Assembly: GCA_958295785.1 (NCBI GenBank)
Contig: OY282377.1
Coordinates: 198,394 to 262,393 of the forward strand
Source: an uncultured Latescibacterota bacterium
GTDB lineage: Bacteria; Latescibacterota; UBA2968
Direction of reading: 5' to 3'
Length of the DNA stretch: 64,000 nucleotides
A program made the translations under genes and the position numbers. Each line of letters starts with the position of its first letter. Within the stretch, counting starts at the first letter, position 1. Positions 1 through 64,000 of this stretch are shown here, in pieces. A model generated the notes under the pieces. It saw nothing but the letters and a program-made list of their open reading frames with translations, did not search any database and had not been told where the DNA came from.

Positions 1-900
1 TGGATTTTCGGCTTCTTCTGAAATGAGAAAAACTTCGCGCTTGTACCGCACGTGTTCGCGCGTGCCCCGGTCGAACAACTCGACCTGCAAGGCGTACGCG
101 CCGCCGGGCAGCCCTTCGGTTTCCAGCGCGTCTGTTTTCACCACGCTTTCGCCGGGCTTGAGCAATCGCTTTGCCGGATACGATTTGACGATCATCCCCG
201 TGGTGTCTATCAAACTGTAGCCCAAAACAAACGAATCTTTGGGATTGTCGGCGATGATCTTAAAATTGTAAATCTCAAAGTAAATCTGAATCGGCTTGCC
301 CACCCGGAAAAACCGCGTGGTATTGGGCACGACCCGCCAGCCATTTCTCACAAAACGCCCGTCCGCCTCGACCTTTTCCAACTCTGAGGCAAAGACCACG
401 TCGCTGACGACCAACTCGGTGCCCTCAAAACCGCGCACGCGCATATACCCCTCGCAGGTGCCCGTGTGATCGCCGTAAATATCTTCGGCAGACAGGATTA
501 TTTTGTAGGGCCCCGGCGCAATATCGAGGGCGACGACATCGCGCACCAGCGCGCCGTTTTGCTTTAATTCGCGGATATTCTCGACCGAAACATTGCGCGT
601 CCACAACTCGCGCATCCCTGGGCTTCCCGCTGAATCTTGCAGGGAAAGCACAAAGTCGATTTGGGAAACGTATTTGCCATCTTCGGGCACAAACTGCAAT
701 TGCCGCGCGTCGATCAGCGTATAAACCTCTAAGCGCGTGAGATTTTGCGGCCCTCGAAACCGGGCCATTTCGGCAAACACCCGCAGGTCGCCGGTTGCGC
801 GCAACGGCAGGTCCCGATACACGGGGGCGTCCTCTTGCCCATGTGCGGTTGTCCAAATGCAGGCGAAAGCCATCGCAAAATACCATTTTTTGAGGCGCAT
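1..900 (-). CDS. secreted hypothetical protein, first 300 codons only (gene runs off the left edge); loosely resembles N-terminal part of GWxTD-family proteins
   Basis: Hand translation of the minus strand from ATG 900-898 stays open to position 1: MRLKKWYFAMAFACIWTTAHGQEDAPVYRDLPLRATGDLRVFAEMARFRGPQNLTRLEVYTLIDARQLQF... The N-terminus looks like a signal peptide. It is absent from the ORF track because no stop lies inside the window. Listed ORFs 52..387(+) and 425..886(-) are Arg/Pro-rich alternative frames of this gene. Confidence 0.65.
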   Translation of the reverse strand, partial: MRLKKWYFAMAFACIWTTAHGQEDAPVYRDLPLRATGDLRVFAEMARFRGPQNLTRLEVYTLIDARQLQFVPEDGKYVSQIDFVLSLQDSAGSPGMRELWTRNVSVENIRELKQNGALVRDVVALDIAPGPYKIILSAEDIYGDHTGTCEGYMRVRGFEGTELVVSDVVFASELEKVEADGRFVRNGWRVVPNTTRFFRVGKPIQIYFEIYNFKIIADNPKDSFVLGYSLIDTTGMIVKSYPAKRLLKPGESVVKTDALETEGLPGGAYALQVELFDRGTREHVRYKREVFLISEEAENP

Positions 901-939
901 AACATCCTCCATAAGAGACTGGATTTGTGGAACGGACAC

Positions 940-1824
940 CTATTGCCCCACTTGATCGGCCGCGTGGTAGGAACTGCGGACCAAAGGGCCGGATTCGACG
1001 TGTCGAAACCCCTGCGCGAGCGCGAATTGTTTTAGATCGGCAAATTCATCGGGATGGTAAAAGCGCGCCACAGGCACATGCCGGGCCGAGGGTTGCAAGT
1101 ATTGGCCCACCGTGAGAATATCGGCCTCGCTATCTGCGATGTCTCGAATTGTCTGGCGCACTTCTGCGAGCGTTTCACCCGCGCCGACCATCATGCCCGA
1201 TTTGGTGGGCATGTGGGGGGCGAGGTCTTTCGCCCGTTGCAACAGGGCTAGCGACCGGGCGTATTTGGCCTGGGGGCGCATGATTTTGTACAGACGGGGC
1301 ACGGTTTCGACATTGTGATTTAGGATGTCGGGCAGCGCGTTCACCACCTCGAAGAGGGCCTGCCAATTGCCCTGAAAATCCGGGATCAAAACCTCGACCC
1401 GCGCGTGTGGGCGCAACCGCCGAATCGCCGCGATGGTTTCGGCAAAAATCTCCGCGCCCCCGTCGGGCAGTTCGTCGCGATTGACCGATGTCACCACAGC
1501 GTGCCGCAAGCCCATCGCTTGCACGGCTTTGGCAACGCGCTCGGGTTCTTCCCGGTCGAGACCTTCGGGACGCCCGGTTTTCACCGCGCAAAACCCGCAA
1601 CGCCGCGTACACACGTCGCCCAAAATCATAAACGTCGCGGTGCCCGAGTTCCAACATTCGCCGATATTGGGACAGCGCGCACTTTCGCAAACCGTGTGGA
1701 GGCTCAAGCCGCGCATCAAGTCTTTCAGCGCGCGGTATTTCGCGCTGCCGGGCGCGGGCACGCGAAACCAGTTGGGCAATCGCCCGCGGCGCGGCGCGGC
1801 GTGAATGTCCATCAACCCGCGCAT
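940..1824 (-). CDS. lipA: lipoyl synthase (radical SAM)
   Basis: 294-aa ORF with [13 protein letters not shown] and TRRCGFCAV cysteine motifs typical of LipA. Confidence 0.95.
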
Positions 1825-3182
1825 GGCACCCTCCGTCCGAAGAGCGTTCTCAAAGTCGTGCGGGCAATCTCGACCTGCACGAGCGCGTGGTCCGCAACGC
1901 CCTCGCGGGGAAATACGACCGTCTTGAAGCCATCGGATTTGCCCGCGGCCAACCCCTCGCCCTTGCGCGCATCCCCTTGCACCAACACCTCGAGGGTGCG
2001 CCCGACATAAGTCGCGTTTATTTTTTCGGAGATGCAGTTCTGTTGGGCGATCACCGCTTCGAGGCGGCGCCCCTTTTCCTCTTCTGAAACCGTGTCCGGC
2101 ATTTCGCGGAACGCGACCGTGCCTTTGCGCGCGGAATACTTAAACATAAATGCAGAATCGTAACGCACCTGCGCCATCAGCGACAAGGTGGCCTCGAAAT
2201 CGCTTTGCGTTTCCCCGGGAAAACCGGCGATGATATCCGTGCTCAAACACAGATCCGGCATGGCGGCGCGCAAATCATCGACCAAGCCGAGATAGTCGTC
2301 GACCGTATAGCTGCGCTGCATCGCTTTGAGAACGCGATTGGACCCGGACTGCACGGGCAAGTGGATGAACCGACAGATTTTCTTTTCACGCGCCATGGTC
2401 TCGATGACCTTTTCAGAAAAATCGCTCGGATGAGGCGACGTAAAGCGGATGCGGTAAATGCCATCTACGCACGCGACCATCGCGAGCAAATCGGCAAAAT
2501 CGCACGCGCCATCGCGGTAGGAATTGACCGTTTGGCCCAGTAAGGTGACTTCTCGAAAACCCGCATCTGCGGCGGCCCGCGCCTGCCTGACAATCTCGCG
2601 TGCTGGCACGCTGCGCTCTCTGCCGCGCACGTAGGGCACGATGCAAAACGTGCAAAACTTATCGCACCCGCGCATAATGGTGATATAGGCATTGCTACTG
2701 GCTTTGCGGATGGGATCGACGCCCGCATAAAATTCGCCGCGATCCAAGCGCACGTCCAACGCCGCGTCGCCGCGCGCTTCGGCGATGAGGTCGGGCAATT
2801 TGCGGTACGAATCCGGGCCGACGACCAAATCGACGTATGGCGCGTCTTTCATCAGGGATTCGGAAACGTGCTTGGCCATACACCCGGATACGCCCATAAT
2901 CAGGTCTGGCCGCCGATACTTGAGCGCGCGCAACTGCCCCAACCGGCCCCGCACGCGCTCCTCGGCGTGTTCGCGAATCGCGCAGGTATTGAGCACCACG
3001 ACATCGGCATCCTCGGGCCGCTGTGCAGACGCATAACCCGCGTCCTGCAAAATGCCCAGCATCAGTTCCGTGTCCGAGACATTCATCTGGCAACCGTAGG
3101 TTTCAATAAAAACCCGTTGCCCCTGCACGGGGGTGACGGGGATCTCGGGTTGCACACCTTCAATATCGAGCAACGCGCTCAC
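1812..3182 (-). CDS. miaB: tRNA methylthiotransferase MiaB (radical SAM)
   Basis: [17 protein letters not shown]-terminal motif, [11 protein letters not shown] radical-SAM CxxxCxxC, and a TRAM-like C-terminus. Overlaps lipA by 13 nt. Confidence 0.9.
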
Positions 3183-3184
3183 GT

Positions 3185-4312
3185 TTATTTTCCTCGCTGA
3201 TTTATGGCTTCAAGTGCCAAACGCATTTCTTTGATGGCCTCTGCATCGCGTTCGCAGTGCAGGGCCTCGTCTAGAACTTGTTGCGCCTGATCGCCGCCAA
3301 TTTTGCCCAAGGCCCACGCCGCGTGTTGGCGCACGAGCGGTTCGTCGTCTTTGAGGGCATCTGACAATGCGGGCACCTCGGATTGACCGCCCACATTGCC
3401 CAAAGCAATGGCGACATTTCGCAACAAGCCGCGTCGCTTGGCGCGTTTGATCGGGCTGTTTTTGAACCGCTTGGAAAAAGCCGCCTGATCCATGTGCAGC
3501 AAATCGACAAGGCCGGGCGCGTTCAACCCCGGGCGCGCTTGAAACGCATCTTCGGAAGTCGGCTCCGCGTGCTTGTGATTCCACGGGCAAACTTCTTGGC
3601 AAATGTCGCATCCAAAAACCCAGTTGCCCACATCCGATCTCAACGCGCGCGGCACCGCGCCTTTTAATTCAATGGTCAAATAGGAAATACACCGCCGCGA
3701 ATCCACGCGATAGGGTTCTACAATGGCGTCTGTTGGACACGCATCCAAGCACTGCGTACAAGTGCCGCAGTGATCCGGCTGCGGTTGATCGCACTCGAGC
3801 TCGAGATTCAAAATAATTTCGCCTAAAAAAAACCACGATCCCCGGCCTTTGTCGATCAAGCAAGTGTGTTTTCCAAACCAACCCAGCCCGGCGCGTGCGG
3901 CAAAATCGCGCTCCAAAACAGGGCCGGTATCCACGTAAACCCGGCCTTCGGCAGAAGGCTCAATGCGCTGAATTTCGGCCAGCAATTCAAACAGGCGATC
4001 CTCCATCACCGCGTGGTAATCATCGCCGCGAGCATAGCGCGCAATCTGCCCTTTGGGATGACTGCCATTTTCAGACGCATCGCTATCGGGCAGATAATTG
4101 AGGCCCGCGCACAGCACGGATTTTGCGTTTGGAACAATTTGTCGAACATCTGACCGCCGATCCAAATTGCGCCCCAAATACCCCATTTCTCCCGCGTAAC
4201 CCATCCCCAACCACTTTTGATAAAACGCCCAGTGTTGCGGGGGATCTGCCGATGCAATGCCCACGGGATTGAACCCCAAACGCCGCGCCGCGGCTTTAAT
4301 CTGATCGGTCAT
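3185..4312 (-). CDS. queG: epoxyqueuosine reductase QueG (4Fe-4S, C-terminal HEAT-like repeats)
   Basis: CGTCTQCLDACP and CDICQEVCPWN ferredoxin-type motifs; C-terminal VRQHAAWALGKIGG HEAT-like repeat. I place the start at internal ATG 4312 (MTDQIKAAARRLGFNPVGI). The 18 upstream codons of the tracked ORF (to 4366) fall in an interspersed repeat copy. Confidence 0.85.
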   Translation of the reverse strand: MTDQIKAAARRLGFNPVGIASADPPQHWAFYQKWLGMGYAGEMGYLGRNLDRRSDVRQIVPNAKSVLCAGLNYLPDSDASENGSHPKGQIARYARGDDYHAVMEDRLFELLAEIQRIEPSAEGRVYVDTGPVLERDFAARAGLGWFGKHTCLIDKGRGSWFFLGEIILNLELECDQPQPDHCGTCTQCLDACPTDAIVEPYRVDSRRCISYLTIELKGAVPRALRSDVGNWVFGCDICQEVCPWNHKHAEPTSEDAFQARPGLNAPGLVDLLHMDQAAFSKRFKNSPIKRAKRRGLLRNVAIALGNVGGQSEVPALSDALKDDEPLVRQHAAWALGKIGGDQAQQVLDEALHCERDAEAIKEMRLALEAINQRGK

Positions 4313-4324
4313 GCGGGCATTCCA

Positions 4325-4379
4325 ATCCGGACTTTCCAGAGACTGATTTTTCGCGCCAGATACCACCGCAATACACGAC
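4325..4379. repeat. interspersed intergenic repeat, copy A (partial)
   Basis: tccggactttccagagactgatttttcgcgccagataccaccgcaatacacgac aligns by eye with 44265-44318. Its core (tgatttttcgcgccagat) also matches 41899-41926. Confidence 0.6.
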
Positions 4380-4409
4380 TGACATATTTTTTTTCCTTAT
4401 ATCGAGAGA

Positions 4410-4587
4410 TCAAAAATCTCTATTCTTGTACTGGTGTAGCCTTTCAACTGCTTCACGAGGGGTGATGATCGGAATGCCTTCGACGTGGCCGAGGGCCAGC
4501 ATGTCCTTTTTGTCTCCAGAAACGATCAGGTCCGCTCCGCGCGATCAGCGCGCTCACGAGCCCATTGGTGTCAAGAACGATTCGCAC
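4410..4587 (-). pseudogene. PIN-domain toxin remnant (internal deletion plus frameshift)
   Basis: GTG at 4587 gives VRIVLDTNGLVSALIARSG, a PIN N-terminal motif. The frame then breaks, and a frame offset by 1 nt gives LIVSGDKKDMLALGHVEGIPIITPREAVERLHQYKNRDF* ending at 4410. That totals about 59 codons versus roughly 130-140 for intact PIN toxins. The start overlaps the upstream RHH gene end by 17 nt. Confidence 0.7.
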
Positions 4588-4807
4588 GGACGTGGGCCAC
4601 GGCTTCATCGGCGAGGGTCTGGGCATCCTCATCCGAAAGGTGTTTGTTCCGATCCCAGACCATTTCGACAGTCTCCCAGAAGATCGCTTGGCGGACCGCA
4701 CGGTCAACAAAACGGGACAGGTTGTCTTTCTTGCCGCCAGTCCGGGCCAGATAACTCCGAACCGTGCGGTCAGTGTCTTTTGATATGACGATGTTCCATT
4801 GCGTCAT
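4571..4807 (-). CDS. ribbon-helix-helix (CopG-like) antitoxin-type protein
   Basis: 78-aa ORF MTQWNIVISKDTDRTVRSYLARTGGKKDNLSRFVDRAVRQAIFWE... It is small, sits immediately upstream of and overlaps the PIN remnant, which is the typical type II TA layout. Confidence 0.6.
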   Translation of the reverse strand: MTQWNIVISKDTDRTVRSYLARTGGKKDNLSRFVDRAVRQAIFWETVEMVWDRNKHLSDEDAQTLADEAVAHVRANRS

Positions 4808-4956
4808 GAATAGCCTCTGATGACAATGTTTGTCGTTGATTTGAATTTATGCGTCCACAGTCTCTCCGCACGGTGTTAAATCCAAGAGCGTCAAGACAAT
4901 AATCATCTTCGCCTCGGTTTCGGGTTCTGAGCGTCTTTCATATAGATTCTCTCCTT

Positions 4957-4994
4957 TCCAAAAATAAAGGGCAGGACGCAACAATGCCCTGCCC
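4957..4994 (-). terminator. rho-independent terminator after the IscU-like gene
   Basis: 7-bp GC-rich stem GGGCAGG (4969-4975) / CCTGCCC (4988-4994) with a 12-nt loop. On the minus strand it is followed by TTTATTTTTGG. Confidence 0.6.
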
Positions 4995-5002
4995 CGCGGT
5001 TT

Positions 5003-5368
5003 TCAGGTCTGATTGCCGAGCGCCGTGCGAACCGCATCGACCGCTAAATCGGCGGCGTGTTTCCGCGTGGGGGGCAAGCCGCCGAGCGCGGCCTCGATAT
5101 CGGCGCGTGCGATTTTGCCGGCCTCACTGGGCGTTTTGCCCGCCACCCATTCCGTGAGCACAGAACCCGAAGCAATGGTCGCCGCGCATCCCTGCGCCTG
5201 GAAAACCGCTTGATCGATGATGCCGTCTTTGAACGCGAGATGCAGGGACAGGGTGGCGCCCGAAGCGGGATTTTCCGCAAAGCCCATCGCGTCGGGCGCG
5301 TGCAATGTGCCGACATTTCTGGGATGCTCAAAGTGATCCCGCAAAATCGTGGAATAAGCGTCAGCCAT
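5003..5368 (-). CDS. IscU/NifU-N-like protein lacking two of the three cluster-ligand cysteines
   Basis: From ATG 5368: MADAYSTILRDHFEHPRNVG...ENPASGATLSL...QGCAATIASGSVLTEWVAGKT...PPTRKHAADLA. This aligns by eye to E. coli IscU (APACGD / GCGSAIASSS / IHCS). The longer tracked ORF (to 5482) overlaps the rny 3' end. Confidence 0.75.
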   Translation of the reverse strand: MADAYSTILRDHFEHPRNVGTLHAPDAMGFAENPASGATLSLHLAFKDGIIDQAVFQAQGCAATIASGSVLTEWVAGKTPSEAGKIARADIEAALGGLPPTRKHAADLAVDAVRTALGNQT

Positions 5369-5372
5369 GGGA

Positions 5373-7040
5373 TTACGCGCTGGCCTGTGCAGACGTTCTC
5401 GCTCGGTAATCGCGGCGGCGACCATAGCGTTTTTGGGGGGGCGGCTTGCGTTTGCCGGGGCGGCCGGCCAAATTCGAGGCACTGATTTTTCGAATCAGCG
5501 TGACCTGAACCTCGCCCGGGTAGGTCATTTCCTCGCGGACGCGCTCGGCAATTTCATAAGACAGGTCTTTGGCCTGTTCGTCGTTCACTTGCGCGGCATT
5601 GACCAACACGCGCACTTCGCGGCCCGCATTGATGGCATAAGCGTCTCGCACCCCGTCGAAAGATTGCGCGATCTCCTCCAAACCGCGCATCCGCTTGATA
5701 TACGCTTCCGGGTCGTCTCGCCGAGCGCCGGGTCGGGAGGAAGAAATCGCATCGGCCGCTTTGACCAAAAACGAAAGCGGGGTCTCTGCCTCTGCCTCGC
5801 CGTGGTGATAAAAAATTCCGTTGATCACTTCCGGGCCTTCGCCGTATTTGCCGGCCAGATGCGCGCCAATATCCGTGTGCTTGCCCTCGAGTTCCTGATC
5901 CACGGCTTTGCCGATATCGTGCAACAGCCCACAGCGGCGCGCGAGTTTTTCATCCATGTTCAATTCCGCGGCCATTGTGCCGGCCAGAAAAGCCACTTCT
6001 TTGGAATGCCCCAGCACATTTTGTCCAAAGCTCGTGCGGTATTTGAGCTTCCCCACCAGTTTGACCAGTTTGGGATGCAATTCGTCAATGCCCAATTCGC
6101 GCACGGCCCGATGGCCTTCTTCGGCGATGATTGAGTGGGTCTTTTTTTCGCAATTTGCAACAACGGTTTCAATGCGGCTCGGGCTGATGTGGCCCTCGCG
6201 CACCAATTGCTCCATTGCCAGACGCGCCACATCGCGCTTGACCGGATCAAAGCTGGACAAAACAACCGCCTCGGGCGTGTCGTTGACGATCACTTTCACC
6301 CCCGTCGCGGCTTCAAACGCAATGATATTGCGCCCCTCTTTGCCGACAATCCACGCCTTAATATTGTCATTGGGCAATGTGACGACCGATAGGGACGACT
6401 GCACGGTTTGATCCGTGGAACAGCGTTCGATGGCCTGCGCCAGAATTTTTTTGGCTTCGCGGTCGGCTCGTTCGCGGGCGTGGTCGATCATTTCCCGGCC
6501 GATATTTATGGATGTCTGACGCAGCGAATTTCGAATGTCTTTGAGCAACATCTCGCGGGCATGTTCGACATTCATGCCCGAAATGAGCTCTAATTGCGCC
6601 CGTTGCTGATCGATCAAATCGGCCAGTTCCAATTCTCGCTTCTCCAGACGGACGGCTTTTTGCGCGCCCTCTTGTTCCCGCCGCGTCAGGGTTTTTTCGC
6701 GCTGGCTTACAACTTCGGCCCGCTTGACCAGGCTGGTTTCCCTTTCGTGCAGTTCATCGTTTTGACGATCAAACTCGCGCCGTTTTTGATCAAAAGCCTT
6801 TTCAATTTCAGCCTTCTCGTCATACCACTTGTTTTTGATTTCCAAAAAAGTGGCCTTGCGATTTCGATCTTCTTTTTCCGCGAGTTTGATCGCGTGTTTT
6901 TCAGCCTGCTGCTCAATTTCTCGCACCTTTCGCGCTCTGATTCGGGCGCCCAAAAGCCACCCGATTCCAAACAGGGCAATGGCAACCGCCAGAAAGATCC
7001 CATAAGTTGCCATTGGAGCTCCCAGCAATAACGCATCCAT
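5373..7040 (-). CDS. rny: ribonuclease Y
   Basis: N-terminal TM helix, long charged coiled-coil, KH-like segment and HD domain (LLHDIGKA), about 520-555 aa. The start could be ATG 7040 or the nearby MATYGIF. Confidence 0.9.
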   Translation of the reverse strand: MDALLLGAPMATYGIFLAVAIALFGIGWLLGARIRARKVREIEQQAEKHAIKLAEKEDRNRKATFLEIKNKWYDEKAEIEKAFDQKRREFDRQNDELHERETSLVKRAEVVSQREKTLTRREQEGAQKAVRLEKRELELADLIDQQRAQLELISGMNVEHAREMLLKDIRNSLRQTSINIGREMIDHARERADREAKKILAQAIERCSTDQTVQSSLSVVTLPNDNIKAWIVGKEGRNIIAFEAATGVKVIVNDTPEAVVLSSFDPVKRDVARLAMEQLVREGHISPSRIETVVANCEKKTHSIIAEEGHRAVRELGIDELHPKLVKLVGKLKYRTSFGQNVLGHSKEVAFLAGTMAAELNMDEKLARRCGLLHDIGKAVDQELEGKHTDIGAHLAGKYGEGPEVINGIFYHHGEAEAETPLSFLVKAADAISSSRPGARRDDPEAYIKRMRGLEEIAQSFDGVRDAYAINAGREVRVLVNAAQVNDEQAKDLSYEIAERVREEMTYPGEVQVTLIRKISASNLAGRPGKRKPPPQKRYGRRRDYRARTSAQASA

Positions 7041-7263
7041 TGGAGCCTCCTATCAAATTTCAAATCCAATCTTCGATCCATAGCGCGGATATGTTTGACG
7101 GGCCATGCCGAGATGCCCAAAAAAAACTTCCGAACAGACCGCGCCGAGCACAACAGAAAAACAATAGACATCATGGGTTTTCGTCCTTTGGGAACGCATT
7201 TAAGCCCAAAAGAGAGGGACCGCAATACGACCCCTCCCTTATGGCTGTTCGACAAAGCGATGA

Positions 7264-7590
7264 TTAAACGCTGAAAGATTCCCCACAACCACACTGATTT
7301 TTGGCATTGGGATTGTTAAACCGAAACCCCGTGCCCATCAGGCCATCGTCGTAATCCAATTCGGTGTCCGTCAAAAAAAGCGCGCTTTTCATATCGACAA
7401 AGACCCGAATGCCGTGGGCTTTGACAACGCTGTCGTCTTCGCGGACGGCCCCGTCGAAATCGAGTTGATATTGCAGGCCAGAACACCCGCCGCCAATCAC
7501 TTTCAAGCGCAAGCCGTGATCTGCGGGGCGTCCTTCTCTGTGCATGAGTTCTTTGATTTTGCCCGCAGCAATTTCCGTGACGCGAACCAT
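7264..7590 (-). CDS. HesB/IscA-family iron-sulfur cluster insertion protein
   Basis: MVRVTEIAAGKIKEL...GGGCSGLQYQL...NQCGCGESFSV. GGAGG lies upstream of ATG 7590. The tracked ORF extends further into the peroxiredoxin gene. Confidence 0.85.
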   Translation of the reverse strand: MVRVTEIAAGKIKELMHREGRPADHGLRLKVIGGGCSGLQYQLDFDGAVREDDSVVKAHGIRVFVDMKSALFLTDTELDYDDGLMGTGFRFNNPNAKNQCGCGESFSV

Positions 7591-7600
7591 AATACCTCCA

Positions 7601-8080
7601 TTAATCCAATGCTTTGAGACGCGCTTTGATCGCGTCAAAATCGGGCAGAACGGTGGGGTCGTCAGACACGGATGCAAAGCGCACTGTGCCGGTTTTGTCG
7701 ATCACAAAAGCCGAACGCTTTGCCACGCCTCGCAATCCGATCAACTCCTCAAATTGCGCCCCATAAGCCGCGCTGACCTCTTTGTTGAAATCGCTGAGCA
7801 AGGGAATGGCAATGCCTTTTTCCCTCGCCCAGGCCGCTTGGGCAAAGGGACTATCCACGCTGATGCCCAACACCTGCGCGTCGAGCGCGTCATAATCGGT
7901 CAACCCGCCGCTGACCGAACACATTTCATCGGTGCAGACGTCGGTATAAGCCAGCGGAAAAAACAAAATCACGACGTTTTTCCGCCCCTTGTAATCGGTC
8001 AGAGAAATCTCTTTCAAATCGTCGCCAGACTTCGATTTCAGCGTAAAGTCGGGGGCTTGATCGCCTACAGTAATGCCCAT
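7601..8080 (-). CDS. peroxiredoxin (AhpC/TSA family)
   Basis: MGITVGDQAPDFTLKS...FFPLAYTDVCTDEMC peroxidatic-Cys motif. Confidence 0.85.
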   Translation of the reverse strand: MGITVGDQAPDFTLKSKSGDDLKEISLTDYKGRKNVVILFFPLAYTDVCTDEMCSVSGGLTDYDALDAQVLGISVDSPFAQAAWAREKGIAIPLLSDFNKEVSAAYGAQFEELIGLRGVAKRSAFVIDKTGTVRFASVSDDPTVLPDFDAIKARLKALD

Positions 8081-8102
8081 TGTTCGCTTCCTTTGGAAAA
8101 AT

Positions 8103-8714
8103 TCACCGCGCAGCTTCGTAGCGGCGATTCACTTCGTCCCAGTTAATGGTATTCATCCATGCCGCGATATAATCGGGGCGCAAGTTTTGATATTTGAGAT
8201 AATAGGCGTGCTCCCACACATCGAGGCCGAGAATGGGCGTTCCGTCGCCCGTCATGAGCGGGTTGTCTTGATTGGCCGTACTCAAAATATCGAGCTTGCC
8301 ATCTCGCACCACGCACCAGGCCCACCCACTGCCAAAGCGCGTGGTTGCAGCCGTCGCAAATTTTTCATAAGCGGCTTCCCTGCTGCCAAAAGAGGACACA
8401 ATGGCTTCGGCGATTGCGCCCGTGGGCTCGGCCCCGCCATTGGGACTCATAATGGTCCAGAACAAACTGTGGTTGGCGTGGCCGCCGCCATTGTTTTGAA
8501 CCGCCGTGCGGATGTCTTCGGGCACGCTGTCCAAATTGCCGATCAGGCTTTCGATAGACTGATTCGCCAACGCGTCGTGCCCTTCAAGCGCGGCATTGAG
8601 ATTGGTCACATAGGCATTGTGGTGCTTGGAATGGTGAATTTCCATCGTCCGCGCGTCGATATAGGGCTCGAGCGCGTCGTAAGCATAAGGCAGGTCGGGC
8701 AATTGATATGCCAT
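8103..8714 (-). CDS. Fe/Mn superoxide dismutase
   Basis: [36 protein letters not shown]...[12 protein letters not shown]. Confidence 0.95.
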
Positions 8715-8821
8715 TTTGAAACTCCTTGTTTAAGAGATGAACAGGGTGTGGTATTTTGCGAGTGGAGTAAAAATATAATGAACTCTCTTATGGGCGTCAA
8801 GTCCTTATACAAGCCATTTAT

Positions 8822-8865
8822 TTGTCACAACATAAATACTTACAACAACTTGATTTATGTGACAA
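8822..8865. promoter_or_regulatory. imperfect palindrome between panC stop and sod start (operator or U-tract-poor terminator)
   Basis: TTGTCACAACATAAAT - 15 nt - ATTTATGTGACAA. Lies 5 nt downstream of the panC stop and about 110-150 nt upstream of the sod ATG. Confidence 0.3.
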
Positions 8866-8869
8866 AAAA

Positions 8870-9724
8870 TCATTTGACGCGAACCGGCGCGTTGTCTATC
8901 AGGCGCGCCTTGCCAAAGCGCACGGCCACGGCCAGCAAAACGGAATTTTTGAGCACTGCAACAGGCGTGAGGTTTTCCGCATCCACGGCTTCGATATAGT
9001 CGATTTTTGCATGGCACAGTGGCGCGATCACATCGCGCATCGCCGCTACGACCCTCGGCGCGCGCCGTTCGCCTTGCGCGATCATGTTTTTTCCCAGCAT
9101 CAACGCCCGATAAAGCGATGGGGCTTCTCGCCGTTCTTCGGGGCTTAAATAGGCATTCCGAGAACTCATCGCCAAGCCATCCGCTTCGCGCACTGTGGGC
9201 GCCATCAATATCTCCACATCCAAATTGAGATCGCGCACCATCTTTTGAATCACGAGGGTCTGTTGCGCGTCTTTTTGCCCAAAAACAGCCACATGGGGTT
9301 TGACCGCTGCAAACAACTTGGCGACGACCGTGGTCACGCCTTCAAAATGCCCGGGCCGATGCGCGCCACACAGCCCTTCGGTCAGCCGCGCCACCCCGAC
9401 CGTCGTCGCAAAATCCTCGGGATAAATTTCTTTGACCTCGGGCAAATACGCCAGATGCACGCCGCACGGGTCGAGCCGTTCCAAATCGCGCGCCAAATCC
9501 CTGGGATAGGCGGCGAAATCCTCGGCCGGGCCAAATTGCAGTGGGTTGACGAAAATGCTCACCACCACGCGATCCGCCACTTTCCGCGCCCGGCGCACCA
9601 AGCTGAGATGCCCTTCGTGCAAATCCCCCATCGTGGGCACGAGCGCGATGCGCTGCCCGGCTCGTCGCATCTGGTCGGCTTTGCGGTGCATCGCGCGAAC
9701 CGCTTTTACGATTTTGACGGCCAT
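8870..9724 (-). CDS. panC: pantoate--beta-alanine ligase
   Basis: ALVPTMGDLHEGHLSLV and VSIFVNPLQFGPAEDF motifs. Confidence 0.95.
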   Translation of the reverse strand: MAVKIVKAVRAMHRKADQMRRAGQRIALVPTMGDLHEGHLSLVRRARKVADRVVVSIFVNPLQFGPAEDFAAYPRDLARDLERLDPCGVHLAYLPEVKEIYPEDFATTVGVARLTEGLCGAHRPGHFEGVTTVVAKLFAAVKPHVAVFGQKDAQQTLVIQKMVRDLNLDVEILMAPTVREADGLAMSSRNAYLSPEERREAPSLYRALMLGKNMIAQGERRAPRVVAAMRDVIAPLCHAKIDYIEAVDAENLTPVAVLKNSVLLAVAVRFGKARLIDNAPVRVK

Positions 9725-10572
9725 AAGGCTTCCTCGGCGCGCAAATTGAATCGGCGCAATTCCGCGCTTTTGATCTTAAACCGGTGTTTGTCTTGCGGAA
9801 AGCGGTGCGCTTTGACCTCGTTGACATAGCTTGCAAATGCCTGCTGCATCGCGCCTTCGAGGTCCGCGTAGGCTTTGACGAACCGATAGCGGCTTTTGTG
9901 TACGCCCAGCATATCGTGTGCGACCAGCACCTGCCCATCGCACACGCGCCCCGCGCCAATGCCAATGGTCGGGATGGGCACGCGCTCGGTCACAACTTCG
10001 GCCACGCGCTCGGGCACGCACTCCAAAACCACGCCCAGCGCGCCGGCAGATGCCAGGGCATGGGCGTCTTTGAGGACATCGAGCGCGTCTTCTGCGCGGT
10101 CTCCGAACACGGGACGCTTGCCCGTGCGCGTTTGCGGCGTGTACCCCACATGCCCAACTACGGGGATGCCCTCGCGGACGAGTGCCTCAACTTGGCCTAT
10201 CACATTGCGGCCGCCTTCGAGTTTCACCACTTCCGCGCCGGCCAAAGCCAACTGCCGCGCATTTTTGACCGCCTGCGCGGGCGTTTCATAAGACCGGTAG
10301 GGCAAATCCGCCATCAACAGCGCATCGACAACCCCGCGTCGCACCGCGCGCGTGTGGTGGCGCATGTCGCCCATCGTCACCTGTTGCGGGCTGTCGTAGC
10401 CCAACACATTGACGCCCACGGAATCGCCCACAAAAATGACATCGACCCCCGCGCCATCCTGAAAAACAGCCGTGGGGTGATCGTAACACGTCAACACCGC
10501 AATGGGTTCGCCGCGCTGTTTCATAAGGCCGAGGGTCTCTATTTTTACCCGCGCTCCCATAAATAATCCCAT
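9706..10572 (-). CDS. panB: 3-methyl-2-oxobutanoate hydroxymethyltransferase
   Basis: IAVLTCYDHPTA...IFVGDSVGVNVLGY...VKLEGG. Overlaps panC. The exact start is uncertain (an internal ATG is possible). Confidence 0.9.
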   Translation of the reverse strand: MGLFMGARVKIETLGLMKQRGEPIAVLTCYDHPTAVFQDGAGVDVIFVGDSVGVNVLGYDSPQQVTMGDMRHHTRAVRRGVVDALLMADLPYRSYETPAQAVKNARQLALAGAEVVKLEGGRNVIGQVEALVREGIPVVGHVGYTPQTRTGKRPVFGDRAEDALDVLKDAHALASAGALGVVLECVPERVAEVVTERVPIPTIGIGAGRVCDGQVLVAHDMLGVHKSRYRFVKAYADLEGAMQQAFASYVNEVKAHRFPQDKHRFKIKSAELRRFNLRAEEALWPSKS

Positions 10573-10630
10573 CTCGTATCTTCAAACGGACACGGGCCCC
10601 GGGCCCTTTCGCGTCTTTCGCAGTCCCATC

Positions 10631-11320
10631 TCATTTCTCGGCCTCCACCCGCGCTGGCCGATAATAGCGGGTACCCGCCGGAGGCGATTTAATTTGCGCC
10701 AATAAATCCTCCAAATCGCACGGGTGGTTTTCAAAATCGACCTCCGACACATTGACGGCGAGCAACGGCGTTGTCGCATAGTGAAAGAAAAAATGGTTGT
10801 ACGCCTCCAATAACCGCGCGACGTAGTCTTCGGTTATCGCGCTTTCATACCCGCGCCCATGGTTTTTGATGCCCCGCATCAGATGATCAATCGTCGTTTG
10901 CAAATAAATGACCAGATCCGGCCGGGGAATTTTCTCGCTGAGGGTTTCGGCCAAGCGTTCATACAATGCAAATTCCGCATCCCCGAGCGTTAGATTGGCG
11001 TAGATGCGATCCCGTTCAAAGATGTAGTTGCTGACCACCGCCTCTTGAAACAAATCCATCTGATGCAATTCTTGCTGTTGCCGATACCGGCTGAGCATAA
11101 AAAAGACCTGCGTCTGAAAGCCGTATCGCTCTGGGGCTTCGTAAAACAAGGGCAAAAAGGGATTTTCTTCGGGTTCTTCGAGCACCAAACGGGCATTGAG
11201 ATGCTGCCCCAAAACCCGGGCAAACCGCCTCTTGCCCACCCCGGTCACCCCTTCGACAACGATATATCGCACAGCACCCCCCTTGTCCTTATCTTCGCAA
11301 TATTCAATTAGGAGGATCAA
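10631..11320 (-). CDS. deoxynucleoside kinase family protein
   Basis: IVVEGVTGVGKRRFARVLGQHLNARLVLEEPEENPFLPLFY, a P-loop plus dNK-like organisation. Start uncertain. Confidence 0.75.
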   Translation of the reverse strand: MILLIEYCEDKDKGGAVRYIVVEGVTGVGKRRFARVLGQHLNARLVLEEPEENPFLPLFYEAPERYGFQTQVFFMLSRYRQQQELHQMDLFQEAVVSNYIFERDRIYANLTLGDAEFALYERLAETLSEKIPRPDLVIYLQTTIDHLMRGIKNHGRGYESAITEDYVARLLEAYNHFFFHYATTPLLAVNVSEVDFENHPCDLEDLLAQIKSPPAGTRYYRPARVEAEK

Positions 11321-11329
11321 ATCCCAAGT

Positions 11330-11869
11330 TTAGCTGTTTGTCAAGTCGGCGAGAGAGACTGTGGTGCCCACAATTGTTGCGATTTTTATTTTCCTGTACT
11401 GTTCTAAAGAAATGCGGCTCGGCCCAATTTTCACGCGCTGTTTATCGAGTCTCTCGTTCCGCTTTTCTGCGATGATAATATACGTCAGTCGCGTGCGCGC
11501 AATAGAACGCTCGCTTTCAATTTCACAGACGGAAAGGAGATACGCCAAAAAAGGACGCGATCTCCGCAGTTGTTCTTTCGGCCTCTCCTCTTGTGTGAGC
11601 GTCTTTTTCAGTTCGATAAAAACAGCGTGAATGATGCCGTTGCGTTGAACGATCAACAAGTAGTCGCATTGTTGCTTGCGCGGGCCATCCTTTAGAACGG
11701 ATAGGTGGCTAAACTTGCCCAAACGTATCGCGGTAACAGGCTCGGGGCAATGGATCACTTGAACCGCCATCTTTGCTTGGCGTTCTCGCAGGATGATACC
11801 ATCGCTTCCCTCGGCCTTCTCCAGCGCGTTTTCCTTCAGTATATCTTCCAATGTCTCATTCAAAGACAT
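11330..11869 (-). CDS. small PD-(D/E)xK (restriction-endonuclease-fold)-like protein, partner of upstream ATPase
   Basis: ATG 11869 preceded by GGAGG with a 6-nt spacer (MSLNETLEDIL...). The motif QQCDYLLIVQRNGIIHAVFIELKK gives D-x15-E-x-K. The start overlaps the ATPase 3' end (stop 11856-58). Confidence 0.6.
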   Translation of the reverse strand: MSLNETLEDILKENALEKAEGSDGIILRERQAKMAVQVIHCPEPVTAIRLGKFSHLSVLKDGPRKQQCDYLLIVQRNGIIHAVFIELKKTLTQEERPKEQLRRSRPFLAYLLSVCEIESERSIARTRLTYIIIAEKRNERLDKQRVKIGPSRISLEQYRKIKIATIVGTTVSLADLTNS

Positions 11870-13283
11870 GCCCATCCTCCGCTGCCAATCGCGCTGCGAG
11901 TTCATTTGATACGCGGTTAATTTTGTCGATGGTCTCGTCGAAGACCGGCATATCAATGCCGAACCCATCCACGGCGCACCGGCTCAATCCATTTCCTTCC
12001 GCGACGTACGCTCGGATCGAATCTGGATTGAGGAAATCATCCACTTTGTATCCGAGTTTCTCGACGACCTTCGCTTTGTTATCAAAGGATCGGCTCAACA
12101 TGACGAGGTTGTTGATCTCCTTGATGAGATAGTCGCTGTGCGTGGTGATCAAAATTTTCAAACCCGCCCGCACGAGTCTCGCCAGCAAGCGCGCCAACTG
12201 GATTTGGTTGGTCGTATCGAGATGGCTCTCTGGCTCGTCAATGATGAGGAGATGATTCTTCTGCGCGACGTGGCGCAAGAAGAAGTACAAGTCAGACAAG
12301 CCGCGCACTGAAGAGGACGCGGTGTGCAACGGGATGTGAAATCTGCGTTTGCCGCGTGCTTTTGAAATAAATTCGGTATCGTCGCCAGACCTTCGATAAT
12401 AGCCATCCATCATATTCTTGATGTCGTTGAACAACTTGTCTTCGTAAATCTCGCTTTTTCGCCTGAGAAAATCGGATATGTTTCTGGTGTAGTCGATATT
12501 GTCTTTTACGGGAAGGGCGTAGCGACTGGTCGTTTCGTCTATCAAGCGAAACGGAGAAAAGCGGTCCCGGTCTTTGTCGTCTCCCATTTTTTGCAATAAA
12601 TTGACCAGTTGGTTCTTGGTGAAGTCGAGTTCTTTGTAGAACAGCGAGATCCCAAACCGCTCGGCGGAAAGGACGAGCGGATGCGGAAAATCTGGGGATA
12701 GGAGCGATGCGTACAGTCTATAAACTATAGACTGTATTTTCCCATAGTTGATCAGATATTGGGAGGGGGGTTTGTCCACAGAGACGTCGTATCTCGGGAG
12801 AGGGTCTCGTTCTATGACGATATCGCTTCCGTCATAAGCGATTGAAAAATGGCCCTGTTTTCGGGATTGCACATCCGCGGGAAACGCATCGTTGAGTACC
12901 ATTTCAAGGGACGCGCCTTCGAAAGCGGCTTGTGAAGCACTGAACACGTCCGGCAAAATTTGTTTAGAAAAGATCTTCGTCACCCTTTGAAGCATTGCTT
13001 GTCGCGCCTGTTTGAGCCCGTTCCGATCCACGGGTTGCTTTGCCTTGCCCGTTGCCATGAGCGTTTTGACGAGGTGATCGACGTTGGGGGGGATTGAAGT
13101 TGCCAGTTCTCTCCAGATTTTCAAGAAGCCATAGAGCGCGTAGGCCAAATACGTTTTGCCGGTGTTGTTGCGGCCAGCAATTATCGTGAGATCGCCCAGT
13201 TCCATTTCGGCCTCTTTTATGGGGCCGATTTTTTTCAACCGAAATATCGCGGATTGCATGCTGTCTTTCCCATTTGTGAACAT
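11856..13283 (-). CDS. ABC/SMC-like (AAA_15/AAA_21, OLD-type) ATPase
   Basis: Walker A GRNNTGKT, Walker B LLIIDEPESHLD, H-loop-like ITTHSDYLI, and a long insert between A and B. The start is ATG 13283 or ATG 13259 (MQSAIFRLKKIGPI). Confidence 0.8.
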   Translation of the reverse strand: MFTNGKDSMQSAIFRLKKIGPIKEAEMELGDLTIIAGRNNTGKTYLAYALYGFLKIWRELATSIPPNVDHLVKTLMATGKAKQPVDRNGLKQARQAMLQRVTKIFSKQILPDVFSASQAAFEGASLEMVLNDAFPADVQSRKQGHFSIAYDGSDIVIERDPLPRYDVSVDKPPSQYLINYGKIQSIVYRLYASLLSPDFPHPLVLSAERFGISLFYKELDFTKNQLVNLLQKMGDDKDRDRFSPFRLIDETTSRYALPVKDNIDYTRNISDFLRRKSEIYEDKLFNDIKNMMDGYYRRSGDDTEFISKARGKRRFHIPLHTASSSVRGLSDLYFFLRHVAQKNHLLIIDEPESHLDTTNQIQLARLLARLVRAGLKILITTHSDYLIKEINNLVMLSRSFDNKAKVVEKLGYKVDDFLNPDSIRAYVAEGNGLSRCAVDGFGIDMPVFDETIDKINRVSNELAARLAAEDGHVFE

Positions 13284-13319
13284 CCGAGCCTTGTTTGGTC
13301 GATTGCTGACCGCTCTGGC

Positions 13320-14150
13320 CTAAATCCCCGCTTCTCTCCTCGCGCTGTCAAGTGCATTGAAACATCGTTCTGCGACGGGCCAGGGATCGTAGTTGGGCGA
13401 TTTCCAGATTTGGGCCGTGACTTCCACGGTGATGGGGACGGCGATGCCCGCGGCGGCCATGGCTTTGAAATAGGCCACGAGATCCAAGTTGCCTTCGCCG
13501 GGGAGTTGGTAGCGCACCTTGCCATGGGCGCGGTGCCCGTCTTTGATGTGGGTCGAGACTGTGTAGGGCGCGCACAGGTCAACGCTCGTTTGCAGGTCGA
13601 AATGATCGACGTGAAAATGGCTTATGTCGAAATTGACTTTGACGTGGTCGCGATCCGTGTGTCGCATGAGCCAATCGACTTTGTGGGGGGTGTCGAGGGG
13701 GTGGCCCGCGTGGGGCTCAACCGCGAGAATGACATTGTGAGCGGCGGCGCGATCCCCCAGTTCCGCGAGTTGTTCGCAATAGGTGTGTTTGACCGCGTTC
13801 CACGCGCCGGTCAGCCCGCCCAGTGTGCTGACGAGGATGCCGGGGGCATTGCCGTGCGCGAGGTCGCGGGCGAGGATACACGCCGCGTCAAATTTTTCGA
13901 GAATGGCGGGGCGTTCATCGCCCTGCGTGCATATCGGCAACAAGGCCATCGCAACGGGCGATTCAAAGCCCAGGTCCTCGATGGTTTTGGCGAGTGCTTC
14001 GCGGGAACCCGCGTCGAGTTTGTGCGGCGCAGTGGGCCAGTCGTCGCCCGCGTTGATCTCCACGGCCTCATAGCCGATGTCGCGCAAACGCGGCAGGATG
14101 TGGAAAATGTTTTCCGTTTGCATGCCGTAGGTGCCGTATCCGATTTTCAC
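13320..14150 (-). CDS. sugar phosphate isomerase/epimerase (xylose isomerase-like TIM barrel)
   Basis: VKIGYGTYGM...EAVEI...VEPH...ISHFHV pattern. The GTG start at 14150 overlaps the upstream stop (GTGA). Confidence 0.65.
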   Translation of the reverse strand: MKIGYGTYGMQTENIFHILPRLRDIGYEAVEINAGDDWPTAPHKLDAGSREALAKTIEDLGFESPVAMALLPICTQGDERPAILEKFDAACILARDLAHGNAPGILVSTLGGLTGAWNAVKHTYCEQLAELGDRAAAHNVILAVEPHAGHPLDTPHKVDWLMRHTDRDHVKVNFDISHFHVDHFDLQTSVDLCAPYTVSTHIKDGHRAHGKVRYQLPGEGNLDLVAYFKAMAAAGIAVPITVEVTAQIWKSPNYDPWPVAERCFNALDSARREAGI

Positions 14151-14905
14151 AACGCGCCTCCTTCGTCGATGTCGCGCAAGCCCTCCCATGGCGCCCACAG
14201 GTCAAAGGGCAAGTCGAACATGATATCGCGCAGATTTGTGAAGGCAAAGCGATTGACCAGGGCCATGCGGATGTTTTTTTGGCAATTCATGCTGGCCGTG
14301 TGCAGCATATAGTGGTGCCAAAAGCAGACGGTTCCAGCAGGGGCCGCGTGTTCATATCGCGCGGCGGGATGGAGAAAGCCGGGGGCTTTGAGGCCGCTTA
14401 AATGGGTAAGCGCGTGACGCTGGAAGTATCCGGCAACTTTGAGGTGTGATCCCGCCCATGTGGTAAAGCCGCCGCCGCGGGGCAAAACGCGGCTGATGTT
14501 GATGGTCACGGCAATGGTAAAGGTATCGGCCACGCCTTCGATGAGATACCCGTCGAGATGGCCCCGCGGCGGGTGCCAATTTTTGTGACCGGTGGGATAG
14601 ACCATTTTACACAGGGCATTGCCAGGCGGGCGCAGACGGCCCTTGCCCGCGAGTTCTTCGGCCATATCGTAGAGCGGCGTGTCGGTCGTCATGGCGGCGA
14701 TAGCGGGATGGTCGCTGCACGGAAGATTGCCCGTCGGCCCCGCATTGATCCAGCTTTGGGGATCGCTGCGATCCGCTTCGATGTGTTCCCACACGGCGTC
14801 CTGTGCATTGTCAATTTGCTCGGGCGCGATTGAGTCGGGTTTGACGACATAGCCATTTTTTTTGAAAAAGGCTTTTTCTTCGTTGGAAAAATGAGACATG
14901 TCCAT
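14147..14905 (-). CDS. phytanoyl-CoA dioxygenase (PhyH)-family Fe(II)/2OG oxygenase
   Basis: FFKKNGYVV N-terminus, HLDGY (HxD) and a distal HHYMLH histidine. Confidence 0.6.
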   Translation of the reverse strand: MDMSHFSNEEKAFFKKNGYVVKPDSIAPEQIDNAQDAVWEHIEADRSDPQSWINAGPTGNLPCSDHPAIAAMTTDTPLYDMAEELAGKGRLRPPGNALCKMVYPTGHKNWHPPRGHLDGYLIEGVADTFTIAVTINISRVLPRGGGFTTWAGSHLKVAGYFQRHALTHLSGLKAPGFLHPAARYEHAAPAGTVCFWHHYMLHTASMNCQKNIRMALVNRFAFTNLRDIMFDLPFDLWAPWEGLRDIDEGGAL

Positions 14906-14970
14906 TCCTCGGCGATAAGTTGATTGCCCATACTAATGCGATTTTGCGCGAAACACAACCCCATTTCCGA

Positions 14971-16173
14971 TCAGTCGATTTCCAAGCGGTTGTCTGTGGG
15001 TGGATCGCCCAAATCGGGGATCTCGAGCAATTCCCCGCCTTTGAGCGCGGATTGGTGGGCAATGATGCCCGGAATTATATACCGGGCTGCTTCGTAAATG
15101 TTGTTCGGCGGTGTTTTGCCCAAAACGCAGGCGCGAACAAAGTCATCCACGAGAAACTGGTGGGACCCACTGTGGCCGTTGGGCAGCCCTTTGAAGGCAT
15201 CTGGCAAGCGGTGAACCGGATGAACCGGGGCAACGCTGTGGTGCGTGCCATCGTCCGCGCTGACTTTGTCCATATCGCCTTCAACGCGCGTTGCGGGTTG
15301 GCGGCAGGTGAATTGGGCGTCGAGCGATTCGCGTTCTGCCCTGTCTTTGGTCAACCAGACCGCGCCGGCGGCATTGTGTTCAAAGCTGCCCTGCGTGCCG
15401 AACATGGTCATTCGCACCGCGCCCGGATGCCCGATGCGGCGAAATTCATTGATGCGGGCGATGCTGCCATCCGAGAGTTTGAACAGGGCGGATTCATTGC
15501 TGAAGGGATTGCGCCACTGGTTTGAGGCGTAAATTTTGTCCGCGTGGTGATCCGCAACGCCGCAACAGGAGACGCGGGTCATGCGCGCGCCTGTGACAGA
15601 GAGAATCTGGCTGGTCGAATGGGTGGGATAAAACATGGGCGGCATGCCAGCGGTTTCGCGCCATTTTTCGCCTCCGCGCCATTTGGCGACCTCGTACAGA
15701 CCGTGATCCCAGTCGTGGTAATACTCGGCTTCGGCATAGACCACCTCGCCAAACGCGCGTTCGCGGAATCGCCGCCGACAGTAAATGACCGCCGGAGAGT
15801 AATAGCTGGTTTCCCCGAGCATGTAGATCTTGCCGGTCTCGCAGACCGCTGCGGCAATGGCGCGCAGTTCGCCGAGGGATATGCCGGGGGGCACAGCGGA
15901 GTAAACGTGTTTGTTCGCGCGAAGGGCTCGCGTTGCCTGCGGCCCGTGCAGCCAGTTTTGCGTGAAGAGCGCGATGGCGTCGATATCCGTGCCACACAAG
16001 TCATCGAGCGAAGGCGATGTCTGTGCAATGCCGTGTTTCTCGGAACTCATTCGGCGTTTTTCCGCATTCAGGTCGCACAAAATTACCTGATCGACACCTG
16101 GATGTGCTTTGAAGAGGGGGATAAAATGCTGTGCAAATGCCCCCAAACCGACAATGCCGAGACGAATGCCCAT
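14971..16173 (-). CDS. Gfo/Idh/MocA-family oxidoreductase
   Basis: MGIRLGIVGLGAFAQHFIPLFKAHPGVDQVILCDLN Rossmann N-terminus. GAGGAG lies 5-6 nt upstream of ATG 16173. Confidence 0.8.
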   Translation of the reverse strand: MGIRLGIVGLGAFAQHFIPLFKAHPGVDQVILCDLNAEKRRMSSEKHGIAQTSPSLDDLCGTDIDAIALFTQNWLHGPQATRALRANKHVYSAVPPGISLGELRAIAAAVCETGKIYMLGETSYYSPAVIYCRRRFRERAFGEVVYAEAEYYHDWDHGLYEVAKWRGGEKWRETAGMPPMFYPTHSTSQILSVTGARMTRVSCCGVADHHADKIYASNQWRNPFSNESALFKLSDGSIARINEFRRIGHPGAVRMTMFGTQGSFEHNAAGAVWLTKDRAERESLDAQFTCRQPATRVEGDMDKVSADDGTHHSVAPVHPVHRLPDAFKGLPNGHSGSHQFLVDDFVRACVLGKTPPNNIYEAARYIIPGIIAHQSALKGGELLEIPDLGDPPTDNRLEID

Positions 16174-16188
16174 TGAAACTCCTCGCAA

Positions 16189-17784
16189 TTAGATTTGCAA
16201 TTTTGACTCCCGCCGCGCGACATGCTGATCGTACATCGCCAACTGCTGTTCGCATTTCCACGCATGGTAATCTGCGGTCTCTCGGTTGGGTTCAACCACC
16301 TCGCCCGCACGGCACATCGTGCGCATCGCCTCTTGAATGGACGCAAATTTCCCCGCGGCAACCGCGCCTAAAATTGCCGCGCCGAGCAACACGGCTTCGG
16401 GCTCTTTGGGCAAGTGAATGGGTCGCTGCGTTGCGTCGGCGTGTTCTTGAATCCACAGCGCGTTTTTTGTGCCGCCCCCACACGCATTGATTTGCGCGAT
16501 GGCATAGCCCTGTTTTTCCATCTCGTCGAGAATATGGCGCGTGCCATAAGCCACCGATTGGATGGTGGCGTGATAAATGCGCGCCAGCGTATCGTAGGAC
16601 ATGTCCAGCGTCAACCCGTCCATGACCCCGCACGCCTGCGGGTCCGCATTGGGCGAGCGGTTGCCGTGGTGATCGGGCGAGATGTGCAACCGCTCGGTCC
16701 AATCTGCGCGCACGCCTTTTTGGGCGATGTACGCGTTGAGTTCCGCGTACACCGCGTTGATCTCTTTGCCGGTGAACACATGCCAGTAATGGTCTTCTTC
16801 GCGCACCGTGCCAAATCGCGCTATCGTATAATCCAACAAGGCGCCGGTCGCGCTTTGCCCGCCTTCGTTGAGCCACATGCCCGGCAGCATCGCGCCAAAA
16901 TACGGCCCCCACACCCCGGGAATAAATCGCGCGGTTTTGGACACGGCCATGTGGCAGGAGGACGTGCCCCCGATCAATGCCAAAATCGGCTCGTCAACCC
17001 CAACGCCGATCCCGCCTGCATGCGCGTCTATGATGCCCACGCCCACCGCTGTGTTTGTGGATAGGCCCATCAGAGCCGCGGCTTCGGCGCACAAGGTCCC
17101 CGCACATTCGCCTATCGGCGCGACATCGGCTGTTACTTTGCCGCGGTCGAACAAATCGCCCAAACCAATGGCGTCAAAAAATGCGTAATCCCAGCGCGAC
17201 TCGTGCCCCAGATAAGTCCACTTGCACACATTGGTACACAGACTCCGCAGGTCAACCCCGGTGGCCCGATAGACCATAAAATCCGCCAGGTCGAAAAATT
17301 TGCCCGCCCGCTGCCATGTGTCGGGCAGGTTTTCCTTGAGCCACAATAGCTTGGGCGGTTCTTGCTCGGGCGACATCACACCGCCGACGTATTGCAACAC
17401 ATCGTACCCACCCGCGTTGATCCGATTCGCTTGATCAATGGCGCGGTGGTCGCGCCACACGATCACATTGCGCTCGGCCCGGCCCGTTTTCGACACGCTC
17501 AGGGGTTGCCCGTCACGGTCTAAGACCACGAGCGAACACGTCGCGTCAAAGCTCAGGCCGATCACCGCATCGGGCGAACACTTGGATTCAGCGATAGCTG
17601 CGCGGACAACGCGCCCGGTCTCGGCCCAGATATTCTCGGAAGAGTGCTCGTAAAAATCTGGCTCGGGATGAAATTCCAAAATCGGCGACGATGCCGCGGC
17701 GAGCATTGTGCCATCCAACGTAAATACACCCGCCCGCACACTGCCCGTGCCCACGTCAATGCCGATTACCACGGGATTTTGCAT
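16189..17784 (-). CDS. FGGY-family carbohydrate (pentulose-type) kinase
   Basis: VVIGIDVGTGSVRAGVF...GGGTKNALWIQ. AGGTG lies upstream of ATG 17784. Confidence 0.85.
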   Translation of the reverse strand: MQNPVVIGIDVGTGSVRAGVFTLDGTMLAAASSPILEFHPEPDFYEHSSENIWAETGRVVRAAIAESKCSPDAVIGLSFDATCSLVVLDRDGQPLSVSKTGRAERNVIVWRDHRAIDQANRINAGGYDVLQYVGGVMSPEQEPPKLLWLKENLPDTWQRAGKFFDLADFMVYRATGVDLRSLCTNVCKWTYLGHESRWDYAFFDAIGLGDLFDRGKVTADVAPIGECAGTLCAEAAALMGLSTNTAVGVGIIDAHAGGIGVGVDEPILALIGGTSSCHMAVSKTARFIPGVWGPYFGAMLPGMWLNEGGQSATGALLDYTIARFGTVREEDHYWHVFTGKEINAVYAELNAYIAQKGVRADWTERLHISPDHHGNRSPNADPQACGVMDGLTLDMSYDTLARIYHATIQSVAYGTRHILDEMEKQGYAIAQINACGGGTKNALWIQEHADATQRPIHLPKEPEAVLLGAAILGAVAAGKFASIQEAMRTMCRAGEVVEPNRETADYHAWKCEQQLAMYDQHVARRESKLQI

Positions 17785-17847
17785 GATGCACCTCAATAGT
17801 TAAAAGGCGTGAGTTGCACTCCGCTCGTGCTTTTTGTGTGGCGAAAC

Positions 17848-18486
17848 TTACTTCTCGCCTCTTTCGCTTTCAAGAATGGATTTGAGCACGCGCCACACGG
17901 TTTTGGCGATGACCCGATGGCCCTGGACATTGGGGTGGATGCGGTCGGGAAGGTTGAGGGTTGGAATGCCGCCCACGCCTTCGAGCAAAAAGGGAATCAA
18001 AGGCACGCGATTTTTTTCTGCGAGTGTTGGAAACACCGCGCGAAAGGCCGTCGTATAGGCTTCCCCTAAATTGGGCGGGGCTTCCATGCCCGCGAGGATG
18101 ATTTGAACATCGGGATATTTCGCACGCGCCTGGTCCATAATCCCCTGCAAATTTTGTTGCATCTCAGAGGTGGGAATCCCGCGCAAGCCGTCATTGCCGC
18201 CCAGTGCCAGCACCAGCACATCGATCTTTCGCCGCAACAACCAGTTGACCCGGCGCAAGCCCCCGGCGGATGTCTCGCCACTCAGCCCGCCGTTGATCAC
18301 TTCAAACGCCCAGCCCAGGGAATCGATCTTCGCCTGCACCAGCGCGGGAAACGCCCGCGTTTCATCCAAGCCATACCCCGCGGTCAAGCTGTCGCCCAAA
18401 AACAAAACCGTCTGGCGATCTCGTTCAGCACGCGCTGTCAATGTCAATCCGAGCAAAACCACCGCGAAAAACCGAATGCCGATCAT
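17848..18486 (-). CDS. SGNH/GDSL hydrolase (arylesterase/TesA-like), secreted
   Basis: Signal-like MIGIRFFAVVLLGLTLTARA, VLFLGDSLTAGYG block I, GGND, and a distal DRIHP. ATG 18486 overlaps the lyase stop (ATGA). Confidence 0.85.
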   Translation of the reverse strand: MIGIRFFAVVLLGLTLTARAERDRQTVLFLGDSLTAGYGLDETRAFPALVQAKIDSLGWAFEVINGGLSGETSAGGLRRVNWLLRRKIDVLVLALGGNDGLRGIPTSEMQQNLQGIMDQARAKYPDVQIILAGMEAPPNLGEAYTTAFRAVFPTLAEKNRVPLIPFLLEGVGGIPTLNLPDRIHPNVQGHRVIAKTVWRVLKSILESERGEK

Positions 18487-21400
18487 GAATCGCTCCAACC
18501 GCGCAAGGGGGGTGCCTCGCCATTGCGGAGGGCCACGGGTTTTGCACTCACCCGCTTGCCAAATCCCTCTGCAAAAATCAGAAAATCGCTGAACCCCACG
18601 ATGCCATTGCCGTCAATATCGTACTTTGCCTCGAAACCCGGATCGCCCGTCGTTAGGCCAAACCGGCTGACGAGCAACAAAAAATCAGCGATGTCAATCG
18701 CGTTATCGCTATTAAAATCCAACTGCGCGACCCCGACACTCGTGCGAATGAGTTTCACTTGCACGGTCTTGCCATCTTGACATGTAAACGCGATCTCGGT
18801 GCGGTCCATGTTGGTTTGCACGCTGACAACGCGCACTGAGGGATGCACGCCGTCCAACCGCCACTGCCCGCGTAGGGTCACCGTCACCGTGCGCGGCGTG
18901 GTCAATTGGTTGACGACCAGCGTATTGCTCTGAAGATGCGGAGTTTGAATGGTCCAATTATGACCAAAATTCGGATCGGCGACCGACAGCAACATCCCAT
19001 CTTCTGTGTCGCGCGTCATCGCCAAAACCGGTATATCCACTTGGATGATCTCGCCCCGCGTTGGCCTCGCCGCTGTGTTGATCATCGCATAGCCCGTCGT
19101 TTTCAGTTTTGGATAATGTGCGATATGCGCCTGATCATCGTGTTGCAAAACCGCGTATTCGGGCGCGGCGGCAAATTTGCGTACCCGCCCCTGCGGTTGT
19201 TGCACCAGCACGGCGTATTGATAGGTACTATCTGCCGGCATGTTGCCGTGGTCGATCCACGCGAGGTCAAACATACCGGTCTCGCCCTGTTTGCGCCGCA
19301 CTTGTAGGCCGTTGCCATTGGGAAGCACGTAGCCATTGCCCGATGAATCCATCAGCCAAACGCCTTGCCCCGCTGTGCCGGAAAAACTGTAGGGCAGGGA
19401 ATACATCCCTTTCCCGTCTATCACAGTGGCGCGGTTTGCCGACATCGCGTTTTGGAACAAGGTCGTCACGGTATTGTGTCCGCTATCGTTATTTGTGATG
19501 CCAGATCCCAGGCAGACCAGCACCTCGTCAAAACAAAACACGGTCTTGGTCCCTCTGAAACTCGCGTTGTGTTGCGTGTCGTGCATCTTCAGCGCGAACA
19601 CGCCGTTTTCGCCTTCCATGGTCACCCCGCCCACAAATGTCTCGTCCGAAAAATTGCGATCCCTGTCCCAGGTGCCGAGCTCGGTCTCGGTCAGGCGAAT
19701 CGCTGTCGTGCCGGGCCACATGTTCCAATCCCACCCGGTTTGCACAATCCCACTCGCCTCGCGCCCCACCGGCGTGCCATTGGCATAGATCAACATCGAC
19801 CCATAGCTCAAATAGCGACCGAGCCGATTCGAATTGCCGTCCGATTCAAAATCCCAGACGTACTTGCTCCACCCTTTCATGCTCACCATCCAGTCATCGC
19901 GCCGATGAATGGAAAGCGCGCCATAAGGCATGGTCCAATGCCCAGAAGCGGGCTTGGCGGTATGGCCCTGCGCGGCAAAATCCGCCATCATTTGGACTGC
20001 GCCCGGCGAATCCAGATACATAATCCGCACAGCGACTCGGGGAAACAAATCGCCTTTGAGGAATGGCGAGTCTGGTTGCCAAAGCTGCATAAACGCGCCG
20101 GCCGATTCGGCATCGACCGGATCATAGCTCTTTGCCACGTACATGTGCGCCGGCAACAGCCTGTTGGCAATGGTCGTGCTAAACGGAAAGCGCCCCCCAA
20201 TCGCCGTGGAAATATCGTACGCATTCGCCATCGCCCGCGAGGTCAACAGCGCGTTCTTCACGTTGTCGCGCTTGTCATCGGCAACCGCGAACGGCGTGTC
20301 GTGCAACAAATACACCAGCAACGCGCCCATGTGAATCGCGTTTTGACCGTACGAATTGGCGTAGATGCCTCGGTGGTGAAAGCTGGTGTAATCGGGCTTG
20401 ATGGTGTCCAACCACCCAGGCGCGATAGACATCGCGTTGTTGAGCCACCTGATGTAGTGTTGCATCATCGCCACTTTTCGAGGCGAATCATCTATCGACA
20501 AAATTCGCAATAGGCGAAACAGGGCGACCGACCGCAAAAAATCCGCGTTCGTACCCGGATCCCATGACGCATCGTATATCTCGCCGAACAGGCTGTGCCA
20601 TTCGAGGGTCTCCAGTTCCCGCGCCAACTTTCCCCTTGCGCGCAGGGTATCGCGCATCAAAAACACGGAATTGGCATAGCCGGACACGCGCAAAAATGCG
20701 TGGTACATCGTGCCAATGCTGCTGCCGGCGGCCCAGCCTTGATCGTTGAGATAGTCGAAAACATCCAACGCACGGTCTTTCGCCTGTCGGTTGTTGTTCA
20801 AGCGAAAATCCAGTGCCAAGTACAACAACGGCCCTTGAAAAATATCGTCAAAATGCGGGCGATATGGCGACCGGTTCGAAAACAGCGGCATGCCCAAAAT
20901 CCGGCCGTCGTTCTCGCGGATTACATTGAACTGCTCGAAATTGCGATGCCCGTTCTCGATAGAGGTCGTCAGCGCGGTGAGCCGAATCTGTACAGGCTCC
21001 CGCATATCTGCCTTCACATTATTGCCCAAAACCCAAGTCTCGTAGCGATTGGAAATCGTCGCAAAAGCGGTCCGTTGATCTGCTGTAATAGTCGCGGGCA
21101 CGGACGCGGCGGGCAGCGTGTTTCTGTGCCAGCGGAGTTCGCGGTTTCGCATGGTGCCGCCATTGACAAATGGCACCTGCACATCGGGCAGGGCGCGGCG
21201 AATGCTGTTGGTGACGACCATTTCCATCAGATCCAGATATACAGAACCCGTATTGTTTGGCGCGCCGATATCAAACGCCGTCACCCGGCCTGCAGGTCCT
21301 GTATAAGCCGCACGGGTCGCGTCGCGCGGCAGATCGATCCACATCGCCCGCCACCCCGTAAAACCCAAGCCAAACTCAAATTGGTAGCGCGGATTATTTG

Positions 21401-21737
21401 TCGCCAATTCGGATTCCGTTCCAAACCGAAAGGTCAGCACCGAATCCGCTATCGCCTGTTCGAGGTACACCCATGCCCGAAATGCGGTCAAGGCCGTGTT
21501 GCGCCCAGGCTCGGGATCCGTGAACAAAAGGCGATTGCGGTTCTGCCACGTCCACGCCAGGGATTGTCGCCCCGTTTTGTAATGGCGCGACGAGACCGAT
21601 AATTGGCTACCCGCATCCGCCCGATAGCCCGGCGACAGACTCGCCTCCTCAAAATCGTAGTGCCACGGCGTGTCCTGTGCCATTGCAGAATGCGCGAGCG
21701 CGAGGCTTGCGAGAAGTATCCATTTGTAGAGGTGCAT
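18483..21737 (-). CDS. chondroitinase ABC-like polysaccharide lyase (PL8-type) with C-terminal dockerin-like module
   Basis: Signal peptide MHLYKWILLASLALAHSAMA. IKPDYTSFHHRGIYANSYGQNAIHMGALLVYLLHDTPFAV resembles, from memory, the catalytic His/Tyr segment of Proteus chondroitinase ABC I. C-terminal DFNSDNAIDIADFLLLVSRFG...YDIDGNGIVGFSDFLIFAEGFG. Confidence 0.7.
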   Translation of the reverse strand: MHLYKWILLASLALAHSAMAQDTPWHYDFEEASLSPGYRADAGSQLSVSSRHYKTGRQSLAWTWQNRNRLLFTDPEPGRNTALTAFRAWVYLEQAIADSVLTFRFGTESELATNNPRYQFEFGLGFTGWRAMWIDLPRDATRAAYTGPAGRVTAFDIGAPNNTGSVYLDLMEMVVTNSIRRALPDVQVPFVNGGTMRNRELRWHRNTLPAASVPATITADQRTAFATISNRYETWVLGNNVKADMREPVQIRLTALTTSIENGHRNFEQFNVIRENDGRILGMPLFSNRSPYRPHFDDIFQGPLLYLALDFRLNNNRQAKDRALDVFDYLNDQGWAAGSSIGTMYHAFLRVSGYANSVFLMRDTLRARGKLARELETLEWHSLFGEIYDASWDPGTNADFLRSVALFRLLRILSIDDSPRKVAMMQHYIRWLNNAMSIAPGWLDTIKPDYTSFHHRGIYANSYGQNAIHMGALLVYLLHDTPFAVADDKRDNVKNALLTSRAMANAYDISTAIGGRFPFSTTIANRLLPAHMYVAKSYDPVDAESAGAFMQLWQPDSPFLKGDLFPRVAVRIMYLDSPGAVQMMADFAAQGHTAKPASGHWTMPYGALSIHRRDDWMVSMKGWSKYVWDFESDGNSNRLGRYLSYGSMLIYANGTPVGREASGIVQTGWDWNMWPGTTAIRLTETELGTWDRDRNFSDETFVGGVTMEGENGVFALKMHDTQHNASFRGTKTVFCFDEVLVCLGSGITNNDSGHNTVTTLFQNAMSANRATVIDGKGMYSLPYSFSGTAGQGVWLMDSSGNGYVLPNGNGLQVRRKQGETGMFDLAWIDHGNMPADSTYQYAVLVQQPQGRVRKFAAAPEYAVLQHDDQAHIAHYPKLKTTGYAMINTAARPTRGEIIQVDIPVLAMTRDTEDGMLLSVADPNFGHNWTIQTPHLQSNTLVVNQLTTPRTVTVTLRGQWRLDGVHPSVRVVSVQTNMDRTEIAFTCQDGKTVQVKLIRTSVGVAQLDFNSDNAIDIADFLLLVSRFGLTTGDPGFEAKYDIDGNGIVGFSDFLIFAEGFGKRVSAKPVALRNGEAPPLRGWSDS

Positions 21738-21758
21738 GGGGTGCTCCTTCGGGGTAGG

Positions 21759-24700
21759 TCAAAACAGCGTGATTGATCCGCCCACCGCGATTGTGATGCC
21801 GCGATAGCCCGTGGGTACGGCGGGCGCGCTGCCCATGGTGATCGCGGTTTGATTCATCCCGGTTTGCGTCACGGTAATCGGATCGCTTTCCGCGCTTCCG
21901 CGTGGGATCGTCACTTGTGAAATGGTCATCCCATCTTCGTCCGCCAGCGTGCCGTCCGTTGCCGACAGGGCGACGGTCATGTCAAACGGCGCGCCATGGG
22001 CAATTTTGACCACAATGGCGGCAGGCCCTGCGGCATTCAAGTTTGTATTGTCCGTGCGCTCCAGCGCGAGGGTGAGGGCAAATGGCGCGCCCGTATTGCC
22101 CGACAAATCCAAAATCATCAGACTGTCCAGCCCGGTGAACACGCCATTGGGGAGGGTGCTCAACGAGTTGGTTTTCAAATTCAGAACGCGCAGGTGTGAC
22201 AAATTGGAGAATGCCCCGCTGGGAAGAGCAGCTAGCGAATTGTCGTTCAGGCCGAGGATTTGCAACTGCGACAGGCTGTCGAGCACGCCCGCGGGCAGGG
22301 CCGTCAGCGCGTTGTTGTCGAGCAAGAGTTCTCGCAAATTGGACAGGCTGTCGAGCACGCCCGCAGAGAGCGCGGTCAGGCCGTTGTCGCTAAGGCTAAG
22401 GGTTTGCAACTGCGGCAGATTTGAAAATGCGTTTGCCGGAAGCGACGTCACGCTGTTGTCGTCCAAGCTCAAAAATCGCAAACTGGACAGATCGTCGAAC
22501 ACATCCGCAGAAAGCGCGGTCAAGGCGTTGCTGTACAGGCTCAAAAATCGCAAACTGGACAGATCGTCAAACACGCCCGCGGGCAGGCTGGTCAAACCCT
22601 GGTCGTAAAAATTGAGGATTTTCAGATTGGACAGTCCGGCGAAGTCTGTGGCTTTCAAGGTGGTGATCCTCTGAACGCCCGGCGCCGCGACGTAGCGGAG
22701 ATTCAGCGAGTCGACGACCCCGGCCAAGTGTGCATCCGTGACCCCTGTGCAGGTGCCAGCGTCACTGATCACAGCCAAGAGGGCGGTTTGTACCTGTGTG
22801 GTTCGCGTGCAAATCCCCGCGGCAACCGACAGGGTAAAGGTCGTTTGCACGCGCCCGCCTTTGCCGTCATTCGCCACCACAGTGATGGCAAAGGGCGAAC
22901 CCGTGGCATTGCTCGGCGTGCCGCTGAAGGTGCGGGTCGCGGGCGTAAATGTCAGCCATGCCGGCAACCCCCTGCTCGTATAGGTCAACACATCGCCATT
23001 GGCATCGTTAAATGTGTTTTGGGGAAACGCATAAGTGAATGCCGTATTCACCAAAGCGGTCATGTCGGGAATACTCGCCTGCACGGTGGGCGCGTTATTC
23101 GTCACGGTCAAAGAAAAAGTCTGCGTCGCGCTGAGGCCATCGGGATCCGTGGCCGTCACGGTGACTGTAGCAATCCCCGCGCTTAACGGTGTTATCGTCA
23201 CCACAGAACCCGTCGCGCTCAGGCTTGCCAAACTCGGAACGCTCGCGGTCGCGCCAAAGGTCAGTGCGTCGCTGTCGGGGTCGCTGAACGCGCTCGCCAC
23301 ATCCACGCTCGCGGCAGAACCGCCCATGGCCACGGTCACATCGCCTATTGCCCCCACGGACTCGGGCGCGCGATTTGCCACAGTCCCAAACAGAATGAGC
23401 GAATTGCCCAAAGCGGTTTGAATCCCATCGTAGCCGGCTGGCACGCCCGGGCGTTCGCCCAACCGCACCGTTGCCACCATCCCTCCGACTTGCGTGACGG
23501 TGATCGGCGCGCTTTCCGTATTGCCTTTTGCAATGGTCGCCTTTTCACTTGACAGGGTGCCGCCCGTTATCGACAAGCCAACGGACATATCAAACGGCGC
23601 GCCTTGGGCGACTTTGACCTTGAGCGTGGCAGGGCCCGACGCGGTCAAACTCGCGTTGTCCGTGCGTTCTAGCACGAGGGTAAAGACAAAATCCGATCCC
23701 GGGTTGCTTGACAAATTGAGGCGATTCAGACTGGACAACCCCTTGAACACGCCATCGGGCAGGGCATTCAGCGAATTGCTCGCGAGGTTCAGGGATTGAA
23801 GATTGGACAGGCCCTTGAACGCGCTATCGGGCAACGCGGTCAGCGAGTTGTCGTTCAGATTCAAAATTTGAAGATGCGACAGTCGCTTAAACGCACTATC
23901 GGGCAGGGCGTTCAACGCATTGTCGTTCAAATGCAGGGATCGCAGATTGTCCAATCCCTTGAACGCGCTATCGGGCAACGCGGTCAAACGATTGTCATTC
24001 AGATGCAGGGTTTGCAAATTGTCCAGTCGCTTAAACGCGCTATCTGGCAACGCACGCAACATATTGCTGTTCAGATACAGGATTTTGAGATTGGACAGGC
24101 CCTTGAACGCGCTATCGGGCAGGGCGCTCAACGTGTTGTCATTCAGGCGCAGGGTTTGCAAACTGTCTAAGCCCTTGAACGCGCTATCGGGCAACGCGGT
24201 CAAACGATTGCTGTTCAGATGCAGGGTTTGCAGATGCGGCAAATCGTAAAACGCCGTATCGGGCAGGGTGCTCAACGTGTTGTTGTCCATCAGCAGGGTT
24301 TGCAGACTGTCCATCCCCGCAAACACGGTATCGGGCAGGGTGCTCAACCTGTTGTCGTTCAGATGCAGGGTTTTCAGACTGTCCAGACTGGCAAACACCG
24401 TGTCCGGGAGAGTTGTCAACCGGTTTCGGTAAAGACTCAGAAATCTCAAATTGGACAGACTGGCAAACACGGTATCGGGCAGGGTGCTCAACCTGTTGTC
24501 GTAAAGCCACAGGGTTTTCAAGTTGGACAACCCCGAAAAATCGCCCATCTGCAAAGTGCTGAGGGTCTGATTGCTGAGATCCATCGTCCCGGTCACGGAT
24601 TGCAAGTGCGTGTCTGTGACCAAGGCGCAGTCCGATACGCCATTCACCGCAGATACAATGGCATTGCTCACGGCTGTCGTGCGCCCACATATTCCCGGCG

Positions 24701-27700
24701 CCCACAGGGTGAGCGGGTTGCCCACGGCGGTTGCGATGCCTTGATAAGTGGAGGGCACTGTGGGCGCAGTGCCCAAACTGATCTCGACCGAACTCCCCCC
24801 ACTTTGCGTCACCGTGATCGGTCCGCTTTCGATGTTGCCTTTTGAAATGGTCGCCATTGTATTCGACAGCGTGCCACCCGTTACCGACAGATTGACGGTC
24901 ATATCAAACGGCGCGCCCTCGGCAACTTTGACCGCAACTGTGGCAGGCCCTGAGGCATTCAAGTCTGCATTGTCTGTGCGTTCTAGCACCAGCGTGAGGG
25001 TGAAATCAGAGCCAACATTATTATGCAATTCCAACCGGGTCAGGCCGGACAAGCCGAAGAACATACTATCGGGAAGTGTTTGCAACCTGTTGTTGTTTAG
25101 TGTCAGCCTATCCAAGTTGGACAAGTTGGAGAATGCCTTGCTGGGGAGTGTGTTCAACTCATTGCGATGGAGACGCAGGGTTCGCAAGCTGGACAAGTCG
25201 GAAAATATGCCCGCGGGCAGTGTGGTCAAATTGTTTTGGTCAATACGCAGGACGTTCAAGCTGGACAATCCCGAGAAATCTCCTGCCTTCAAGGCGGTGA
25301 TGCTCTTGTGGCGAAAATCCAATATTCCAGTGATTCCGGACAGATGCGTAGCCGTGACCTGAGCGCAATTTGATTGACCGACAATTTTGGCGAGGATCGT
25401 ATCTTGAACCACCTGTGTGCGCCCACATATTCCCGCGGTCACCACATCGTCATTGCGGATCGTCAGCGTCACATTGGCCGGATTGGTCACGCCTTGGCTG
25501 TTCTGCGCGGTCGCCGATACGGTCACGGACTTGTCCGGTGCGTTCACATTGTTGTTCACCGCCGAAATCGTCACGGTGCCGGTGCTCGTTGTCTGACCGG
25601 CCGCAATGGTCAGCGTCTTGTTGCTGCTCAACATGAAATCGCCCGCCACGGTGTTCGCGCCAGGGGTTGCTGTCACAGTGATCGTCGTGACCGCACTCGA
25701 GGCCCGGTTCAATGTCGCGGTCACTGTCGTCGATCCGCCGTTCTCAGAAATCGACGTACTCGACAATGCCAGTGTTACTGTCGGTGTGCCATCGTCATCG
25801 GTGATGGTCAATGTCACTGATGACGGATCAGTTATACCTTGGCTGTTATTCGCCGAACCCGAAACGGTCACTGACTTATCTGGCTCATCTTGGTCGTTGT
25901 TCACCGCCGAAATTGTCACGGTGCCCGTACTCGTTGTCTGACCGGCCGCAATGGTCAGCGTCTTGTCCGTACTCAACATGAAATCGTTCGCCACGGTGTT
26001 CGCGCCAGGGGTTGCCGTCACGGTGATCGTCGTGACCGCACTCGAGGCTCGGTTCAATGTCGCGGTCACTGTCGTCGATCCGCCGTTCTCAGAAATCGAC
26101 GTACTCGACAATGCCAGCGTTACTGTCGGTGCGCCATCGTCATCGGTGATCGTCAACGTCACATTGGCCGGCGCGGTTATGCCTTGACTGTTCTGTGCGG
26201 TCGCCGATACGGTCACAGATTTGTCCGGTGCGTTCACATTGTTATTGTTCGCCGAAATTGTCACGGTGCCGGTGCTCGCCGTCTGACCGGCCGCAATGGT
26301 CAGCGTCTTGTTGCTACTCAACATGAAATCGCCCGCCACTGCGTTTGTTCCCGGTGCTGCGGACACAGTGATCGTCGTGATCGCACTCGAGGCCCGGTTC
26401 AATGTCGCGGTCACTGTCGTCGATCCGCCGTTCTCAGAAATCGACGTACTCGACAATGCCAGCGTCACACTCGGTGTGCCATCGTCATCGGTGATCGTCA
26501 GCGTCACATTGGATGGCGCGTTCACGCCTTGGCTGTTTTGTGCGGTCGCCGATACGGTCACAGATTTGTCCGGTGCGTTCACATTGTTATTGTTCGCCGT
26601 GATTGTCACGGTGCCCGTGCTCGTCGTCTGACCGGCCGCAATGGTCAGCGTCTTGTCCGTACTCAACATGAAATCGTTCGCCACCGCGTTTGTTCCCGGT
26701 GCTGCGGATACAGTGATCGTCGTGACCGCACTCGAGGCCCGGTTCAATGTCGCGGTCACTGTCGTCGATCCGCCGTTCTCAGAAATCGACGTACTCGACA
26801 ATGCCAGCGTCACTGTCGGTGTGCCATCGTCATCGGTGATCGTCAGCGTCACTGAAGACGGATCAGTTATACCTTGGCTGTTATTCGCCGAACCCGAAAC
26901 GGTCACTGACTTATCTGGCTCATCTTGGTCGTTGTTCACCGCCGAAATTGTCACGGTGCCCGTACTCGTTGTCTGACCGGCCGCAATGGTCAGCGTCTTG
27001 TCCGTACTCAACATGAAATCGTTCGCCACGGTGTTCGCGCCAGGGGTTGCCGTCACGGTGATCGTCGTGACCGCACTCGAGGCGCGGTTCAATGTCGCAG
27101 TCACTGTCGTCGATCCGCCGTTCTCAGAAATCGACGTACTTGACAATGCCAGCGTCACACTCGGCGTGCCATCGTCATCGGTGATCGTCAATGTCACATT
27201 GGCCGGCGCGGTTATACCTTGGCTGTTCTGCGCGGTCGCCGATACGGTCACAGATTTGTCCGGTGTGTTCACATTGTTATTGTTCGCCGTGATTGTCACG
27301 GTGCCCGTGCTCGTCGTCTGACCGGCCGCGATAGTCAGCGTCTTGCTACTGCTCAACGTGAAATCGCCCGCCACCGCGTTTGTTCCCGGCGCTGCGGATA
27401 CAGTGATCGTCGTGACCGCACTCGACGCTCGGTTCAATGTCGCGGTCACTGTCGTCGATCCGCCGTTCTCAGAAATCGACATACTTGACAATGCCAGCGT
27501 TACTGTCGGTGCGCCATCGTCATCGGTGATCGTCAACGTCACATTGGCCGGCGCGGTTATGCCTTGACTGTTCTGTGCGGTCGCCGATACGGTCACAGAT
27601 TTGTCCGGTGCGTTCACATTGTTATTGTTCGCCGTGATTGTCACGGTGCCCGTACTCGTCGTCTGACCGGCCGCAATGGTCAGCGTCTTGTCCGTACTCA

Positions 27701-30700
27701 ACATGAAATCGTTCGCCACCGCGTTTGTTCCCGGTGCTACGGACACAGTGATCGTCGTGACCGCACTCGACGCTCGGTTCAATGTCGCGGTCACTGTCGT
27801 CGATCCGCCGTTCTCAGAAATCGACATACTCGACAATGCCAGCGTCACACTCGGCTTTGGATCGTCATCGGTGATCGTCAATGTCACTGATGACGGATCA
27901 GTTATACCTTGGCTGTTATTCGCCGAACCCGAAACGGTCACTGACTTATCTGGCTCATCTTGGTCGTTGTTCACTGCCGAAATCGTCACGGTGCCGGTGC
28001 TCGTCGTCTGACCGGCCGCGATAGTCAGCGTGTTGCTACTGCTCAACATGAAATCGTTCGCCACCGCGTTTGTTCCCGGTGCTGCGGACACAGTGATCGT
28101 CGTGATCGCACTCGAGGCGCGGTTCAATGTCGCGGTCACTGTCGTCGATCCGCCGTTCTCAGAAATCGACATACTCGACAATGCCAGCGTTACTGTCGGC
28201 TTGGCATCGTCATCAGTGATGGTCAATGTCACTGATGACGGATCAGTTATACCTTGGCTGTTATTCGCCGAACCCGAAACGGTCACTGACTTATCTGGCT
28301 CATCTTGGTCGTTGTTCACCGCCGAAATCGTCACGGTGCCCGTGCTCGTCGTCTGACCGGCCGCAATGGTCAGCGTCTTGTCCGTACTCAACATGAAATC
28401 GCCCGCCACCGCGTTTGTTCCCGGCGCTGCGGATACAGTGATCGTCGTGATCGCACTCGAGGCGCGGTTCAATGTCGCGGTCACTGTCGTCGATCCGCCG
28501 TTCTCAGAAATCGACATACTCGACAATGCCAGCGTTACTGTCGGTGTGCCATCGTCATCGGTGATCGTCAGCGTCACATTGGCCGGCGCGGTTATACCTT
28601 GGCTGTTCTGCGCGGTCGCCGATACGGTCACAGATTTGTCCGGTGTGTTCACATTGTTATTGTTCGCCGTGATTGTCACGGTGCCCGTGCTCGTCGTCTG
28701 ACCGGCCGCAATGGTCAGCGTCTTGTCCGTACTCAACATGAAATCGCCCGCCACCGCGTTTGTTCCCGGTGCTGCGGATACAGTGATCGTCGTGATCGCA
28801 CTCGAGGCGCGGTTCAATGTCGCGGTCACTGTCGTCGATCCGCCGTTCTCAGAAATCGACGTACTCGACAATGCCAGCATTACTGTCGGCTTTGGATCGT
28901 CATCAGTAATCGTCCCTGTGCCAGTAGCTGTTGCGATAGTGGCATTGGATGGATTGCTCAACTGGACGATCACCGTTTCGTTTGGCTCGTCAAGTGCATC
29001 GCCTGTCACGGATACGTCTATGGTCTTGCTCGTCTGACCGGCAGTGAAGGTCAATGTGCCAGCGGTCAATGCCGTGTAGTCCGTCCCTAAAGTCGCCGTG
29101 CCTGTCCCGGCATCCGAATAGGCGACAGTCACCTGTTGACCACTTGCCGGACTCAACGTCACTGTGAAGCGCAACGTCACTGAGCCAGTGTTCCCTTCCG
29201 CAACACTCGGCGAGTTGATCAACAAGGCGGGGACGCTGAAGGTCGTCCCACTACCTGAATCGGACCAATCGCCCGTGCCTTCATTATTGGTCGCACGCAC
29301 GCGAACCTCATAGCCGGTATTCGCGGTCAAGCTGGTAATTGTCGTGGTTAGCCCTGTACTGCTATGGGGCCAATCGGTGAACGCGCCACTGTTGCCCACG
29401 CGATACTGCACGTCGTAATCGGTAATCGGAGGGCCTGTGTTCGTCGGGGTTGTCCAAGTCACTGTCAGACTCGTCGATGAAGCCATCGATACACTCGGCG
29501 CAACGGGCTTGCCTGGTGCCTCGCCATCCACATCGGTCAGATTGATGGTCACGGAAATCGTCGCACTGCCACCTTGACCGTCGACCACTTTCACCTTCAC
29601 AGAGTAGCTATTCTTCACCTCATAGTTGTAGGTGACACCCGTCTGGGTCTTAATCTGACCCGTGTTTGGGTCAATGTCGAAACTGGCCGCATCCATGCCT
29701 TCAAGACTATAGATTAGCGTGCCCCCATCTCTATCGGTCGCTGTTACTGGATTTCCAATATTTTGACCGGCCGCGGTGTTTTCGGGGATGCTCAAAGGCG
29801 GTGTAGAATTTGCAAATTTCGGCACATCGTTGAACGCCGATCCAACGCCATAATACGAAAAGTTGGCGGCATGGGCGCAGATCGCATTGCCATCTACGCG
29901 CTGGGTTTCGAGCATTTCCCACGTCTCTTTGTAGTAGATAATCACCGGATTGGAAATGCCCTCGGGCACCGGCAGGCAAATCTCGACAGGCGTGCGCAAA
30001 TCGCCGCCGATATTCACCTCCTCGTCATCCGCGAGGCGCGCCTTCAGGGTTATGTCAAAAATTGACGCACTCCCAGCAATGGCAAATCCCGCCTGAGCGG
30101 ATACAGCCGGGACATTGGAAACCACAGTGACTTCTGCGAAGACCTCTTCAACGGCATCCCTGATGTCGGGGGCAAGGGCCTCTTTTGTGACAACGATTTT
30201 TCCCCCTTCGCCTGTAAAACGCGAAAGTTCAATGCGCGACGCATTGTCCCCATCTTCAAAGCGCGCATACGTGCGGTTGCGGGGCGGCACATAGACCGGC
30301 GTGCCGGACACGGGTTCTGCCCAATCGCTCTCGCCCTCTGCGTTCCAAGTGCGAACGCGAATTTGGTAGAGTTGGCCGTTTTGCAGGCTTGGGTCATGGT
30401 ACCGAGGCACTTGGCCCAAGTCCTCGTAGAACGCGCTGTTGTTGGTGCGTCCGTAGATGGTCTTGCGGTTGACCCAGTCGCCCTCCTCGCCTGTGCGAAT
30501 CTCGGCGTGATACCCCTGCACGGGCGGTTTGCCGGGTTCGTCTCGCGCTGCGTGGAAGTGGGCGGTTAGGGATTGGTCGCCCGGCTGGACGGACAAATTA
30601 GAGGGCGGCAATGAGGGCGGTTCGTTCACATCCTTGACGGCGATGGTCACGGCGATGCTGTCTGCGTTGTCCCCATCGGTTGCGACCACGTTGAGGGAAA

Positions 30701-31484
30701 AGGTCTCGTCGCGCTCGTAGTCATAGGTTATGCCTGTCCGCGTGCGAATCTGCCCGGTGCGTGCGTCAATGTCAAAACTGTCCGCATCTGCCCCACTCAG
30801 GCTGTACGCGAGGATGTGGAGATCCGGCACGGAAATTGGATCGCCCACAGGCTCAGCGGCTGGCGCATTCTCATCTAGCGTGCGCGTGAGGGTTGTGCGC
30901 GCAAACAGGGTCACGCTCACGGCAATGTTTTGCGTTGCCCGCAAGCCCGCCTCGTCAATTGCCATCACGGTGACAGTCGCGCTGCCCACCCCCACCGGCA
31001 CTATCGCCACCACAGCATCTGACACGCGCACGGTTGCAATGGCATCATCATCCGACGAGGCCGTATAGCGCAACACATCGCCATTGGCATCGTAGAAATA
31101 CTCCGCCACATCCACGCGCACAGCATCACCGCCCACATGCACTTGACGCGCGGAAATCGCCTCCACCGGCGCGGGCGCGACTTGCCCAAAATATTGGGTA
31201 TAGATCAAAAAATCTCGAACCCCAATCTCGCCATCGCCATTGAGATCAAACCGATCTTCATACCCCGCATCGCCTCGGCGCGTCCCGAACTTGCTCGTCA
31301 GCAGCGAAAAGTCGTCAAAATCCACAACGCCATTGCCGTCAAAATCGGGATTGAAGGGCAAAGGCGAAAGCGCGTCTTCGCCGGACAAAAACCCCTCAAA
31401 CGGATGGAGCAGCAGAGCGATTGATAAAATCAAAATCAACCTCTGCGCTCGCAAACAGGACATGCGAAGTCGCAACTTACGCAT
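21759..31484 (-). CDS. giant secreted multi-domain adhesin-like protein (dockerin-like, cadherin-like, FN3-like, Calx-beta-like x11, LRR x3)
   Basis: Uninterrupted 3248-codon ORF. AGGAGG lies 7 nt upstream of ATG 31484 (MRKLRLRMSCLRAQRLILILSIALLL). Domain calls come from recognisable repeats: DxDxNG EF-hand pairs, SFDID..TGQI.T...YDYE cadherin-like, TITDDD-terminated Calx-beta-like units, and LxxLxLxxNxL LRRs. Confidence 0.9.
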   Translation of the reverse strand: MRKLRLRMSCLRAQRLILILSIALLLHPFEGFLSGEDALSPLPFNPDFDGNGVVDFDDFSLLTSKFGTRRGDAGYEDRFDLNGDGEIGVRDFLIYTQYFGQVAPAPVEAISARQVHVGGDAVRVDVAEYFYDANGDVLRYTASSDDDAIATVRVSDAVVAIVPVGVGSATVTVMAIDEAGLRATQNIAVSVTLFARTTLTRTLDENAPAAEPVGDPISVPDLHILAYSLSGADADSFDIDARTGQIRTRTGITYDYERDETFSLNVVATDGDNADSIAVTIAVKDVNEPPSLPPSNLSVQPGDQSLTAHFHAARDEPGKPPVQGYHAEIRTGEEGDWVNRKTIYGRTNNSAFYEDLGQVPRYHDPSLQNGQLYQIRVRTWNAEGESDWAEPVSGTPVYVPPRNRTYARFEDGDNASRIELSRFTGEGGKIVVTKEALAPDIRDAVEEVFAEVTVVSNVPAVSAQAGFAIAGSASIFDITLKARLADDEEVNIGGDLRTPVEICLPVPEGISNPVIIYYKETWEMLETQRVDGNAICAHAANFSYYGVGSAFNDVPKFANSTPPLSIPENTAAGQNIGNPVTATDRDGGTLIYSLEGMDAASFDIDPNTGQIKTQTGVTYNYEVKNSYSVKVKVVDGQGGSATISVTINLTDVDGEAPGKPVAPSVSMASSTSLTVTWTTPTNTGPPITDYDVQYRVGNSGAFTDWPHSSTGLTTTITSLTANTGYEVRVRATNNEGTGDWSDSGSGTTFSVPALLINSPSVAEGNTGSVTLRFTVTLSPASGQQVTVAYSDAGTGTATLGTDYTALTAGTLTFTAGQTSKTIDVSVTGDALDEPNETVIVQLSNPSNATIATATGTGTITDDDPKPTVMLALSSTSISENGGSTTVTATLNRASSAITTITVSAAPGTNAVAGDFMLSTDKTLTIAAGQTTSTGTVTITANNNNVNTPDKSVTVSATAQNSQGITAPANVTLTITDDDGTPTVTLALSSMSISENGGSTTVTATLNRASSAITTITVSAAPGTNAVAGDFMLSTDKTLTIAAGQTTSTGTVTISAVNNDQDEPDKSVTVSGSANNSQGITDPSSVTLTITDDDAKPTVTLALSSMSISENGGSTTVTATLNRASSAITTITVSAAPGTNAVANDFMLSSSNTLTIAAGQTTSTGTVTISAVNNDQDEPDKSVTVSGSANNSQGITDPSSVTLTITDDDPKPSVTLALSSMSISENGGSTTVTATLNRASSAVTTITVSVAPGTNAVANDFMLSTDKTLTIAAGQTTSTGTVTITANNNNVNAPDKSVTVSATAQNSQGITAPANVTLTITDDDGAPTVTLALSSMSISENGGSTTVTATLNRASSAVTTITVSAAPGTNAVAGDFTLSSSKTLTIAAGQTTSTGTVTITANNNNVNTPDKSVTVSATAQNSQGITAPANVTLTITDDDGTPSVTLALSSTSISENGGSTTVTATLNRASSAVTTITVTATPGANTVANDFMLSTDKTLTIAAGQTTSTGTVTISAVNNDQDEPDKSVTVSGSANNSQGITDPSSVTLTITDDDGTPTVTLALSSTSISENGGSTTVTATLNRASSAVTTITVSAAPGTNAVANDFMLSTDKTLTIAAGQTTSTGTVTITANNNNVNAPDKSVTVSATAQNSQGVNAPSNVTLTITDDDGTPSVTLALSSTSISENGGSTTVTATLNRASSAITTITVSAAPGTNAVAGDFMLSSNKTLTIAAGQTASTGTVTISANNNNVNAPDKSVTVSATAQNSQGITAPANVTLTITDDDGAPTVTLALSSTSISENGGSTTVTATLNRASSAVTTITVTATPGANTVANDFMLSTDKTLTIAAGQTTSTGTVTISAVNNDQDEPDKSVTVSGSANNSQGITDPSSVTLTITDDDGTPTVTLALSSTSISENGGSTTVTATLNRASSAVTTITVTATPGANTVAGDFMLSSNKTLTIAAGQTTSTGTVTISAVNNNVNAPDKSVTVSATAQNSQGVTNPANVTLTIRNDDVVTAGICGRTQVVQDTILAKIVGQSNCAQVTATHLSGITGILDFRHKSITALKAGDFSGLSSLNVLRIDQNNLTTLPAGIFSDLSSLRTLRLHRNELNTLPSKAFSNLSNLDRLTLNNNRLQTLPDSMFFGLSGLTRLELHNNVGSDFTLTLVLERTDNADLNASGPATVAVKVAEGAPFDMTVNLSVTGGTLSNTMATISKGNIESGPITVTQSGGSSVEISLGTAPTVPSTYQGIATAVGNPLTLWAPGICGRTTAVSNAIVSAVNGVSDCALVTDTHLQSVTGTMDLSNQTLSTLQMGDFSGLSNLKTLWLYDNRLSTLPDTVFASLSNLRFLSLYRNRLTTLPDTVFASLDSLKTLHLNDNRLSTLPDTVFAGMDSLQTLLMDNNTLSTLPDTAFYDLPHLQTLHLNSNRLTALPDSAFKGLDSLQTLRLNDNTLSALPDSAFKGLSNLKILYLNSNMLRALPDSAFKRLDNLQTLHLNDNRLTALPDSAFKGLDNLRSLHLNDNALNALPDSAFKRLSHLQILNLNDNSLTALPDSAFKGLSNLQSLNLASNSLNALPDGVFKGLSSLNRLNLSSNPGSDFVFTLVLERTDNASLTASGPATLKVKVAQGAPFDMSVGLSITGGTLSSEKATIAKGNTESAPITVTQVGGMVATVRLGERPGVPAGYDGIQTALGNSLILFGTVANRAPESVGAIGDVTVAMGGSAASVDVASAFSDPDSDALTFGATASVPSLASLSATGSVVTITPLSAGIATVTVTATDPDGLSATQTFSLTVTNNAPTVQASIPDMTALVNTAFTYAFPQNTFNDANGDVLTYTSRGLPAWLTFTPATRTFSGTPSNATGSPFAITVVANDGKGGRVQTTFTLSVAAGICTRTTQVQTALLAVISDAGTCTGVTDAHLAGVVDSLNLRYVAAPGVQRITTLKATDFAGLSNLKILNFYDQGLTSLPAGVFDDLSSLRFLSLYSNALTALSADVFDDLSSLRFLSLDDNSVTSLPANAFSNLPQLQTLSLSDNGLTALSAGVLDSLSNLRELLLDNNALTALPAGVLDSLSQLQILGLNDNSLAALPSGAFSNLSHLRVLNLKTNSLSTLPNGVFTGLDSLMILDLSGNTGAPFALTLALERTDNTNLNAAGPAAIVVKIAHGAPFDMTVALSATDGTLADEDGMTISQVTIPRGSAESDPITVTQTGMNQTAITMGSAPAVPTGYRGITIAVGGSITLF
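22085..22665 (-). repeat. LRR block 3 of giant gene (about 8 x 72 bp; approximate bounds)
   Basis: FAGLSNLKILNFYDQGLTSLPAGVFDDLSSLRFLSLYSNALTAL... with a 24-aa periodicity. Confidence 0.7.
23690..24600 (-). repeat. LRR block 2 of giant gene (about 13 x 72 bp; approximate bounds)
   Basis: Repeated ...LSTLPDTVFASLSNLRFLSLYRNRLTTLPDTVFASLDSLKTLHLNDNR... units. These generate the periodic antisense ORFs 23796..24845(+). Confidence 0.75.
25002..25325 (-). repeat. LRR block 1 of giant gene (about 5 x 72 bp; approximate bounds)
   Basis: FSGLSSLNVLRIDQNNLTTLPAGIFSDLSSLRTLRLHRNELNTLPSKAF... Confidence 0.7.
25446..28895 (-). repeat. 10 tandem 345-bp (115-aa) Calx-beta-like coding repeats
   Basis: Ten consecutive units [KT]P[TS]V[TM]LALSS[MT]SISENGGSTTVTATLNRASSA...TLTITDDD. 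Boundaries were set from the DDD codons at 28896-28904 and 25446-25451, giving a span of exactly 3450 bp. Confidence 0.9.
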
Positions 31485-31589
31485 GTTGTTTCCTCCTCGT
31501 GACATCCCATCATTTAGCAGGTATTTCAGTCTTTCACCAATATAACATTTTCATCCAAAATACAAGCAAAGATACGAAGCAGCCATTGA

Positions 31590-31629
31590 CCATCACAAAC
31601 AAATAACCCCCGAAAAATCGGGGGTTATT
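31590..31629 (-). terminator. rho-independent terminator after the propeller-like gene, separating it from the giant gene
   Basis: 11-bp perfect stem AATAACCCCCG (31602-12) / CGGGGGTTATT (31619-29) with a 6-nt loop. The minus strand continues TTTGTTTGTG. Confidence 0.75.
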
Positions 31630-31651
31630 CACTGCGGTCGTGACCCGCTGT

Positions 31652-32359
31652 CTATCGCCACGAAATTTTAGCAACCCATCCCGAGGTGGCGTCGCAATAC
31701 AAAAACCCATCCTCACATACAGACAGCCCGTGGGGTTCGGGATGGGGTTCGGGCACCTCGATGCGATCCAGTTCTGCATTGCTCGCCAAATCCAACTTGA
31801 CGATCACCCGATGCCCGGTGTGGACCACCCAAATCGCATCATCTTCCAGGCGCACCACCCCGTGCGCGCGCGGCAAAGGCAGTTTTAAGGTGCGAATCAC
31901 AGACCAATTTTCAATCCGCATCTGCGTCAGGGTCTGTTCTTTCAAGGTCGTCAGCCAAAGCGTGCCCGGTTCAATCGCGTCGTATTCGATACCGTGCGTG
32001 CCTCCGCCGGTGGGCAATGCCCAGCGAGCCTGCGTGTCGCCGGTTTGGGGATCCACGCGCAAAACATCGCCTTGAAGCGCGTCTTTTGCACGCGGCAGGC
32101 GCCAGCGTTTGCCCGGCCCATTGGCAGCCAGCCACAAGGAGCCATCGCCCGCGGCCATGCCACTGGTATTTGACGATTCGGACGGAATATCCCGCAACAA
32201 TCGCCGATTGCCGTAATAATCGTCCGCGTCTTCGTCCATGCTCATCAACGCCACGCGGTCGGTCACTTGATCGACGAGCCACAACCCCTCGTCTGTCAGT
32301 TGCAACCCGTTTGGCACGCCATAAGGTGCTCGAAATTGATTCTCAATTTTCACGTTCAT
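31652..32359 (-). CDS. hypothetical protein, probably beta-propeller-like
   Basis: 235-aa ORF MNVKIENQFRAPYGVPNGLQLTDEGLWLVDQVTDRV...; the recurring hydrophobic-W/strand pattern suggests a propeller. I do not recognise a family. Confidence 0.5.
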   Translation of the reverse strand: MNVKIENQFRAPYGVPNGLQLTDEGLWLVDQVTDRVALMSMDEDADDYYGNRRLLRDIPSESSNTSGMAAGDGSLWLAANGPGKRWRLPRAKDALQGDVLRVDPQTGDTQARWALPTGGGTHGIEYDAIEPGTLWLTTLKEQTLTQMRIENWSVIRTLKLPLPRAHGVVRLEDDAIWVVHTGHRVIVKLDLASNAELDRIEVPEPHPEPHGLSVCEDGFLYCDATSGWVAKISWR

Positions 32360-32579
32360 GATGCAATCTCCTAAGTTAACAAACAGCCTGTAAATACGCC
32401 GGTCGCCAAGGGTACGAGTGCTTGATCCAGATGGATGGGGATGGGCTGATTGTGGACAGCCGGCTGGTGCAAGCGTTCGTCAGCAATTGTGCGCCGGACG
32501 AGTTGGTAGTGTGGTCTTGGGTTGAACAAAAAAAAGAAACAACTGTCAACTCTTGGAAGCAAACGGGGATGTGCGTGGA

Positions 32580-32673
32580 CGTGCGAATCTGCCCGGTGCG
32601 TGCGTCAATGTCAAAACTGTCCGCATCTGCCCCGCCGCGTCGTATTCGATACCGTGCGTGCCTCCGCCGGTGG
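32580..32673. pseudogene. duplication scar: 54-bp fragment of giant gene + GC + 38-bp fragment of propeller-like gene
   Basis: 32580-32633 equals 30741-30794 and 32636-32673 equals 31976-32013, by direct string comparison. Confidence 0.8.
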
Positions 32674-32686
32674 CCGGCGGCCTCAC

Positions 32687-34051
32687 CTACCTGTTCAACG
32701 TGAACGTCCCTGTCCATATCGGGTCTTCCCCTGGTATGAACTGGCCGGTCCGGATACTGGTGATCTTGTAATCCGGGAGTGGTCTGATCACCAGACACTT
32801 CCCGCCAAAGCGCCTGCCACCGTCCCAGCGAAAGTGAAAGTCAAGGTTGTCGAAACCGTGTTGCTTGCGGACAGCGGGAAGGTCATTGGTGTCGGCGGGG
32901 ATGATGTGCAAAAAGAAGCGTGGCTCTGTATCCGCCGGAGCGCATGGCTCCTTGACGTAGGTCAACTCGTTCTCGATGAGATAGACGTCAAAACTGGAGC
33001 GGACGACCGGCTCGCCGGCCGTGATTGACCGGTATGCTTCCTCAATGGCGGCAGTTTTGGCCATGATGTTGAAATACTGAAAAAACATCACCCCGATACT
33101 GCCTACAATGACCAGATAGCAGGTCATCATCAAGAATGGAATCCGTCCGCCCAGCAGCTTCAGGCGGGTGAATGGCGCCCGTGAGATTGCCGCGAACCGT
33201 CCCTGAGCCAGCGCGAGCTCCAGACAATAGAAAAGACAGCCGACGCCGAACAGATACTCGCGCACCTCGAACAGGCTTCCACGCACTTGATGCGGGCTTC
33301 CAAAACTGACGTTAACATGGTAGTTCACATAAGAGAGAGCCAAAACGAGCGCCAGGGTTGCAGCGGAAGCAATGACCAATTCGACTTGCCTTGAAAACAA
33401 GGCGAAGATGAGAAAGAGCAGTAGCATCCCCCCCCTCTCATTAACCACAAAAAATCCGAAGGATATTCTGATACTCATTACGTATTCGTGGAGGTTCGCT
33501 CCTGAGAGTTCTTTGAGGTATGTTCCTGATGTATAGGAAAGTATTAGCAGAAAGCCCAGCATCAGCAGGATTGACGGCAACGGAATCCCGAAAAGCCGGT
33601 CTTTCCGGCAAAAGAAAGCCGCGCAGGTTGCCATGCACAGGATCAGCGTGCCATTCAAGTAGATAATGTCAAACACACTATTGGCGATATTGTGGACATT
33701 GAATTCTTTCGACTCATTCAAGGACATCAAGAAATCGGGCGTCGCAAACCCGAAGATGCGCTGCCCCCAACTGATTTCCTCCCCGGCGGCAAACACCATC
33801 GCCATACCGCCCAGGATATAGACGCCGCGCCGGAAGAGACTCGGCTTCCGCCAGGCCGTGCCGAACAGCAGGAAGCCCGCCAGGAGAAACCATACTGCGG
33901 TGAGATTCTCCACCCACTCGTCTTCCCGGGTCAACGCATAGAATGTCCACGGGTCGGCAACGAGGAGAGAAGTAAAGAAAAGCACGTTCAGACACAGACA
34001 GAGGTAACCTAAAACAGAAACCTTGTTGTCAAGACCCTTTTCGGGGCTCAT
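32687..34051 (-). CDS. polytopic membrane protein with conserved C-terminal soluble domain (possible glycan polymerase/GT-C-like), paralog 1
   Basis: 454 aa with about 10 hydrophobic helices. The C-terminal 120 aa (AIEEAYRSITAGEPVV...FFLHIIPADTNDLPAVRKQHGFDNLDF...) is nearly identical to paralog 2. Sits next to the flippase and GT genes. Confidence 0.6.
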   Translation of the reverse strand: MSPEKGLDNKVSVLGYLCLCLNVLFFTSLLVADPWTFYALTREDEWVENLTAVWFLLAGFLLFGTAWRKPSLFRRGVYILGGMAMVFAAGEEISWGQRIFGFATPDFLMSLNESKEFNVHNIANSVFDIIYLNGTLILCMATCAAFFCRKDRLFGIPLPSILLMLGFLLILSYTSGTYLKELSGANLHEYVMSIRISFGFFVVNERGGMLLLFLIFALFSRQVELVIASAATLALVLALSYVNYHVNVSFGSPHQVRGSLFEVREYLFGVGCLFYCLELALAQGRFAAISRAPFTRLKLLGGRIPFLMMTCYLVIVGSIGVMFFQYFNIMAKTAAIEEAYRSITAGEPVVRSSFDVYLIENELTYVKEPCAPADTEPRFFLHIIPADTNDLPAVRKQHGFDNLDFHFRWDGGRRFGGKCLVIRPLPDYKITSIRTGQFIPGEDPIWTGTFTLNR

Positions 34052-34060
34052 ACGCGCTCC

Positions 34061-34478
34061 TTATGGGTTCTGCTGTAAACGGCGGCTTTGCCGCAGGGTT
34101 GAGATTATGAAGGGGATTAAAATTAGGGCAATGACGCCGTAGTAGGTCGTATTGGCCCAGGCCGCGCCCTCCGCGCCGCGCAGGGGAACCAGCCAGTGGA
34201 AGTGGGCGGTTAGGGATTGGTCGCCCGGCTGGACGGACAAATTAGAGGGCGGCAATGAGGGCGGTTCGTTCACATCCTTGACGGCGATGGTCACGGCGAT
34301 GCTGTCTGCGTTGTCCCCATCGGTTGCGACCACGTTGAGGGAAAAGGTCTCGTCGCGCTCGTAGTCATAGGTTATGCCTGTCCGCGTGCGAATCTGCCCG
34401 GTGCGTGCGTCAATGTCAAAACTGTCCGCATCTGCCCCGCCGCGTCGTATTCGATACCATGCGTGCCTCCGCCGGTGG
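34061..34478. pseudogene. duplication scar: flippase 3' end (135 bp) + giant-gene fragment (243 bp) + GC + propeller-gene fragment (38 bp)
   Basis: 34061-34195 equals 35800-35934. 34196-34438 equals 30552-30794. 34441-34478 equals 31976-32013 with 1 mismatch. The tracked ORF 34061..34603(-) is an in-frame cadherin-fragment/flippase-tail chimera. Confidence 0.8.
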
Positions 34479-34491
34479 CCGGCGGCCTCAC

Positions 34492-35790
34492 CTACCTGTT
34501 CAACGTGAACGTCCCTATCCATATCGGGTCTTCCCCTGGTATGAACTGACCGGTCCGGATACTGGTGATCTTGTAATCCGGGAGTGGTCTGATTGCCAGA
34601 CATTTCCCGCCAAAGCGCCTGCCACCGTCCCAGCGAAAGTCAAGGTTGTCGAAACCGTGTTGCTTGCGGACAGCGGGAAGGTCATTGGTGTCGGCGGGGA
34701 TGATGTGCAAAAAGAAGCGTGGCTCTGTATCCGCCGGAGCGCATGGCTCCTTGACGTAGGCCAACTCGTTCTCGATGAGATAGACGTCAAAACTGGAGCG
34801 GACGACCGGCTCGCCGGCCGTGATGGACCGGTATGCCTCCTCAATGGCGGCAGTTTTGGCCATAGCGTTGAAATACTGAAAAAACATCAACCCGATACTG
34901 CCGGCAATGACCAGGGAGCAGGTCATCAGCCACCAGGGAATCCGCCAGCCCGGCAGTTTCAAGCTGCGGAGTGGCGCCGGCGCGATTGCCGCTAACCGTC
35001 CCGGCGCCAGCTCCAGAGCATAGAACAGGCAGCCGAGGCCGAACAGATACTCCCGTGTCTCCTGTATCTTGGGCCACCGGGCGATACTCTGGTCGTACAC
35101 ACTATGGTAGTTCACATAGGAGAGAGCAAAAACGAGGGCCAGGGTCGCCACGACCGCAATGACCAATTTGATTTGTCGCGAAAACAGGGCGAAGCTGAGC
35201 AAGAGCAGCAGCAGCCCACTCTCCTTGAATACAGTAAAGTGTAATAAATCTCTGAGGCCCGATCCTGAGTGATGGGAAAGTATCACCAGAAAGCCCAGCG
35301 TCAGCAGGATTGACGGGAAGGGAATCCCCAAAAGCCGGTCTTTCCGAAAAAAGAAAGCCGCGCTGGTTGCCAGACACAGTAGGAACGCGCCGTTCCGGTA
35401 GATGCGGTCAAACCCTCGATCGCTGAGATTGTGGACATTGAATTCTTTCTGATAATTCAAGGGCAGCAGGAATTCGGGCGTCGCAAACCCGAAGATGCGC
35501 TGCCCCCAACTGATTTCCTCCCCGGCGGCAAACACCATCGCCATACCGCCCAGGATATAGACGCAACGCCGAAAGAAGCTCCGCTCCATCCAAGCCGTGC
35601 CGAACAGCAAGAGGCCCGCCAGGAGAAACCATACTGCGGTGAGATTCTCCACCCAGTCGTCTTCCCGGGTCAGCGCCCGGAAGGTATCCAGGTCGGTAGC
35701 GATGAGAAAGCTGAAGAAAAATACGTTCAGACTCAGAAAGAGGTAACCTAAAACAGAAACCTTGTTGTCAAGACCCTTTTCGGGGCTCAT
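34492..35790 (-). CDS. polytopic membrane protein, paralog 2 of 32687..34051
   Basis: 432 aa. The first 17 codons and the last ~125 codons are nearly identical to paralog 1, while the central TM region is divergent. Confidence 0.6.
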   Translation of the reverse strand: MSPEKGLDNKVSVLGYLFLSLNVFFFSFLIATDLDTFRALTREDDWVENLTAVWFLLAGLLLFGTAWMERSFFRRCVYILGGMAMVFAAGEEISWGQRIFGFATPEFLLPLNYQKEFNVHNLSDRGFDRIYRNGAFLLCLATSAAFFFRKDRLLGIPFPSILLTLGFLVILSHHSGSGLRDLLHFTVFKESGLLLLLLSFALFSRQIKLVIAVVATLALVFALSYVNYHSVYDQSIARWPKIQETREYLFGLGCLFYALELAPGRLAAIAPAPLRSLKLPGWRIPWWLMTCSLVIAGSIGLMFFQYFNAMAKTAAIEEAYRSITAGEPVVRSSFDVYLIENELAYVKEPCAPADTEPRFFLHIIPADTNDLPAVRKQHGFDNLDFRWDGGRRFGGKCLAIRPLPDYKITSIRTGQFIPGEDPIWIGTFTLNR

Positions 35791-35799
35791 ACGCGCTCC

Positions 35800-37119
35800 T
35801 TATGGGTTCTGCTGTAAACGGCGGCTTTGCCGCAGGGTTGAGATTATGAAGGGGATTAAAATTAGGGCAATGACGCCGTAGTAGGTCGTATTGGCCCAGG
35901 CCGCGCCCTCCGCGCCGCGCAGGGGAACCAGCCATACGATGAGGGCGACAAAAACCGCCAAACCGCCCATTTCCGCCGCCAGCAACGGCCAGACGCGCCC
36001 AACCGCCGCCGGCAGCGCGGTAAGCGCGGAAATGCTGTTAAGGGCGAAGGCGCCGAAAATCATAATCAGCATTAGGGGGGCGACGCCTGAGAACTCCTCT
36101 CCCAGTAAGAAATAGGCTATGGGTTGATGGAAGATGGCAAGTAGCCCGAATAGCACTACCGCCAACGCGAATGACGCCAGGCTGAACAGCAACGAGGTGC
36201 GGCGCAGTGCCCCGCCTTGGCGCGAGTACCATTGTTTGCTGTATTGGAGTTGCACGCCATCCTTTAGCGGCTGAAACGGATAGTGTCCGGTGTCGGTAAT
36301 CTGCCTGGCCGCGCGGTACAATCCGACGTCAGCCGCGCCGGTAAATTGGGCTATCAGTAGCGTATCTATATTATAGGCCAATGCCGAGAAGGTGGATCTC
36401 CCGAATGCTCCGGCCTGGAAGCGCACCACGTCAGGCGGGACCTTGAGCGATGATGAGCGCAGGAAGCCAGATATCCCCGCCCGCGGCGCCGATACTGTGG
36501 CGGCAACGAGCATCCCGACCCCGCTCACCGCGACGCCTGCGATATGCGCCAAGACCACCTCGAACAGTCCGCCCCCGTTCAACCATACGATTCCGAGCAG
36601 GGCGACCCGGGTCAGAACGCCCGCCAGAGTGATTGCCAAACCCAGGGATACCCGGTCGGACAACCGCAGGACCGCCAGGCTTTCGGTTCGCGTAGCCAGG
36701 AAGATGCCCACAACGCCGTACATAAGCACTATGTCCCGGTGGGCGTCCTCGATCCTCAACAGGCTGCCTGCCATGAGAACAATGACCGCAATAACGGCGT
36801 AGGCGATGAGCGACAATCCCAGAGACACGACCATCGTGAAACGCAGTATGCGGGATGCCTCATCCGGCCGCTTCTCCTCCACGGCGCGGGTTACGAAGGC
36901 TGTGACGGCTTCACCGCCCGGCACGGCCAATAGGAGGTGGACGAGGAAGGCTACGGCGATGATGACAGCCAGGACGCCGAAACCTTCCGGTCCGAGAATC
37001 CGGGCGGAGATGGCTATCTGGGCCAGTCCGCCCAAGATCTGGACCGCCGTAATGGCGCCCATCTGAAGGGTCTGCCGTGCTACGCGCCTGTCCGAGGACG
37101 ATAGCAACTGGGTAAGCAT
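35800..37119 (-). CDS. oligosaccharide flippase (Wzx/MOP-superfamily polysaccharide biosynthesis protein)
   Basis: 439 aa with about 12-14 TM helices. Has the typical N-terminal ...GAITAVQILGGLAQIAISARILGPEGFG and lies in a glycan gene context. Confidence 0.7.
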   Translation of the reverse strand: MLTQLLSSSDRRVARQTLQMGAITAVQILGGLAQIAISARILGPEGFGVLAVIIAVAFLVHLLLAVPGGEAVTAFVTRAVEEKRPDEASRILRFTMVVSLGLSLIAYAVIAVIVLMAGSLLRIEDAHRDIVLMYGVVGIFLATRTESLAVLRLSDRVSLGLAITLAGVLTRVALLGIVWLNGGGLFEVVLAHIAGVAVSGVGMLVAATVSAPRAGISGFLRSSSLKVPPDVVRFQAGAFGRSTFSALAYNIDTLLIAQFTGAADVGLYRAARQITDTGHYPFQPLKDGVQLQYSKQWYSRQGGALRRTSLLFSLASFALAVVLFGLLAIFHQPIAYFLLGEEFSGVAPLMLIMIFGAFALNSISALTALPAAVGRVWPLLAAEMGGLAVFVALIVWLVPLRGAEGAAWANTTYYGVIALILIPFIISTLRQSRRLQQNP

Positions 37120-37125
37120 CTTTGC

Positions 37126-38223
37126 CTATCTGCGGGCCAAGCCACGCAACTCCTCAGCCAACCGGTTGAAATGGCGTCCGCCGCGGAAGAACTCGCCGCG
37201 TTGCTTGGCACCGGCGCAAAGCCGCCGGTACAGGGCCGGGTCGTCAATCAGCCGCTGGATCGCCGCCTTCAACTCCGGGACGGAGCGAGGCGCCACCAGC
37301 AACCCGCTTTTTTCGTGTTCCACCTGCTCGGGGACTCCGCCTATCGAGGTTGCGATAACCGGCACGCCGCACTGGAAGGCTTCTATAATGACTCCCGGGG
37401 TACCCTCGCTTCTCATGTAGCTGAGGAACAGCAGCAGGTCGTGTTCGGCGAGGACGCGGCGCGCCTCCTCCGGCTCCAGCGCCCCGCCGTAGGTCGCCCT
37501 GGGGTGGCGGTCGAACAGGGAAAAGTCGGTGTTGGGCATACGGGGTCCAAACACTTGGAGATGGCAGTCCTGGGGCAGGGAACGGCACGCCTCCAGTGCC
37601 TCGGCCAGCCCCTTTTCCTTCCTGAGTTGCCCCATGAAGATCAGTCTGCGGACTCTGTCCCGGTCTCGCCTAGTTTCCGCGGGGATGATGTCCCTGGTGT
37701 TGGCAAGCCAGCGGAAGTTGTCCCGGTTGCTGAACTTCCGGGGCGTCCACCTTTCCTCATACACCAGCGAGGCCCGGAGACACGTCCGATCCATCAGCCA
37801 GCGGCGCGCCGGCCCATAACGATGGTAGGTGAAGTAGAGGCTGTCCCCGAAGAATCGCAGCGCCAGGGGGCGGCGCAGTGCCCGGCACAGGGCCCAGATC
37901 GTGGACGACGCCGACAGTGCCGAATAGGCCGACATGTGAAGGAATACCAGGTCGGAGCGCCGGGCCCGTCGCAGGACTGTCCAGGCCACCCGCGCGAAGG
38001 TGAGAAACTCGTAACTCAGAATTTTCCAAAGGGGCAGATTGGGCCTCGGCCTGGCCGTGTTGATGACGTCAAGGTCAAAGCCTCGCAGGTCTAACTCTCG
38101 GACCGCTTCCGCAAACGTCATCCTAGACCCGCCGATGGGTTCGCCCAGGGACGCCGACTTGGCGGGCAACGGGCCTATGAGCAACAGCCTTACCCTTCCT
38201 TTTTTTTTCTCTTCCAGGCTCAA
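37126..38223 (-). CDS. glycosyltransferase family 4 (GT-B)
   Basis: C-terminal SEGTPGVIIEAFQCGVPVIATSIGGVPEQVEHEKSGLLV (E-x7-E region). Confidence 0.85.
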   Translation of the reverse strand: MSLEEKKKGRVRLLLIGPLPAKSASLGEPIGGSRMTFAEAVRELDLRGFDLDVINTARPRPNLPLWKILSYEFLTFARVAWTVLRRARRSDLVFLHMSAYSALSASSTIWALCRALRRPLALRFFGDSLYFTYHRYGPARRWLMDRTCLRASLVYEERWTPRKFSNRDNFRWLANTRDIIPAETRRDRDRVRRLIFMGQLRKEKGLAEALEACRSLPQDCHLQVFGPRMPNTDFSLFDRHPRATYGGALEPEEARRVLAEHDLLLFLSYMRSEGTPGVIIEAFQCGVPVIATSIGGVPEQVEHEKSGLLVAPRSVPELKAAIQRLIDDPALYRRLCAGAKQRGEFFRGGRHFNRLAEELRGLARR

Positions 38224-39149
38224 CCGTCTTCCTCCGGGCTCTGACCCATTTCTCTGCGCGCCCTCGTGCGTCCGTCCAGAAATTCGAGGCCGCCCGCGTA
38301 ATTGACCGTGTGCGTGCCCCGGTTGCCGGGCAGCGCAGAGCCGTCAATGCGTCCGATGGGGGTTTCGGCATAGGAATGCTCGTTCAGCGCATCCACCCGG
38401 TTGAGGACTACCGCCCGTCCGTAACGTCCGCTACAATCCTGCGCCGGGCGAATCAGGCAACCCTCCCGGAAAAACAGCCGGCCCGCCGGCCGTGCCCGGC
38501 GGCGGTCGGATACCACCGGATTTGCCGGGTGTGGCCGCCATGCGCTGTCCAGGGCATCGGCCACATAGATGTGCAGTTCGTCATTGGCTCGCGCCCTCAC
38601 CTCGCTCACCGTGCCGAACAGCCACAGTTTCCCGTCCTGCCGGTGCAGGGTCGGGTCGCTCATGCTCACGCTGTCCAGTAGCGTCCGTTCTCGGCTCCAA
38701 TCGTCGGGGAACCGGCGGCAGCGCCACAGGTCAACCCGATTCTCGTCCCAAGTATCGGGAATCAGATAAAGCTGGCCTCGATGCTCGAAGACAAAGGGGT
38801 AGGAGAGATGGTAGGGACACTCCAACGCGGTGGTGACTTCGCCCAGGTCGCCGTCGGCGGACACCGGGGCGCAGGATATGACGGCTTTCTTTGTCGCGAA
38901 AGAGTAATCCTCAAAGAACACCCAAACCTTGGAGTCAACAACTATGGGAACGGGGTCGGCCCAGAAACGACCGGGCGGAGCGTGATACACTTTCATCTGC
39001 ACCGCGGGCGCCTCTCCGGTCATTACGGAATCGATCAGGGGCCGGCCGGCGTTCACGACCAGGAACCACTGCTCGTCGCCGAAAAGTCGTCGATAGACTT
39101 TCTTGGCAGGTCGGGGTAAACAGCGGGTCAGAAAACGCAACATGTCCAT
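38220..39149 (-). CDS. hypothetical protein of the glycan cluster (possibly GH43-like five-bladed propeller fold)
   Basis: The ORF is coupled to its neighbours by overlaps. FWADPVPIVVDSKVWVFFEDY...YPFVFEHRGQLYLIPD pattern. Family assignment is tentative. I place the start at MDMLRF (39149). Confidence 0.45.
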   Translation of the reverse strand: MDMLRFLTRCLPRPAKKVYRRLFGDEQWFLVVNAGRPLIDSVMTGEAPAVQMKVYHAPPGRFWADPVPIVVDSKVWVFFEDYSFATKKAVISCAPVSADGDLGEVTTALECPYHLSYPFVFEHRGQLYLIPDTWDENRVDLWRCRRFPDDWSRERTLLDSVSMSDPTLHRQDGKLWLFGTVSEVRARANDELHIYVADALDSAWRPHPANPVVSDRRRARPAGRLFFREGCLIRPAQDCSGRYGRAVVLNRVDALNEHSYAETPIGRIDGSALPGNRGTHTVNYAGGLEFLDGRTRARREMGQSPEEDG

Positions 39150-39187
39150 AAAAGTAACTTGGAAACAACAGCAGGGCACTGCCGGGG

Positions 39188-40810
39188 CTAGCACCGGGAG
39201 AAGACCAGTTTCAGCTCATTCAAATACCACGTCGCGCGGGTGAGGAGGAACTGCCGTGCCATCTGCTTCGTGCGATGGAAGTCGCGCTGGCGCAGCATCC
39301 GGGCTACTCGGTGCCACCGGCCGCGGCGGTTCTTGCGCCCGACAACCGAGGCCGCCTCGCGGACCAGTTCCTTGAAACGCTCCGGCGGAATGAAGGCGGT
39401 GAAGCAGTTTTCCGGGCTCTGATGGTTGTGAATCGTGATGTCAAAGTCGTCGTCCACCACTCCCAGATCCTTGCACACCTGGAACAACTCGGAACCCGGA
39501 TAGGGGGTGAAAATACTCAGCATGATGTTATCGGCGTTGATCTTCTCGATGGCCGTCAGCGTGTCTTGCAACGTCTCTTCCGTTTCCTCCGGGAAACCAA
39601 CCATGAAGAAGGCGCCGACTTCAATGCCCGCCTGCCGGCAGAGGTCCACCGCGGGATACGCCTTCTCGATGGTGTGCCCCTTCTTCACGCTGCGAAGTAT
39701 CTGGTTGTTGCCCGACTCGATACCGATGTTGACCCGCACGCAACCAGAACGGCGCATGTGTTTGACCGACTGCTCCTTGACGACGCCGACCGTTATCTCG
39801 CAACCCCACTTGAGGCCGGGGCACTCGGTTTCAATTAGGCCGCACAGTTCCTCGATATAACGCGGGTGTATGCCGAATGTGTCATCGTCGAAATAGACAT
39901 ATCTGACGCCCCGTTCCATCAGCAACTTGAGCTCTCGCACGACGTTATCGGGTGAGCGCCAGCGGGTCCTTTGCGTCCAGATGGCTTTGGACTCGCAGAA
40001 GGTGCAACTGTAAGGGCAACCGCGCGCTGAGAAGACGTAGCCGAAGGCTTCGGCGGGATAGCTCTCGTAGTCCCGCAGCACCCGCGGCGCGGCTTCCGCC
40101 GGAAAAGGCAACTCGTCCAGGTCGGGCATGTTGGTGCGCGACGGCGTGAACACCTTGCGGCCGTCCTGACGGTAGGCCAGCCCCGCCACATCACTCAGCG
40201 GGGCGCCGCTTTGCCGAGCCTGGAGCAGCTCGACCAGCGTCATCTCTCCTTCGCCCAACACCGCCACGTCGATATCCGGGCAATCCAGCGCGGTCGTAGT
40301 GGACAAGGTGGCATGGGGGCCGCCCAAAACGACCAGCGTGTCGGGATTATGCTCCTTGACGATTCGCGCAATCTTCATGGCGGACGGGAAGTTCTGGGTC
40401 TTGGAGCTTATGCCAACGACACCCGGATTGAACTCCGTTATGGCCGACCGTATTTCTGCCCAGATAGGGGCCGTCGGGTCTTCCAACGTCCGCAGGTAAC
40501 GCTCCATTCCTTCTTTGATGCGGGTCACGTTGTCAATGGTGATAGCTTTCTTCTTCGGGTTGAAATCAGCGTTGTAGGCCTGGACTTCCCAATCCGTCCA
40601 CTTCAAGACCGCCCCGGAGAGATAGCCAAGCGCCAGGGGGAATTTCACCAGCGAGGCATTGTCGTGGTAGAGGCGCTTGAAAGGCGGATCGATGATCATA
40701 ATCCGCTTGCGGCGGGCAGGAGCAGGCGATGCTTCGGATCGCTCCATTTCCGTAATCTCCCGTGTCAAATAGGTCATGTCATATCCTCCAGGGCGGTCTG
40801 CCGTGGTCAT
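39188..40810 (-). CDS. B12-binding-domain radical SAM protein (class B type)
   Basis: N-terminal Rossmann-like IMIIDPPF...VVLGGPHAT, followed by ARGCPYSCTFCES (CxxxCxxC). Confidence 0.8.
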   Translation of the reverse strand: MTTADRPGGYDMTYLTREITEMERSEASPAPARRKRIMIIDPPFKRLYHDNASLVKFPLALGYLSGAVLKWTDWEVQAYNADFNPKKKAITIDNVTRIKEGMERYLRTLEDPTAPIWAEIRSAITEFNPGVVGISSKTQNFPSAMKIARIVKEHNPDTLVVLGGPHATLSTTTALDCPDIDVAVLGEGEMTLVELLQARQSGAPLSDVAGLAYRQDGRKVFTPSRTNMPDLDELPFPAEAAPRVLRDYESYPAEAFGYVFSARGCPYSCTFCESKAIWTQRTRWRSPDNVVRELKLLMERGVRYVYFDDDTFGIHPRYIEELCGLIETECPGLKWGCEITVGVVKEQSVKHMRRSGCVRVNIGIESGNNQILRSVKKGHTIEKAYPAVDLCRQAGIEVGAFFMVGFPEETEETLQDTLTAIEKINADNIMLSIFTPYPGSELFQVCKDLGVVDDDFDITIHNHQSPENCFTAFIPPERFKELVREAASVVGRKNRRGRWHRVARMLRQRDFHRTKQMARQFLLTRATWYLNELKLVFSRC

Positions 40811-41715
40811 TCCCTCGCCAAGAGGGCCAGACTGGTGAGCTTCGACCCGTCGGGTTGCGTCGGCCAGGGCAACGTGCCCAAGGGCAAGGCAACCAAGTGG
40901 GCACCTTCCCGGCGCAGACGGCGCACGGCGAGGTAGGAGTCGGAGTTAACGCGCTCATCCGTCCCCAGGGGTTTCCCGCCCGGAAAGTAGGAATGGAGCA
41001 ACAGTTGTCCGCCCGGGCGCAGTGCCCTGATTGCCAGCGCGATGTCCCGGTAGGCGATGTCCGCGGTGGGGGCGTGATCCAGGAGGATGAAATCGAACTC
41101 CATTTCGCGCCCGTTCAGATAGTCCGTGGACCGGGCGATGGAAAATTCGACCATATCGGCACAGTCCAGCCGGGCCAGCATCTCTCGGGGCGGAGTGGAG
41201 ATGCGGTATCGTTTCGCCTCGGCGGTAGCGGGATTGTTGACGTCAAACAAGTCCACGGTGACCAGACGGGGCGGGCGGCCTGCATTCCGGTACTCCCGCA
41301 TCGCCATGGCGGCGTGCAAGGTGGATGCGCCGCGGCAGGTGCCGATTTCCAGAACGGAGCGCGGTTGAAAATGGCGAATCAGGTGGTAGATCGCCCGGCC
41401 GCTTTCGGGATCGATGGCGTGACTTCTCGGCACGTATTCGAAGATTTCATTGATCGAGGTTTTCGCCTTTTCCCAGCCGTCGGCTATGCCGTCGCCGCAC
41501 AGCATATCCGAGAATGAAACCTCCGCCGCCCTGGGAAGCGGGGCAACGTCCACCGCCATCACAGGCGCCCGGTTGAGCCGCCGGGTATGGATCACCCGGC
41601 GGAGCGCACTATGCACCCGCGCAGGGAGGATGTTGCGGACCAGCCTTTTCAATATTCTCATATCTACGCGGGGAGTCGCCGCTGGGTTGACAGTTGCTTC
41701 CTTGAGAGTAGTCAT
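40807..41715 (-). CDS. class I SAM-dependent methyltransferase
   Basis: VLEIGTCRGASTL motif I, FDFILLDH, and LLLHSYFPGG. The stop overlaps the rSAM start (ATGA). Confidence 0.7.
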   Translation of the reverse strand: MTTLKEATVNPAATPRVDMRILKRLVRNILPARVHSALRRVIHTRRLNRAPVMAVDVAPLPRAAEVSFSDMLCGDGIADGWEKAKTSINEIFEYVPRSHAIDPESGRAIYHLIRHFQPRSVLEIGTCRGASTLHAAMAMREYRNAGRPPRLVTVDLFDVNNPATAEAKRYRISTPPREMLARLDCADMVEFSIARSTDYLNGREMEFDFILLDHAPTADIAYRDIALAIRALRPGGQLLLHSYFPGGKPLGTDERVNSDSYLAVRRLRREGAHLVALPLGTLPWPTQPDGSKLTSLALLARE

Positions 41716-41898
41716 TATAGCTCATCGTCTCTGCCGGATGGCGTTTGGTGTTAGACCAAGCACCGCCGTGGGCACGCCACAGCCATCAGGCCAACTCCTT
41801 GGAACGCGAACATCCCAGCGCGGCGGCCTCCATACGCGAGGGGCTCGAAGAAACCCTCACCGTCGTGCGCCTGGGCCTCACTGGCACCTTGCAGCGTA

Positions 41899-41926
41899 CA
41901 ATTGATTTTTCGCGCCAGATGTGATC
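41899..41926. repeat. interspersed repeat, core-only copy C
   Basis: caattgatttttcgcgccagatgtgatc matches the core of 4325-4379 and 44265-44318. Confidence 0.5.
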
Positions 41927-42011
41927 TTGATGTCAAGAAACAAAATTTTAGCTTGCCGTAATTCAAAACCCGCTTACCGAGTTCCATATCTGCCCTCAAA
42001 ATTTCTTCTCG

Positions 42012-42407
42012 TTAAGCAACCGCTACGTTTTGCGAACGAACCAAAAGCGCATAAGGGAGCTCAAATCCCGCTACATTGGCGTCATAGATTGTTTCCATCG
42101 CATCCTGTTTTACTCGCATAGAGGCATTGACGAAACGCACAAATGGATCTTGCGTTTTTAGAACCGTGACTCGAGAAAGGGGGCGCCAAAAAGATTCATC
42201 GCCGTGTTCCCGAACAAGCTCTGTCATTTCCTTTATTGCCTCAGAGCGGGAGAGCTTGTCGAGTTCTTTGGTGCTGACGATCAAGTGCCATGGTTGTTCA
42301 AAGCCAGGCCCTAATGTATTGAGCATAAAAAGTGCCACAGGCCCGCGTTTATCGCCCAGCTTCTCAAGAAGCGTGCGAAGTTGATTCACCAGTATTTCTT
42401 GATCCAT
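42012..42407 (-). CDS. hypothetical protein, downstream partner of HEPN gene
   Basis: 131-aa ORF whose start overlaps the HEPN gene 3' end by 22 nt. No motif recognised, and no GSx..DxD nucleotidyltransferase signature. Confidence 0.5.
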   Translation of the reverse strand: MDQEILVNQLRTLLEKLGDKRGPVALFMLNTLGPGFEQPWHLIVSTKELDKLSRSEAIKEMTELVREHGDESFWRPLSRVTVLKTQDPFVRFVNASMRVKQDAMETIYDANVAGFELPYALLVRSQNVAVA

Positions 42408-42805
42408 TGAAAAACCCCATCTGTTTTATCTCTGATTGCATCCAACATATCAATCGCATCCTGTTGGGAATAGGTGCCCTTTGCGGCGTATCGCCACTGA
42501 GGCCCCCACGGAACCGCTGTTGACCAGTTATTGAACAAAATTTGATTGCTGGAAACCAATTTTGGCTTAAGACCTGCAAGAAGGAGCAGTTGATCAAGGT
42601 CGTGTACAGCATAGACAGGTTTTAATTTGCCTTGATCCGGGTAATCAGTCAACCCCAATAACTTGCAGATTCTCGCCTTTAATGCGAGTTCCACAGCATA
42701 TCCTGCAAGATAGACAGCACCATCATACTGGCCTGCATTGTACAAAGTTTCTGCCTCCTGTAATCGGAGAGAGGCCAATTCTTTCAATTCACTGCGTGTC
42801 GGCAC
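42386..42805 (-). CDS. HEPN domain protein
   Basis: LRLQEAETLYNAGQYDGAVYLAGYAVELALKARICKLLG...VHDLDQLL...WRYAAKGTY...DAIDMLDAI matches the HEPN helical-bundle pattern. Confidence 0.7.
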   Translation of the reverse strand: MPTRSELKELASLRLQEAETLYNAGQYDGAVYLAGYAVELALKARICKLLGLTDYPDQGKLKPVYAVHDLDQLLLLAGLKPKLVSSNQILFNNWSTAVPWGPQWRYAAKGTYSQQDAIDMLDAIRDKTDGVFQWIKKYW

Positions 42806-42844
42806 TTTGTCCCCTCGATTACACCTTTATGAACTTGTACAGAT

Positions 42845-42925
42845 ATGAGCAAGAGGCAGGGCATACACGCGCCACTTGTATCTTCGGGCGAGCACAGGGG
42901 CCACCCCCCTACGGTCTCATGTCTC
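42845..42925. repeat. interspersed repeat copy (partial), followed at about 42938-42968 by an inverted copy of the GTCAGTGGTCGGTG motif
   Basis: gaggcagggcatacacgcgccacttgtatcttcgggcgagcacaggggcc aligns with 44312-44362 and, in its right half, with 47838-47880. Confidence 0.55.
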
Positions 42926-42967
42926 AATTTTGGGGCGGATGGGTGGGGACTGATCACCGACCACTGA

Positions 42968-43834
42968 CTATTGAGGTACTGGAAAATCCGCCTTGCCATA
43001 AACAACGCGATGGAACACCTCCCAGAAGGACTCGCCTTCGCACCGAATGGTACAATCATCCACGCGCTCGACCCCTTCGCGGGCGGAAAGACGACCCGGA
43101 TCGGGGTGCGTGACCTCCATCACCACATCGCCTTGGGCGACGAGCGGCGCGATATTTTCGGCAACGGCTATCGCTTCTATCACGCGATTGTGAATGAGCG
43201 TGCGCGCATCTATGGGTGTCAGATGAATGGCACACAATTCGCCCAGGCCCTCTTTCACGGGGGCGGTGACGATGCCATCAACCCATTGCTCGGATTCGGT
43301 ACAGGCGTGCAAATCGCCCGACGTAAAAACCCACGGAATGTCCAGATGACCGCACAAATACGCCGCCATCTCCATTTCGCCCACTTCCGCGCCATTCACG
43401 CGATAGACCGTGTCGCGGCTCATCGAATGCGCGAGGCAACCATTGGGCGTGCCGGTCATGGCGTGCATGCCCACTTGGAGCAACGCGTCGCATTGCGGCG
43501 ACAACCCCGGCAACCAGCACGGGCGGTTGACCCCTTGCACCAATTTTACAGAAAACGGATGCGCGCCCGAAATCGAAATCAAATCTTCTGATAAAATCGT
43601 GCGCCCCGCGCCGTGGGCGTCATTGACGATCACTTCTTCTACCCCTGCGCGATACAACCCTCTGATCGCGGCGTTCACCTCGCCCGTCAACAGCCGTTGC
43701 ATCTCGGCGCGATCATACACGCCTTTTGCCGTTGTCGCATCCTCGCGGTGCCTCGGATCCCAGTCATCGACCCCGGCCACGCCTTCCAAATCGGTCATCA
43801 TATACACGGATTTGATGGCGTTATTTTCCGCCAT
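42968..43834 (-). CDS. M55-family D-aminopeptidase (DppA-like)
   Basis: SVYMMTDLEGVAGV and VIVNDAHGAG motifs. The tracked ORF extends to 43939, so the start is uncertain. Confidence 0.7.
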   Translation of the reverse strand: MAENNAIKSVYMMTDLEGVAGVDDWDPRHREDATTAKGVYDRAEMQRLLTGEVNAAIRGLYRAGVEEVIVNDAHGAGRTILSEDLISISGAHPFSVKLVQGVNRPCWLPGLSPQCDALLQVGMHAMTGTPNGCLAHSMSRDTVYRVNGAEVGEMEMAAYLCGHLDIPWVFTSGDLHACTESEQWVDGIVTAPVKEGLGELCAIHLTPIDARTLIHNRVIEAIAVAENIAPLVAQGDVVMEVTHPDPGRLSAREGVERVDDCTIRCEGESFWEVFHRVVYGKADFPVPQ

Positions 43835-43950
43835 TGTGACGGGGCTTTTTTCTTTGTAATCAGCTATAGTATAGACGGATTTCAGGGGCATGGGATTCTC
43901 CTTTTGCATTTCGCCCGCGAAATAAAGTCGCTTCAGCACATGCCTTGATC

Positions 43951-44247
43951 TTACCCGAAGGCGGCCTTGAAGGCCTTCACGAGGTTGGACGCAGTCATCA
44001 CATACAACCCCAGAATGATCACAATAACGGGAATGGCAACCGGTCTCGGCGCCAGGCCTTGGTGCTTCAGCACGTACAAAGACACCAGCAAAAAGGGCAA
44101 CACCACGCAGAACGCATCCAAGTAAAACGCCGTGCGCGCGTCAAACGCGGTGTACAACCAACCCGCTGTCGGCAACCCCGCGGCTATGATAACCACGAGG
44201 AGCACCAAAGAGACGTAAAATTTATTCATGTGACAACTCCTTGTCAT
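43951..44247 (-). CDS. small membrane protein (3 predicted TM helices)
   Basis: 98 aa, MNKFYVSLVLLVVIIAAGLPTAGWLY... AAGGAG lies 7 nt upstream of the ATG. Confidence 0.55.
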   Translation of the reverse strand: MTRSCHMNKFYVSLVLLVVIIAAGLPTAGWLYTAFDARTAFYLDAFCVVLPFLLVSLYVLKHQGLAPRPVAIPVIVIILGLYVMTASNLVKAFKAAFG

Positions 44248-44264
44248 GAGAACAACTGAACTGC

Positions 44265-44362
44265 TCCGGATTTTCCAGAGATTGATTTTTTGCGCCAGAT
44301 GTAACCGCTACACGAGACAGGTCATACACTCGCCACTAGTATCTTCGGACGGTCACGGGGCC
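44265..44362. repeat. interspersed intergenic repeat, longest copy (about 100 bp)
   Basis: The left half aligns with 4325-4379. The right half aligns with 42861-42925 and 47838-47880. Confidence 0.6.
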
Positions 44363-44384
44363 TGTCAACTGCCAACGGCCTTCC

Positions 44385-45956
44385 TCACATCCCCCAAATA
44401 TCGATCTCGACATCACTCTCCGACGCTCGGCGATCCCGAAACACCTTGTCCGCCCAACGCCGGCCCTCGCGCCGATCAAAAATCACCAGATGACCCGCCT
44501 CTGCATCGCAACGATCCATGTACTCGGCGGTCTGTGCCAAACCCTCGGCGAGGGTCTGCTCCAAGCTTCTGTGAAGCACTTTGCACTCGATCACGAATTT
44601 GCGCGTCCGCTCCCCCTGCGGCCAGACGATGAGCAGGTCGGTTCGCATCTTGCCCAGGCCATACTCGCGTTCAATGCGTCCGCCGCTGTTCACGATGCGC
44701 TGCAAAAACGCTTGAAGCAAAAGTTGCGGCCCGGCTTCTCGATATGCGAATCGCTTCACCCAATGCTCTGAGTGTTCGCGGAAGAACGTTTGGAACGCGG
44801 TCAGCAACTCGACCACATCCAAACTGCCATCCGCATGGACATACCAAGCTGTTTCCTGATCGAACTCCTCTTGAATCACCCAGGTCAATTCGCGCGGCAC
44901 GACTTCGGCGTAAATCGGATTGGCGATGCGGAGCGGACGATCTTGAGCCACGAGACCGAGATCCCGCACATACTCCAAATCGCGATCCGTGAAGTGGCGT
45001 TCCTCGCCCCCGCTCAAGAGGGGCTCGACAATGCGCCGCACGCGCTCCTCTTTGAGTTTGTCGGTCAACTGCTCCAAATGCGTTTCGCGGCGCAGGATGA
45101 GTTGCTCTTTCGCCTCGATGATGGCAGAAGCAGTGACCGAATCGCGCCGATCCGCGGCCCCATCGCGGAAACAGGTTTGATCCGCCAAAGCGTTGACCAG
45201 CCACGGCTGACCTTGGGTCTGTGTCCAGATCATCTCCAATGCCTCGGACGTGAATGCCTGACCCGTCTCTTCAGTGTGTTGCCAGAGCAGAGCACGCACC
45301 TCATCTTGCGAGAAGTCGCCCAGACGCAACGATTGCGCTTTGATGTTGAACGGACTGCCCCCAGCGATGAAGGCGTTGGTCGAACTCGAATGGATGCGGT
45401 CATCGCGCACATCGCGCACACCGCACAGCACCACGCTTTGCGGAAACCCCTCCGGACGCATGTCGTAGCCGGCACGCAACTGACGCAACACGGATAGGAG
45501 CGAGTCGCCGATCAAGGCGTCAATTTCGTCAATGAGCAACACCAGCGGTTTCAGAGCCGCCTCGGCCCAGCGCGTCAACGCTTCTTGTAGTGCAGCGTGG
45601 GGACCGTACTTGATCAGGATGTCGAGCCAAACCTCGTCCAGAAATTCGTCGCCTATTGAACGCGCCCGAGACGCCAAGGTGCCCAGAATGGTGCGCGTCA
45701 CTTGTTCCACATCTTCGCGTGCGGCCTGTCCACCTTCAACATTGACGTACACGCAACGGTAGATGCCCTCGGCGTTGAGCAGGTCGCGCAGAGCTAACAA
45801 TGCAGAGGTCTTGCCCGTTTGCCGAGGCGCGTGCAGGACGAAGTACTTCTCGTCCCGGATCAGGGCGAGTACATCGTCTATGTCCAAGCGTTCTAACGGC
45901 GGGATGCAGTAGTGTTTGCCCGGCTTGATGGGACCGGCAGTGTTGAAGAAGCGCAT
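44385..45956 (-). CDS. AAA-ATPase-like / C-terminal PD-(D/E)xK fusion protein, tandem copy 1
   Basis: MRFFNTAGPIKP...FVLHAPRQTGKTS (Walker A), LVLLIDEIDAL (Walker B), and C-terminal MRTDLLIVWPQGERTRKFVIECK (D...E-x-K). Confidence 0.85.
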   Translation of the reverse strand: MRFFNTAGPIKPGKHYCIPPLERLDIDDVLALIRDEKYFVLHAPRQTGKTSALLALRDLLNAEGIYRCVYVNVEGGQAAREDVEQVTRTILGTLASRARSIGDEFLDEVWLDILIKYGPHAALQEALTRWAEAALKPLVLLIDEIDALIGDSLLSVLRQLRAGYDMRPEGFPQSVVLCGVRDVRDDRIHSSSTNAFIAGGSPFNIKAQSLRLGDFSQDEVRALLWQHTEETGQAFTSEALEMIWTQTQGQPWLVNALADQTCFRDGAADRRDSVTASAIIEAKEQLILRRETHLEQLTDKLKEERVRRIVEPLLSGGEERHFTDRDLEYVRDLGLVAQDRPLRIANPIYAEVVPRELTWVIQEEFDQETAWYVHADGSLDVVELLTAFQTFFREHSEHWVKRFAYREAGPQLLLQAFLQRIVNSGGRIEREYGLGKMRTDLLIVWPQGERTRKFVIECKVLHRSLEQTLAEGLAQTAEYMDRCDAEAGHLVIFDRREGRRWADKVFRDRRASESDVEIDIWGM

Positions 45957-46130
45957 AGTGTAATCTCCGGGTCAGTGGTCGGTGGTCAGTGGCCTGTCCG
46001 TTCATCCCCACCGCCAGGTAAAAGGACAGGCGCGGGGTCTATCCCTAAGGCGGATGGCCGCGAGGGAGACCGAGCACTAACCGCTGACTTTTATCCGCTT
46101 GGGCGTTGGACAGCCGAACAACGGCCTTTC

Positions 46131-47705
46131 TCACATCCCCCAAATATCGATCTCGACATCACTGCCCGACGCTCGGCGATCCCGAAACACCTTGTCCGCC
46201 CAACGCCTGCCCTCGCGCCGATCAAAGACCACCAGATGACCCGCCTCTGCATCGCAACGATCCATGTACTCGGCGGTCTGTTCCAACCCCTCGGCGAGGG
46301 TCTGCTCCAAGCTTCTGTGAAGCACTTTGCACTCGATCACGAATTTGCGCATCTGTTCGCCCTGCGGCCAGACGATGAGGAGATCGGTTCGCATCTTGCC
46401 CAGGCCATACTCGCGTTCAATGCGTCCGCCGCTGTTGACGATGCGTTGCAAAAACGCTTGAAGCAAAAGTTGCGGGCCGGCCTCTCGATATGCGAATCGT
46501 TTCACCCAATGCTCTGAGTGTTCGCGGAAGAAGGTCTGGAATGCGGTCAACAACTCGACCACATCCAAACTGCCATCCGAATGGACATACCAAGCTGTTT
46601 CCTGATCGAACTCCTCTTGGACCACCCAGGTCAATTCGCGCGGCACGACTTCGGCGTAGATCGGATTGGCGATGCGGAGCGGACGATCTTGAACCACGAG
46701 ACCGAGATCGAGCACATACTCCAAATCGCGGTCTGTGAAGTGGCGTTCCTCGCCCCCGCTCAAGAGGGGCTCGACAATGCGCCGCACGCGCTCCTCTTTG
46801 AGTTTGTCGGTCAACTGCTCCAAATGCGTTTCGCGGCGCAGGATGAGTTGCTCTTTCGCCTCAATGATGGCAGAAGCAGTGACCGAATCGCGCCGATCTG
46901 CGGCCCCATCGCGGAAGCAGGTTTGATCCGCCAAAGCGTTGACCAGCCACGGTTGACCTTGGGTCTGTGTCCAGATCATCTCCAATGCCTCGGACGTGAA
47001 TACCTGACCCGTCTCTTCGGTGTGTTGCCAGAGCAGAGCACGCACCTCATCTTGCGAGAAGTCGCCCAGGCGTAGCGATTGCGCTTTGATGTTGAACGGA
47101 CTGCCCCCGGCGATGATGGCGTTGGTCGAACTCGAATGGATGCGGTAATCGCGCACATCGCGCACACCGCACAGCACCACGCTTTGCGGAAATCCCTCCG
47201 GACGCATGTCGTAGCCGGCCCGCAACTGCCGCAACACGGACAGGAGCGAGTCGCCGATCAAGGCGTCTATCTCGTCGATGAGCAGCACCAGCGGCTTGGG
47301 ATCGGCCCCAGCCCAGCGCGTCAATGCCACGCGCAAAGCAGCGTGGGGACCGTACTTGGTCAAGATGTCCGGCCAAATCGCGTCGAGAAACTCGTCGTTC
47401 AGCGTCAAGTTCGCCCGCACTGCAAACTCGCCCAGAACGGTACGCATGACTTGTTCCACATCTTCGCGTGCGGCTTGCCCGCCTTCAACATTGACGTACA
47501 CGCAACGGTAGATGCCCTCGGCATTGAGCAGGTCGCGCAGGGCCAGCAGAGCCGAGGTCTTGCCCGTCTGCCGAGGCGCGTGCAGGACAAAGTATTTCTC
47601 GTCCCGGATCAGGGCGAGTACATCGTCTATGTCCAAGCGTTCTAATGGCGGGATGCAGTAGTGTTTGTCCGGCTTGATGGGACCGGCAGTGTTGAAGAAG
47701 CGCAT
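46131..47705 (-). CDS. AAA-ATPase-like / C-terminal PD-(D/E)xK fusion protein, tandem copy 2
   Basis: 524 aa, near-identical to copy 1 apart from a variable patch at about aa 86-138. The offset between the stop codons is 1746 bp. Confidence 0.85.
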   Translation of the reverse strand: MRFFNTAGPIKPDKHYCIPPLERLDIDDVLALIRDEKYFVLHAPRQTGKTSALLALRDLLNAEGIYRCVYVNVEGGQAAREDVEQVMRTVLGEFAVRANLTLNDEFLDAIWPDILTKYGPHAALRVALTRWAGADPKPLVLLIDEIDALIGDSLLSVLRQLRAGYDMRPEGFPQSVVLCGVRDVRDYRIHSSSTNAIIAGGSPFNIKAQSLRLGDFSQDEVRALLWQHTEETGQVFTSEALEMIWTQTQGQPWLVNALADQTCFRDGAADRRDSVTASAIIEAKEQLILRRETHLEQLTDKLKEERVRRIVEPLLSGGEERHFTDRDLEYVLDLGLVVQDRPLRIANPIYAEVVPRELTWVVQEEFDQETAWYVHSDGSLDVVELLTAFQTFFREHSEHWVKRFAYREAGPQLLLQAFLQRIVNSGGRIEREYGLGKMRTDLLIVWPQGEQMRKFVIECKVLHRSLEQTLAEGLEQTAEYMDRCDAEAGHLVVFDRREGRRWADKVFRDRRASGSDVEIDIWGM

Positions 47706-47905
47706 GGTGCAAGTCTCCGGGTCAGGGGTCGGTGGCCTGTCCGTTCATCCCCACCGCCGGGTAAAAGGACAGGCGCGGGGGACTGGTCGCTAACCGCTGA
47801 CTGCTTGGGGGATTGGGGACTGGAGCGGCCTTCTTCCGTCTTGTATCTTTGGGCGAGCATGGAGGCACCGCCCCTACGTTTTTGTGGGGTTGGTTTTCGC
47901 CTTTC

Positions 47906-47950
47906 ATCCGCGCAATCCGCGCAATCCGCGCAATCCGTTTAATCCGCGAT
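47906..47950. repeat. 9-bp tandem repeat x5 (ATCCGCGCA x3 then two degenerate units)
   Basis: atccgcgca atccgcgca atccgcgca atccgttta atccgcgat, read directly from the sequence. Confidence 0.8.
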
Positions 47951-47996
47951 CCATCTTCCCTCTCCCGTCTCATGCCTTTTACCGCTGCGACTGCCT

Positions 47997-49391
47997 TCAC
48001 GCAAACGGCTCGCGGTCGTCTTCCCAGTTTCTGCCCACAGGGCGGAGTTGGCCGCCGCCGCTGACGACGTAATCGCGCCCGTCTTTGTCGGGAACGACAT
48101 ACGTTGCAAACCACGTTTCCATTTGCATTTTCATCGTTTTGACGCGCTTGGCCTGCGCGGTGTGGTCAACGAGATTGTCGCGCTCATCAGGGTCGTTTCT
48201 CAGGTCGTAGAGTTCGTTGGGGCCGTTGGGATAGCGGTGGACGTATTTCCATTCGGCAGTGCGGATCATGCGCGTGGTGCCGTATTCGTCGTAAATGACG
48301 ACATTGTCGCGTGCGGTATCTCCTTCGCCCTTGAGCGCGGCGAGAAAGGATCGCCCGGGATAGTTGCGGCCTTCGGGCAGGGGCAGGTCGAGATAGTCGA
48401 GCAGGGTGGGCATAAAATCGTATCCCGATGCCATAGCGGGTTGCGCGACGCCTTCGGGGATCACGCCGGGGTGACTCGCCAAAAAGGGCACTTTGATGGA
48501 ATTTTCGTACATATTTAAGGGCCGCGTGCCATTGCCCTTGCCCCAAAAGCCGTGATGCCCACAGGAAAAGCCATTGTCAGACGTAAAGACGACGAAGGTG
48601 TTGTTGCGAATCCCCTTGCCCTCAATTTTGTCGAGGATGCGCCCCACATCGGCGTCCATGGCCGTGACAGCGGCAAAATAGCCTTTGAGGCTTTCGCGGT
48701 TGCCCAAATTGCCGCTCAAGCCACCGGCCCACGGATGCGGGGCTTCTTGTGGGCAAGAATCGAATGGACAGTCGTCGTACGAATCCACGATGTCTTGGGG
48801 ATGCCCGGTCCATGGACTGTGCGGCGCGGTGTAGTGAACGCTGAGGTAAAAGGGATTGTCGTCTTCGGCGTGATCGTCAATGAACGCGAGGGCGTCGTCT
48901 GTGATGGCGGTGGTGACATAGCCTGGCACCGCGACGAGTTCGCCATTGCGAACCATGGTGGCGTTGTTATAGGGGCCGCCGCCCTTTTCGTGGGCAAACC
49001 AGTGCGAGAAGCCGTGTTGCGGCAAGGTGCTGTTGCCCAAATGCCACTTGCCCGACAACCCACACGTCCAGCCGTGCTCGGCCAAAATGTCGGTATAGCA
49101 AATTTCGTCCTGAAGATACGATGCCGCATCAGGCCCGGTGTTGCCTCCGCGGATCCAGTCGTGGACCCCGTGTTGCGAAGGTATGCGCCCCGTCAGAAAA
49201 GAAGCGCGACTCGGGGAACACACCGGAATGGTGACAAAGAAATTGTCAAACCGCATCCCGGTGGCGGCAATGCGGTCGAGATTGGGCGTGCGGATTTCTG
49301 GATTGCCATAACATCCGGCAGCCCAAGGGCCTTGGTCATCGGTCAGGATAAAGATGACATTGGGAGCGGTCATTGGCTCTGGTCCTTTCAA
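47997..49391 (-). CDS. Cys-type sulfatase
   Basis: NVIFILTDDQG...PVCSPSRASFLTGR (C-x-P-x-R formylglycine motif). Confidence 0.9.
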   Translation of the reverse strand: MKGPEPMTAPNVIFILTDDQGPWAAGCYGNPEIRTPNLDRIAATGMRFDNFFVTIPVCSPSRASFLTGRIPSQHGVHDWIRGGNTGPDAASYLQDEICYTDILAEHGWTCGLSGKWHLGNSTLPQHGFSHWFAHEKGGGPYNNATMVRNGELVAVPGYVTTAITDDALAFIDDHAEDDNPFYLSVHYTAPHSPWTGHPQDIVDSYDDCPFDSCPQEAPHPWAGGLSGNLGNRESLKGYFAAVTAMDADVGRILDKIEGKGIRNNTFVVFTSDNGFSCGHHGFWGKGNGTRPLNMYENSIKVPFLASHPGVIPEGVAQPAMASGYDFMPTLLDYLDLPLPEGRNYPGRSFLAALKGEGDTARDNVVIYDEYGTTRMIRTAEWKYVHRYPNGPNELYDLRNDPDERDNLVDHTAQAKRVKTMKMQMETWFATYVVPDKDGRDYVVSGGGQLRPVGRNWEDDREPFA

Positions 49392-49538
49392 GTGCTGTTC
49401 GCGTCTGCGCCAAACAGGTGCGGAAGTACATTACAAACACAATGTACAAGGATTGGCAAAGGTTGTCAAATAGGTAGCAAGGAGGAGAAATGGGGACGCT
49501 GACTGCTCGCCCATTTTTGATTTCAAGGGGCCCCGCGG

Positions 49539-52500
49539 CTAATCCGTTGCGCGATGCAGGTCTGCGCGGAAGGCGCGTCGTTCGCGCCCGATGATGCGGT
49601 AGAAGACGCTGATGAGGTCTTCGAGAATGCGATAGCTGATGGGCACGAGCAACAAGGTGATGACCGTGGCAAAGAGGATGCCAAAACCCAATGAGATAGC
49701 CATGGGGATCAGAAACTGCGCCTGAATGCTTTTTTCAAACAGCATGGGCGTGAGGCCGAGAAAGGTCGTGAGTGATGTCAACAGAATGGGGCGGAACCGC
49801 ACGACCCCGGCTTCGCGGATGGCAATGGAAAGTTCGCGGCCTTCTTCGCGCTGTTTGTTGATAAAATCGACCATCACCAAACTGTCGTTGACCACGACGC
49901 CGATGAGGGCGACAATGCCAAACAAGGAGAAAATGGTGAGGTCAAATCCCAGAATGACATGCCCGCAGATCGCGCCCACGATCCCAAATGGAATCGCGGT
50001 CATCACGATGAGGGGCTGGGTGTAGGACTTGAAGGGTATGGCGAGCAAAATATAGATGATGAGCAAGGCGATGACAAAACTGTCGGTCATATCCGACAGA
50101 GTTTCGGCCTGTTGCCGTTGTTCGCCTTCAAACCCGTAGCGCACGCGGGGGTGTTCGGTCAGTATTTCGGGCAAGACAGTGCGCGTGACATCGGCGAGGA
50201 TCTCGTTTGCGTTGGCGACGTTTTGATCGACATCGGCGATGACGCTAACGGCCTTTTGCCGGTCCGCGCGGCGAATGGACGCATACCCCCGGCTCAGTTC
50301 GGCCTCGGCGGCTATCGAAAAGGGCACTTCGCCACCGTCGGGCGTGCGAACGCGCATGGCTTCGAGGTTGCCGAGCGACCGGCGTTCGGATGTGGGATAG
50401 CGCACCATCACGCGGATGTCGTCGCGCCCGCGCTGAATGCGCTGTGCTTCTTCGCCGTAAAACGCCTGTCTGACTTGGCGCGCGAGGTCCGATAGCGCGA
50501 TGCCCATGGTTTCGGCTTGGCGGGTGAGGGAGAGTTTCGCCTCCCGTTTGCCCGGGCGAAAGGTATCCGCGATGTCAAAGACCCCGGGGTATGCCCCCAG
50601 TTCGCTTTTGAATTTTTCGGCGACTTCGCGCAGTTCGGCGTAATCCGGCCCCGAGAACTGGATGTTGATCGCTTCGCCCGTTGAAAACAGCGAGGACGCA
50701 TAGGTCAGTTCCACCGCATCGGGAATCTCGCCGCTGAGTTCGCGCCAGCGTTGGACGATTGCCTCGCTGCCGATGTCGCGGTTTTCAGATGGCACGAGTT
50801 CGATGTTGACTTCGCCCAAATGCGCCGATGAAAATTCGGCATTGCCCCCGGCGTTTTGGCTCTGCGTTGCGCGAAAGGGCTGTTCGCCCACAGAGGCGAG
50901 GACGTGCCGAAAGACCGCGCCGGGGTTATCGCCCTCAATTTCGCGTTTGAGCCGCAGGGCAGATCGTTCGAGGCGGCGCACCGCGCGTTCCGTGACCTCT
51001 GCGGGCGTGCCTTGGGGCATGGTGAGCAACGCCACGACATTGTCGGAATCGATCTTGGGAAAAAAGATGAATTTGATCCATCCGCCCCCGACGAGGCCCA
51101 CGGCGAGCAAGAGCGCGGCAATGCCCGAGGCGAGGGTCGCATACCGCCATTGGAGCGCCCATTCGAGAAAGGGGCGATAAGTGCGCCCGATAAAGGCGAG
51201 CAAGCCGGTGGAAACCCGATCTTGAAACCGCTGCCACAGGCCGGGCAAGGTGTGTTTTGAAGCGGAGGTGCGACCCATTTTGGAATGCGCGAGGTGCGCG
51301 GGCAAAATGAAGAGGGATTCGACGAGGGAAAAGATGAGGGTGAGAATGACGATTTGCGGAATGAGTTTCAGGATTTTTCCCATGTTGCCCTCGACCATGA
51401 GCAGGGGCGAGAAGGCCGCGATAGACGTGAGGATGGCAAAAACCACGGGCACATAGACCTCTCGCGTGCCGTCGATGGCGGCGCGCAAGCCGCGTTTGCC
51501 CATCTGGTGGTGGCGATAGATGTTTTCGCCCACGATGACGGCATCGTCGACCACGATGCCGAGCACCACGATAAATGCGAAGAGCGAGATGAGGTTGATG
51601 GAAATATCGAGAGCGGGCATCAGGCTGATCGCGCCGAGGAAGGAGATGGGAATGCCCAGCGCGACCCAAAAGGCGAGGCGCAACCGCAGAAACATCGTCA
51701 GCGCGATAAAGACGAGGATAAAGCCCAGGCCCCCATTGCGGAGCATGAGATCCAGGCGGCCACTCAAAACGCGAGAAAAATCCGACCACACCGTGAGTTT
51801 GATCCCTTCGGGCATGCGCGCTTGGGCTTCTTCGATATAGGCTTTGACTTTTTCGGTGATGTCGAGGGCATTTTGATCCCCCACGCGATACACCTGAACG
51901 ATGGCGGTGGGCTCTGCATCGAATTGGGCGGATTGATCGGTTTCTGCGAACCCGTCGTTCACCGTGGCGACATCGCCGAGCAAGAGGTGCGTGCCGTCTG
52001 GGCGCGTCCGCAAGACGATGGATTCAAACTCTTTGCCGCGATAGGCTTGGCCTTTGGTCCGCAATAAAATTTCGCCGCTTTGCGTGCGAATGCCGCCGCC
52101 GGGCAGGTCTATCGAGAAACGCCTGACAGCCGTGGCGATTTCGCCAAAGGTGAGGCCGTAGCGTCTGAGATCGTTTTCCGAGATTTCGATGGCGATTTCG
52201 TAGGGGCGCGTGTTGGCGAGATCGACCTGCGTGATGCCGGGAATGCCCGCGATATCGTCTCTGACGCGCTCGCCAATTGTTTTGAGGGTTTTCTCATCTG
52301 CCGGGCCCGAAATTGCAACATTGATGACTTGGCGACGGTTGATGAGTTCCCGAATGATGGGTTTTTCCGTTTCCGCCGGAAATGTGGTGATGGCATCCAC
52401 GCGGGCTTTGACCTCGTCGAGCAATTTTCGCAAATCCGCGCTGGGATCGACTTCGATTCTGACCGCGCCCACGTTCTCCGATGCCGTGGAAGTGAGGCGT

Positions 52501-52736
52501 TTGATGCCGTCGAGGCCCTGCACGGCTTCTTCAATACGCACGCAGACCGCTTCTTCGACTTCCTCGGGGGCGGCCCCTCGATAGACCATAGAGACCGAGA
52601 TGATGTCAGACGAAAACTCGGGGAAGATTTCCATGCGAATGCTGGGTACGAGAAAAAGCCCGCCGCCCATGATCAGCACCATCAGCAGGTTGGCCGCCAC
52701 GCTGTTTCGGGCAAACCATTCAATGGCATTTTTCAC
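49539..52736 (-). CDS. RND efflux transporter permease (AcrB family)
   Basis: 1065 aa, MKNAIEWFARNSVAANLLMVLIMGGG..., with a 12-TM and two-large-loop organisation. Confidence 0.9.
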   Translation of the reverse strand: MKNAIEWFARNSVAANLLMVLIMGGGLFLVPSIRMEIFPEFSSDIISVSMVYRGAAPEEVEEAVCVRIEEAVQGLDGIKRLTSTASENVGAVRIEVDPSADLRKLLDEVKARVDAITTFPAETEKPIIRELINRRQVINVAISGPADEKTLKTIGERVRDDIAGIPGITQVDLANTRPYEIAIEISENDLRRYGLTFGEIATAVRRFSIDLPGGGIRTQSGEILLRTKGQAYRGKEFESIVLRTRPDGTHLLLGDVATVNDGFAETDQSAQFDAEPTAIVQVYRVGDQNALDITEKVKAYIEEAQARMPEGIKLTVWSDFSRVLSGRLDLMLRNGGLGFILVFIALTMFLRLRLAFWVALGIPISFLGAISLMPALDISINLISLFAFIVVLGIVVDDAVIVGENIYRHHQMGKRGLRAAIDGTREVYVPVVFAILTSIAAFSPLLMVEGNMGKILKLIPQIVILTLIFSLVESLFILPAHLAHSKMGRTSASKHTLPGLWQRFQDRVSTGLLAFIGRTYRPFLEWALQWRYATLASGIAALLLAVGLVGGGWIKFIFFPKIDSDNVVALLTMPQGTPAEVTERAVRRLERSALRLKREIEGDNPGAVFRHVLASVGEQPFRATQSQNAGGNAEFSSAHLGEVNIELVPSENRDIGSEAIVQRWRELSGEIPDAVELTYASSLFSTGEAINIQFSGPDYAELREVAEKFKSELGAYPGVFDIADTFRPGKREAKLSLTRQAETMGIALSDLARQVRQAFYGEEAQRIQRGRDDIRVMVRYPTSERRSLGNLEAMRVRTPDGGEVPFSIAAEAELSRGYASIRRADRQKAVSVIADVDQNVANANEILADVTRTVLPEILTEHPRVRYGFEGEQRQQAETLSDMTDSFVIALLIIYILLAIPFKSYTQPLIVMTAIPFGIVGAICGHVILGFDLTIFSLFGIVALIGVVVNDSLVMVDFINKQREEGRELSIAIREAGVVRFRPILLTSLTTFLGLTPMLFEKSIQAQFLIPMAISLGFGILFATVITLLLVPISYRILEDLISVFYRIIGRERRAFRADLHRATD

Positions 52737-53932
52737 GGCGTCCCTCCGGTTTGCGTTAGATCGCTGGACTCTGTGTCCAGCGCGGTGCGAACGCGCATGC
52801 CTTCGACGACAGTGTCGAGTGGCGACACGCAGACCTGCTCGCCCGATTTGAGACCGCTTCTGACGACCACTGTTTCCGCATCGGCGCGCAAGATGTCGAT
52901 GGCGCGATAATAGAGGCGATAGTCCAGCACCACGAGAACGCGATCTTTGCCGCGCAGGGCAGCGCGCGGGATGACCGCGACCTCCTCGGCGCGATAGCCC
53001 ATGATCTCCGCCGCGACAAACATGCCCACGGCCAAGGGCGGGCGGTTGTGATCGCGTTGCCGATAGGGGTTATCCACGCGCCCGACCAGCGTGACCATGC
53101 GAGAGCGCGGGTCAATTTCGCCTTCAACGCGCACAATGCGACCCATATAGGTGTGTTCCCGCCCGGCAAAGGTGGCGCGGAAGCGCACTTCGGGGCCTGC
53201 ATCGCTATCGGTGCGATTGCGAAAGGACAGGGGCACGTTTAGATACGCGAGTTGATCATCGGGCACGGGCAAGCGCACCTCGGCATAGTCAACCGCGTAG
53301 ATGCGCCCCACAGGCGAACCGGGGTTGACGTATTGTCCGATATCGGCATCTTTGGCGCGCACGCGCCCGGGATACGGCGTGCGGATTTGCGTGCGCTCGA
53401 GGTTGAGGCGTGCCCGGGTCAGCGCGCCTTCGGCAGCGGCCAGCGTCGCACGCGCTTCGGCGATTTGCGGCTCGCGCAAAACCAACGCGGTCGGTTCGCC
53501 ATTGCCCAAGCGTTTCCATTCGTCTCGGGCTATCGCGCCTTCTTCTTTTTCGCGCGCCAAGCGCAACTCGGCCTGCGCGACCTGAACGCGCGCTTGTGCG
53601 ACGGCGACTTCGTAATCGCGCGGGTCAATGGCGAGCAACACATCGCCTTTTTCAAAAAACCCCCCGTTGACAAATGCGGGCGATACACGGGTGATTTGCC
53701 CTGCAACCTGTGCGACGAGCGTGCTCTCCGTGCGCGGCGCGACCGTGCCCTGCGCCGACACCATGAGTTGTAGATCGGTGGGATAAACGGTTTGCACGCG
53801 CACGAGTGGTGGGGGTATTTCAGGCGGGTTGGTCTGCACGACCGCCTGGCTTTTGACCAGTTCATAAGCACCCAACCCGCCGATGATCAGGACGAGGATG
53901 GGAAGAAGGATTTTAAGGATTTGGCGATTCAT
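52733..53932 (-). CDS. RND efflux periplasmic adaptor (MFP/HlyD family)
   Basis: MNRQILKILLPILVLIIGGLG anchor, a coiled-coil hairpin (AQARVQVAQAELRLA...), and a beta-barrel C-terminus. AGGAG lies upstream of ATG 53932. Overlaps the permease start. Confidence 0.85.
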   Translation of the reverse strand: MNRQILKILLPILVLIIGGLGAYELVKSQAVVQTNPPEIPPPLVRVQTVYPTDLQLMVSAQGTVAPRTESTLVAQVAGQITRVSPAFVNGGFFEKGDVLLAIDPRDYEVAVAQARVQVAQAELRLAREKEEGAIARDEWKRLGNGEPTALVLREPQIAEARATLAAAEGALTRARLNLERTQIRTPYPGRVRAKDADIGQYVNPGSPVGRIYAVDYAEVRLPVPDDQLAYLNVPLSFRNRTDSDAGPEVRFRATFAGREHTYMGRIVRVEGEIDPRSRMVTLVGRVDNPYRQRDHNRPPLAVGMFVAAEIMGYRAEEVAVIPRAALRGKDRVLVVLDYRLYYRAIDILRADAETVVVRSGLKSGEQVCVSPLDTVVEGMRVRTALDTESSDLTQTGGTP

Positions 53933-54060
53933 GTATTTCTCCTGCGAAGTCATAATGGGCGAAGAGGTCGATTCGTCCATTTATTTGGGCGGGCACGGGC
54001 CCTCGTCCCTACGATGCGGTTCTCGCCTTTTGGGGGGTTGGGCGGGATTCGTTGATTCGT

Positions 54061-54879
54061 CTATTCCTCCACCACTCGCGGACGCTTAAATTCTTTTTTG
54101 AAAAGCGAATCGACTGTGGCTTGAAGGGTCATCAGTGTTTGCTGATGGTTGTCAGCGCGTCGCGCGAGGCGTTTGGCTGTTTCGGCGATTTGGAGCGCGT
54201 TTTTGGCATTGTCTTGTGCGCGTTTGAAATCGTTTCTCAGCGTTGCGAGTTGTCGATTTTGGGTATCCAGCCGCTCGTTGGCGCGGTCGAGATTTTGTCG
54301 GGTATTTCGCAATATTTCGCGGCTTTTGGCATGCTGTTTTTTCTCGTCCGCGAGTTGTTTTTGGGTGGATGCGCGAAGCGATCTCTCGGTGTGGAGGCTG
54401 TCCCGATAAGCGAGGCGCGCCTGCGTTTCCCGCTTGAGTTCGCCTTGGGTGAGGCGCAATGCCTCGCGTGTAGAGTCGCGCTCTTGCCGCGTGCGCCGAT
54501 GGTGGGCGATCTCGTTGGACAACTTGCCGCGCACCTCCACTTCCGATCCGGTCAGGACGGCTTTTTCATTGATTTGCGACATGAGACGGTCGGTTTGTTC
54601 GCCGAGGCGTGTGCGAAAAGCCGCGAGTTCTTGCTGGAATCGCGCTTGCGTGTTTTCAAGCGTTTGCCCTTGGCGCGTGAGGGAGGTTTGCAAGACCAAG
54701 ATCAGAAAGATGGTGACCGTGACCGATGCGTAGCCCAAAAAGCCGTAGAGCCACCGGGCTTCGATGCGAAAAAAGGATTTGTCTTCCGTTTTGACGCGCT
54801 CTGAAACGTGAAATACAATGTACACACCCACGCCGATCAGAATGAGCGCGCCGAGTGTGGAGAGGATGATAATTTTCAT
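54061..54879 (-). CDS. membrane-anchored coiled-coil protein (2 TM + about 190-aa R/Q/E-rich coiled coil)
   Basis: MKIIILSTLGALILIGVGVYIVF and WLYGFLGYASVTVTIFLILVLQT helices, followed by heptad-like RQ/E/L-rich sequence. Lies 38 nt downstream of the PIN-like gene. Confidence 0.55.
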   Translation of the reverse strand: MKIIILSTLGALILIGVGVYIVFHVSERVKTEDKSFFRIEARWLYGFLGYASVTVTIFLILVLQTSLTRQGQTLENTQARFQQELAAFRTRLGEQTDRLMSQINEKAVLTGSEVEVRGKLSNEIAHHRRTRQERDSTREALRLTQGELKRETQARLAYRDSLHTERSLRASTQKQLADEKKQHAKSREILRNTRQNLDRANERLDTQNRQLATLRNDFKRAQDNAKNALQIAETAKRLARRADNHQQTLMTLQATVDSLFKKEFKRPRVVEE

Positions 54880-54917
54880 AACGATCTCGGGATTAGGGGT
54901 CAGGGGCACGTAGTCAA

Positions 54918-55364
54918 TTAAGGACAAGTATCTCTGGTCAGTAGGTGTTTGTGCCTCGCGCTTTGATATACTTTGCCGCCGACCAGATTGCGGTTCTTAA
55001 AATCCCGGTGCAATTTGCGGTCGGCCCCTCTTTGGGTTATTGGGTTATAGCCGACGATAAGTACTTTCGCGTTTGCGACCATAGCCAATGCAATAATGTG
55101 CTCGTCATCTGATTCTATTCGTCCTTTGAGTTCATCCGCTTTTTGTTGCACATCTTGGGCGGAAACCAATTTGAGTTTACCGGCTTGACTCAGTTCCGTC
55201 ATTCGAGCTTTCATTCCGCCTCTTTCCCATTCTTCTCTAAATTTATTGGTATCTGAGTAAACGATTTTCCCGGATCTTCTGAGCCAGTCCCGCACGGGCT
55301 GCATCTCCTCATTGCTCAAATTCTTAAAGTTACCAAAACAATTGGCATCTAAAATAACGCACAT
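54918..55364 (-). CDS. PIN-like domain protein
   Basis: MCVILDANCF... (first acidic residue) and ESDDEHIIALAMVANAKVLIVG (acidic cluster plus helix-strand), about 148 aa. The ATG lies 2 nt after the ATPase stop. Confidence 0.55.
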   Translation of the reverse strand: MCVILDANCFGNFKNLSNEEMQPVRDWLRRSGKIVYSDTNKFREEWERGGMKARMTELSQAGKLKLVSAQDVQQKADELKGRIESDDEHIIALAMVANAKVLIVGYNPITQRGADRKLHRDFKNRNLVGGKVYQSARHKHLLTRDTCP

Positions 55365-55366
55365 AA

Positions 55367-56671
55367 TCAATCCTCAAAACCCAGTAGTCGGTCAGATTCT
55401 TGCAAAAAAAATGATCTGTAATGCGGCGGGACATTGAGCATATTTGCCATTTTGTCGAAGCGGATATTGTGGACATGGACGACGCGCCCCTTGGGTTCCA
55501 GATAGATCAGCGACACATCTTTGGGGCTGATCGTGCCTCGTCTGATTTCAATGCGCGCGCGGTCGATCAGATAGTCGCTATGCGTTTCAACGATGAACAA
55601 TTGTTTCCCCCGGCTCGCCAATTCAGCGAGTAAAGAAGACAGTTGCGCCTGCGCCTTGGGGTGCAGATAGACTTCGGGCTGTTGCAATAAGAAGGTCGTT
55701 CTCGCGTCTCTATAGATATGCGGACGAGAAATATCGGCGTCCAAGATCTGCACCAAGATCGGCAGTATTTGACTGACGCCGTAGCCCACGTCAATGATAT
55801 TGGCATTGGGGCCTCGCACCTTGACTTTCAGTTGGAAGGGGTCGCCCATAGACCCGCTCAGGTTTTTAATTTCTATGTTCTCAAATAATCCCGAACGCCT
55901 GCCAAATTCGACCAACTTTTGTTTCAAGCCTTCCCATCGCTCTTTTTTTGTCGCTTGCGTCCGCATCAACCGCATCGGCACATCGCTTCCTTCGGGGTCG
56001 TTAAACTCTCGAGTCGGATCATAAGTCCGCTTGGGGCGCGAGCGAATCGGCGAGGTGCTAAATGCGGATATGGCAGACATCATTCCCAGGTCGTTTTTGT
56101 CCATATCCTTTTTTTTTAGATATTTCTCTAAAGCATGTTTGCCTTTGCCTTTCAGCATACGCATCCAAATATGAATAAAGAAGGGTGAAAAGCGAAAAAA
56201 GGGCGGAAAGCCATCACTCATTTCTATGTGGTATTGGTTTTTTGTTGCATCAAAGTCGGTGAGACGCACGCCATCTTTCCCCGTCTCTCCGCGTTTGAAA
56301 ACGATCTCTCCATCTGTGAATTTGAGTGTCATGAACTTGATGGCGGGTTCAAATCCATCCCTCTTTTGGACAAACGCAACGGTATATTCGACATCTTCAG
56401 AATCGCCTTCAAAAGTAAATCCCAGCTTAAAGGCTTTTTCTTTTTTTCGGCTGTTTCTGACGATATCCCGAAAAATGCCCATTGAATAGGGTTGCGTATT
56501 AAAATCTATTTCCCCGCGGTTCAAATAATCTGCCAACACTTGAAAACACGCCAGCATGGTCGTCTTGCCCGTGCTGTTTTCCCCGACCAAAAACGTCAGG
56601 GGGCGAATGTCGAATTGCTGGCGTTCGGCAAAACAGCGCACCTCTTCCATTGTAAATTGGGTGATGTTCAT
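55367..56671 (-). CDS. ABC/SMC-like (AAA_15/AAA_21-type) ATPase
   Basis: From ATG 56671: MNITQFTMEEVRCFAERQQFDIRPLTFLVGENSTGKTT (Walker A)...FLLQQPEVYLHP (Walker B-like)...VETHSDYLI. The ATG overlaps the sulfatase stop (ATGA). The longer tracked ORF (to 57019) is an Arg-rich overlap with the sulfatase. Confidence 0.8.
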   Translation of the reverse strand: MNITQFTMEEVRCFAERQQFDIRPLTFLVGENSTGKTTMLACFQVLADYLNRGEIDFNTQPYSMGIFRDIVRNSRKKEKAFKLGFTFEGDSEDVEYTVAFVQKRDGFEPAIKFMTLKFTDGEIVFKRGETGKDGVRLTDFDATKNQYHIEMSDGFPPFFRFSPFFIHIWMRMLKGKGKHALEKYLKKKDMDKNDLGMMSAISAFSTSPIRSRPKRTYDPTREFNDPEGSDVPMRLMRTQATKKERWEGLKQKLVEFGRRSGLFENIEIKNLSGSMGDPFQLKVKVRGPNANIIDVGYGVSQILPILVQILDADISRPHIYRDARTTFLLQQPEVYLHPKAQAQLSSLLAELASRGKQLFIVETHSDYLIDRARIEIRRGTISPKDVSLIYLEPKGRVVHVHNIRFDKMANMLNVPPHYRSFFLQESDRLLGFED

Positions 56672-58266
56672 TTCGCCGCCTCCAAATAGTAGGGATGGAC
56701 TTTGACCCGCACGGCCCACGCGAGCCATTCGCGCTCGAGTTCTCGTGCCAATTCGGGATGTTCCGCCGAGAGATCGTTGGTCTCGCAGCGATCTGCGTCC
56801 ATATCGTAAAGTGCCCAATCCCGGGTGGGATACCGGGCATTGCCCCGCAGCAATTTCCATCGCCCCCTGCGGATGGCACTGGCGTCGAAGTGATCGAAAC
56901 ACAGGCTGCGCTCGGGCAGGTCGCGGGCATTGAACACGGGTGCGAGGCTCATCCCCTCTTGCGGGTGAATGCGTTCCCCGTTGCGCGTTTCCGGATATTC
57001 GGCATCGGCGATTTCGCACAGGGTCGGCATGAGGTCAAACAGGTGCATGGGCGTGCGAACCCAGCGGTCGGGTTGCGCGATCCCTTCGGGCCAATGGGCG
57101 ATGAATGGGCTGCAATTGCCGCCTTCATGGTTGTAGTGTTTGTACATCCGCAACGGCGTGTTGCTCAGGCATGACCACGCGCTGCCCACCGAGTGATACG
57201 TGCCCGGCCCGCCGATCTTTTTGAGGTCTTCGCCCGTGTGGAGATGCGTGATTCCCGACCTGCTTTGCACGTCAAATCCAAAAGGGCCCCATTCGTAACA
57301 GGCGCCATTGTCGCTCGTGAACACAATGAGCGTGTTGTCCAATTCGCCCGTTTTTTTTACCAAATCGATGATTCTGCCAACGCCGCGGTCGATATGCTCG
57401 ACCATCGCGGCAAAGACCGCCATGCGATAGGCGAGATCCTCCCGGCGATCAGAAGGCAGATCGGCCCATGCGGGATTCTGCTTGCCGCCATACCCATTTG
57501 CTATCGCGTCGTTTTCTTCTCTGGGCACGAGAGAACGCGCCGTGAATTGCCAGTTCTCGGTTGCCAAACCAGATGCATGCTGGCGTTCATAGCGTTCTCG
57601 GCGCAACACATCCCAACCGCGGCGGTAGATATCGAGATACGAATCCCGGGTTTCCGCGGGTGCGTGTAGGGGAAAATGCGGCGCCGAGTGGGCCAGGTAG
57701 AGGAACCACGGCGCGTCTTTGCGCTGTGCCTGATCGATAAATGCGATGGCGTAATCGCTGAATGCGTCTGTGGCATAAAACGCATCGGGCGAAAACGAGC
57801 GTTCTGGCGGTTGGGATTCGGGATAGCGATGGTAGCGATCCCGCTCCCACTGCGGCGCGCTGTGCCCTTTGATGAACCCGTAATAAGCGTCAAATCCCCG
57901 GTCGATGGGGTCGAGGTGATCGCCGACGTGCCATTTGCCAACGCCATAAGTGTTGTAGCCCGCGGTTTTGAGGACTTCGGCCAATGTGACGCAGTTGTCG
58001 TTCAACCGCCCCAAATACGCGGGGCCCAACTCGGCGGTTCGGTCATTGCCCGTGAAATTGGCGATGCCCGCCTGATGGGAATACAGGCCCGTAAGTAGCG
58101 AAGCCCGCGAAGGACAACAGCGGGCCGAGTTGTAACTCTGCGTGAATCGCAGGCCATGAGCCGCCAAGCGATCCAGATTGGGCGTTCGGATTTCACCGCC
58201 ATAAGCCCCCAGATCGGAATAGCCCATGTCATCCACGAGAATCGCGATGATGTTGGGTTTTTTCAT
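56668..58266 (-). CDS. Cys-type arylsulfatase
   Basis: NIIAILVDDMGYSDLGAYGG...ARCCPSRASLLTG. Confidence 0.9.
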   Translation of the reverse strand: MKKPNIIAILVDDMGYSDLGAYGGEIRTPNLDRLAAHGLRFTQSYNSARCCPSRASLLTGLYSHQAGIANFTGNDRTAELGPAYLGRLNDNCVTLAEVLKTAGYNTYGVGKWHVGDHLDPIDRGFDAYYGFIKGHSAPQWERDRYHRYPESQPPERSFSPDAFYATDAFSDYAIAFIDQAQRKDAPWFLYLAHSAPHFPLHAPAETRDSYLDIYRRGWDVLRRERYERQHASGLATENWQFTARSLVPREENDAIANGYGGKQNPAWADLPSDRREDLAYRMAVFAAMVEHIDRGVGRIIDLVKKTGELDNTLIVFTSDNGACYEWGPFGFDVQSRSGITHLHTGEDLKKIGGPGTYHSVGSAWSCLSNTPLRMYKHYNHEGGNCSPFIAHWPEGIAQPDRWVRTPMHLFDLMPTLCEIADAEYPETRNGERIHPQEGMSLAPVFNARDLPERSLCFDHFDASAIRRGRWKLLRGNARYPTRDWALYDMDADRCETNDLSAEHPELARELEREWLAWAVRVKVHPYYLEAAK

Positions 58267-58273
58267 GTTTCAC

Positions 58274-59233
58274 TCAATTGACGCGGCGTTCTCGTTTGGG
58301 ATAGCCGAGGGATTTATCCACTTCGTTGAAGAGCGGCTCGCCGGCCAAATAGCGTTTGAGATTCTCACAGAAAAACGCCACGGTTCGGTTGTGCCGATTG
58401 GGCGACGCGCCCGCGGCGTGCGGGGTGATGATGGCGTTTTCCATGTCCCACAACGGGCTGTCGGGCGAGAGTGGTTCGCGTTCAAACACGTCTAGGCCCG
58501 CACCGGCGATTTCACCGGATTTGAGGGCTTGGGCCAAAGCGGCTTCATCGACGATGGGCCCGCGCGCGGTGTTGACCAAAAACGCGGTGTTTTTCATCAG
58601 CCCCAAGGTGCGGGCGTCGATGAGTTTTTCGGTCTCGGGCGTGTAGGGCACGGCGATGAACACGACATCGGCGAGTTGCAACCCCTCGTCCAAGCGATCC
58701 ATGCCCCAGATCGCTTCCACGTAATCGGGCTTGTCGCCGCCCTGAATATCCAGCGCGATCAGACGCGCTTCATAGCCCTGCGCGAGTTGGGCGTAGTATT
58801 GGCCGATGCCCCCAAACCCGACGATGAGGATGGTCGCCCCCAACAAATCCGCGAGTGGCGGGCGCTTCCAGGCGTGATCGCGCTGGTGGTGCAGGGAAAC
58901 GTGAAGCCCGCGCGTGAGGGCCGTGGTGAGTGCCCAGGCGTGTTCGGCAACCTGCACGGCGTGCACGCCGCTGGCATTGCACAGGACGATGTCGCTGTCG
59001 GCCACTTCCGGGATCAGGGCTTTGTCCATGCCCGCGCTCGTGGATTGAATCCACTTGAGGTTGGGCGCGGCGCGCACGATTTCGGACGTAAACACGCCAA
59101 AGATGATTTCGGCATCGGCAACGGCTTCGATGGCATTGCGATCATCAACCATCACGACTTCGGCGTCGGGCGCGGTGTCTCGAACCTGTTGGCAAAGTGC
59201 TTCATCAACCGAGGGGTGCAAAACAATTTTCAT
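58274..59233 (-). CDS. D-isomer-specific 2-hydroxyacid dehydrogenase (NAD-binding)
   Basis: GFGGIGQYYAQLA, NTARGPIVDEAAL, and ITPHAAG. Confidence 0.85.
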   Translation of the reverse strand: MKIVLHPSVDEALCQQVRDTAPDAEVVMVDDRNAIEAVADAEIIFGVFTSEIVRAAPNLKWIQSTSAGMDKALIPEVADSDIVLCNASGVHAVQVAEHAWALTTALTRGLHVSLHHQRDHAWKRPPLADLLGATILIVGFGGIGQYYAQLAQGYEARLIALDIQGGDKPDYVEAIWGMDRLDEGLQLADVVFIAVPYTPETEKLIDARTLGLMKNTAFLVNTARGPIVDEAALAQALKSGEIAGAGLDVFEREPLSPDSPLWDMENAIITPHAAGASPNRHNRTVAFFCENLKRYLAGEPLFNEVDKSLGYPKRERRVN

Positions 59234-59452
59234 CTCAAATCCTTTCGCTAAATAAAGGGACGCACAGGCGATAGGGACGACAGGTTGGACAACGCCCCAT
59301 AGCTGCGGCGAATATAGCGATCAAAATACAGGACTCTGGCGGATATATCAAGTTGAATTACAATGCGGATTTGTTTTTACTGTCTCTTAGAAGCCATCTT
59401 AAAATTATGGAGAAGGGAATAAAGCGTTGCGAAAGCGTATTCATCTTAGGAC

Positions 59453-60508
59453 TTACGCAATCACCATTGGAATATGAGGTGCTTTGAGTTGTTGTCTCAA
59501 GAAGTCAGCCAGCCCCCGGTATTTGACTTGATAAATGGTTTGTCCTGTTTGATAGGCCACCTGCGCGAGTCGAATCCAAACTAACATCGCACACCCAATA
59601 TGATTTCGTACCATGCGTGCCAACCGGCATTGACACTTTTCAAGCCCGGTCACCTGTTTGACTTCGCGGTGAAATGGCTCAATTTTCCATCTTTGGTGAC
59701 ACACCTGTTGTACCCCTGAAGAATCGTTTTGAGCATGGTCGTTAGTCACGACATACGCCGTGCGTCTGGCAGCAGACGCCCCCCGGAATAATTTCACTTT
59801 GTGGTCTTTGGGGAACCCTCTGATTTTAATTGACTTGCCTTGTTTGCGTTGCGCTTTCGTCCAAGTTAAGCTATCTACGCGCTGGTAGGGGATTGTGCCT
59901 GCCTCATAGTCCACGCGCCGGTTCGTCTTGAGGGGACAATAATAGGTTTTTTGCATCTGCTCTATGTGTCGCATGACCGTTTTAGTCGCATACCCACTGT
60001 CCATCAAGACCCCGGTAAAAGGAAGGCGCTTCTGATAGACCAACGCAGAGAGCATGTCCTTGAGATGATCCAATTTGGTTTTGCCATCGCCTTGCGGGTC
60101 ATAAATCCGATAGTCAATCAACCAGAACCGATCCTCTTGCGGATTGACATAGACACATGTGACCACCCCGATGCCGTTGATGACGCCTTGGGCGTTGCCG
60201 CTATATTGACGGCGCACTAACGCGATCTTGCGTGCGTGTCGCTTGTCTAAAACCGTGTCATCAAAGATCACATAGCCTTTGGGCGTCAACGCGATGTGGT
60301 CTTTGACGTGTTCCCACACCAAGCGGGGAGGGATACGATCACCGGCGAGATAGCGGTTGATCATATCATGACTGAACCCTTCGCTATGGTCGGCGAAATG
60401 GGTCAGGGTATCGTTGAGGGGACTGCTAAGCAGATACTGACAGTCATCCAAACGCGTCGGTCGGTCCATTGACACCTCCTCAAAGTGATAAATTTTACGG
60501 AATTGCAC
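59453..60508 (-). CDS. IS701/IS4-like DDE transposase
   Basis: VIFDDTVLDKRHARKIALVRRQYSGNAQGVINGIGVV, VLMDSGYA, and RWKIEPFHREVKQVTGLEKCQCR. The start is possibly the internal MDRPTRL. Confidence 0.8.
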   Translation of the reverse strand: MQFRKIYHFEEVSMDRPTRLDDCQYLLSSPLNDTLTHFADHSEGFSHDMINRYLAGDRIPPRLVWEHVKDHIALTPKGYVIFDDTVLDKRHARKIALVRRQYSGNAQGVINGIGVVTCVYVNPQEDRFWLIDYRIYDPQGDGKTKLDHLKDMLSALVYQKRLPFTGVLMDSGYATKTVMRHIEQMQKTYYCPLKTNRRVDYEAGTIPYQRVDSLTWTKAQRKQGKSIKIRGFPKDHKVKLFRGASAARRTAYVVTNDHAQNDSSGVQQVCHQRWKIEPFHREVKQVTGLEKCQCRLARMVRNHIGCAMLVWIRLAQVAYQTGQTIYQVKYRGLADFLRQQLKAPHIPMVIA

Positions 60509-60518
60509 CCTTTTTTAA

Positions 60519-61478
60519 GGGAATTATATACTTGACAACCTAAATCTTCTTGTTAAAGTAATCACGGGTTTTTGGTGTTGAATGCAAGCGCCCTCTGATT
60601 TTCGGCACGCCTGCCCCTAACATCTGGCGTTTCAAAACGTTTTCCTTCGCGTCTTTCAGGAACGGATAACATTTGCATGCGTGGATAAGATTTCCCGTTG
60701 ACTTCCATATCGCCCGCCTGTGCCATAAAGGTTGTTCATGCAACCCCCTCACTGGCTATAAGTTGCTTGTAAGTCAACCGTGCGCCCATCGCCCTATTCA
60801 ACATCTCATCAACACGACTTAAGGTATCACCCTTTTTTCGATTGATGCGAAACACGCAAGCATTCAGGTCCTTTTGCATGTGTTTGTCTGACCAATGGTG
60901 ATGAATACCCATATAGACACGCTTAACCCGTGCCCACAAACTTTCAATGGCGTTCGTATGGACACCATCGCGTTCATATTCGTCGGCAGAAGGATTGATT
61001 TGTTCCCCTTCGTAATCATCCCTCAATGCGCCGTATGCGCTGTTCTCGTCTGCATGAATAGTTGCGCCCGTCAAGACCCGGTTCAACATCTTCTCGTGTC
61101 ATGTTGCCCCTTTTGCGTCCTGTACATGAACCGCCATTGCCTCACCATCTTCCCCTTTTTCCCGCATTCCGAAAGCAACCGATTTACCTCCTGTTCCGCG
61201 ACCCGCATTCAACTTTTTGGATTTATGTTTGTTCTTTTCTTTCCCACCGATGGAGGTTTCATCAATTTCAACGATACCAGACAGAAAATCATCATCATCG
61301 TCTTTGTTGCCAAAAGCGTTTCGTATTCTTCAAGGTGCAAAATACACGCTTCAGGCGTGGCAAACTTCTGTGTGAACGCGACGAAACTAAGCTGCTTTGC
61401 CATCATACACCCCCTTGTTCATTCGTAACTTCTATAAATATAACAAGAAAATTTAGGGTTGACAAGTATATAATTCCC
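60519..61478 (-). mobile_element. degenerate IS1595-family element nested in IS copy 1
   Basis: Inverted ends GGGAATTATATACTTGACAAC (60519-) and GTTGACAAGTATATAATTCCC (-61478) with one mismatch, flanked by the 8-bp direct repeat TTTTTTAA (60511-18 and 61479-86). Confidence 0.8.
60736..61406 (-). pseudogene. IS1595-family (ISXO2-like) transposase, disrupted
   Basis: N-terminal MMAKQLSFVAFTQKFATPEACILHLEE, then a frame change. Next ...FLSGIVEIDETSIGGKEKNKHKSKKLNAGRGTGGKSVAFGM...VQDAKGAT, an in-frame TGA at 61099-61101, then MLNRVLTGATIHADENSAYGAL...HTNAIESLWARVKR. The zinc-ribbon segment expected after the N-terminus is missing. Confidence 0.75.
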
Positions 61479-61503
61479 TTTTTTAACTCAGCATGCGTAA
61501 GTC

Positions 61504-61824
61504 CTAATCTGTTGTTTCCTCGGTTTCTTCAGGTTTCGGATTGACCGTCGGTCTTTCCAGTGTTTCCTCAATTGTCGGCGCGACAATCTTTTTTTTGTCC
61601 TGCCGTCTTTCTATTGTCGGTGCGGTTATGCGCCGCATCTGCCGGTTTTCTTCTTCCGTGTCCGCCAGGTTTTCGATTGTCGGTGCAGTGATGTCCGCTC
61701 TCGCGGTATGCGGAACCGGCATCGGCTCTCCTTCGGCACTGTGTACCCCACCGACAACGGATGCCGCGAAAAGTATCGCTGCCGCGATAACGCTGATTGT
61801 CATCTCCTTATGTACGCTATTCAT
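61504..61824 (-). CDS. small secreted/anchored protein with APTIE repeats, 3' end truncated by IS copy 1
   Basis: MNSVHKEMTISVIAAAILFAASVVGGVHSAEG..., then ITAPTIEN / ITAPTIER / IVAPTIEE. Its TAG stop (61504-06) is formed by the terminal bases of the IS. Confidence 0.4.
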   Translation of the reverse strand: MNSVHKEMTISVIAAAILFAASVVGGVHSAEGEPMPVPHTARADITAPTIENLADTEEENRQMRRITAPTIERRQDKKKIVAPTIEETLERPTVNPKPEETEETTD

Positions 61825-61956
61825 AATTTTTGTTTGGTTAGATGGATAATTACAAGGTGTAAAAAATACTGAAAAAATGTGATCAATTACTTCAAGGGTG
61901 CTTGTCTGCACAACCTATGCCTGCAATGATCGCGTCTAATCAAAAAGATCATTGTA

Positions 61957-63048
61957 TAGGACTTACGCAATCTCCATTGGAATATCAGGTGCTTTGAGTT
62001 GTTGTCTCAAGAAGTCAGCCACCCCCCGGTATTTGACTTGATAAATGGTTTGTCCTGTTTGATAGGCCACTTGCTCAAGTCGAATCCAAACTAACATCGC
62101 ACACCCAATATGATTTCGTACCATGCGTGCCAATCGACATTGACACTTTTCAAGCCCGGTCACCTGTTTGACTTCGCGGTGAAATGGCTCAATTTTCCAT
62201 CTTTGGTGACACACCTGTTGTACCACTGAAGAATCGTTTTGAGCATGGTCGTTGGTTACGACATACGCCGTGCGTCTGGCAGCAGACGCCACCCGGAATA
62301 ATTTCACTTTGTGGTCTTTGGGAAACCCTCTGATTTTAATTGACTTGCCTTGTTTGCGTTGCGCTTTTGTCCAAGTTAAGCTATCTACGCGCTGGTAGGG
62401 GATTGTGCCTGCCGAATCGTCCACGCGCCGGTTTGTCTTGAGGGGACAATAATAGGTTTTTTGCATCTGCTCTATGTGTCGCATGACCGTTTTGGTCGCA
62501 TACCAACTGTCCATCAAGACCCCGGTAAAAGGAAGGCGCTTCTGATAGACCAACGCAGAGAGCATGTCCTTGAGATGATCCCATTTGGTTTTGCCATCGC
62601 CTTGCGGATCATAAATCCGATAGTCAATCAGCCAGAACCGATCCTGTTGCGGATTGACATAGACACATGTGACCACCCCAATGCCATTGATGACGCCTTG
62701 GGCGTTGCCGCTATATTGACGACGCACTAACGCGATCTTGCGTGCGTGTCGCTTGTCTAAAACCGGGTCATCAAAGATCACATAGCCTTTAGGCGTCAGC
62801 GCGATGTGGTCTTTGACGTGTTCCCACACCAAGCGGGGTGGGATACGATCACCAGCGAGATAGCGGTTGATCATATCATGACTGAACCCTTCGCTATGGT
62901 CGGCGAAATGGGTCAGGGTATCGTTGAGGGGATGGCTAAGCAGATACTGACAGTCATCCAAACGCGTCGGTTGGCGCATTGACACCTCCTCAAAGTGATA
63001 AATTTTACGGAATTGCACCCTTTTTTAACTTAGCATGCGTAAGTCCTA
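61957..63048 (-). mobile_element. IS701-like insertion sequence, copy 2 (intact, 1092 bp)
   Basis: Same terminal inverted repeats as copy 1. The flanks are TGTA and TAGG, so there is no target-site duplication. Confidence 0.8.
61963..63018 (-). CDS. IS701/IS4-like DDE transposase
   Basis: 351-aa ORF, near-identical to 59453..60508 with a few substitutions (e.g. VLMDSWYA versus VLMDSGYA). Confidence 0.8.
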   Translation of the reverse strand: MQFRKIYHFEEVSMRQPTRLDDCQYLLSHPLNDTLTHFADHSEGFSHDMINRYLAGDRIPPRLVWEHVKDHIALTPKGYVIFDDPVLDKRHARKIALVRRQYSGNAQGVINGIGVVTCVYVNPQQDRFWLIDYRIYDPQGDGKTKWDHLKDMLSALVYQKRLPFTGVLMDSWYATKTVMRHIEQMQKTYYCPLKTNRRVDDSAGTIPYQRVDSLTWTKAQRKQGKSIKIRGFPKDHKVKLFRVASAARRTAYVVTNDHAQNDSSVVQQVCHQRWKIEPFHREVKQVTGLEKCQCRLARMVRNHIGCAMLVWIRLEQVAYQTGQTIYQVKYRGVADFLRQQLKAPDIPMEIA

Positions 63049-63111
63049 TAGGGGATTATTTGGCAAGTGATAGCAGAATTTATAGAGATCGATTATTCAG
63101 ATGAGGGCAAA

Positions 63112-64000
63112 ATGAAAATTCTCATCACAGGCATCACCGGGCGCATTGGCGGCAACTTGGCCGCTCGGCTCGTCGAACAGGGGCATCGGGTTCGCGGGCT
63201 TGTTTGGCCCAAAGACCCGCGCATTGAAAAGTTCAAGGGCATTGACCTCGAACTCATCGAAGGCAACCTGACCGAATTTGAAGACGTGCAAAAAGTCGTC
63301 GAAGGCGTGGATGTGATCTACCACTTGGGCGCGGCGTTTCAAGGGGGAGGCCCGTTCACGGACAACGACTATTTCGAGATCAACTTGCGCGGCTCATTCC
63401 ACATGCTCAAAGCCGCAACCGCACAAGACAGCCTCAAACAGTTCATCTTTGCCAGCACAGACGCGCTGTACGCCAAATACCCGCCCGAGGGGATGGACAC
63501 CCCCATTCGAGAAGACGCCATGCGCCGAGAGCCGCGCGGTTGGTATGCCCTGTCCAAATCCGTGGGCGAAGAAATGTGCTTTGGGTACTGGCGCACCAGC
63601 GATCTGCCCATCACCATCTTGCGCTTCAGCATGGTGGTTGGCGCAGGCGAAATCCTCGACTTTCCCCAATTTTACCTGAGCAAACTCAAAGCCCTGCCCG
63701 AACTCAAAGCCCTGTGGCGCGGCGAAGAACGCCTGCTGCTCCTCAAAGACATGAAAGGCCGTTCCTACAAAAAACACATTGCAGACGTGCGCGATATTGT
63801 ACACGGCTGCATTTGTGTGTTGAACCAACCAAAAGCGGCCGGTCACGTCATTCAACTCGGTGGCCCGCGTCCATTTACCTGGGACGAAGCCATCCCGTAC
63901 CTGTCACAGCGTTTGGACATCCCGTATCAGGAAGCGGTCTTACACGGCGCGCCCACGCATTACGAATACGATTTGACCAATGCGCGCACCCTGATCGGCT
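63112..64000 (+). CDS. NAD-dependent epimerase/dehydratase (extended SDR), 3' end beyond window
   Basis: Hand translation from ATG 63112: MKILITGITGRIGGNLAARLVEQGHRVRGLV... (GxxGxxG) and ...WYALSKSVGE (YxxxK). Open to the window end, so it is absent from the ORF track. Confidence 0.8.
   Translation, partial: MKILITGITGRIGGNLAARLVEQGHRVRGLVWPKDPRIEKFKGIDLELIEGNLTEFEDVQKVVEGVDVIYHLGAAFQGGGPFTDNDYFEINLRGSFHMLKAATAQDSLKQFIFASTDALYAKYPPEGMDTPIREDAMRREPRGWYALSKSVGEEMCFGYWRTSDLPITILRFSMVVGAGEILDFPQFYLSKLKALPELKALWRGEERLLLLKDMKGRSYKKHIADVRDIVHGCICVLNQPKAAGHVIQLGGPRPFTWDEAIPYLSQRLDIPYQEAVLHGAPTHYEYDLTNARTLIG

What the first reader, a model, noticed from the sequence alone, without database searches (positions are those of the whole stretch)
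11330..13283. Low-GC two-gene cassette: ABC/OLD-type ATPase plus small PD-(D/E)xK-like protein (candidate uncharacterised defence system)
**Seen in sequence**
- A 475-aa ORF carries Walker A GRNNTGKT, Walker B LLIIDEPESHLD, H-loop-like THSDYLI and a long insert between A and B. That is the SMC/ABC-like AAA_15/21 layout.
- Its stop (11856-58) is overlapped by a 179-aa ORF starting at ATG 11869, behind GGAGG.
- The small protein contains QQCDYLLIVQRNGIIHAVFIELKK, i.e. D-x15-E-x-K, the restriction-endonuclease-fold signature.
- Hand-counted G+C is 24/60 in each of two sampled lines inside the cassette (12421-12480, 12721-12780), versus 35/60 in the adjacent gene (13381-13440).
- The pair is wedged, with 9-nt and 36-nt spacers, between a deoxynucleoside kinase gene and a sugar operon.

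**Established knowledge**
- ABC-type ATPase plus a separate nuclease is the layout of PARIS (AriA + TOPRIM AriB) and Septu (PtuA + HNH PtuB).
- Gabija and OLD fuse such an ATPase to a TOPRIM domain.

**Inference**
- This looks like the same sensor-ATPase/effector-nuclease logic with a PD-(D/E)xK effector.
- I do not recognise it as a named system.
Basis: partly seen in the sequence, partly recalled or inferred. Interest (0 to 1): 0.8.

Follow-up and report, generated by a model that had tools for sequence, protein, structure and literature searches.

The report
PD-T4-4-type phage defence gene pair
This is a real two-gene anti-phage cassette, an ATP-driven sensor protein plus a small nuclease, but it belongs to a family already named and tested in E. 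coli (PD-T4-4, related to WonAB of Vibrio cholerae), so it is a divergent new member and not a new system.

Summary
A 475-aa OLD/ABC-type ATPase gene (11856-13283, minus strand) overlaps by 14 nt a 179-aa gene (11330-11869, minus strand). The small protein has an invariant D69...E86-x-K88 motif.

- The ATPase matches PADLOC's PD-T4-4_A model full-length (E 5.9e-110) and PDC-M47A (6e-97).
- The small protein matches PDC-M47B (1.5e-8) and PD-T4-4_B (5.5e-6).
- Profile comparison aligns its D/ExK/Q motifs with PD-T4-4_B-type proteins from E. coli, E. albertii and a Vibrio phage.

PD-T4-4 was shown to defend E. coli against T4 (Vassallo 2022). Its relative WonAB acts by abortive infection and needs both ATPase and nuclease residues.

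Supporting context:
- All 56 genomic loci with a B homologue carry A directly upstream.
- The cassette is absent from the same site in the two closest Latescibacterota genomes.
- Its G+C is 49.6% against 56.4% for the window.
- In several relatives the pair sits between Type III mod and res genes.

Verdict: a new, divergent member of a known kind. Interest is low to moderate. The trigger and the nuclease target are unknown for the whole family.

The parts
11856..13283 (-). Gene A: 475-aa OLD-family ABC ATPase (PD-T4-4_A type). An alternative start at ATG 13259 (M9) is possible.
   Evidence: ORF. Pfam AAA_15 3.3e-22 and AAA_21 5.2e-12. PADLOC PD-T4-4_A PDLC04033 5.9e-110 full-length and PDC-M47A 6.4e-97. 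Foldseek best hits are PtuA of Septu and retron-Septu, E about 4e-8. Most homologues align from residue 14.
13152..13175 (-). Walker A / P-loop GRNNTGKT (res 37-44)
   Evidence: G37, N39, K43 and T44 are invariant across 17 sequences, including E. coli, E. albertii and Vibrio-phage homologues.
12657..12659 (-). R209 in SAERFGISLF, the likely counterpart of the Q-loop position
   Evidence: Invariant. Its equivalence to WonA R182, whose mutation abolishes WonAB defence (PMC12137116), is my inference from motif order and spacing, not from an alignment.
12300..12320 (-). ABC-signature-like motif ASSSVRG (res 322-328)
   Evidence: S323 and S325 are invariant.
12228..12251 (-). Walker B LLIIDEPE (res 345-352)
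   Evidence: I348, D349, E350, P351 and E352 are invariant.
12129..12146 (-). H-loop TTHSDY (res 380-385)
   Evidence: T380 to Y385 are invariant.
11330..11869 (-). Gene B: 179-aa small nuclease-like protein (PD-T4-4_B / PDC-M47B type), a divergent restriction-endonuclease fold
   Evidence: ORF. PADLOC PDC-M47B 1.5e-8 and PD-T4-4_B 5.5e-6. hhalign to B proteins of PD-T4-4-type pairs gives probabilities of 95, 92.5, 90 and 71%. AF2 model pLDDT 87. No Pfam or NCBIfam match.
11606..11665 (-). Putative catalytic core D69 ... E86-L-K88 (CDYLLI...FIELKK)
   Evidence: C68, D69, E86 and K88 are invariant in 30 homologues of 35-70% identity. In the model D69 precedes strand 70-76 and E86/K88 lie in strand 79-90, followed by a helix and a further strand, which is the PD-(D/E)xK topology.
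11558..11575 (-). Conserved helix motif EQLRRS (res 99-104) after the ExK strand
   Evidence: Q100, L101, R103 and S104 are invariant. The motif aligns with IQLENS / IQIENS / KQLSAT of E. albertii, E. coli and Vibrio-phage B proteins.
11856..11882 (-). Gene junction: GGAGG (11880-11876), B start ATG 11869-11867, A stop TGA 11858-11856, with a 14-nt overlap
   Evidence: Sequence. In 56 related loci B follows A on the same strand with only a few nt of gap or overlap.
13284..13319 (-). 36-nt spacer between the sugar-phosphate isomerase-like gene (stop 13320) and A: upstream edge of the variable segment
   Evidence: Related genomes L060 and L061 have isom directly followed by dNK.
11273..11329 (-). 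57-nt spacer between the B stop and the dNK start (GTG 11272): downstream edge of the variable segment

Best explanation
The cassette is a two-gene anti-phage defence operon of the PD-T4-4 / WonAB kind, carried as a horizontally mobile 2-kb unit in a Latescibacterota chromosome.

**Components**
- Gene A encodes an OLD-family ABC ATPase. It has a complete set of nucleotide-binding motifs and long inserts.
- Gene B is translationally coupled to A. It encodes a small, very divergent PD-(D/E)xK-fold nuclease with D69, E86 and K88.

**Proposed mechanism (inferred from the characterised relatives, not shown here)**
- A dimerises head-to-tail around ATP and holds B on its conserved C-terminal region.
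- A cue produced during phage infection, after DNA replication has begun, changes the ATPase state and licenses B.
- B then cuts a nucleic acid. The target is more likely an RNA of the translation apparatus than bulk DNA.
- Phage development stops at the cost of the infected cell (abortive infection).

**What is shown**: family membership, motif conservation, obligate A-B pairing, and patchy low-GC distribution next to other defence genes.

**What is inferred**: complex formation, the trigger, the target and the abortive outcome.
For: **Family membership**
- PADLOC: A matches PD-T4-4_A at 5.9e-110 full-length and PDC-M47A at 6.4e-97. B matches PDC-M47B at 1.5e-8 and PD-T4-4_B at 5.5e-6.
- Plasmid and phage pairs that score up to 2e-258 / 5e-107 on the PD-T4-4 models have the same layout, an ATPase of about 460-480 aa followed by a protein of about 200 aa.
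- Their B proteins align with this B family through the D, (D/E)xK and Q motifs.

**Motifs and fold**
- All ATPase motifs are invariant from this clade to the E. coli, E. albertii and Vibrio-phage proteins.
- B's D69, E86 and K88 are invariant in 30 homologues. They sit on a beta-beta-alpha-beta core in a confident model (pLDDT 87).
- The A model's nearest solved structures are defence ABC ATPases: PtuA of Septu and retron-Septu, and retron Eco8.

**Genomic behaviour**
- 56 of 56 loci with B have A directly upstream. A and B identities co-vary (rho 0.63).
- The cassette is absent at the same isom-dNK junction in the two closest genomes.
- Cassette G+C is below the flanks in 50 of 51 loci.
- Neighbours in other genomes include Type III mod/res, GmrSD, Uma2, Hma, MADS and DISARM-type genes.

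**Literature**
- PD-T4-4 defends E. coli against T4 (PMC9519451; bioRxiv 2025.07.10.664194).
- It forms higher-order complexes and shows no DNA cleavage in vitro.
- WonAB needs the WonA ATPase residues and WonB K71, acts by abortive infection and blocks translation without DNA degradation (PMC12137116).
Against: - No experiment exists on this protein pair or on any member of its clade.
- B's match to the PD-T4-4_B models is weak and partial (24 bits, residues 65-133). Its best PADLOC match is to the untested candidate PDC-M47B.
- A is only 25-33% identical to the E. coli, E. albertii and Vibrio-phage proteins.
- The actual ECOR58 prototype sequences could not be compared directly.
- Foldseek finds no significant structural neighbour for B (best E 0.03 against PDB, 0.003 against BFVD). 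The nuclease fold therefore rests on topology, motifs and a weak enrichment of PD-(D/E)xK proteins among the top hits.
- In this window the cassette sits among housekeeping genes, not in a defence island.
- The RNA target is extrapolated from WonAB and other OLD-family systems.
Confidence: 0.8

Rival explanations
1. It belongs to a sister family (PADLOC candidate PDC-M47) that shares only superfamily-level ancestry with PD-T4-4. It may differ in trigger, target or even role, so the defence function validated for E. coli PD-T4-4 cannot simply be transferred.
For: - B's best PADLOC hit is PDC-M47B (1.5e-8), ahead of PD-T4-4_B (5.5e-6).
- A scores nearly as well on PDC-M47A (323 bits) as on PD-T4-4_A (367 bits).
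- Identity to enterobacterial pairs is 25-33% for A and undetectable by tblastn for B.
- The clade has its own conserved B motifs, CDYLLI / ELKKT / EQLRRS.
Against: - Proteins that score very highly on the PD-T4-4 models (E. albertii, E. coli, Bernardetia) also hit the PDC-M47A and PDC-M47B models. The two model sets therefore describe overlapping parts of one family.
- Gene order, sizes and all catalytic motifs are the same.
Confidence: 0.12
2. It is an accessory module of restriction-modification systems, not a free-standing defence system. Examples would be a helper that loads, regulates or backs up a Type III enzyme. The copy in this window would then be an orphan remnant.
For: - In L011, L019, L025, L026 and L027 the pair lies between a Type III-like mod gene and a ResIII res gene on the same strand.
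- A Type III methyltransferase model hits the upstream neighbour in 6 loci.
Against: - Only 9 of 56 loci have that mod/res pair nearby.
- Most loci, the plasmid and phage copies, and this window lack it.
- PD-T4-4 and WonAB protect on their own when cloned.
- Embedding of independent defence genes inside other systems is a known pattern (bioRxiv 2024.01.29.577857).
Confidence: 0.04
3. It is a housekeeping DNA-repair or chromosome-maintenance ATPase-nuclease pair (RecF/RecN/SbcCD-like), or a toxin-antitoxin addiction module with no antiviral role.
For: - ABC ATPases of the SMC/RecF type give weak Pfam hits (SMC_N 1.5e-4, below cut-off).
- The cassette sits between housekeeping genes here.
- Overproduced WonB is toxic.
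Against: - The pair is absent from the closest relatives at the same site.
- Its G+C is low relative to the host almost everywhere.
- It occurs on small plasmids and in a P2-like phage between repressor and integrase.
- The best matches are all to defence ATPases.
- For WonAB a simple toxin-antitoxin mechanism was excluded experimentally.
Confidence: 0.04

Closest known systems
PD-T4-4 (Vassallo et al. 2022, E. coli ECOR58; PADLOC PD-T4-4_A/B)
   Same: - Two-gene operon: an AAA_15/AAA_21 OLD-type ABC ATPase of about 460-480 aa, followed by a protein of about 180-210 aa with remote PD-(D/E)xK similarity.
- Total length 1,954 bp here against 1,973 bp in ECOR58.
- A matches the PD-T4-4_A HMM full-length at 5.9e-110.
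- The authors' HHpred profile of PD-T4-4B shows only weak PD-(D/E)xK hits around one short region. B here behaves the same way.
- Both are carried on mobile or variable DNA.
   Different: - Sequence is distant: 25-33% for A against enterobacterial and Vibrio-phage pairs. B is recognisable only by profile methods.
- The host is an uncultured Latescibacterota, and the clade is spread over many phyla of uncultured bacteria.
- No integrative element, integrase or repeats are visible around this copy.
- No experimental data exist for this clade.
- The ECOR58 protein sequences themselves were not available for direct comparison.
WonAB (WASA-1 prophage, Vibrio cholerae; Adams et al. 2025, PMC12137116)
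   Same: - Same logic and gene order: an OLD-like ABC ATPase plus a small variant PD-(D/E)xK nuclease.
- K43, R209, E350 and H382 are invariant here. I take them to be the counterparts of the residues shown essential in WonA (K34, R182, E300, H333), from motif order and similar spacing.
- K88 of ExK is likewise taken as the counterpart of WonB K71.
- The authors state that WonAB resembles PD-T4-4.
   Different: - WonA and WonB sequences were not on hand, so the residue equivalences are my inference and not an alignment.
- The authors note differences between WonAB and PD-T4-4 in the ATPase inserts, the C-terminal extension and sometimes the nuclease.
- WonAB is prophage-borne behind a regulator gene. 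No conserved third gene is seen here.
Septu (PtuA-PtuB) and retron-associated PtuAB
   Same: - An ABC ATPase with a separate nuclease partner.
- PtuA chains are the best structural matches to the A model (E about 4e-8, probability 1.0).
- PtuA HMMs hit A weakly (7e-9).
   Different: - The partner is an HNH nuclease, not a PD-(D/E)xK protein.
- TM-scores are low (about 0.3).
- The sequence HMM scores are far below those for PD-T4-4_A.
PARIS (AriA-AriB), OLD and Gabija GajA
   Same: OLD-family ABC ATPase sensor controlling a nuclease. AriA HMM 4e-24, Old 1.6e-10 and GajA about 1e-9 on A.
   Different: The effector is a TOPRIM domain, separate in PARIS and fused in OLD and GajA. B has no TOPRIM features.

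Membership tests
PD-T4-4 | Component A is an OLD-type ABC ATPase (AAA_15/AAA_21) matching the PD-T4-4_A profile over its full length | tested here: met
   PDLC04033 at E 5.9e-110, residues 14-463 on profile positions 3-455 of 460. PDLC04032 at 1.7e-72. Pfam AAA_15 and AAA_21 are above their cut-offs.
PD-T4-4 | Component B matches the PD-T4-4_B profile | tested here: inconclusive
   - Only partial, weak matches: PDLC04036 at 5.5e-6 (residues 65-133) and PDLC04034 at 6.5e-6. The best match is PDC-M47B at 1.5e-8.
- Profile-profile comparison with B proteins of pairs that do score strongly on PD-T4-4_B gives probabilities of 95, 92.5, 90 and 71%, with the catalytic motifs in register.
- Whether PADLOC or DefenseFinder would call the system with their own thresholds was not run.
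PD-T4-4 | A and B are adjacent, on the same strand, with A first | tested here: met
   14-nt overlap here. 56 of 56 related loci have A immediately upstream of B. The order is the same on E. coli, E. albertii and Bernardetia plasmids and in a Vibrio phage.
PD-T4-4 | Intact ATP-binding and hydrolysis motifs in A | tested here: met
   Walker A, R209, signature-like SSS, Walker B DEPE and H-loop TTHSDY are invariant across 17 and 43 sequences.
PD-T4-4 | PD-(D/E)xK-type active site in B | tested here: met
   D69, E86 and K88 are invariant and sit on consecutive strands followed by helix and strand in the AF2 model. The fold match to solved nucleases is not significant. The motif and topology criterion is therefore met, but structural confirmation is lacking.
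PD-T4-4 | Sequence relationship to the ECOR58 prototype proteins RCO57999.1 and RCO57988.1 | not testable with these tools
   The prototype sequences are in none of the collections I could query. A DNA search of complete E. coli genomes with a related plasmid pair found only plasmid copies.
PD-T4-4 | Confers phage resistance when expressed | not testable with these tools
   Shown for the E. coli system only.
WonAB | OLD-like ABC ATPase plus small variant PD-(D/E)xK nuclease, both catalytically required | not tested
   The architecture is the same and the presumed equivalent residues are conserved.
Septu | PtuA ATPase partnered with an HNH nuclease PtuB | tested here: not met
   B has no HNH match in Pfam or PADLOC. 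PtuA HMMs hit A only at 7e-9, although PtuA is the nearest solved structure.
PARIS / OLD / Gabija | TOPRIM nuclease domain, fused or as a partner | tested here: not met
   No TOPRIM match in A or B. AriA, Old and GajA HMMs hit only the ATPase motif regions of A.

The most novel reading that the evidence does not exclude
The clade found here has its own B signature (CDYLLI / ELKKT / EQLRRS). In the genome collection it occurs only in metagenome-assembled genomes from many phyla: Latescibacterota, Poribacteria, Binatia, Caldilineaceae, Vicinamibacterales, Entotheonella and others. By my own knowledge, not checked here, this looks like a marine-sponge-type community. The clade may be a functionally distinct subtype of the PD-T4-4/WonAB superfamily that is exchanged within that community. 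It is repeatedly embedded between Type III mod and res genes, which would suggest functional coupling between restriction and an ATPase-controlled abortive nuclease.
Probability: 0.2. Interest if true: 0.5.

Novelty: new member of a known kind. Interest (0 to 1): 0.25.

Why it matters
- For annotation, two 'hypothetical / AAA family ATPase' genes of an uncultured Latescibacterota become a recognisable defence operon. The same applies to 56 loci found in other genomes.
- The comparison supplies a clean list of invariant residues for a poorly characterised family whose trigger and target are still unknown. In A these are K43, R209, S323/S325, D349/E350 and H382. In B they are D69, E86, K88, Q100, R103 and S104.
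- It also shows a recurrent mod-A-B-res arrangement that could guide experiments on cooperation between restriction and abortive systems.
- It does not reveal a new kind of system.

Tried and rejected
- **Pfam and NCBIfam for B:** no match.
- **PDB sequence searches:** only generic ABC transporters for A, and nothing for the B profile even at E 10.
- **Foldseek of the B model against PDB and BFVD:** nothing significant. There was only a weak enrichment of PD-(D/E)xK nucleases (Upx, BsmI, Bse634I, FokI, hantavirus endonuclease, R2, UL24, Mrr), which I do not count as a fold identification.
- **tblastn of B against plasmids:** no match.
- **Search for the ECOR58 prototype:** a blastn search of complete E. 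coli genomes with a related plasmid pair found only plasmid copies. Krishnan et al. 2020 is not held in the library.
- **Signs of a mobile element around the cassette:**
  - No flanking direct or inverted repeats beyond chance.
  - No tRNA.
  - No integrase called next to it, and no remnant of A or B in the empty sites.
  - The mechanism of gain or loss stays open. A more distant Latescibacterota genome (L001) carries a 65-67% identical pair at the same place after the isom orthologue. A simple 'recent insertion' is therefore not the only reading.
- **Regulatory and RNA elements:** promoter and terminator scans were not above shuffled expectation. There were no Rfam matches in 10-15 kb.
- **Alternative start for B:** the longer 212-aa reading (ATG 11968) is rejected, because homologues and an independent gene call start at MSLNETLE.
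Full report
**Observation**

A runs 13283 to 11856 on the minus strand (475 aa). B runs 11869 to 11330 (179 aa). GGAGG lies 7 nt before B's ATG, and A's TGA lies inside B, giving a 14-nt overlap. An independent gene call on a 99%-identical ENA contig gives the same two products.

The quoted motifs are present. Three details need correction:
- D69 and E86 are separated by 16 residues, not 15.
- The cassette's G+C is 49.6%, against 56.4% for the window and 58-61% for the neighbouring sugar, panB and panC genes. This is about two standard deviations low, and 5.5% of equal-sized windows are as low or lower. It is not the 40% suggested by the two hand-counted lines.
- The downstream dNK gene most likely starts at GTG 11272, as in its orthologues, so the spacer after B is 57 nt and not 9 nt.

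**What it is**

- **Pfam.** AAA_15 and AAA_21 are found in A and nothing in B.
- **PADLOC.** A matches PD-T4-4_A (PDLC04033) over its whole length at E 5.9e-110, the candidate PDC-M47A at 6.4e-97, and a second PD-T4-4_A model at 1.7e-72. AriA, Old, GajA and PtuA models hit only at 1e-24 to 1e-8. B matches PDC-M47B (1.5e-8) and three PD-T4-4_B models (5.5e-6 to 3e-4), each only partially.
- **Reference pairs.** I retrieved pairs with the same layout from an E. coli Col-type plasmid, an E. albertii conjugative plasmid, a Bernardetia plasmid and a P2-like Vibrio phage. In the phage the pair sits between repressor and integrase. These pairs score up to 2e-258 (A) and 5e-107 (B) on the PD-T4-4 models. 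They also hit the PDC-M47 models, so the two model sets overlap.
- **B-family profile.** A profile of 30 B homologues aligns with the four reference B proteins at 71-95% probability. CDYLLI / ELKK / EQLRRS falls on CDLVLI / D(Q/L)KSK / IQLENS and their equivalents.
- **ATPase motifs.** Every nucleotide-binding motif is invariant from this clade to the enterobacterial and phage proteins, despite 26-33% identity. These are G37/N39/K43/T44, R209, S323/S325, D349-E352 and T380-Y385.
- **B conservation and model.** C68, D69, E86, K88, Q100, R103 and S104 are invariant. The AF2 model is confident (pLDDT 87, pTM 0.86). It places D69 at the head of one strand and E86/K88 in the next, followed by a long helix and another strand.
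- **Structure searches for B.** Foldseek gives no significant neighbour for B. The weak hits are mostly PD-(D/E)xK nucleases. This mirrors the weak HHpred list that the discoverers published for PD-T4-4B.
- **Structure searches for A.** The A model (pLDDT 75) is closest to PtuA of Septu and retron-Septu complexes and to retron Eco8 (E about 4e-8). No solved structure of a close relative exists for either protein.

**Genomic behaviour**

- A scan of one genome per species found 56 loci encoding a B relative. All 56 have an A homologue immediately upstream on the same strand, although a few A copies look degraded.
- A and B identities to the window co-vary (Spearman 0.63). A is the more conserved partner, with mean identity 53% against 40% for B.
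- The hosts are all metagenome-assembled genomes: Latescibacterota, Poribacteria, Binatia, Caldilineaceae, Vicinamibacterales, Entotheonella, Dadabacteria and others. From my own knowledge this mix is typical of marine sponge or coral microbiomes. I did not verify the sample origins.
- The B family comprises 788 clusters (50% identity) at E <= 1e-3 in 1.84 billion representatives. A's wider family has more than 3,700 members at E <= 1e-10.
- The window itself is Latescibacterota. Its two closest genomes (about 87-93% protein identity) have the same fggy-gfo-phyH-isom-dNK-panB-panC order, with no trace of A or B between isom and dNK.
- A more distant Latescibacterota genome carries a 65-67% identical pair, again right after the isom orthologue. 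The site is therefore polymorphic, but gain versus loss is unresolved.
- No repeats, tRNA or integrase mark the edges.
- In 50 of 51 loci the cassette is lower in G+C than its flanks, by 10 points on average.
- Neighbours elsewhere are enriched in defence genes:
  - Type III methyltransferase upstream in 6 loci.
  - ResIII downstream in 10 ORFs.
  - Uma2, GmrSD, Hma, MADS and DISARM-like genes in others.
- In five loci the order is mod-A-B-res on one strand.

**How it probably works**

The published evidence on relatives is as follows.
- PD-T4-4 was isolated from E. coli ECOR58 by selection with T4, validated after cloning, and listed as 'ATPase, nuclease' on an ICE-like element (PMC9519451).
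- An independent study confirmed defence against T4. It found higher-order A-B complexes and no DNA cleavage in vitro, and it suggested a missing cue or an RNA target (bioRxiv 2025.07.10.664194).
- The authors of the WonAB study relate it to PD-T4-4 and to the 'OLD-ABC ATPase + novel REase' operon of Krishnan et al. 2020.
- WonAB needs the ATPase residues of WonA and K71 of WonB.
- WonAB acts after phage DNA replication has begun, arrests translation without degrading DNA, and is abortive (PMC12137116).
- P2 OLD has recently been reported to be a tRNase (bioRxiv 2026.07.10.737580).

By analogy I propose an ATP-dependent A dimer that holds and licenses B on sensing infection. B then cuts a nucleic acid, more likely RNA than DNA, and aborts the infection. 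Membership and motif conservation are shown here. Complex formation, the trigger, the target and the outcome are inferred.

**Comparison and verdict**

The claim that the system is unnamed is not supported.

- Membership of PD-T4-4 is met for A, for gene order and for the motifs.
- Membership is inconclusive for B at the level of the PADLOC B profiles, although B is supported by profile-profile alignment.
- The prototype sequences and the phenotype could not be tested.
- Septu and PARIS/OLD/Gabija are related only through the ATPase. Their defining nucleases (HNH, TOPRIM) are absent.

I classify the finding as a new, divergent member of a known kind. Interest is low to moderate. The clade-specific features, namely its spread across uncultured phyla and its embedding in Type III systems, are the only parts that might repay further work.

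Noticed in passing
window 54061-56670 (-): A second low-GC (about 47-50%) cassette. It has an AAA_21/AAA_15 ABC ATPase in ORF 55367-57019, whose real start is probably near 56670, just after the sulfatase gene. PADLOC gives NsnB 3.9e-40 and PDC-M55A 4.6e-35. Two overlapping downstream ORFs follow (54918-55370, 150 aa; 54061-54927, 288 aa) with no Pfam or PADLOC match. It is possibly another ABC-ATPase defence operon with unrecognised partners.
   Followed up: partly
window 59453-60508 (-) and 61963-63018 (-): Two 351-aa DDE transposase ORFs (DDE_Tnp_1), apparently two copies of one IS element. They bracket the lowest-GC part of the window (minimum 45.8% near 60.4 kb) and an unassigned 177-aa ORF at 60895-61428.
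   Followed up: no
L011, L019, L025, L026, L027 (about 3000-12300 in each locus): In these Binatia, Latescibacterota and Caldilineaceae genomes the A-B pair is embedded between a Type III-like methyltransferase (860-1030 aa) and a ResIII restriction/helicase subunit (about 930-957 aa), all on one strand. 9 of 56 loci have this mod/res pair nearby.
   Followed up: partly
L001:3985-8540 (Latescibacterota OZ241986.1): A 65-67% identical A-B pair follows the orthologue of the same isom gene (80% identity) and fggy (84%). The rest of the neighbourhood differs, and dNK lies elsewhere in that genome. The closest relatives of the window lack the pair at this site, so this is either a hotspot or an old insertion with later losses.
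   Followed up: partly
L002/L012 (OZ242010.1), L014/L027 (OY761159.2), L030/L031 (CAXXLQ010000004.1): Three genomes carry two separate copies of the A-B pair at distant positions. A few loci (L011, L013, L019, L041) have a truncated or split A gene next to an apparently intact B.
   Followed up: no
L140:2995-5026 (Vibrio phage 1.202.O, NC_048066.1): A P2-like temperate vibriophage carries a homologous ATPase plus 209-aa pair between its repressor and integrase genes, a typical prophage defence-cargo position. The phage A protein is 29.5% identical to the window's A. The phage B aligns with the window's B family at 90% probability.
   Followed up: partly
literature (bioRxiv 2026.07.10.737580, introduction): That preprint describes the PD-T4-4 effector as an HNH nuclease. 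The discoverers' HHpred table, two other papers and the sequences examined here all point to a PD-(D/E)xK-type protein instead.
   Followed up: yes

Follow-up and report, generated by a model that had tools for sequence, protein, structure and literature searches.

The pairing of an ABC ATPase with a nuclease is among the principal designs in bacterial immunity and is followed by PARIS, Septu, Gabija, Menshen and HEC-01 to HEC-04. HEC-03 (Hma-embedded candidate 3) is made up of a DUF3696 ABC ATPase and a VapC-like PIN protein and has been validated as an anti-phage system (bioRxiv 10.1101/2024.01.29.577857). In the Pseudomonas cichorii system (WP_025259138.1 and WP_025259137.1; Payne et al., bioRxiv 10.1101/2024.01.29.577857), defence needs both genes and induction is toxic. 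Menshen consists of NsnA, NsnB and NsnC, the last of which opens with a PIN-like domain (PMC12065111). A dimer of the NsnB C-terminal domain is predicted to clamp this PIN-like domain, and the Walker B of NsnB is reported as EN (PMC12065111).

The window analysed here is a stretch of 64,000 nucleotides from an uncultured Latescibacterota bacterium. Its minus strand contains a 1.75-kb gene pair that is laid out like HEC-03, with an ABC ATPase gene and, directly after it, a gene for a PIN protein that is VapC-like and about 150 amino acids long. The two genes probably form an immunity module that moves horizontally and acts by abortive infection. A defence function is suggested by its genomic context and by the precedent of HEC-03. 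The proposal of an earlier note on this DNA, a candidate ATPase-guarded PIN nuclease system, is supported. Its three refuting conditions were checked and none applies: the PIN fold, the pairing of the two genes (81/81 related loci) and the low G+C content all hold.

Gene Organization

The pair and its neighbours are arranged as follows:

56668-58266, minus strand: ORF, sulfatase (Pfam Sulfatase, 1.7e-58)
55367-56671, minus strand: ORF of 434 aa, ABC-type ATPase of the NsnB/DUF3696-like clade
54918-55364, minus strand: ORF of 148 aa, stand-alone PIN-domain protein, predicted nuclease effector
54061-54879, minus strand: ORF of 272 aa, TM/coiled-coil protein (TM-CC)
56668..56671, minus strand: ATGA, the sulfatase stop overlapping the ATPase start, read from the sequence
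56679..56683, minus strand: GGAGG, Shine-Dalgarno-like by consensus match only, inside the 3' end of the sulfatase gene
55365..55375, minus strand: ATPase-PIN junction, with GAGGA (55371-55375), the TGA stop (55367-55369), a 2-nt spacer and the PIN ATG

The TGA of the sulfatase gene is overlapped by the ATG of the ATPase gene (AAATGAAC), and the GGAGG lies 8 nt upstream of this ATG. The PIN gene starts with ATG TGC, 2 nt past the ATPase stop. Alignments of both families open at exactly the annotated starts, with MC... in the PIN proteins and MNITQF... in the ATPases. The ATPase and PIN genes are translationally coupled, and in nearly all of the 81 loci the distance from the end of the ATPase alignment to the PIN start is 4-7 nt including the stop codon. 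The HEC-03 order, ATPase before PIN with the genes abutting or overlapping, is shared here: the two genes of HEC-03 overlap, the window pair has its 2-nt spacer and the 81 loci have an equivalent spacing.

The earlier note had placed the ATPase and its ATGA overlap with the sulfatase at these coordinates and a 148-aa protein 2 nt after the ATPase stop, and all of this is reproduced on the minus strand. Each of the motifs that it listed (GENSTGKT, FLLQQPEVYLHP, ETHSDYLI, ILDANCF and ESDDEHIIALA) is also found. It had extended the cassette to 54061; the true end is at 54918.

The ATPase

The ATPase contains a Walker A motif (GENSTGKT), a signature motif (GYGVSQ), a Walker-B-like segment (LLQQPEVYLHP) and an H-loop (ETHSDY). 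GENSTGKT, GYGVSQ and ETHSD are invariant across 77 homologues. In Pfam, the protein matches AAA_21 (6e-21) and AAA_15 (2e-19) above their cut-offs. DUF3696 is not detected, nor is it when the C-terminal 75 amino acids are scanned alone at E <= 10. Among PADLOC models, NsnB gives the best match (1.6e-40; ATPase residues 3-417 against profile positions 2-330 of 345), and PDC-M55A also matches over the full length (1.9e-35). The AriA models match at 4e-22. The HEC-03B model matches at 2.6e-20 across residues 241-417, which are the C-terminal half only. The predicted structure is of moderate quality (pLDDT 64) and matches retron/Septu PtuA, Rad50, GajA, SMC and OLD heads (E 1e-10 to 1e-6). The protein belongs to the Rad50/SMC/OLD-like defence clade of ABC ATPases.

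The window ATPase and the HEC-03 ATPase are 26% identical over 185 amino acids (BLASTP, E 2e-15) and have the motifs GxGxSQ, xQPExxLHP and E(S/T)HS(D/E) in common. They differ in the Walker B region, which reads QQPE in the window family and EQPE in HEC-03. The acidic pair of a canonical Walker B (hhhhDE) is absent, and LLQQPE is invariant throughout the ATPase family, including members at 39-42% identity. With QQ in place of the acidic pair, ATP may be hydrolysed slowly or not at all.

PARIS (AriA/AriB), the Septu and retron PtuA/PtuB proteins, and GajA of Gabija likewise have a nuclease-controlling ABC ATPase from this structural clade. In place of PIN proteins they use Toprim or HNH nucleases as effectors, and their sequence similarity to the window family is confined to the ATPase core. 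PDC-M55, an untested PADLOC candidate, is a three-gene cassette (FAM_00005>>FAM_02935>>FAM_00004). It is matched by the window ATPase, but the window PIN protein and its relatives match neither PDC-M55B nor PDC-M55C.

The PIN Protein

Both its structural model and its distant relatives identify the small protein as a PIN domain. The AlphaFold2 model has a pLDDT of 90.5 and a pTM of 0.86. Its best Foldseek matches in the PDB are PAE0151, VapC and VapBC PIN domains (2fe1, 5ecd, 3zvk, 6ifc and 1y82), with probabilities of 0.95-0.99, TM-scores of 0.42-0.59 and E-values of only ~1e-2. The PIN-like assignment, made previously from acidic positions, therefore survives structure prediction. It also survives profile searches, in which Pfam PIN (PF01850) is matched by 42 of the 47 distant relatives (best E-value 3.9e-11). 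The window protein itself falls below the Pfam threshold and is recognised neither by PADLOC (E <= 0.1) nor by NCBIfam models, so its membership in PF01850 follows by transitive homology from the relatives that do match. Close relatives have sub-threshold matches to DUF4411, PIN_9 and PIN. Searches of PDB sequences with two profiles of the family (A1 and A2) give chance matches only.

The acidic active site appears intact from the alignments. Asp6, Asp87, Asp115 and Asp121 are invariant and Glu45 is at least 90% conserved in 47 sequences of 33-57% identity. In the model, these residues fit the succession of strands and helices expected of the PIN superfamily, which has conserved acids at the ends of beta1, the helix following beta2 and the helix following beta3, and beyond beta4. 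Cys2 and Cys147 are also invariant in the family; invariant residues are taken from alignments at 54-74% and 33-57% identity. The family comprises 1519 cluster representatives at 50% identity, all of which (1519/1519) are stand-alone proteins of about 140 amino acids with full-length matches.

The PADLOC model of the HEC-03 PIN (HEC-03A) does not match the window PIN protein at E <= 0.1 and matches one of 47 relatives (6e-4), whereas true HEC-03 PIN proteins score 9e-86 and 9e-28. A profile alignment to the HEC-03 PIN (hhalign) is local and weak, with a probability of 38%. The partners of DUF3696 ATPases on Bacillus and Azotobacter plasmids have no significant match to the PIN profile.

Pairing and Distribution

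The PIN gene always has an ATPase homologue directly upstream. This is so in each of the 81 related loci of the genome collection (81/81) and in all four distant members (PIN identity 30-38%), which answers the doubt raised earlier that such ATPases might usually occur alone or beside unrelated genes. Pairwise identities of the two proteins are correlated (r = 0.56, Mantel p = 0.001). Clustering of the ORFs yields no conserved third gene, as no other gene is present in more than 29 of the 81 loci, and on sequence inspection the recurrent neighbours resemble housekeeping genes. The pair is co-inherited across phyla without a third partner.

The ATPase-PIN family is distinct and unnamed, and most of its occurrences are in lineages known to be sponge symbionts. 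The pair occurs in Poribacteria, Latescibacterota, Caldilineaceae and the gammaproteobacterium AqS3. HEC-03 has a different range, on chromosomes and plasmids of Pseudomonas, Azotobacter and Aeromonas.

Both systems have members embedded in methyltransferase-containing defence operons. In five loci (L009, L029, L044, L056 and L064), the window-type pair comes after genes for a type I methyltransferase and specificity subunit, and in three of these a mad3-like ATPase gene lies downstream of the pair. In the sponge symbiont AqS3, the neighbours of the pair are a further AAA_15/21 ATPase, an HTH/M78 peptidase and a DUF4411 protein. The 64-kb window carries a known system, PD-T4-4, in addition to the pair.

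Base Composition and Mobility

The pair has a G+C content of 47%, compared with 59-62% in its flanks. The low G+C content noticed earlier in short hand-counted segments is upheld by a proper sliding-window calculation, in which values of 0.445-0.515 across 54800-56600 contrast with 0.56-0.64 in the flanks. By gene, the G+C content is 0.477 for the ATPase and 0.452 for the PIN protein, and 0.587, 0.606 and 0.618 for the sulfatase, dehydrogenase and MFP. The pair is within the lowest 1.6% of equal-sized windows in the 64-kb window. In 77 of 78 related loci, its G+C content is likewise lower than that of the flanks (median difference -6.9 points).

The ATPase-PIN pair has probably spread horizontally as a module. 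ATPase identity between Latescibacterota and Poribacteria (median 62%) is about the same as identity within each phylum (64-69%). The closest relatives of one Latescibacterota copy (L063) and of the Owenweeksia copy (L064) are Poribacteria copies. Compared with its closest relative, the window locus has changed fastest in the PIN protein (70% identity), followed by the ATPase (80%), sulfatase (87%) and dehydrogenase (94%).

The Latescibacterota copies are long resident at one chromosomal site, a pattern less usual for a highly mobile island. Relatives of the PIN family are found neither among viral contigs (IMG/VR) nor among plasmids (PLSDB). On plasmids, the ATPase matches HEC-03-type systems or other systems with DUF3696, at 21-26% identity.

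Proposed Mechanism and Alternative Explanations

If the pair works like HEC-03, Menshen, PARIS and Septu, its ATPase would oligomerise and its C-terminal region would hold the PIN nuclease inactive. An infection cue sensed by the ATPase would cause a nucleotide-dependent conformational change, and the PIN protein would be released or activated. It would then cleave RNA, most likely tRNA, rRNA or mRNA, as VapC-type PIN proteins do. Translation would be arrested and phage replication aborted.

It is possible, if unlikely, that the pair is instead a selfish addiction module of the toxin-antitoxin kind. The PIN protein would be the toxin and the ATPase a protein antitoxin, and the module would act by post-segregational killing or genome stabilisation rather than in phage defence. 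The fold of the effector and its acidic active site are of the VapC type, and HEC-03 is toxic when induced. The stable residence at one site in Latescibacterota and the absence from the viral and plasmid collections also agree with this reading. VapBC, however, has a small DNA-binding antitoxin of the VapB type, and no such protein is present here; the upstream partner in every locus is the ABC ATPase. An ATPase of 434 amino acids with conserved nucleotide-binding motifs far exceeds what a neutraliser needs. The placement in operons of the restriction-modification and MADS-like kind and in defence islands also argues against addiction, as does the protection against phage given by the two genes of HEC-03, the closest tested relative. 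The addiction and defence readings are not mutually exclusive.

Menshen NsnB is the best PADLOC match of the ATPase, and NsnC carries a PIN fold at the N-terminus, as does the downstream partner here. The pair could thus be a non-functional remnant of Menshen, made up of NsnB and an NsnC truncated before its C-terminal nuclease, with NsnA lost. This is very improbable. The window partner consists of the PIN domain and lacks the BECR, Toprim or PLD effector that is fused to it in Menshen NsnC, and all 1519 cluster representatives of its family are stand-alone proteins. Its catalytic acidic tetrad is conserved but is lacking in all 35 inPIN families of Menshen. A counterpart of the NsnA (ParB/DUF262) gene adjoins the pair neither in the window nor in any of the 81 loci (0/81), and the DGxQR motif is present in only three ORFs of these loci, none of them next to the pair. 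Both genes are intact at 50-80% identity across phyla, with real decay only in L018 and L041.

A housekeeping role, in which an RNA-processing or regulatory pair belongs functionally to the dehydrogenase-sulfatase operon, is equally hard to sustain. It would account for the overlap of the ATPase start with the sulfatase stop, and this junction is kept in 11 Latescibacterota loci (abutting or overlapping, for example, in L004-L010, L025 and L046). There is also no promoter-like site on the minus strand between 59323 and 54061, which is taken as weak support only, as the promoter and terminator scan gave no more sites than shuffled sequence. The sulfatase linkage, however, is restricted to Latescibacterota, and about 70 loci of other lineages have unrelated neighbours. 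The pair is absent from 80 of 80 environmental loci with a sulfatase homologue, which are not true empty sites (55-78% identity, no dehydrogenase synteny). The pair is also lower in G+C content than the sulfatase, and its right flank varies among Latescibacterota subclades. Under the immunity-module reading, the sulfatase in Latescibacterota would only supply read-through transcription and a coupled start to the ATPase-PIN pair.

The earlier note had described a two-TM protein with a coiled coil 38 nt downstream of the PIN gene, and this description is reproduced. The TM-CC start codon lies 38 nt beyond the PIN stop, hydrophobic segments occupy residues 1-29 and 43-68, and the remaining ~200 amino acids are rich in R, L, A, Q and E with one proline. 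The note left open whether this protein is a third component or unrelated; it is unrelated and was rejected as a part of the module. A three-component system with TM-CC as membrane sensor or effector is scarcely credible: the gene is on the same strand and weakly matches JetC/LmuB models (E-value 0.004-0.07), but coiled-coil composition alone would yield such matches, the gene occurs in L001 and L002, the two nearest genomes, but in none of the remaining 79 loci, among them the close relative L003, and its G+C content (0.546) is host-like and outside the dip. The sulfatase and TM-CC are bystanders of the ATPase-PIN pair.

Significance and Related Cassette

The PIN gene belongs to a large family (1519 clusters) that is invisible to PADLOC and to NCBIfam defence models, and inventories of defence systems in sponge symbionts therefore probably overlook it. 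A Menshen-like ATPase with a stand-alone and apparently catalytic PIN protein would link two known systems. It fits the idea that the same ATPase once held an active PIN effector, from which the 'inactive PIN' adaptor of Menshen descended. The pair is compact and could serve to test the gating of a nuclease by an ATPase clade with a non-canonical Walker B.

A wider reading is offered tentatively. The pair might represent a defence family of sponge (and coral) holobionts that is exchanged among at least five lineages sharing this habitat, namely Poribacteria, Latescibacterota, Chloroflexota (Caldilineaceae), the gammaproteobacterium AqS3 and Bacteroidota. The ATPase, in which QQ has replaced both Walker B acidic residues, might then act as a switch that binds nucleotide and not as a motor that hydrolyses it. 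The PIN protein, with its family-specific Cys2/Cys147 pair, could be exchanged independently of the ATPase, as in L057 and L077, which are 86% identical in the ATPase and only 49% in the PIN protein.

A second cassette in the same window, at 11.3-13.3 kb, is the known PD-T4-4 system, which consists of an ABC ATPase and a small partner (PD-T4-4_A, 5.9e-110; PD-T4-4_B, 8e-6). The parallel that the earlier note drew between the two cassettes stands at the level of an ABC ATPase with a small partner. Its description as effector swapping is only loosely apt, as the PD-T4-4 ATPase is of a different family.

Gene layout and base composition

The ABC-type ATPase and PIN-domain protein are encoded by a two-gene module (54918-56671) that the earlier note had proposed as a candidate defence system. 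This proposal is supported, and the finding is real. The two genes are translationally coupled, co-inherited and horizontally spread. The ATPase is an ABC type of a defence-associated clade, and the acidic site of the PIN protein is intact. The module lies in a run of genes at 54.0-59.3 kb.

Genes of the run, in order of transcription
58274-59233, minus strand, 2-hydroxyacid dehydrogenase
56668-58266, minus strand, sulfatase (Pfam Sulfatase, 1.7e-58)
55367-56671, minus strand, ABC ATPase, 434 aa
54918-55364, minus strand, PIN-domain protein, 148 aa
54061-54879, minus strand, membrane coiled-coil protein (TM-CC), 272 aa; two hydrophobic segments, then a long tail rich in R/L/A/Q/E
after the TM-CC gene, minus strand, RND efflux pair

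The gene junctions first read by eye are reproduced from the sequence. The sulfatase TGA is overlapped by the ATPase ATG, which has a GGAGG 8 nt 5' of it. The ATPase stop is followed after 2 nt by the PIN ATG, with GAGGA upstream, and the PIN stop is followed after 38 nt by the start of the TM-CC gene. Both ATGs are the exact beginnings of the family alignments, which settles the ATPase and PIN start codons against longer GTG/TTG ORFs.

The G+C content is 0.477 in the ATPase gene and 0.452 in the PIN gene, compared with 0.587-0.618 in the sulfatase, dehydrogenase and MFP genes. The pair falls within the lowest 1.6% of equal-sized windows in the 64 kb. This confirms the suggested low-GC cassette for these two genes. 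The TM-CC gene, which had been counted with them, is left out of the module: its G+C (0.546) is host-like and outside the dip, and among 81 loci with relatives of the pair it is confined to two (L001 and L002).

Just upstream of the dehydrogenase-sulfatase-ATPase-PIN run is a low-GC stretch (0.40-0.52; 59.2-62.5 kb) opened by a DDE transposase gene (59453-60508, minus strand; DDE_Tnp_1 3.7e-11, DDE_5 5e-9). Of all 1.75-kb segments in the 64 kb, the one poorest in G+C begins at approximately 60451.

Pairing and neighbouring genes across genomes

A search of one genome per species finds 212 relatives of the PIN gene. The best 80 are from the Poribacteria (59), the Latescibacterota (11), the Caldilineaceae (8), Owenweeksia (1) and an unclassified genome (1). 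Judging from record titles and general background, the family seems to be centred on known sponge-symbiont lineages.

In all 81 loci, an ATPase homologue (52-81% identity) is directly 5' of the PIN gene. Counting the stop codon, 4-7 nt separate the two genes, except in three loci. Two of these hold decayed copies: in L041 (3429-5997), inserted DNA with a DDE_3 transposase interrupts the ATPase gene, and in L018 (5722-5994), only the last ~90 ATPase codons survive upstream of an intact PIN gene. In the third, L046, the gap is 197 nt. The same arrangement occurs in four distant members (PIN 30-38%, ATPase 39-42% identity), one of which is from AqS3, a gammaproteobacterium that lives in symbiosis with the sponge Amphimedon queenslandica. 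The pairing of ATPase and PIN is conserved. The two proteins also co-vary (r = 0.56, Mantel p = 0.001).

Two pairs of loci (L057/L077, from the Caldilineaceae, and L032/L067) have ATPases that are 82-86% identical and PIN partners that are 49-54% identical (86% and 49% for L057 and L077). These identities suggest that the effector may have been replaced, or may be diversifying fast, independently of the ATPase.

No gene other than the pair is present in more than 29 of the 81 loci after ORF clustering. The recurrent neighbours, judged by inspecting their sequences, look like lineage-specific housekeeping genes. The sulfatase is next to the pair only in the Latescibacterota, and the pair is found in none of 80 environmental loci with sulfatase homologues. 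In the Latescibacterota loci (including L003-L010), the left flank (dehydrogenase-sulfatase) is conserved while the right flank varies between subclades; the pair is therefore at a synteny breakpoint. To the right, the window, L001 and L002 have TM-CC and the RND pump, whereas the genes found there in other Latescibacterota loci are unrelated.

The PIN protein

The 148-aa protein has no direct match in the Pfam, PADLOC or NCBIfam models. Four lines of evidence, from modelling, profile searches and alignment, identify it as a PIN domain and uphold the initial PIN-like call. AlphaFold2 gives a confident model (pLDDT 90.5), for which the best matches in the PDB are PIN/VapC proteins (probability 0.95-0.99), with modest TM-scores (0.42-0.59) and E-values of ~1e-2. 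Relatives listed by a profile search match over their full length (below). Pfam PIN is matched by 42 of 47 distant representatives (best E-value 3.9e-11). In the PIN alignment (33-57% identity), D6, D87, D115 and D121 are the same in every sequence and E45 in almost every one, and these residues fall at the expected PIN places in the strand/helix order of the model.

The ATPase-PIN family is large, without a name and missed by current tools; an exhaustive profile search gives 1519 cluster representatives of the PIN protein. Among the matches listed, all relatives are matched along their whole length and are stand-alone proteins of ~140 aa, a size that leaves out shorter, evidently truncated entries. 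The sequences begin with an invariant Met-Cys (Cys2) and are closed by an invariant Cys147, usually followed by Pro. A disulfide or metal site linking both termini is possible. In each of the two alignments, at least 90% of the sequences have His89, whereas His138 is invariant among close relatives only.

The ATPase

In Pfam, the ATPase scores above threshold for both AAA_21 and AAA_15. Its best defence-model matches are NsnB of Menshen (NsnA-NsnB-NsnC; 1.6e-40, full length) and then PDC-M55A, of a PADLOC candidate (1.9e-35). Weaker matches are to AriA, the ATPase of the tested anti-phage system HEC-03, Old, GajA and PtuA. The predicted structure is of moderate confidence (pLDDT 64) and resembles retron/Septu PtuA, Rad50, GajA, SMC and OLD heads. 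The conserved motifs are GENSTGKT, GYGVSQ, LLQQPEVYLHP and ETHSDY. In Walker B (FLLQQPE, residues 326-331, window 55679-55696), Gln-Gln replaces the canonical Asp-Glu, and this substitution is invariant in the family, down to members ~40% identical. The same motif is EQPE in the HEC-03 ATPase and canonical DEPE in the PD-T4-4 ATPase of this window. With Gln-Gln at this position, ATP may be either hydrolysed or only bound.

Comparison with known systems

Systems of the ABC ATPase + PIN kind are already known and validated. HEC-03 shares this plan with the window pair. However, the HEC-03 PIN model, which scores 9e-86 and 9e-28 on true members, fails to match either the window PIN or 46 of 47 relatives. 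Between the ATPases, identity is only 26%, in the C-terminal half, and Pfam DUF3696, found in the HEC-03 ATPase, is not detected in the window ATPase. The pair is therefore placed outside the HEC-03 family. Menshen contains NsnA, which is absent from the window pair. All Menshen PIN-like domains are without the acidic residues, whereas the window PIN looks catalytic from its sequence, and NsnC carries a fused effector, unlike the window partner. The pair is thus not Menshen. PDC-M55 is rejected because it is a three-gene cassette. The pair is best described as belonging to the ABC ATPase + PIN kind, between HEC-03 and Menshen.

By analogy with HEC-03 and Menshen, the PIN nuclease would be kept inactive by an ATPase oligomer. 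Infection would be sensed by the ATPase, and the PIN protein, released or activated, would cut RNA and cause growth arrest. RNA is preferred to DNA as the proposed substrate because it is the known substrate of VapC-type PINs. HEC-03 consists of a DUF3696 ABC ATPase and a VapC-like PIN, requires both genes for defence and is toxic on induction (bioRxiv 10.1101/2024.01.29.577857). In AlphaFold3 models of Menshen, the PIN-like domain of NsnC is clamped by a dimer of NsnB C-terminal domains (PMC12065111).

Two HEC-03 pairs are found on plasmids, in Azotobacter (L083, 3998-6616; PIN model 9.2e-28) and Aeromonas (L084, 3368-5996). Directly after each pair comes a gene with the annotation 'RNA ligase family protein', whose product could serve an effector that cleaves RNA as its partner in repair or immunity.

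The other cassette of the earlier note (11330-13283, minus strand) is the known defence system PD-T4-4. Its 475-aa ATPase matches PD-T4-4_A (5.9e-110) and its 212-aa partner matches PDC-M47B (2.4e-8) and PD-T4-4_B (8e-6). The G+C is ~0.50, compared with a window mean of 0.564.

Mobility and defence context

In 77 of 78 loci, the G+C of the pair is below that of the flanks; only in the Owenweeksia genome, which is itself low in G+C, is it above. Median ATPase identity between the Latescibacterota and Poribacteria is 62%, similar to that within phyla (64-69%), and the nearest relatives of two non-Poribacteria copies are Poribacteria copies. This indicates transfer of the pair between phyla. No copy of the pair is found in IMG/VR or PLSDB.

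In five loci (L009, 813-8209; L029; L044; L056; L064), the pair is embedded in an R-M/MADS-like operon, preceded by the genes for a type I methyltransferase (domains N6_Mtase and HSDR_N_2; MTase_I in PADLOC, 2.7e-296) and a specificity subunit. The specificity subunit abuts the pair with a 4-nt overlap in L009, L044 and L064, and a mad3-like SMC_N ATPase follows the pair in L009, L029 and L056. In the sponge symbiont AqS3 (L085, 3598-8671), the genes after the pair encode another ATPase (AAA_15/AAA_21), a protein with HTH and Peptidase_M78 domains and a PIN-like protein (DUF4411). With the pair, they make up a small defence island.
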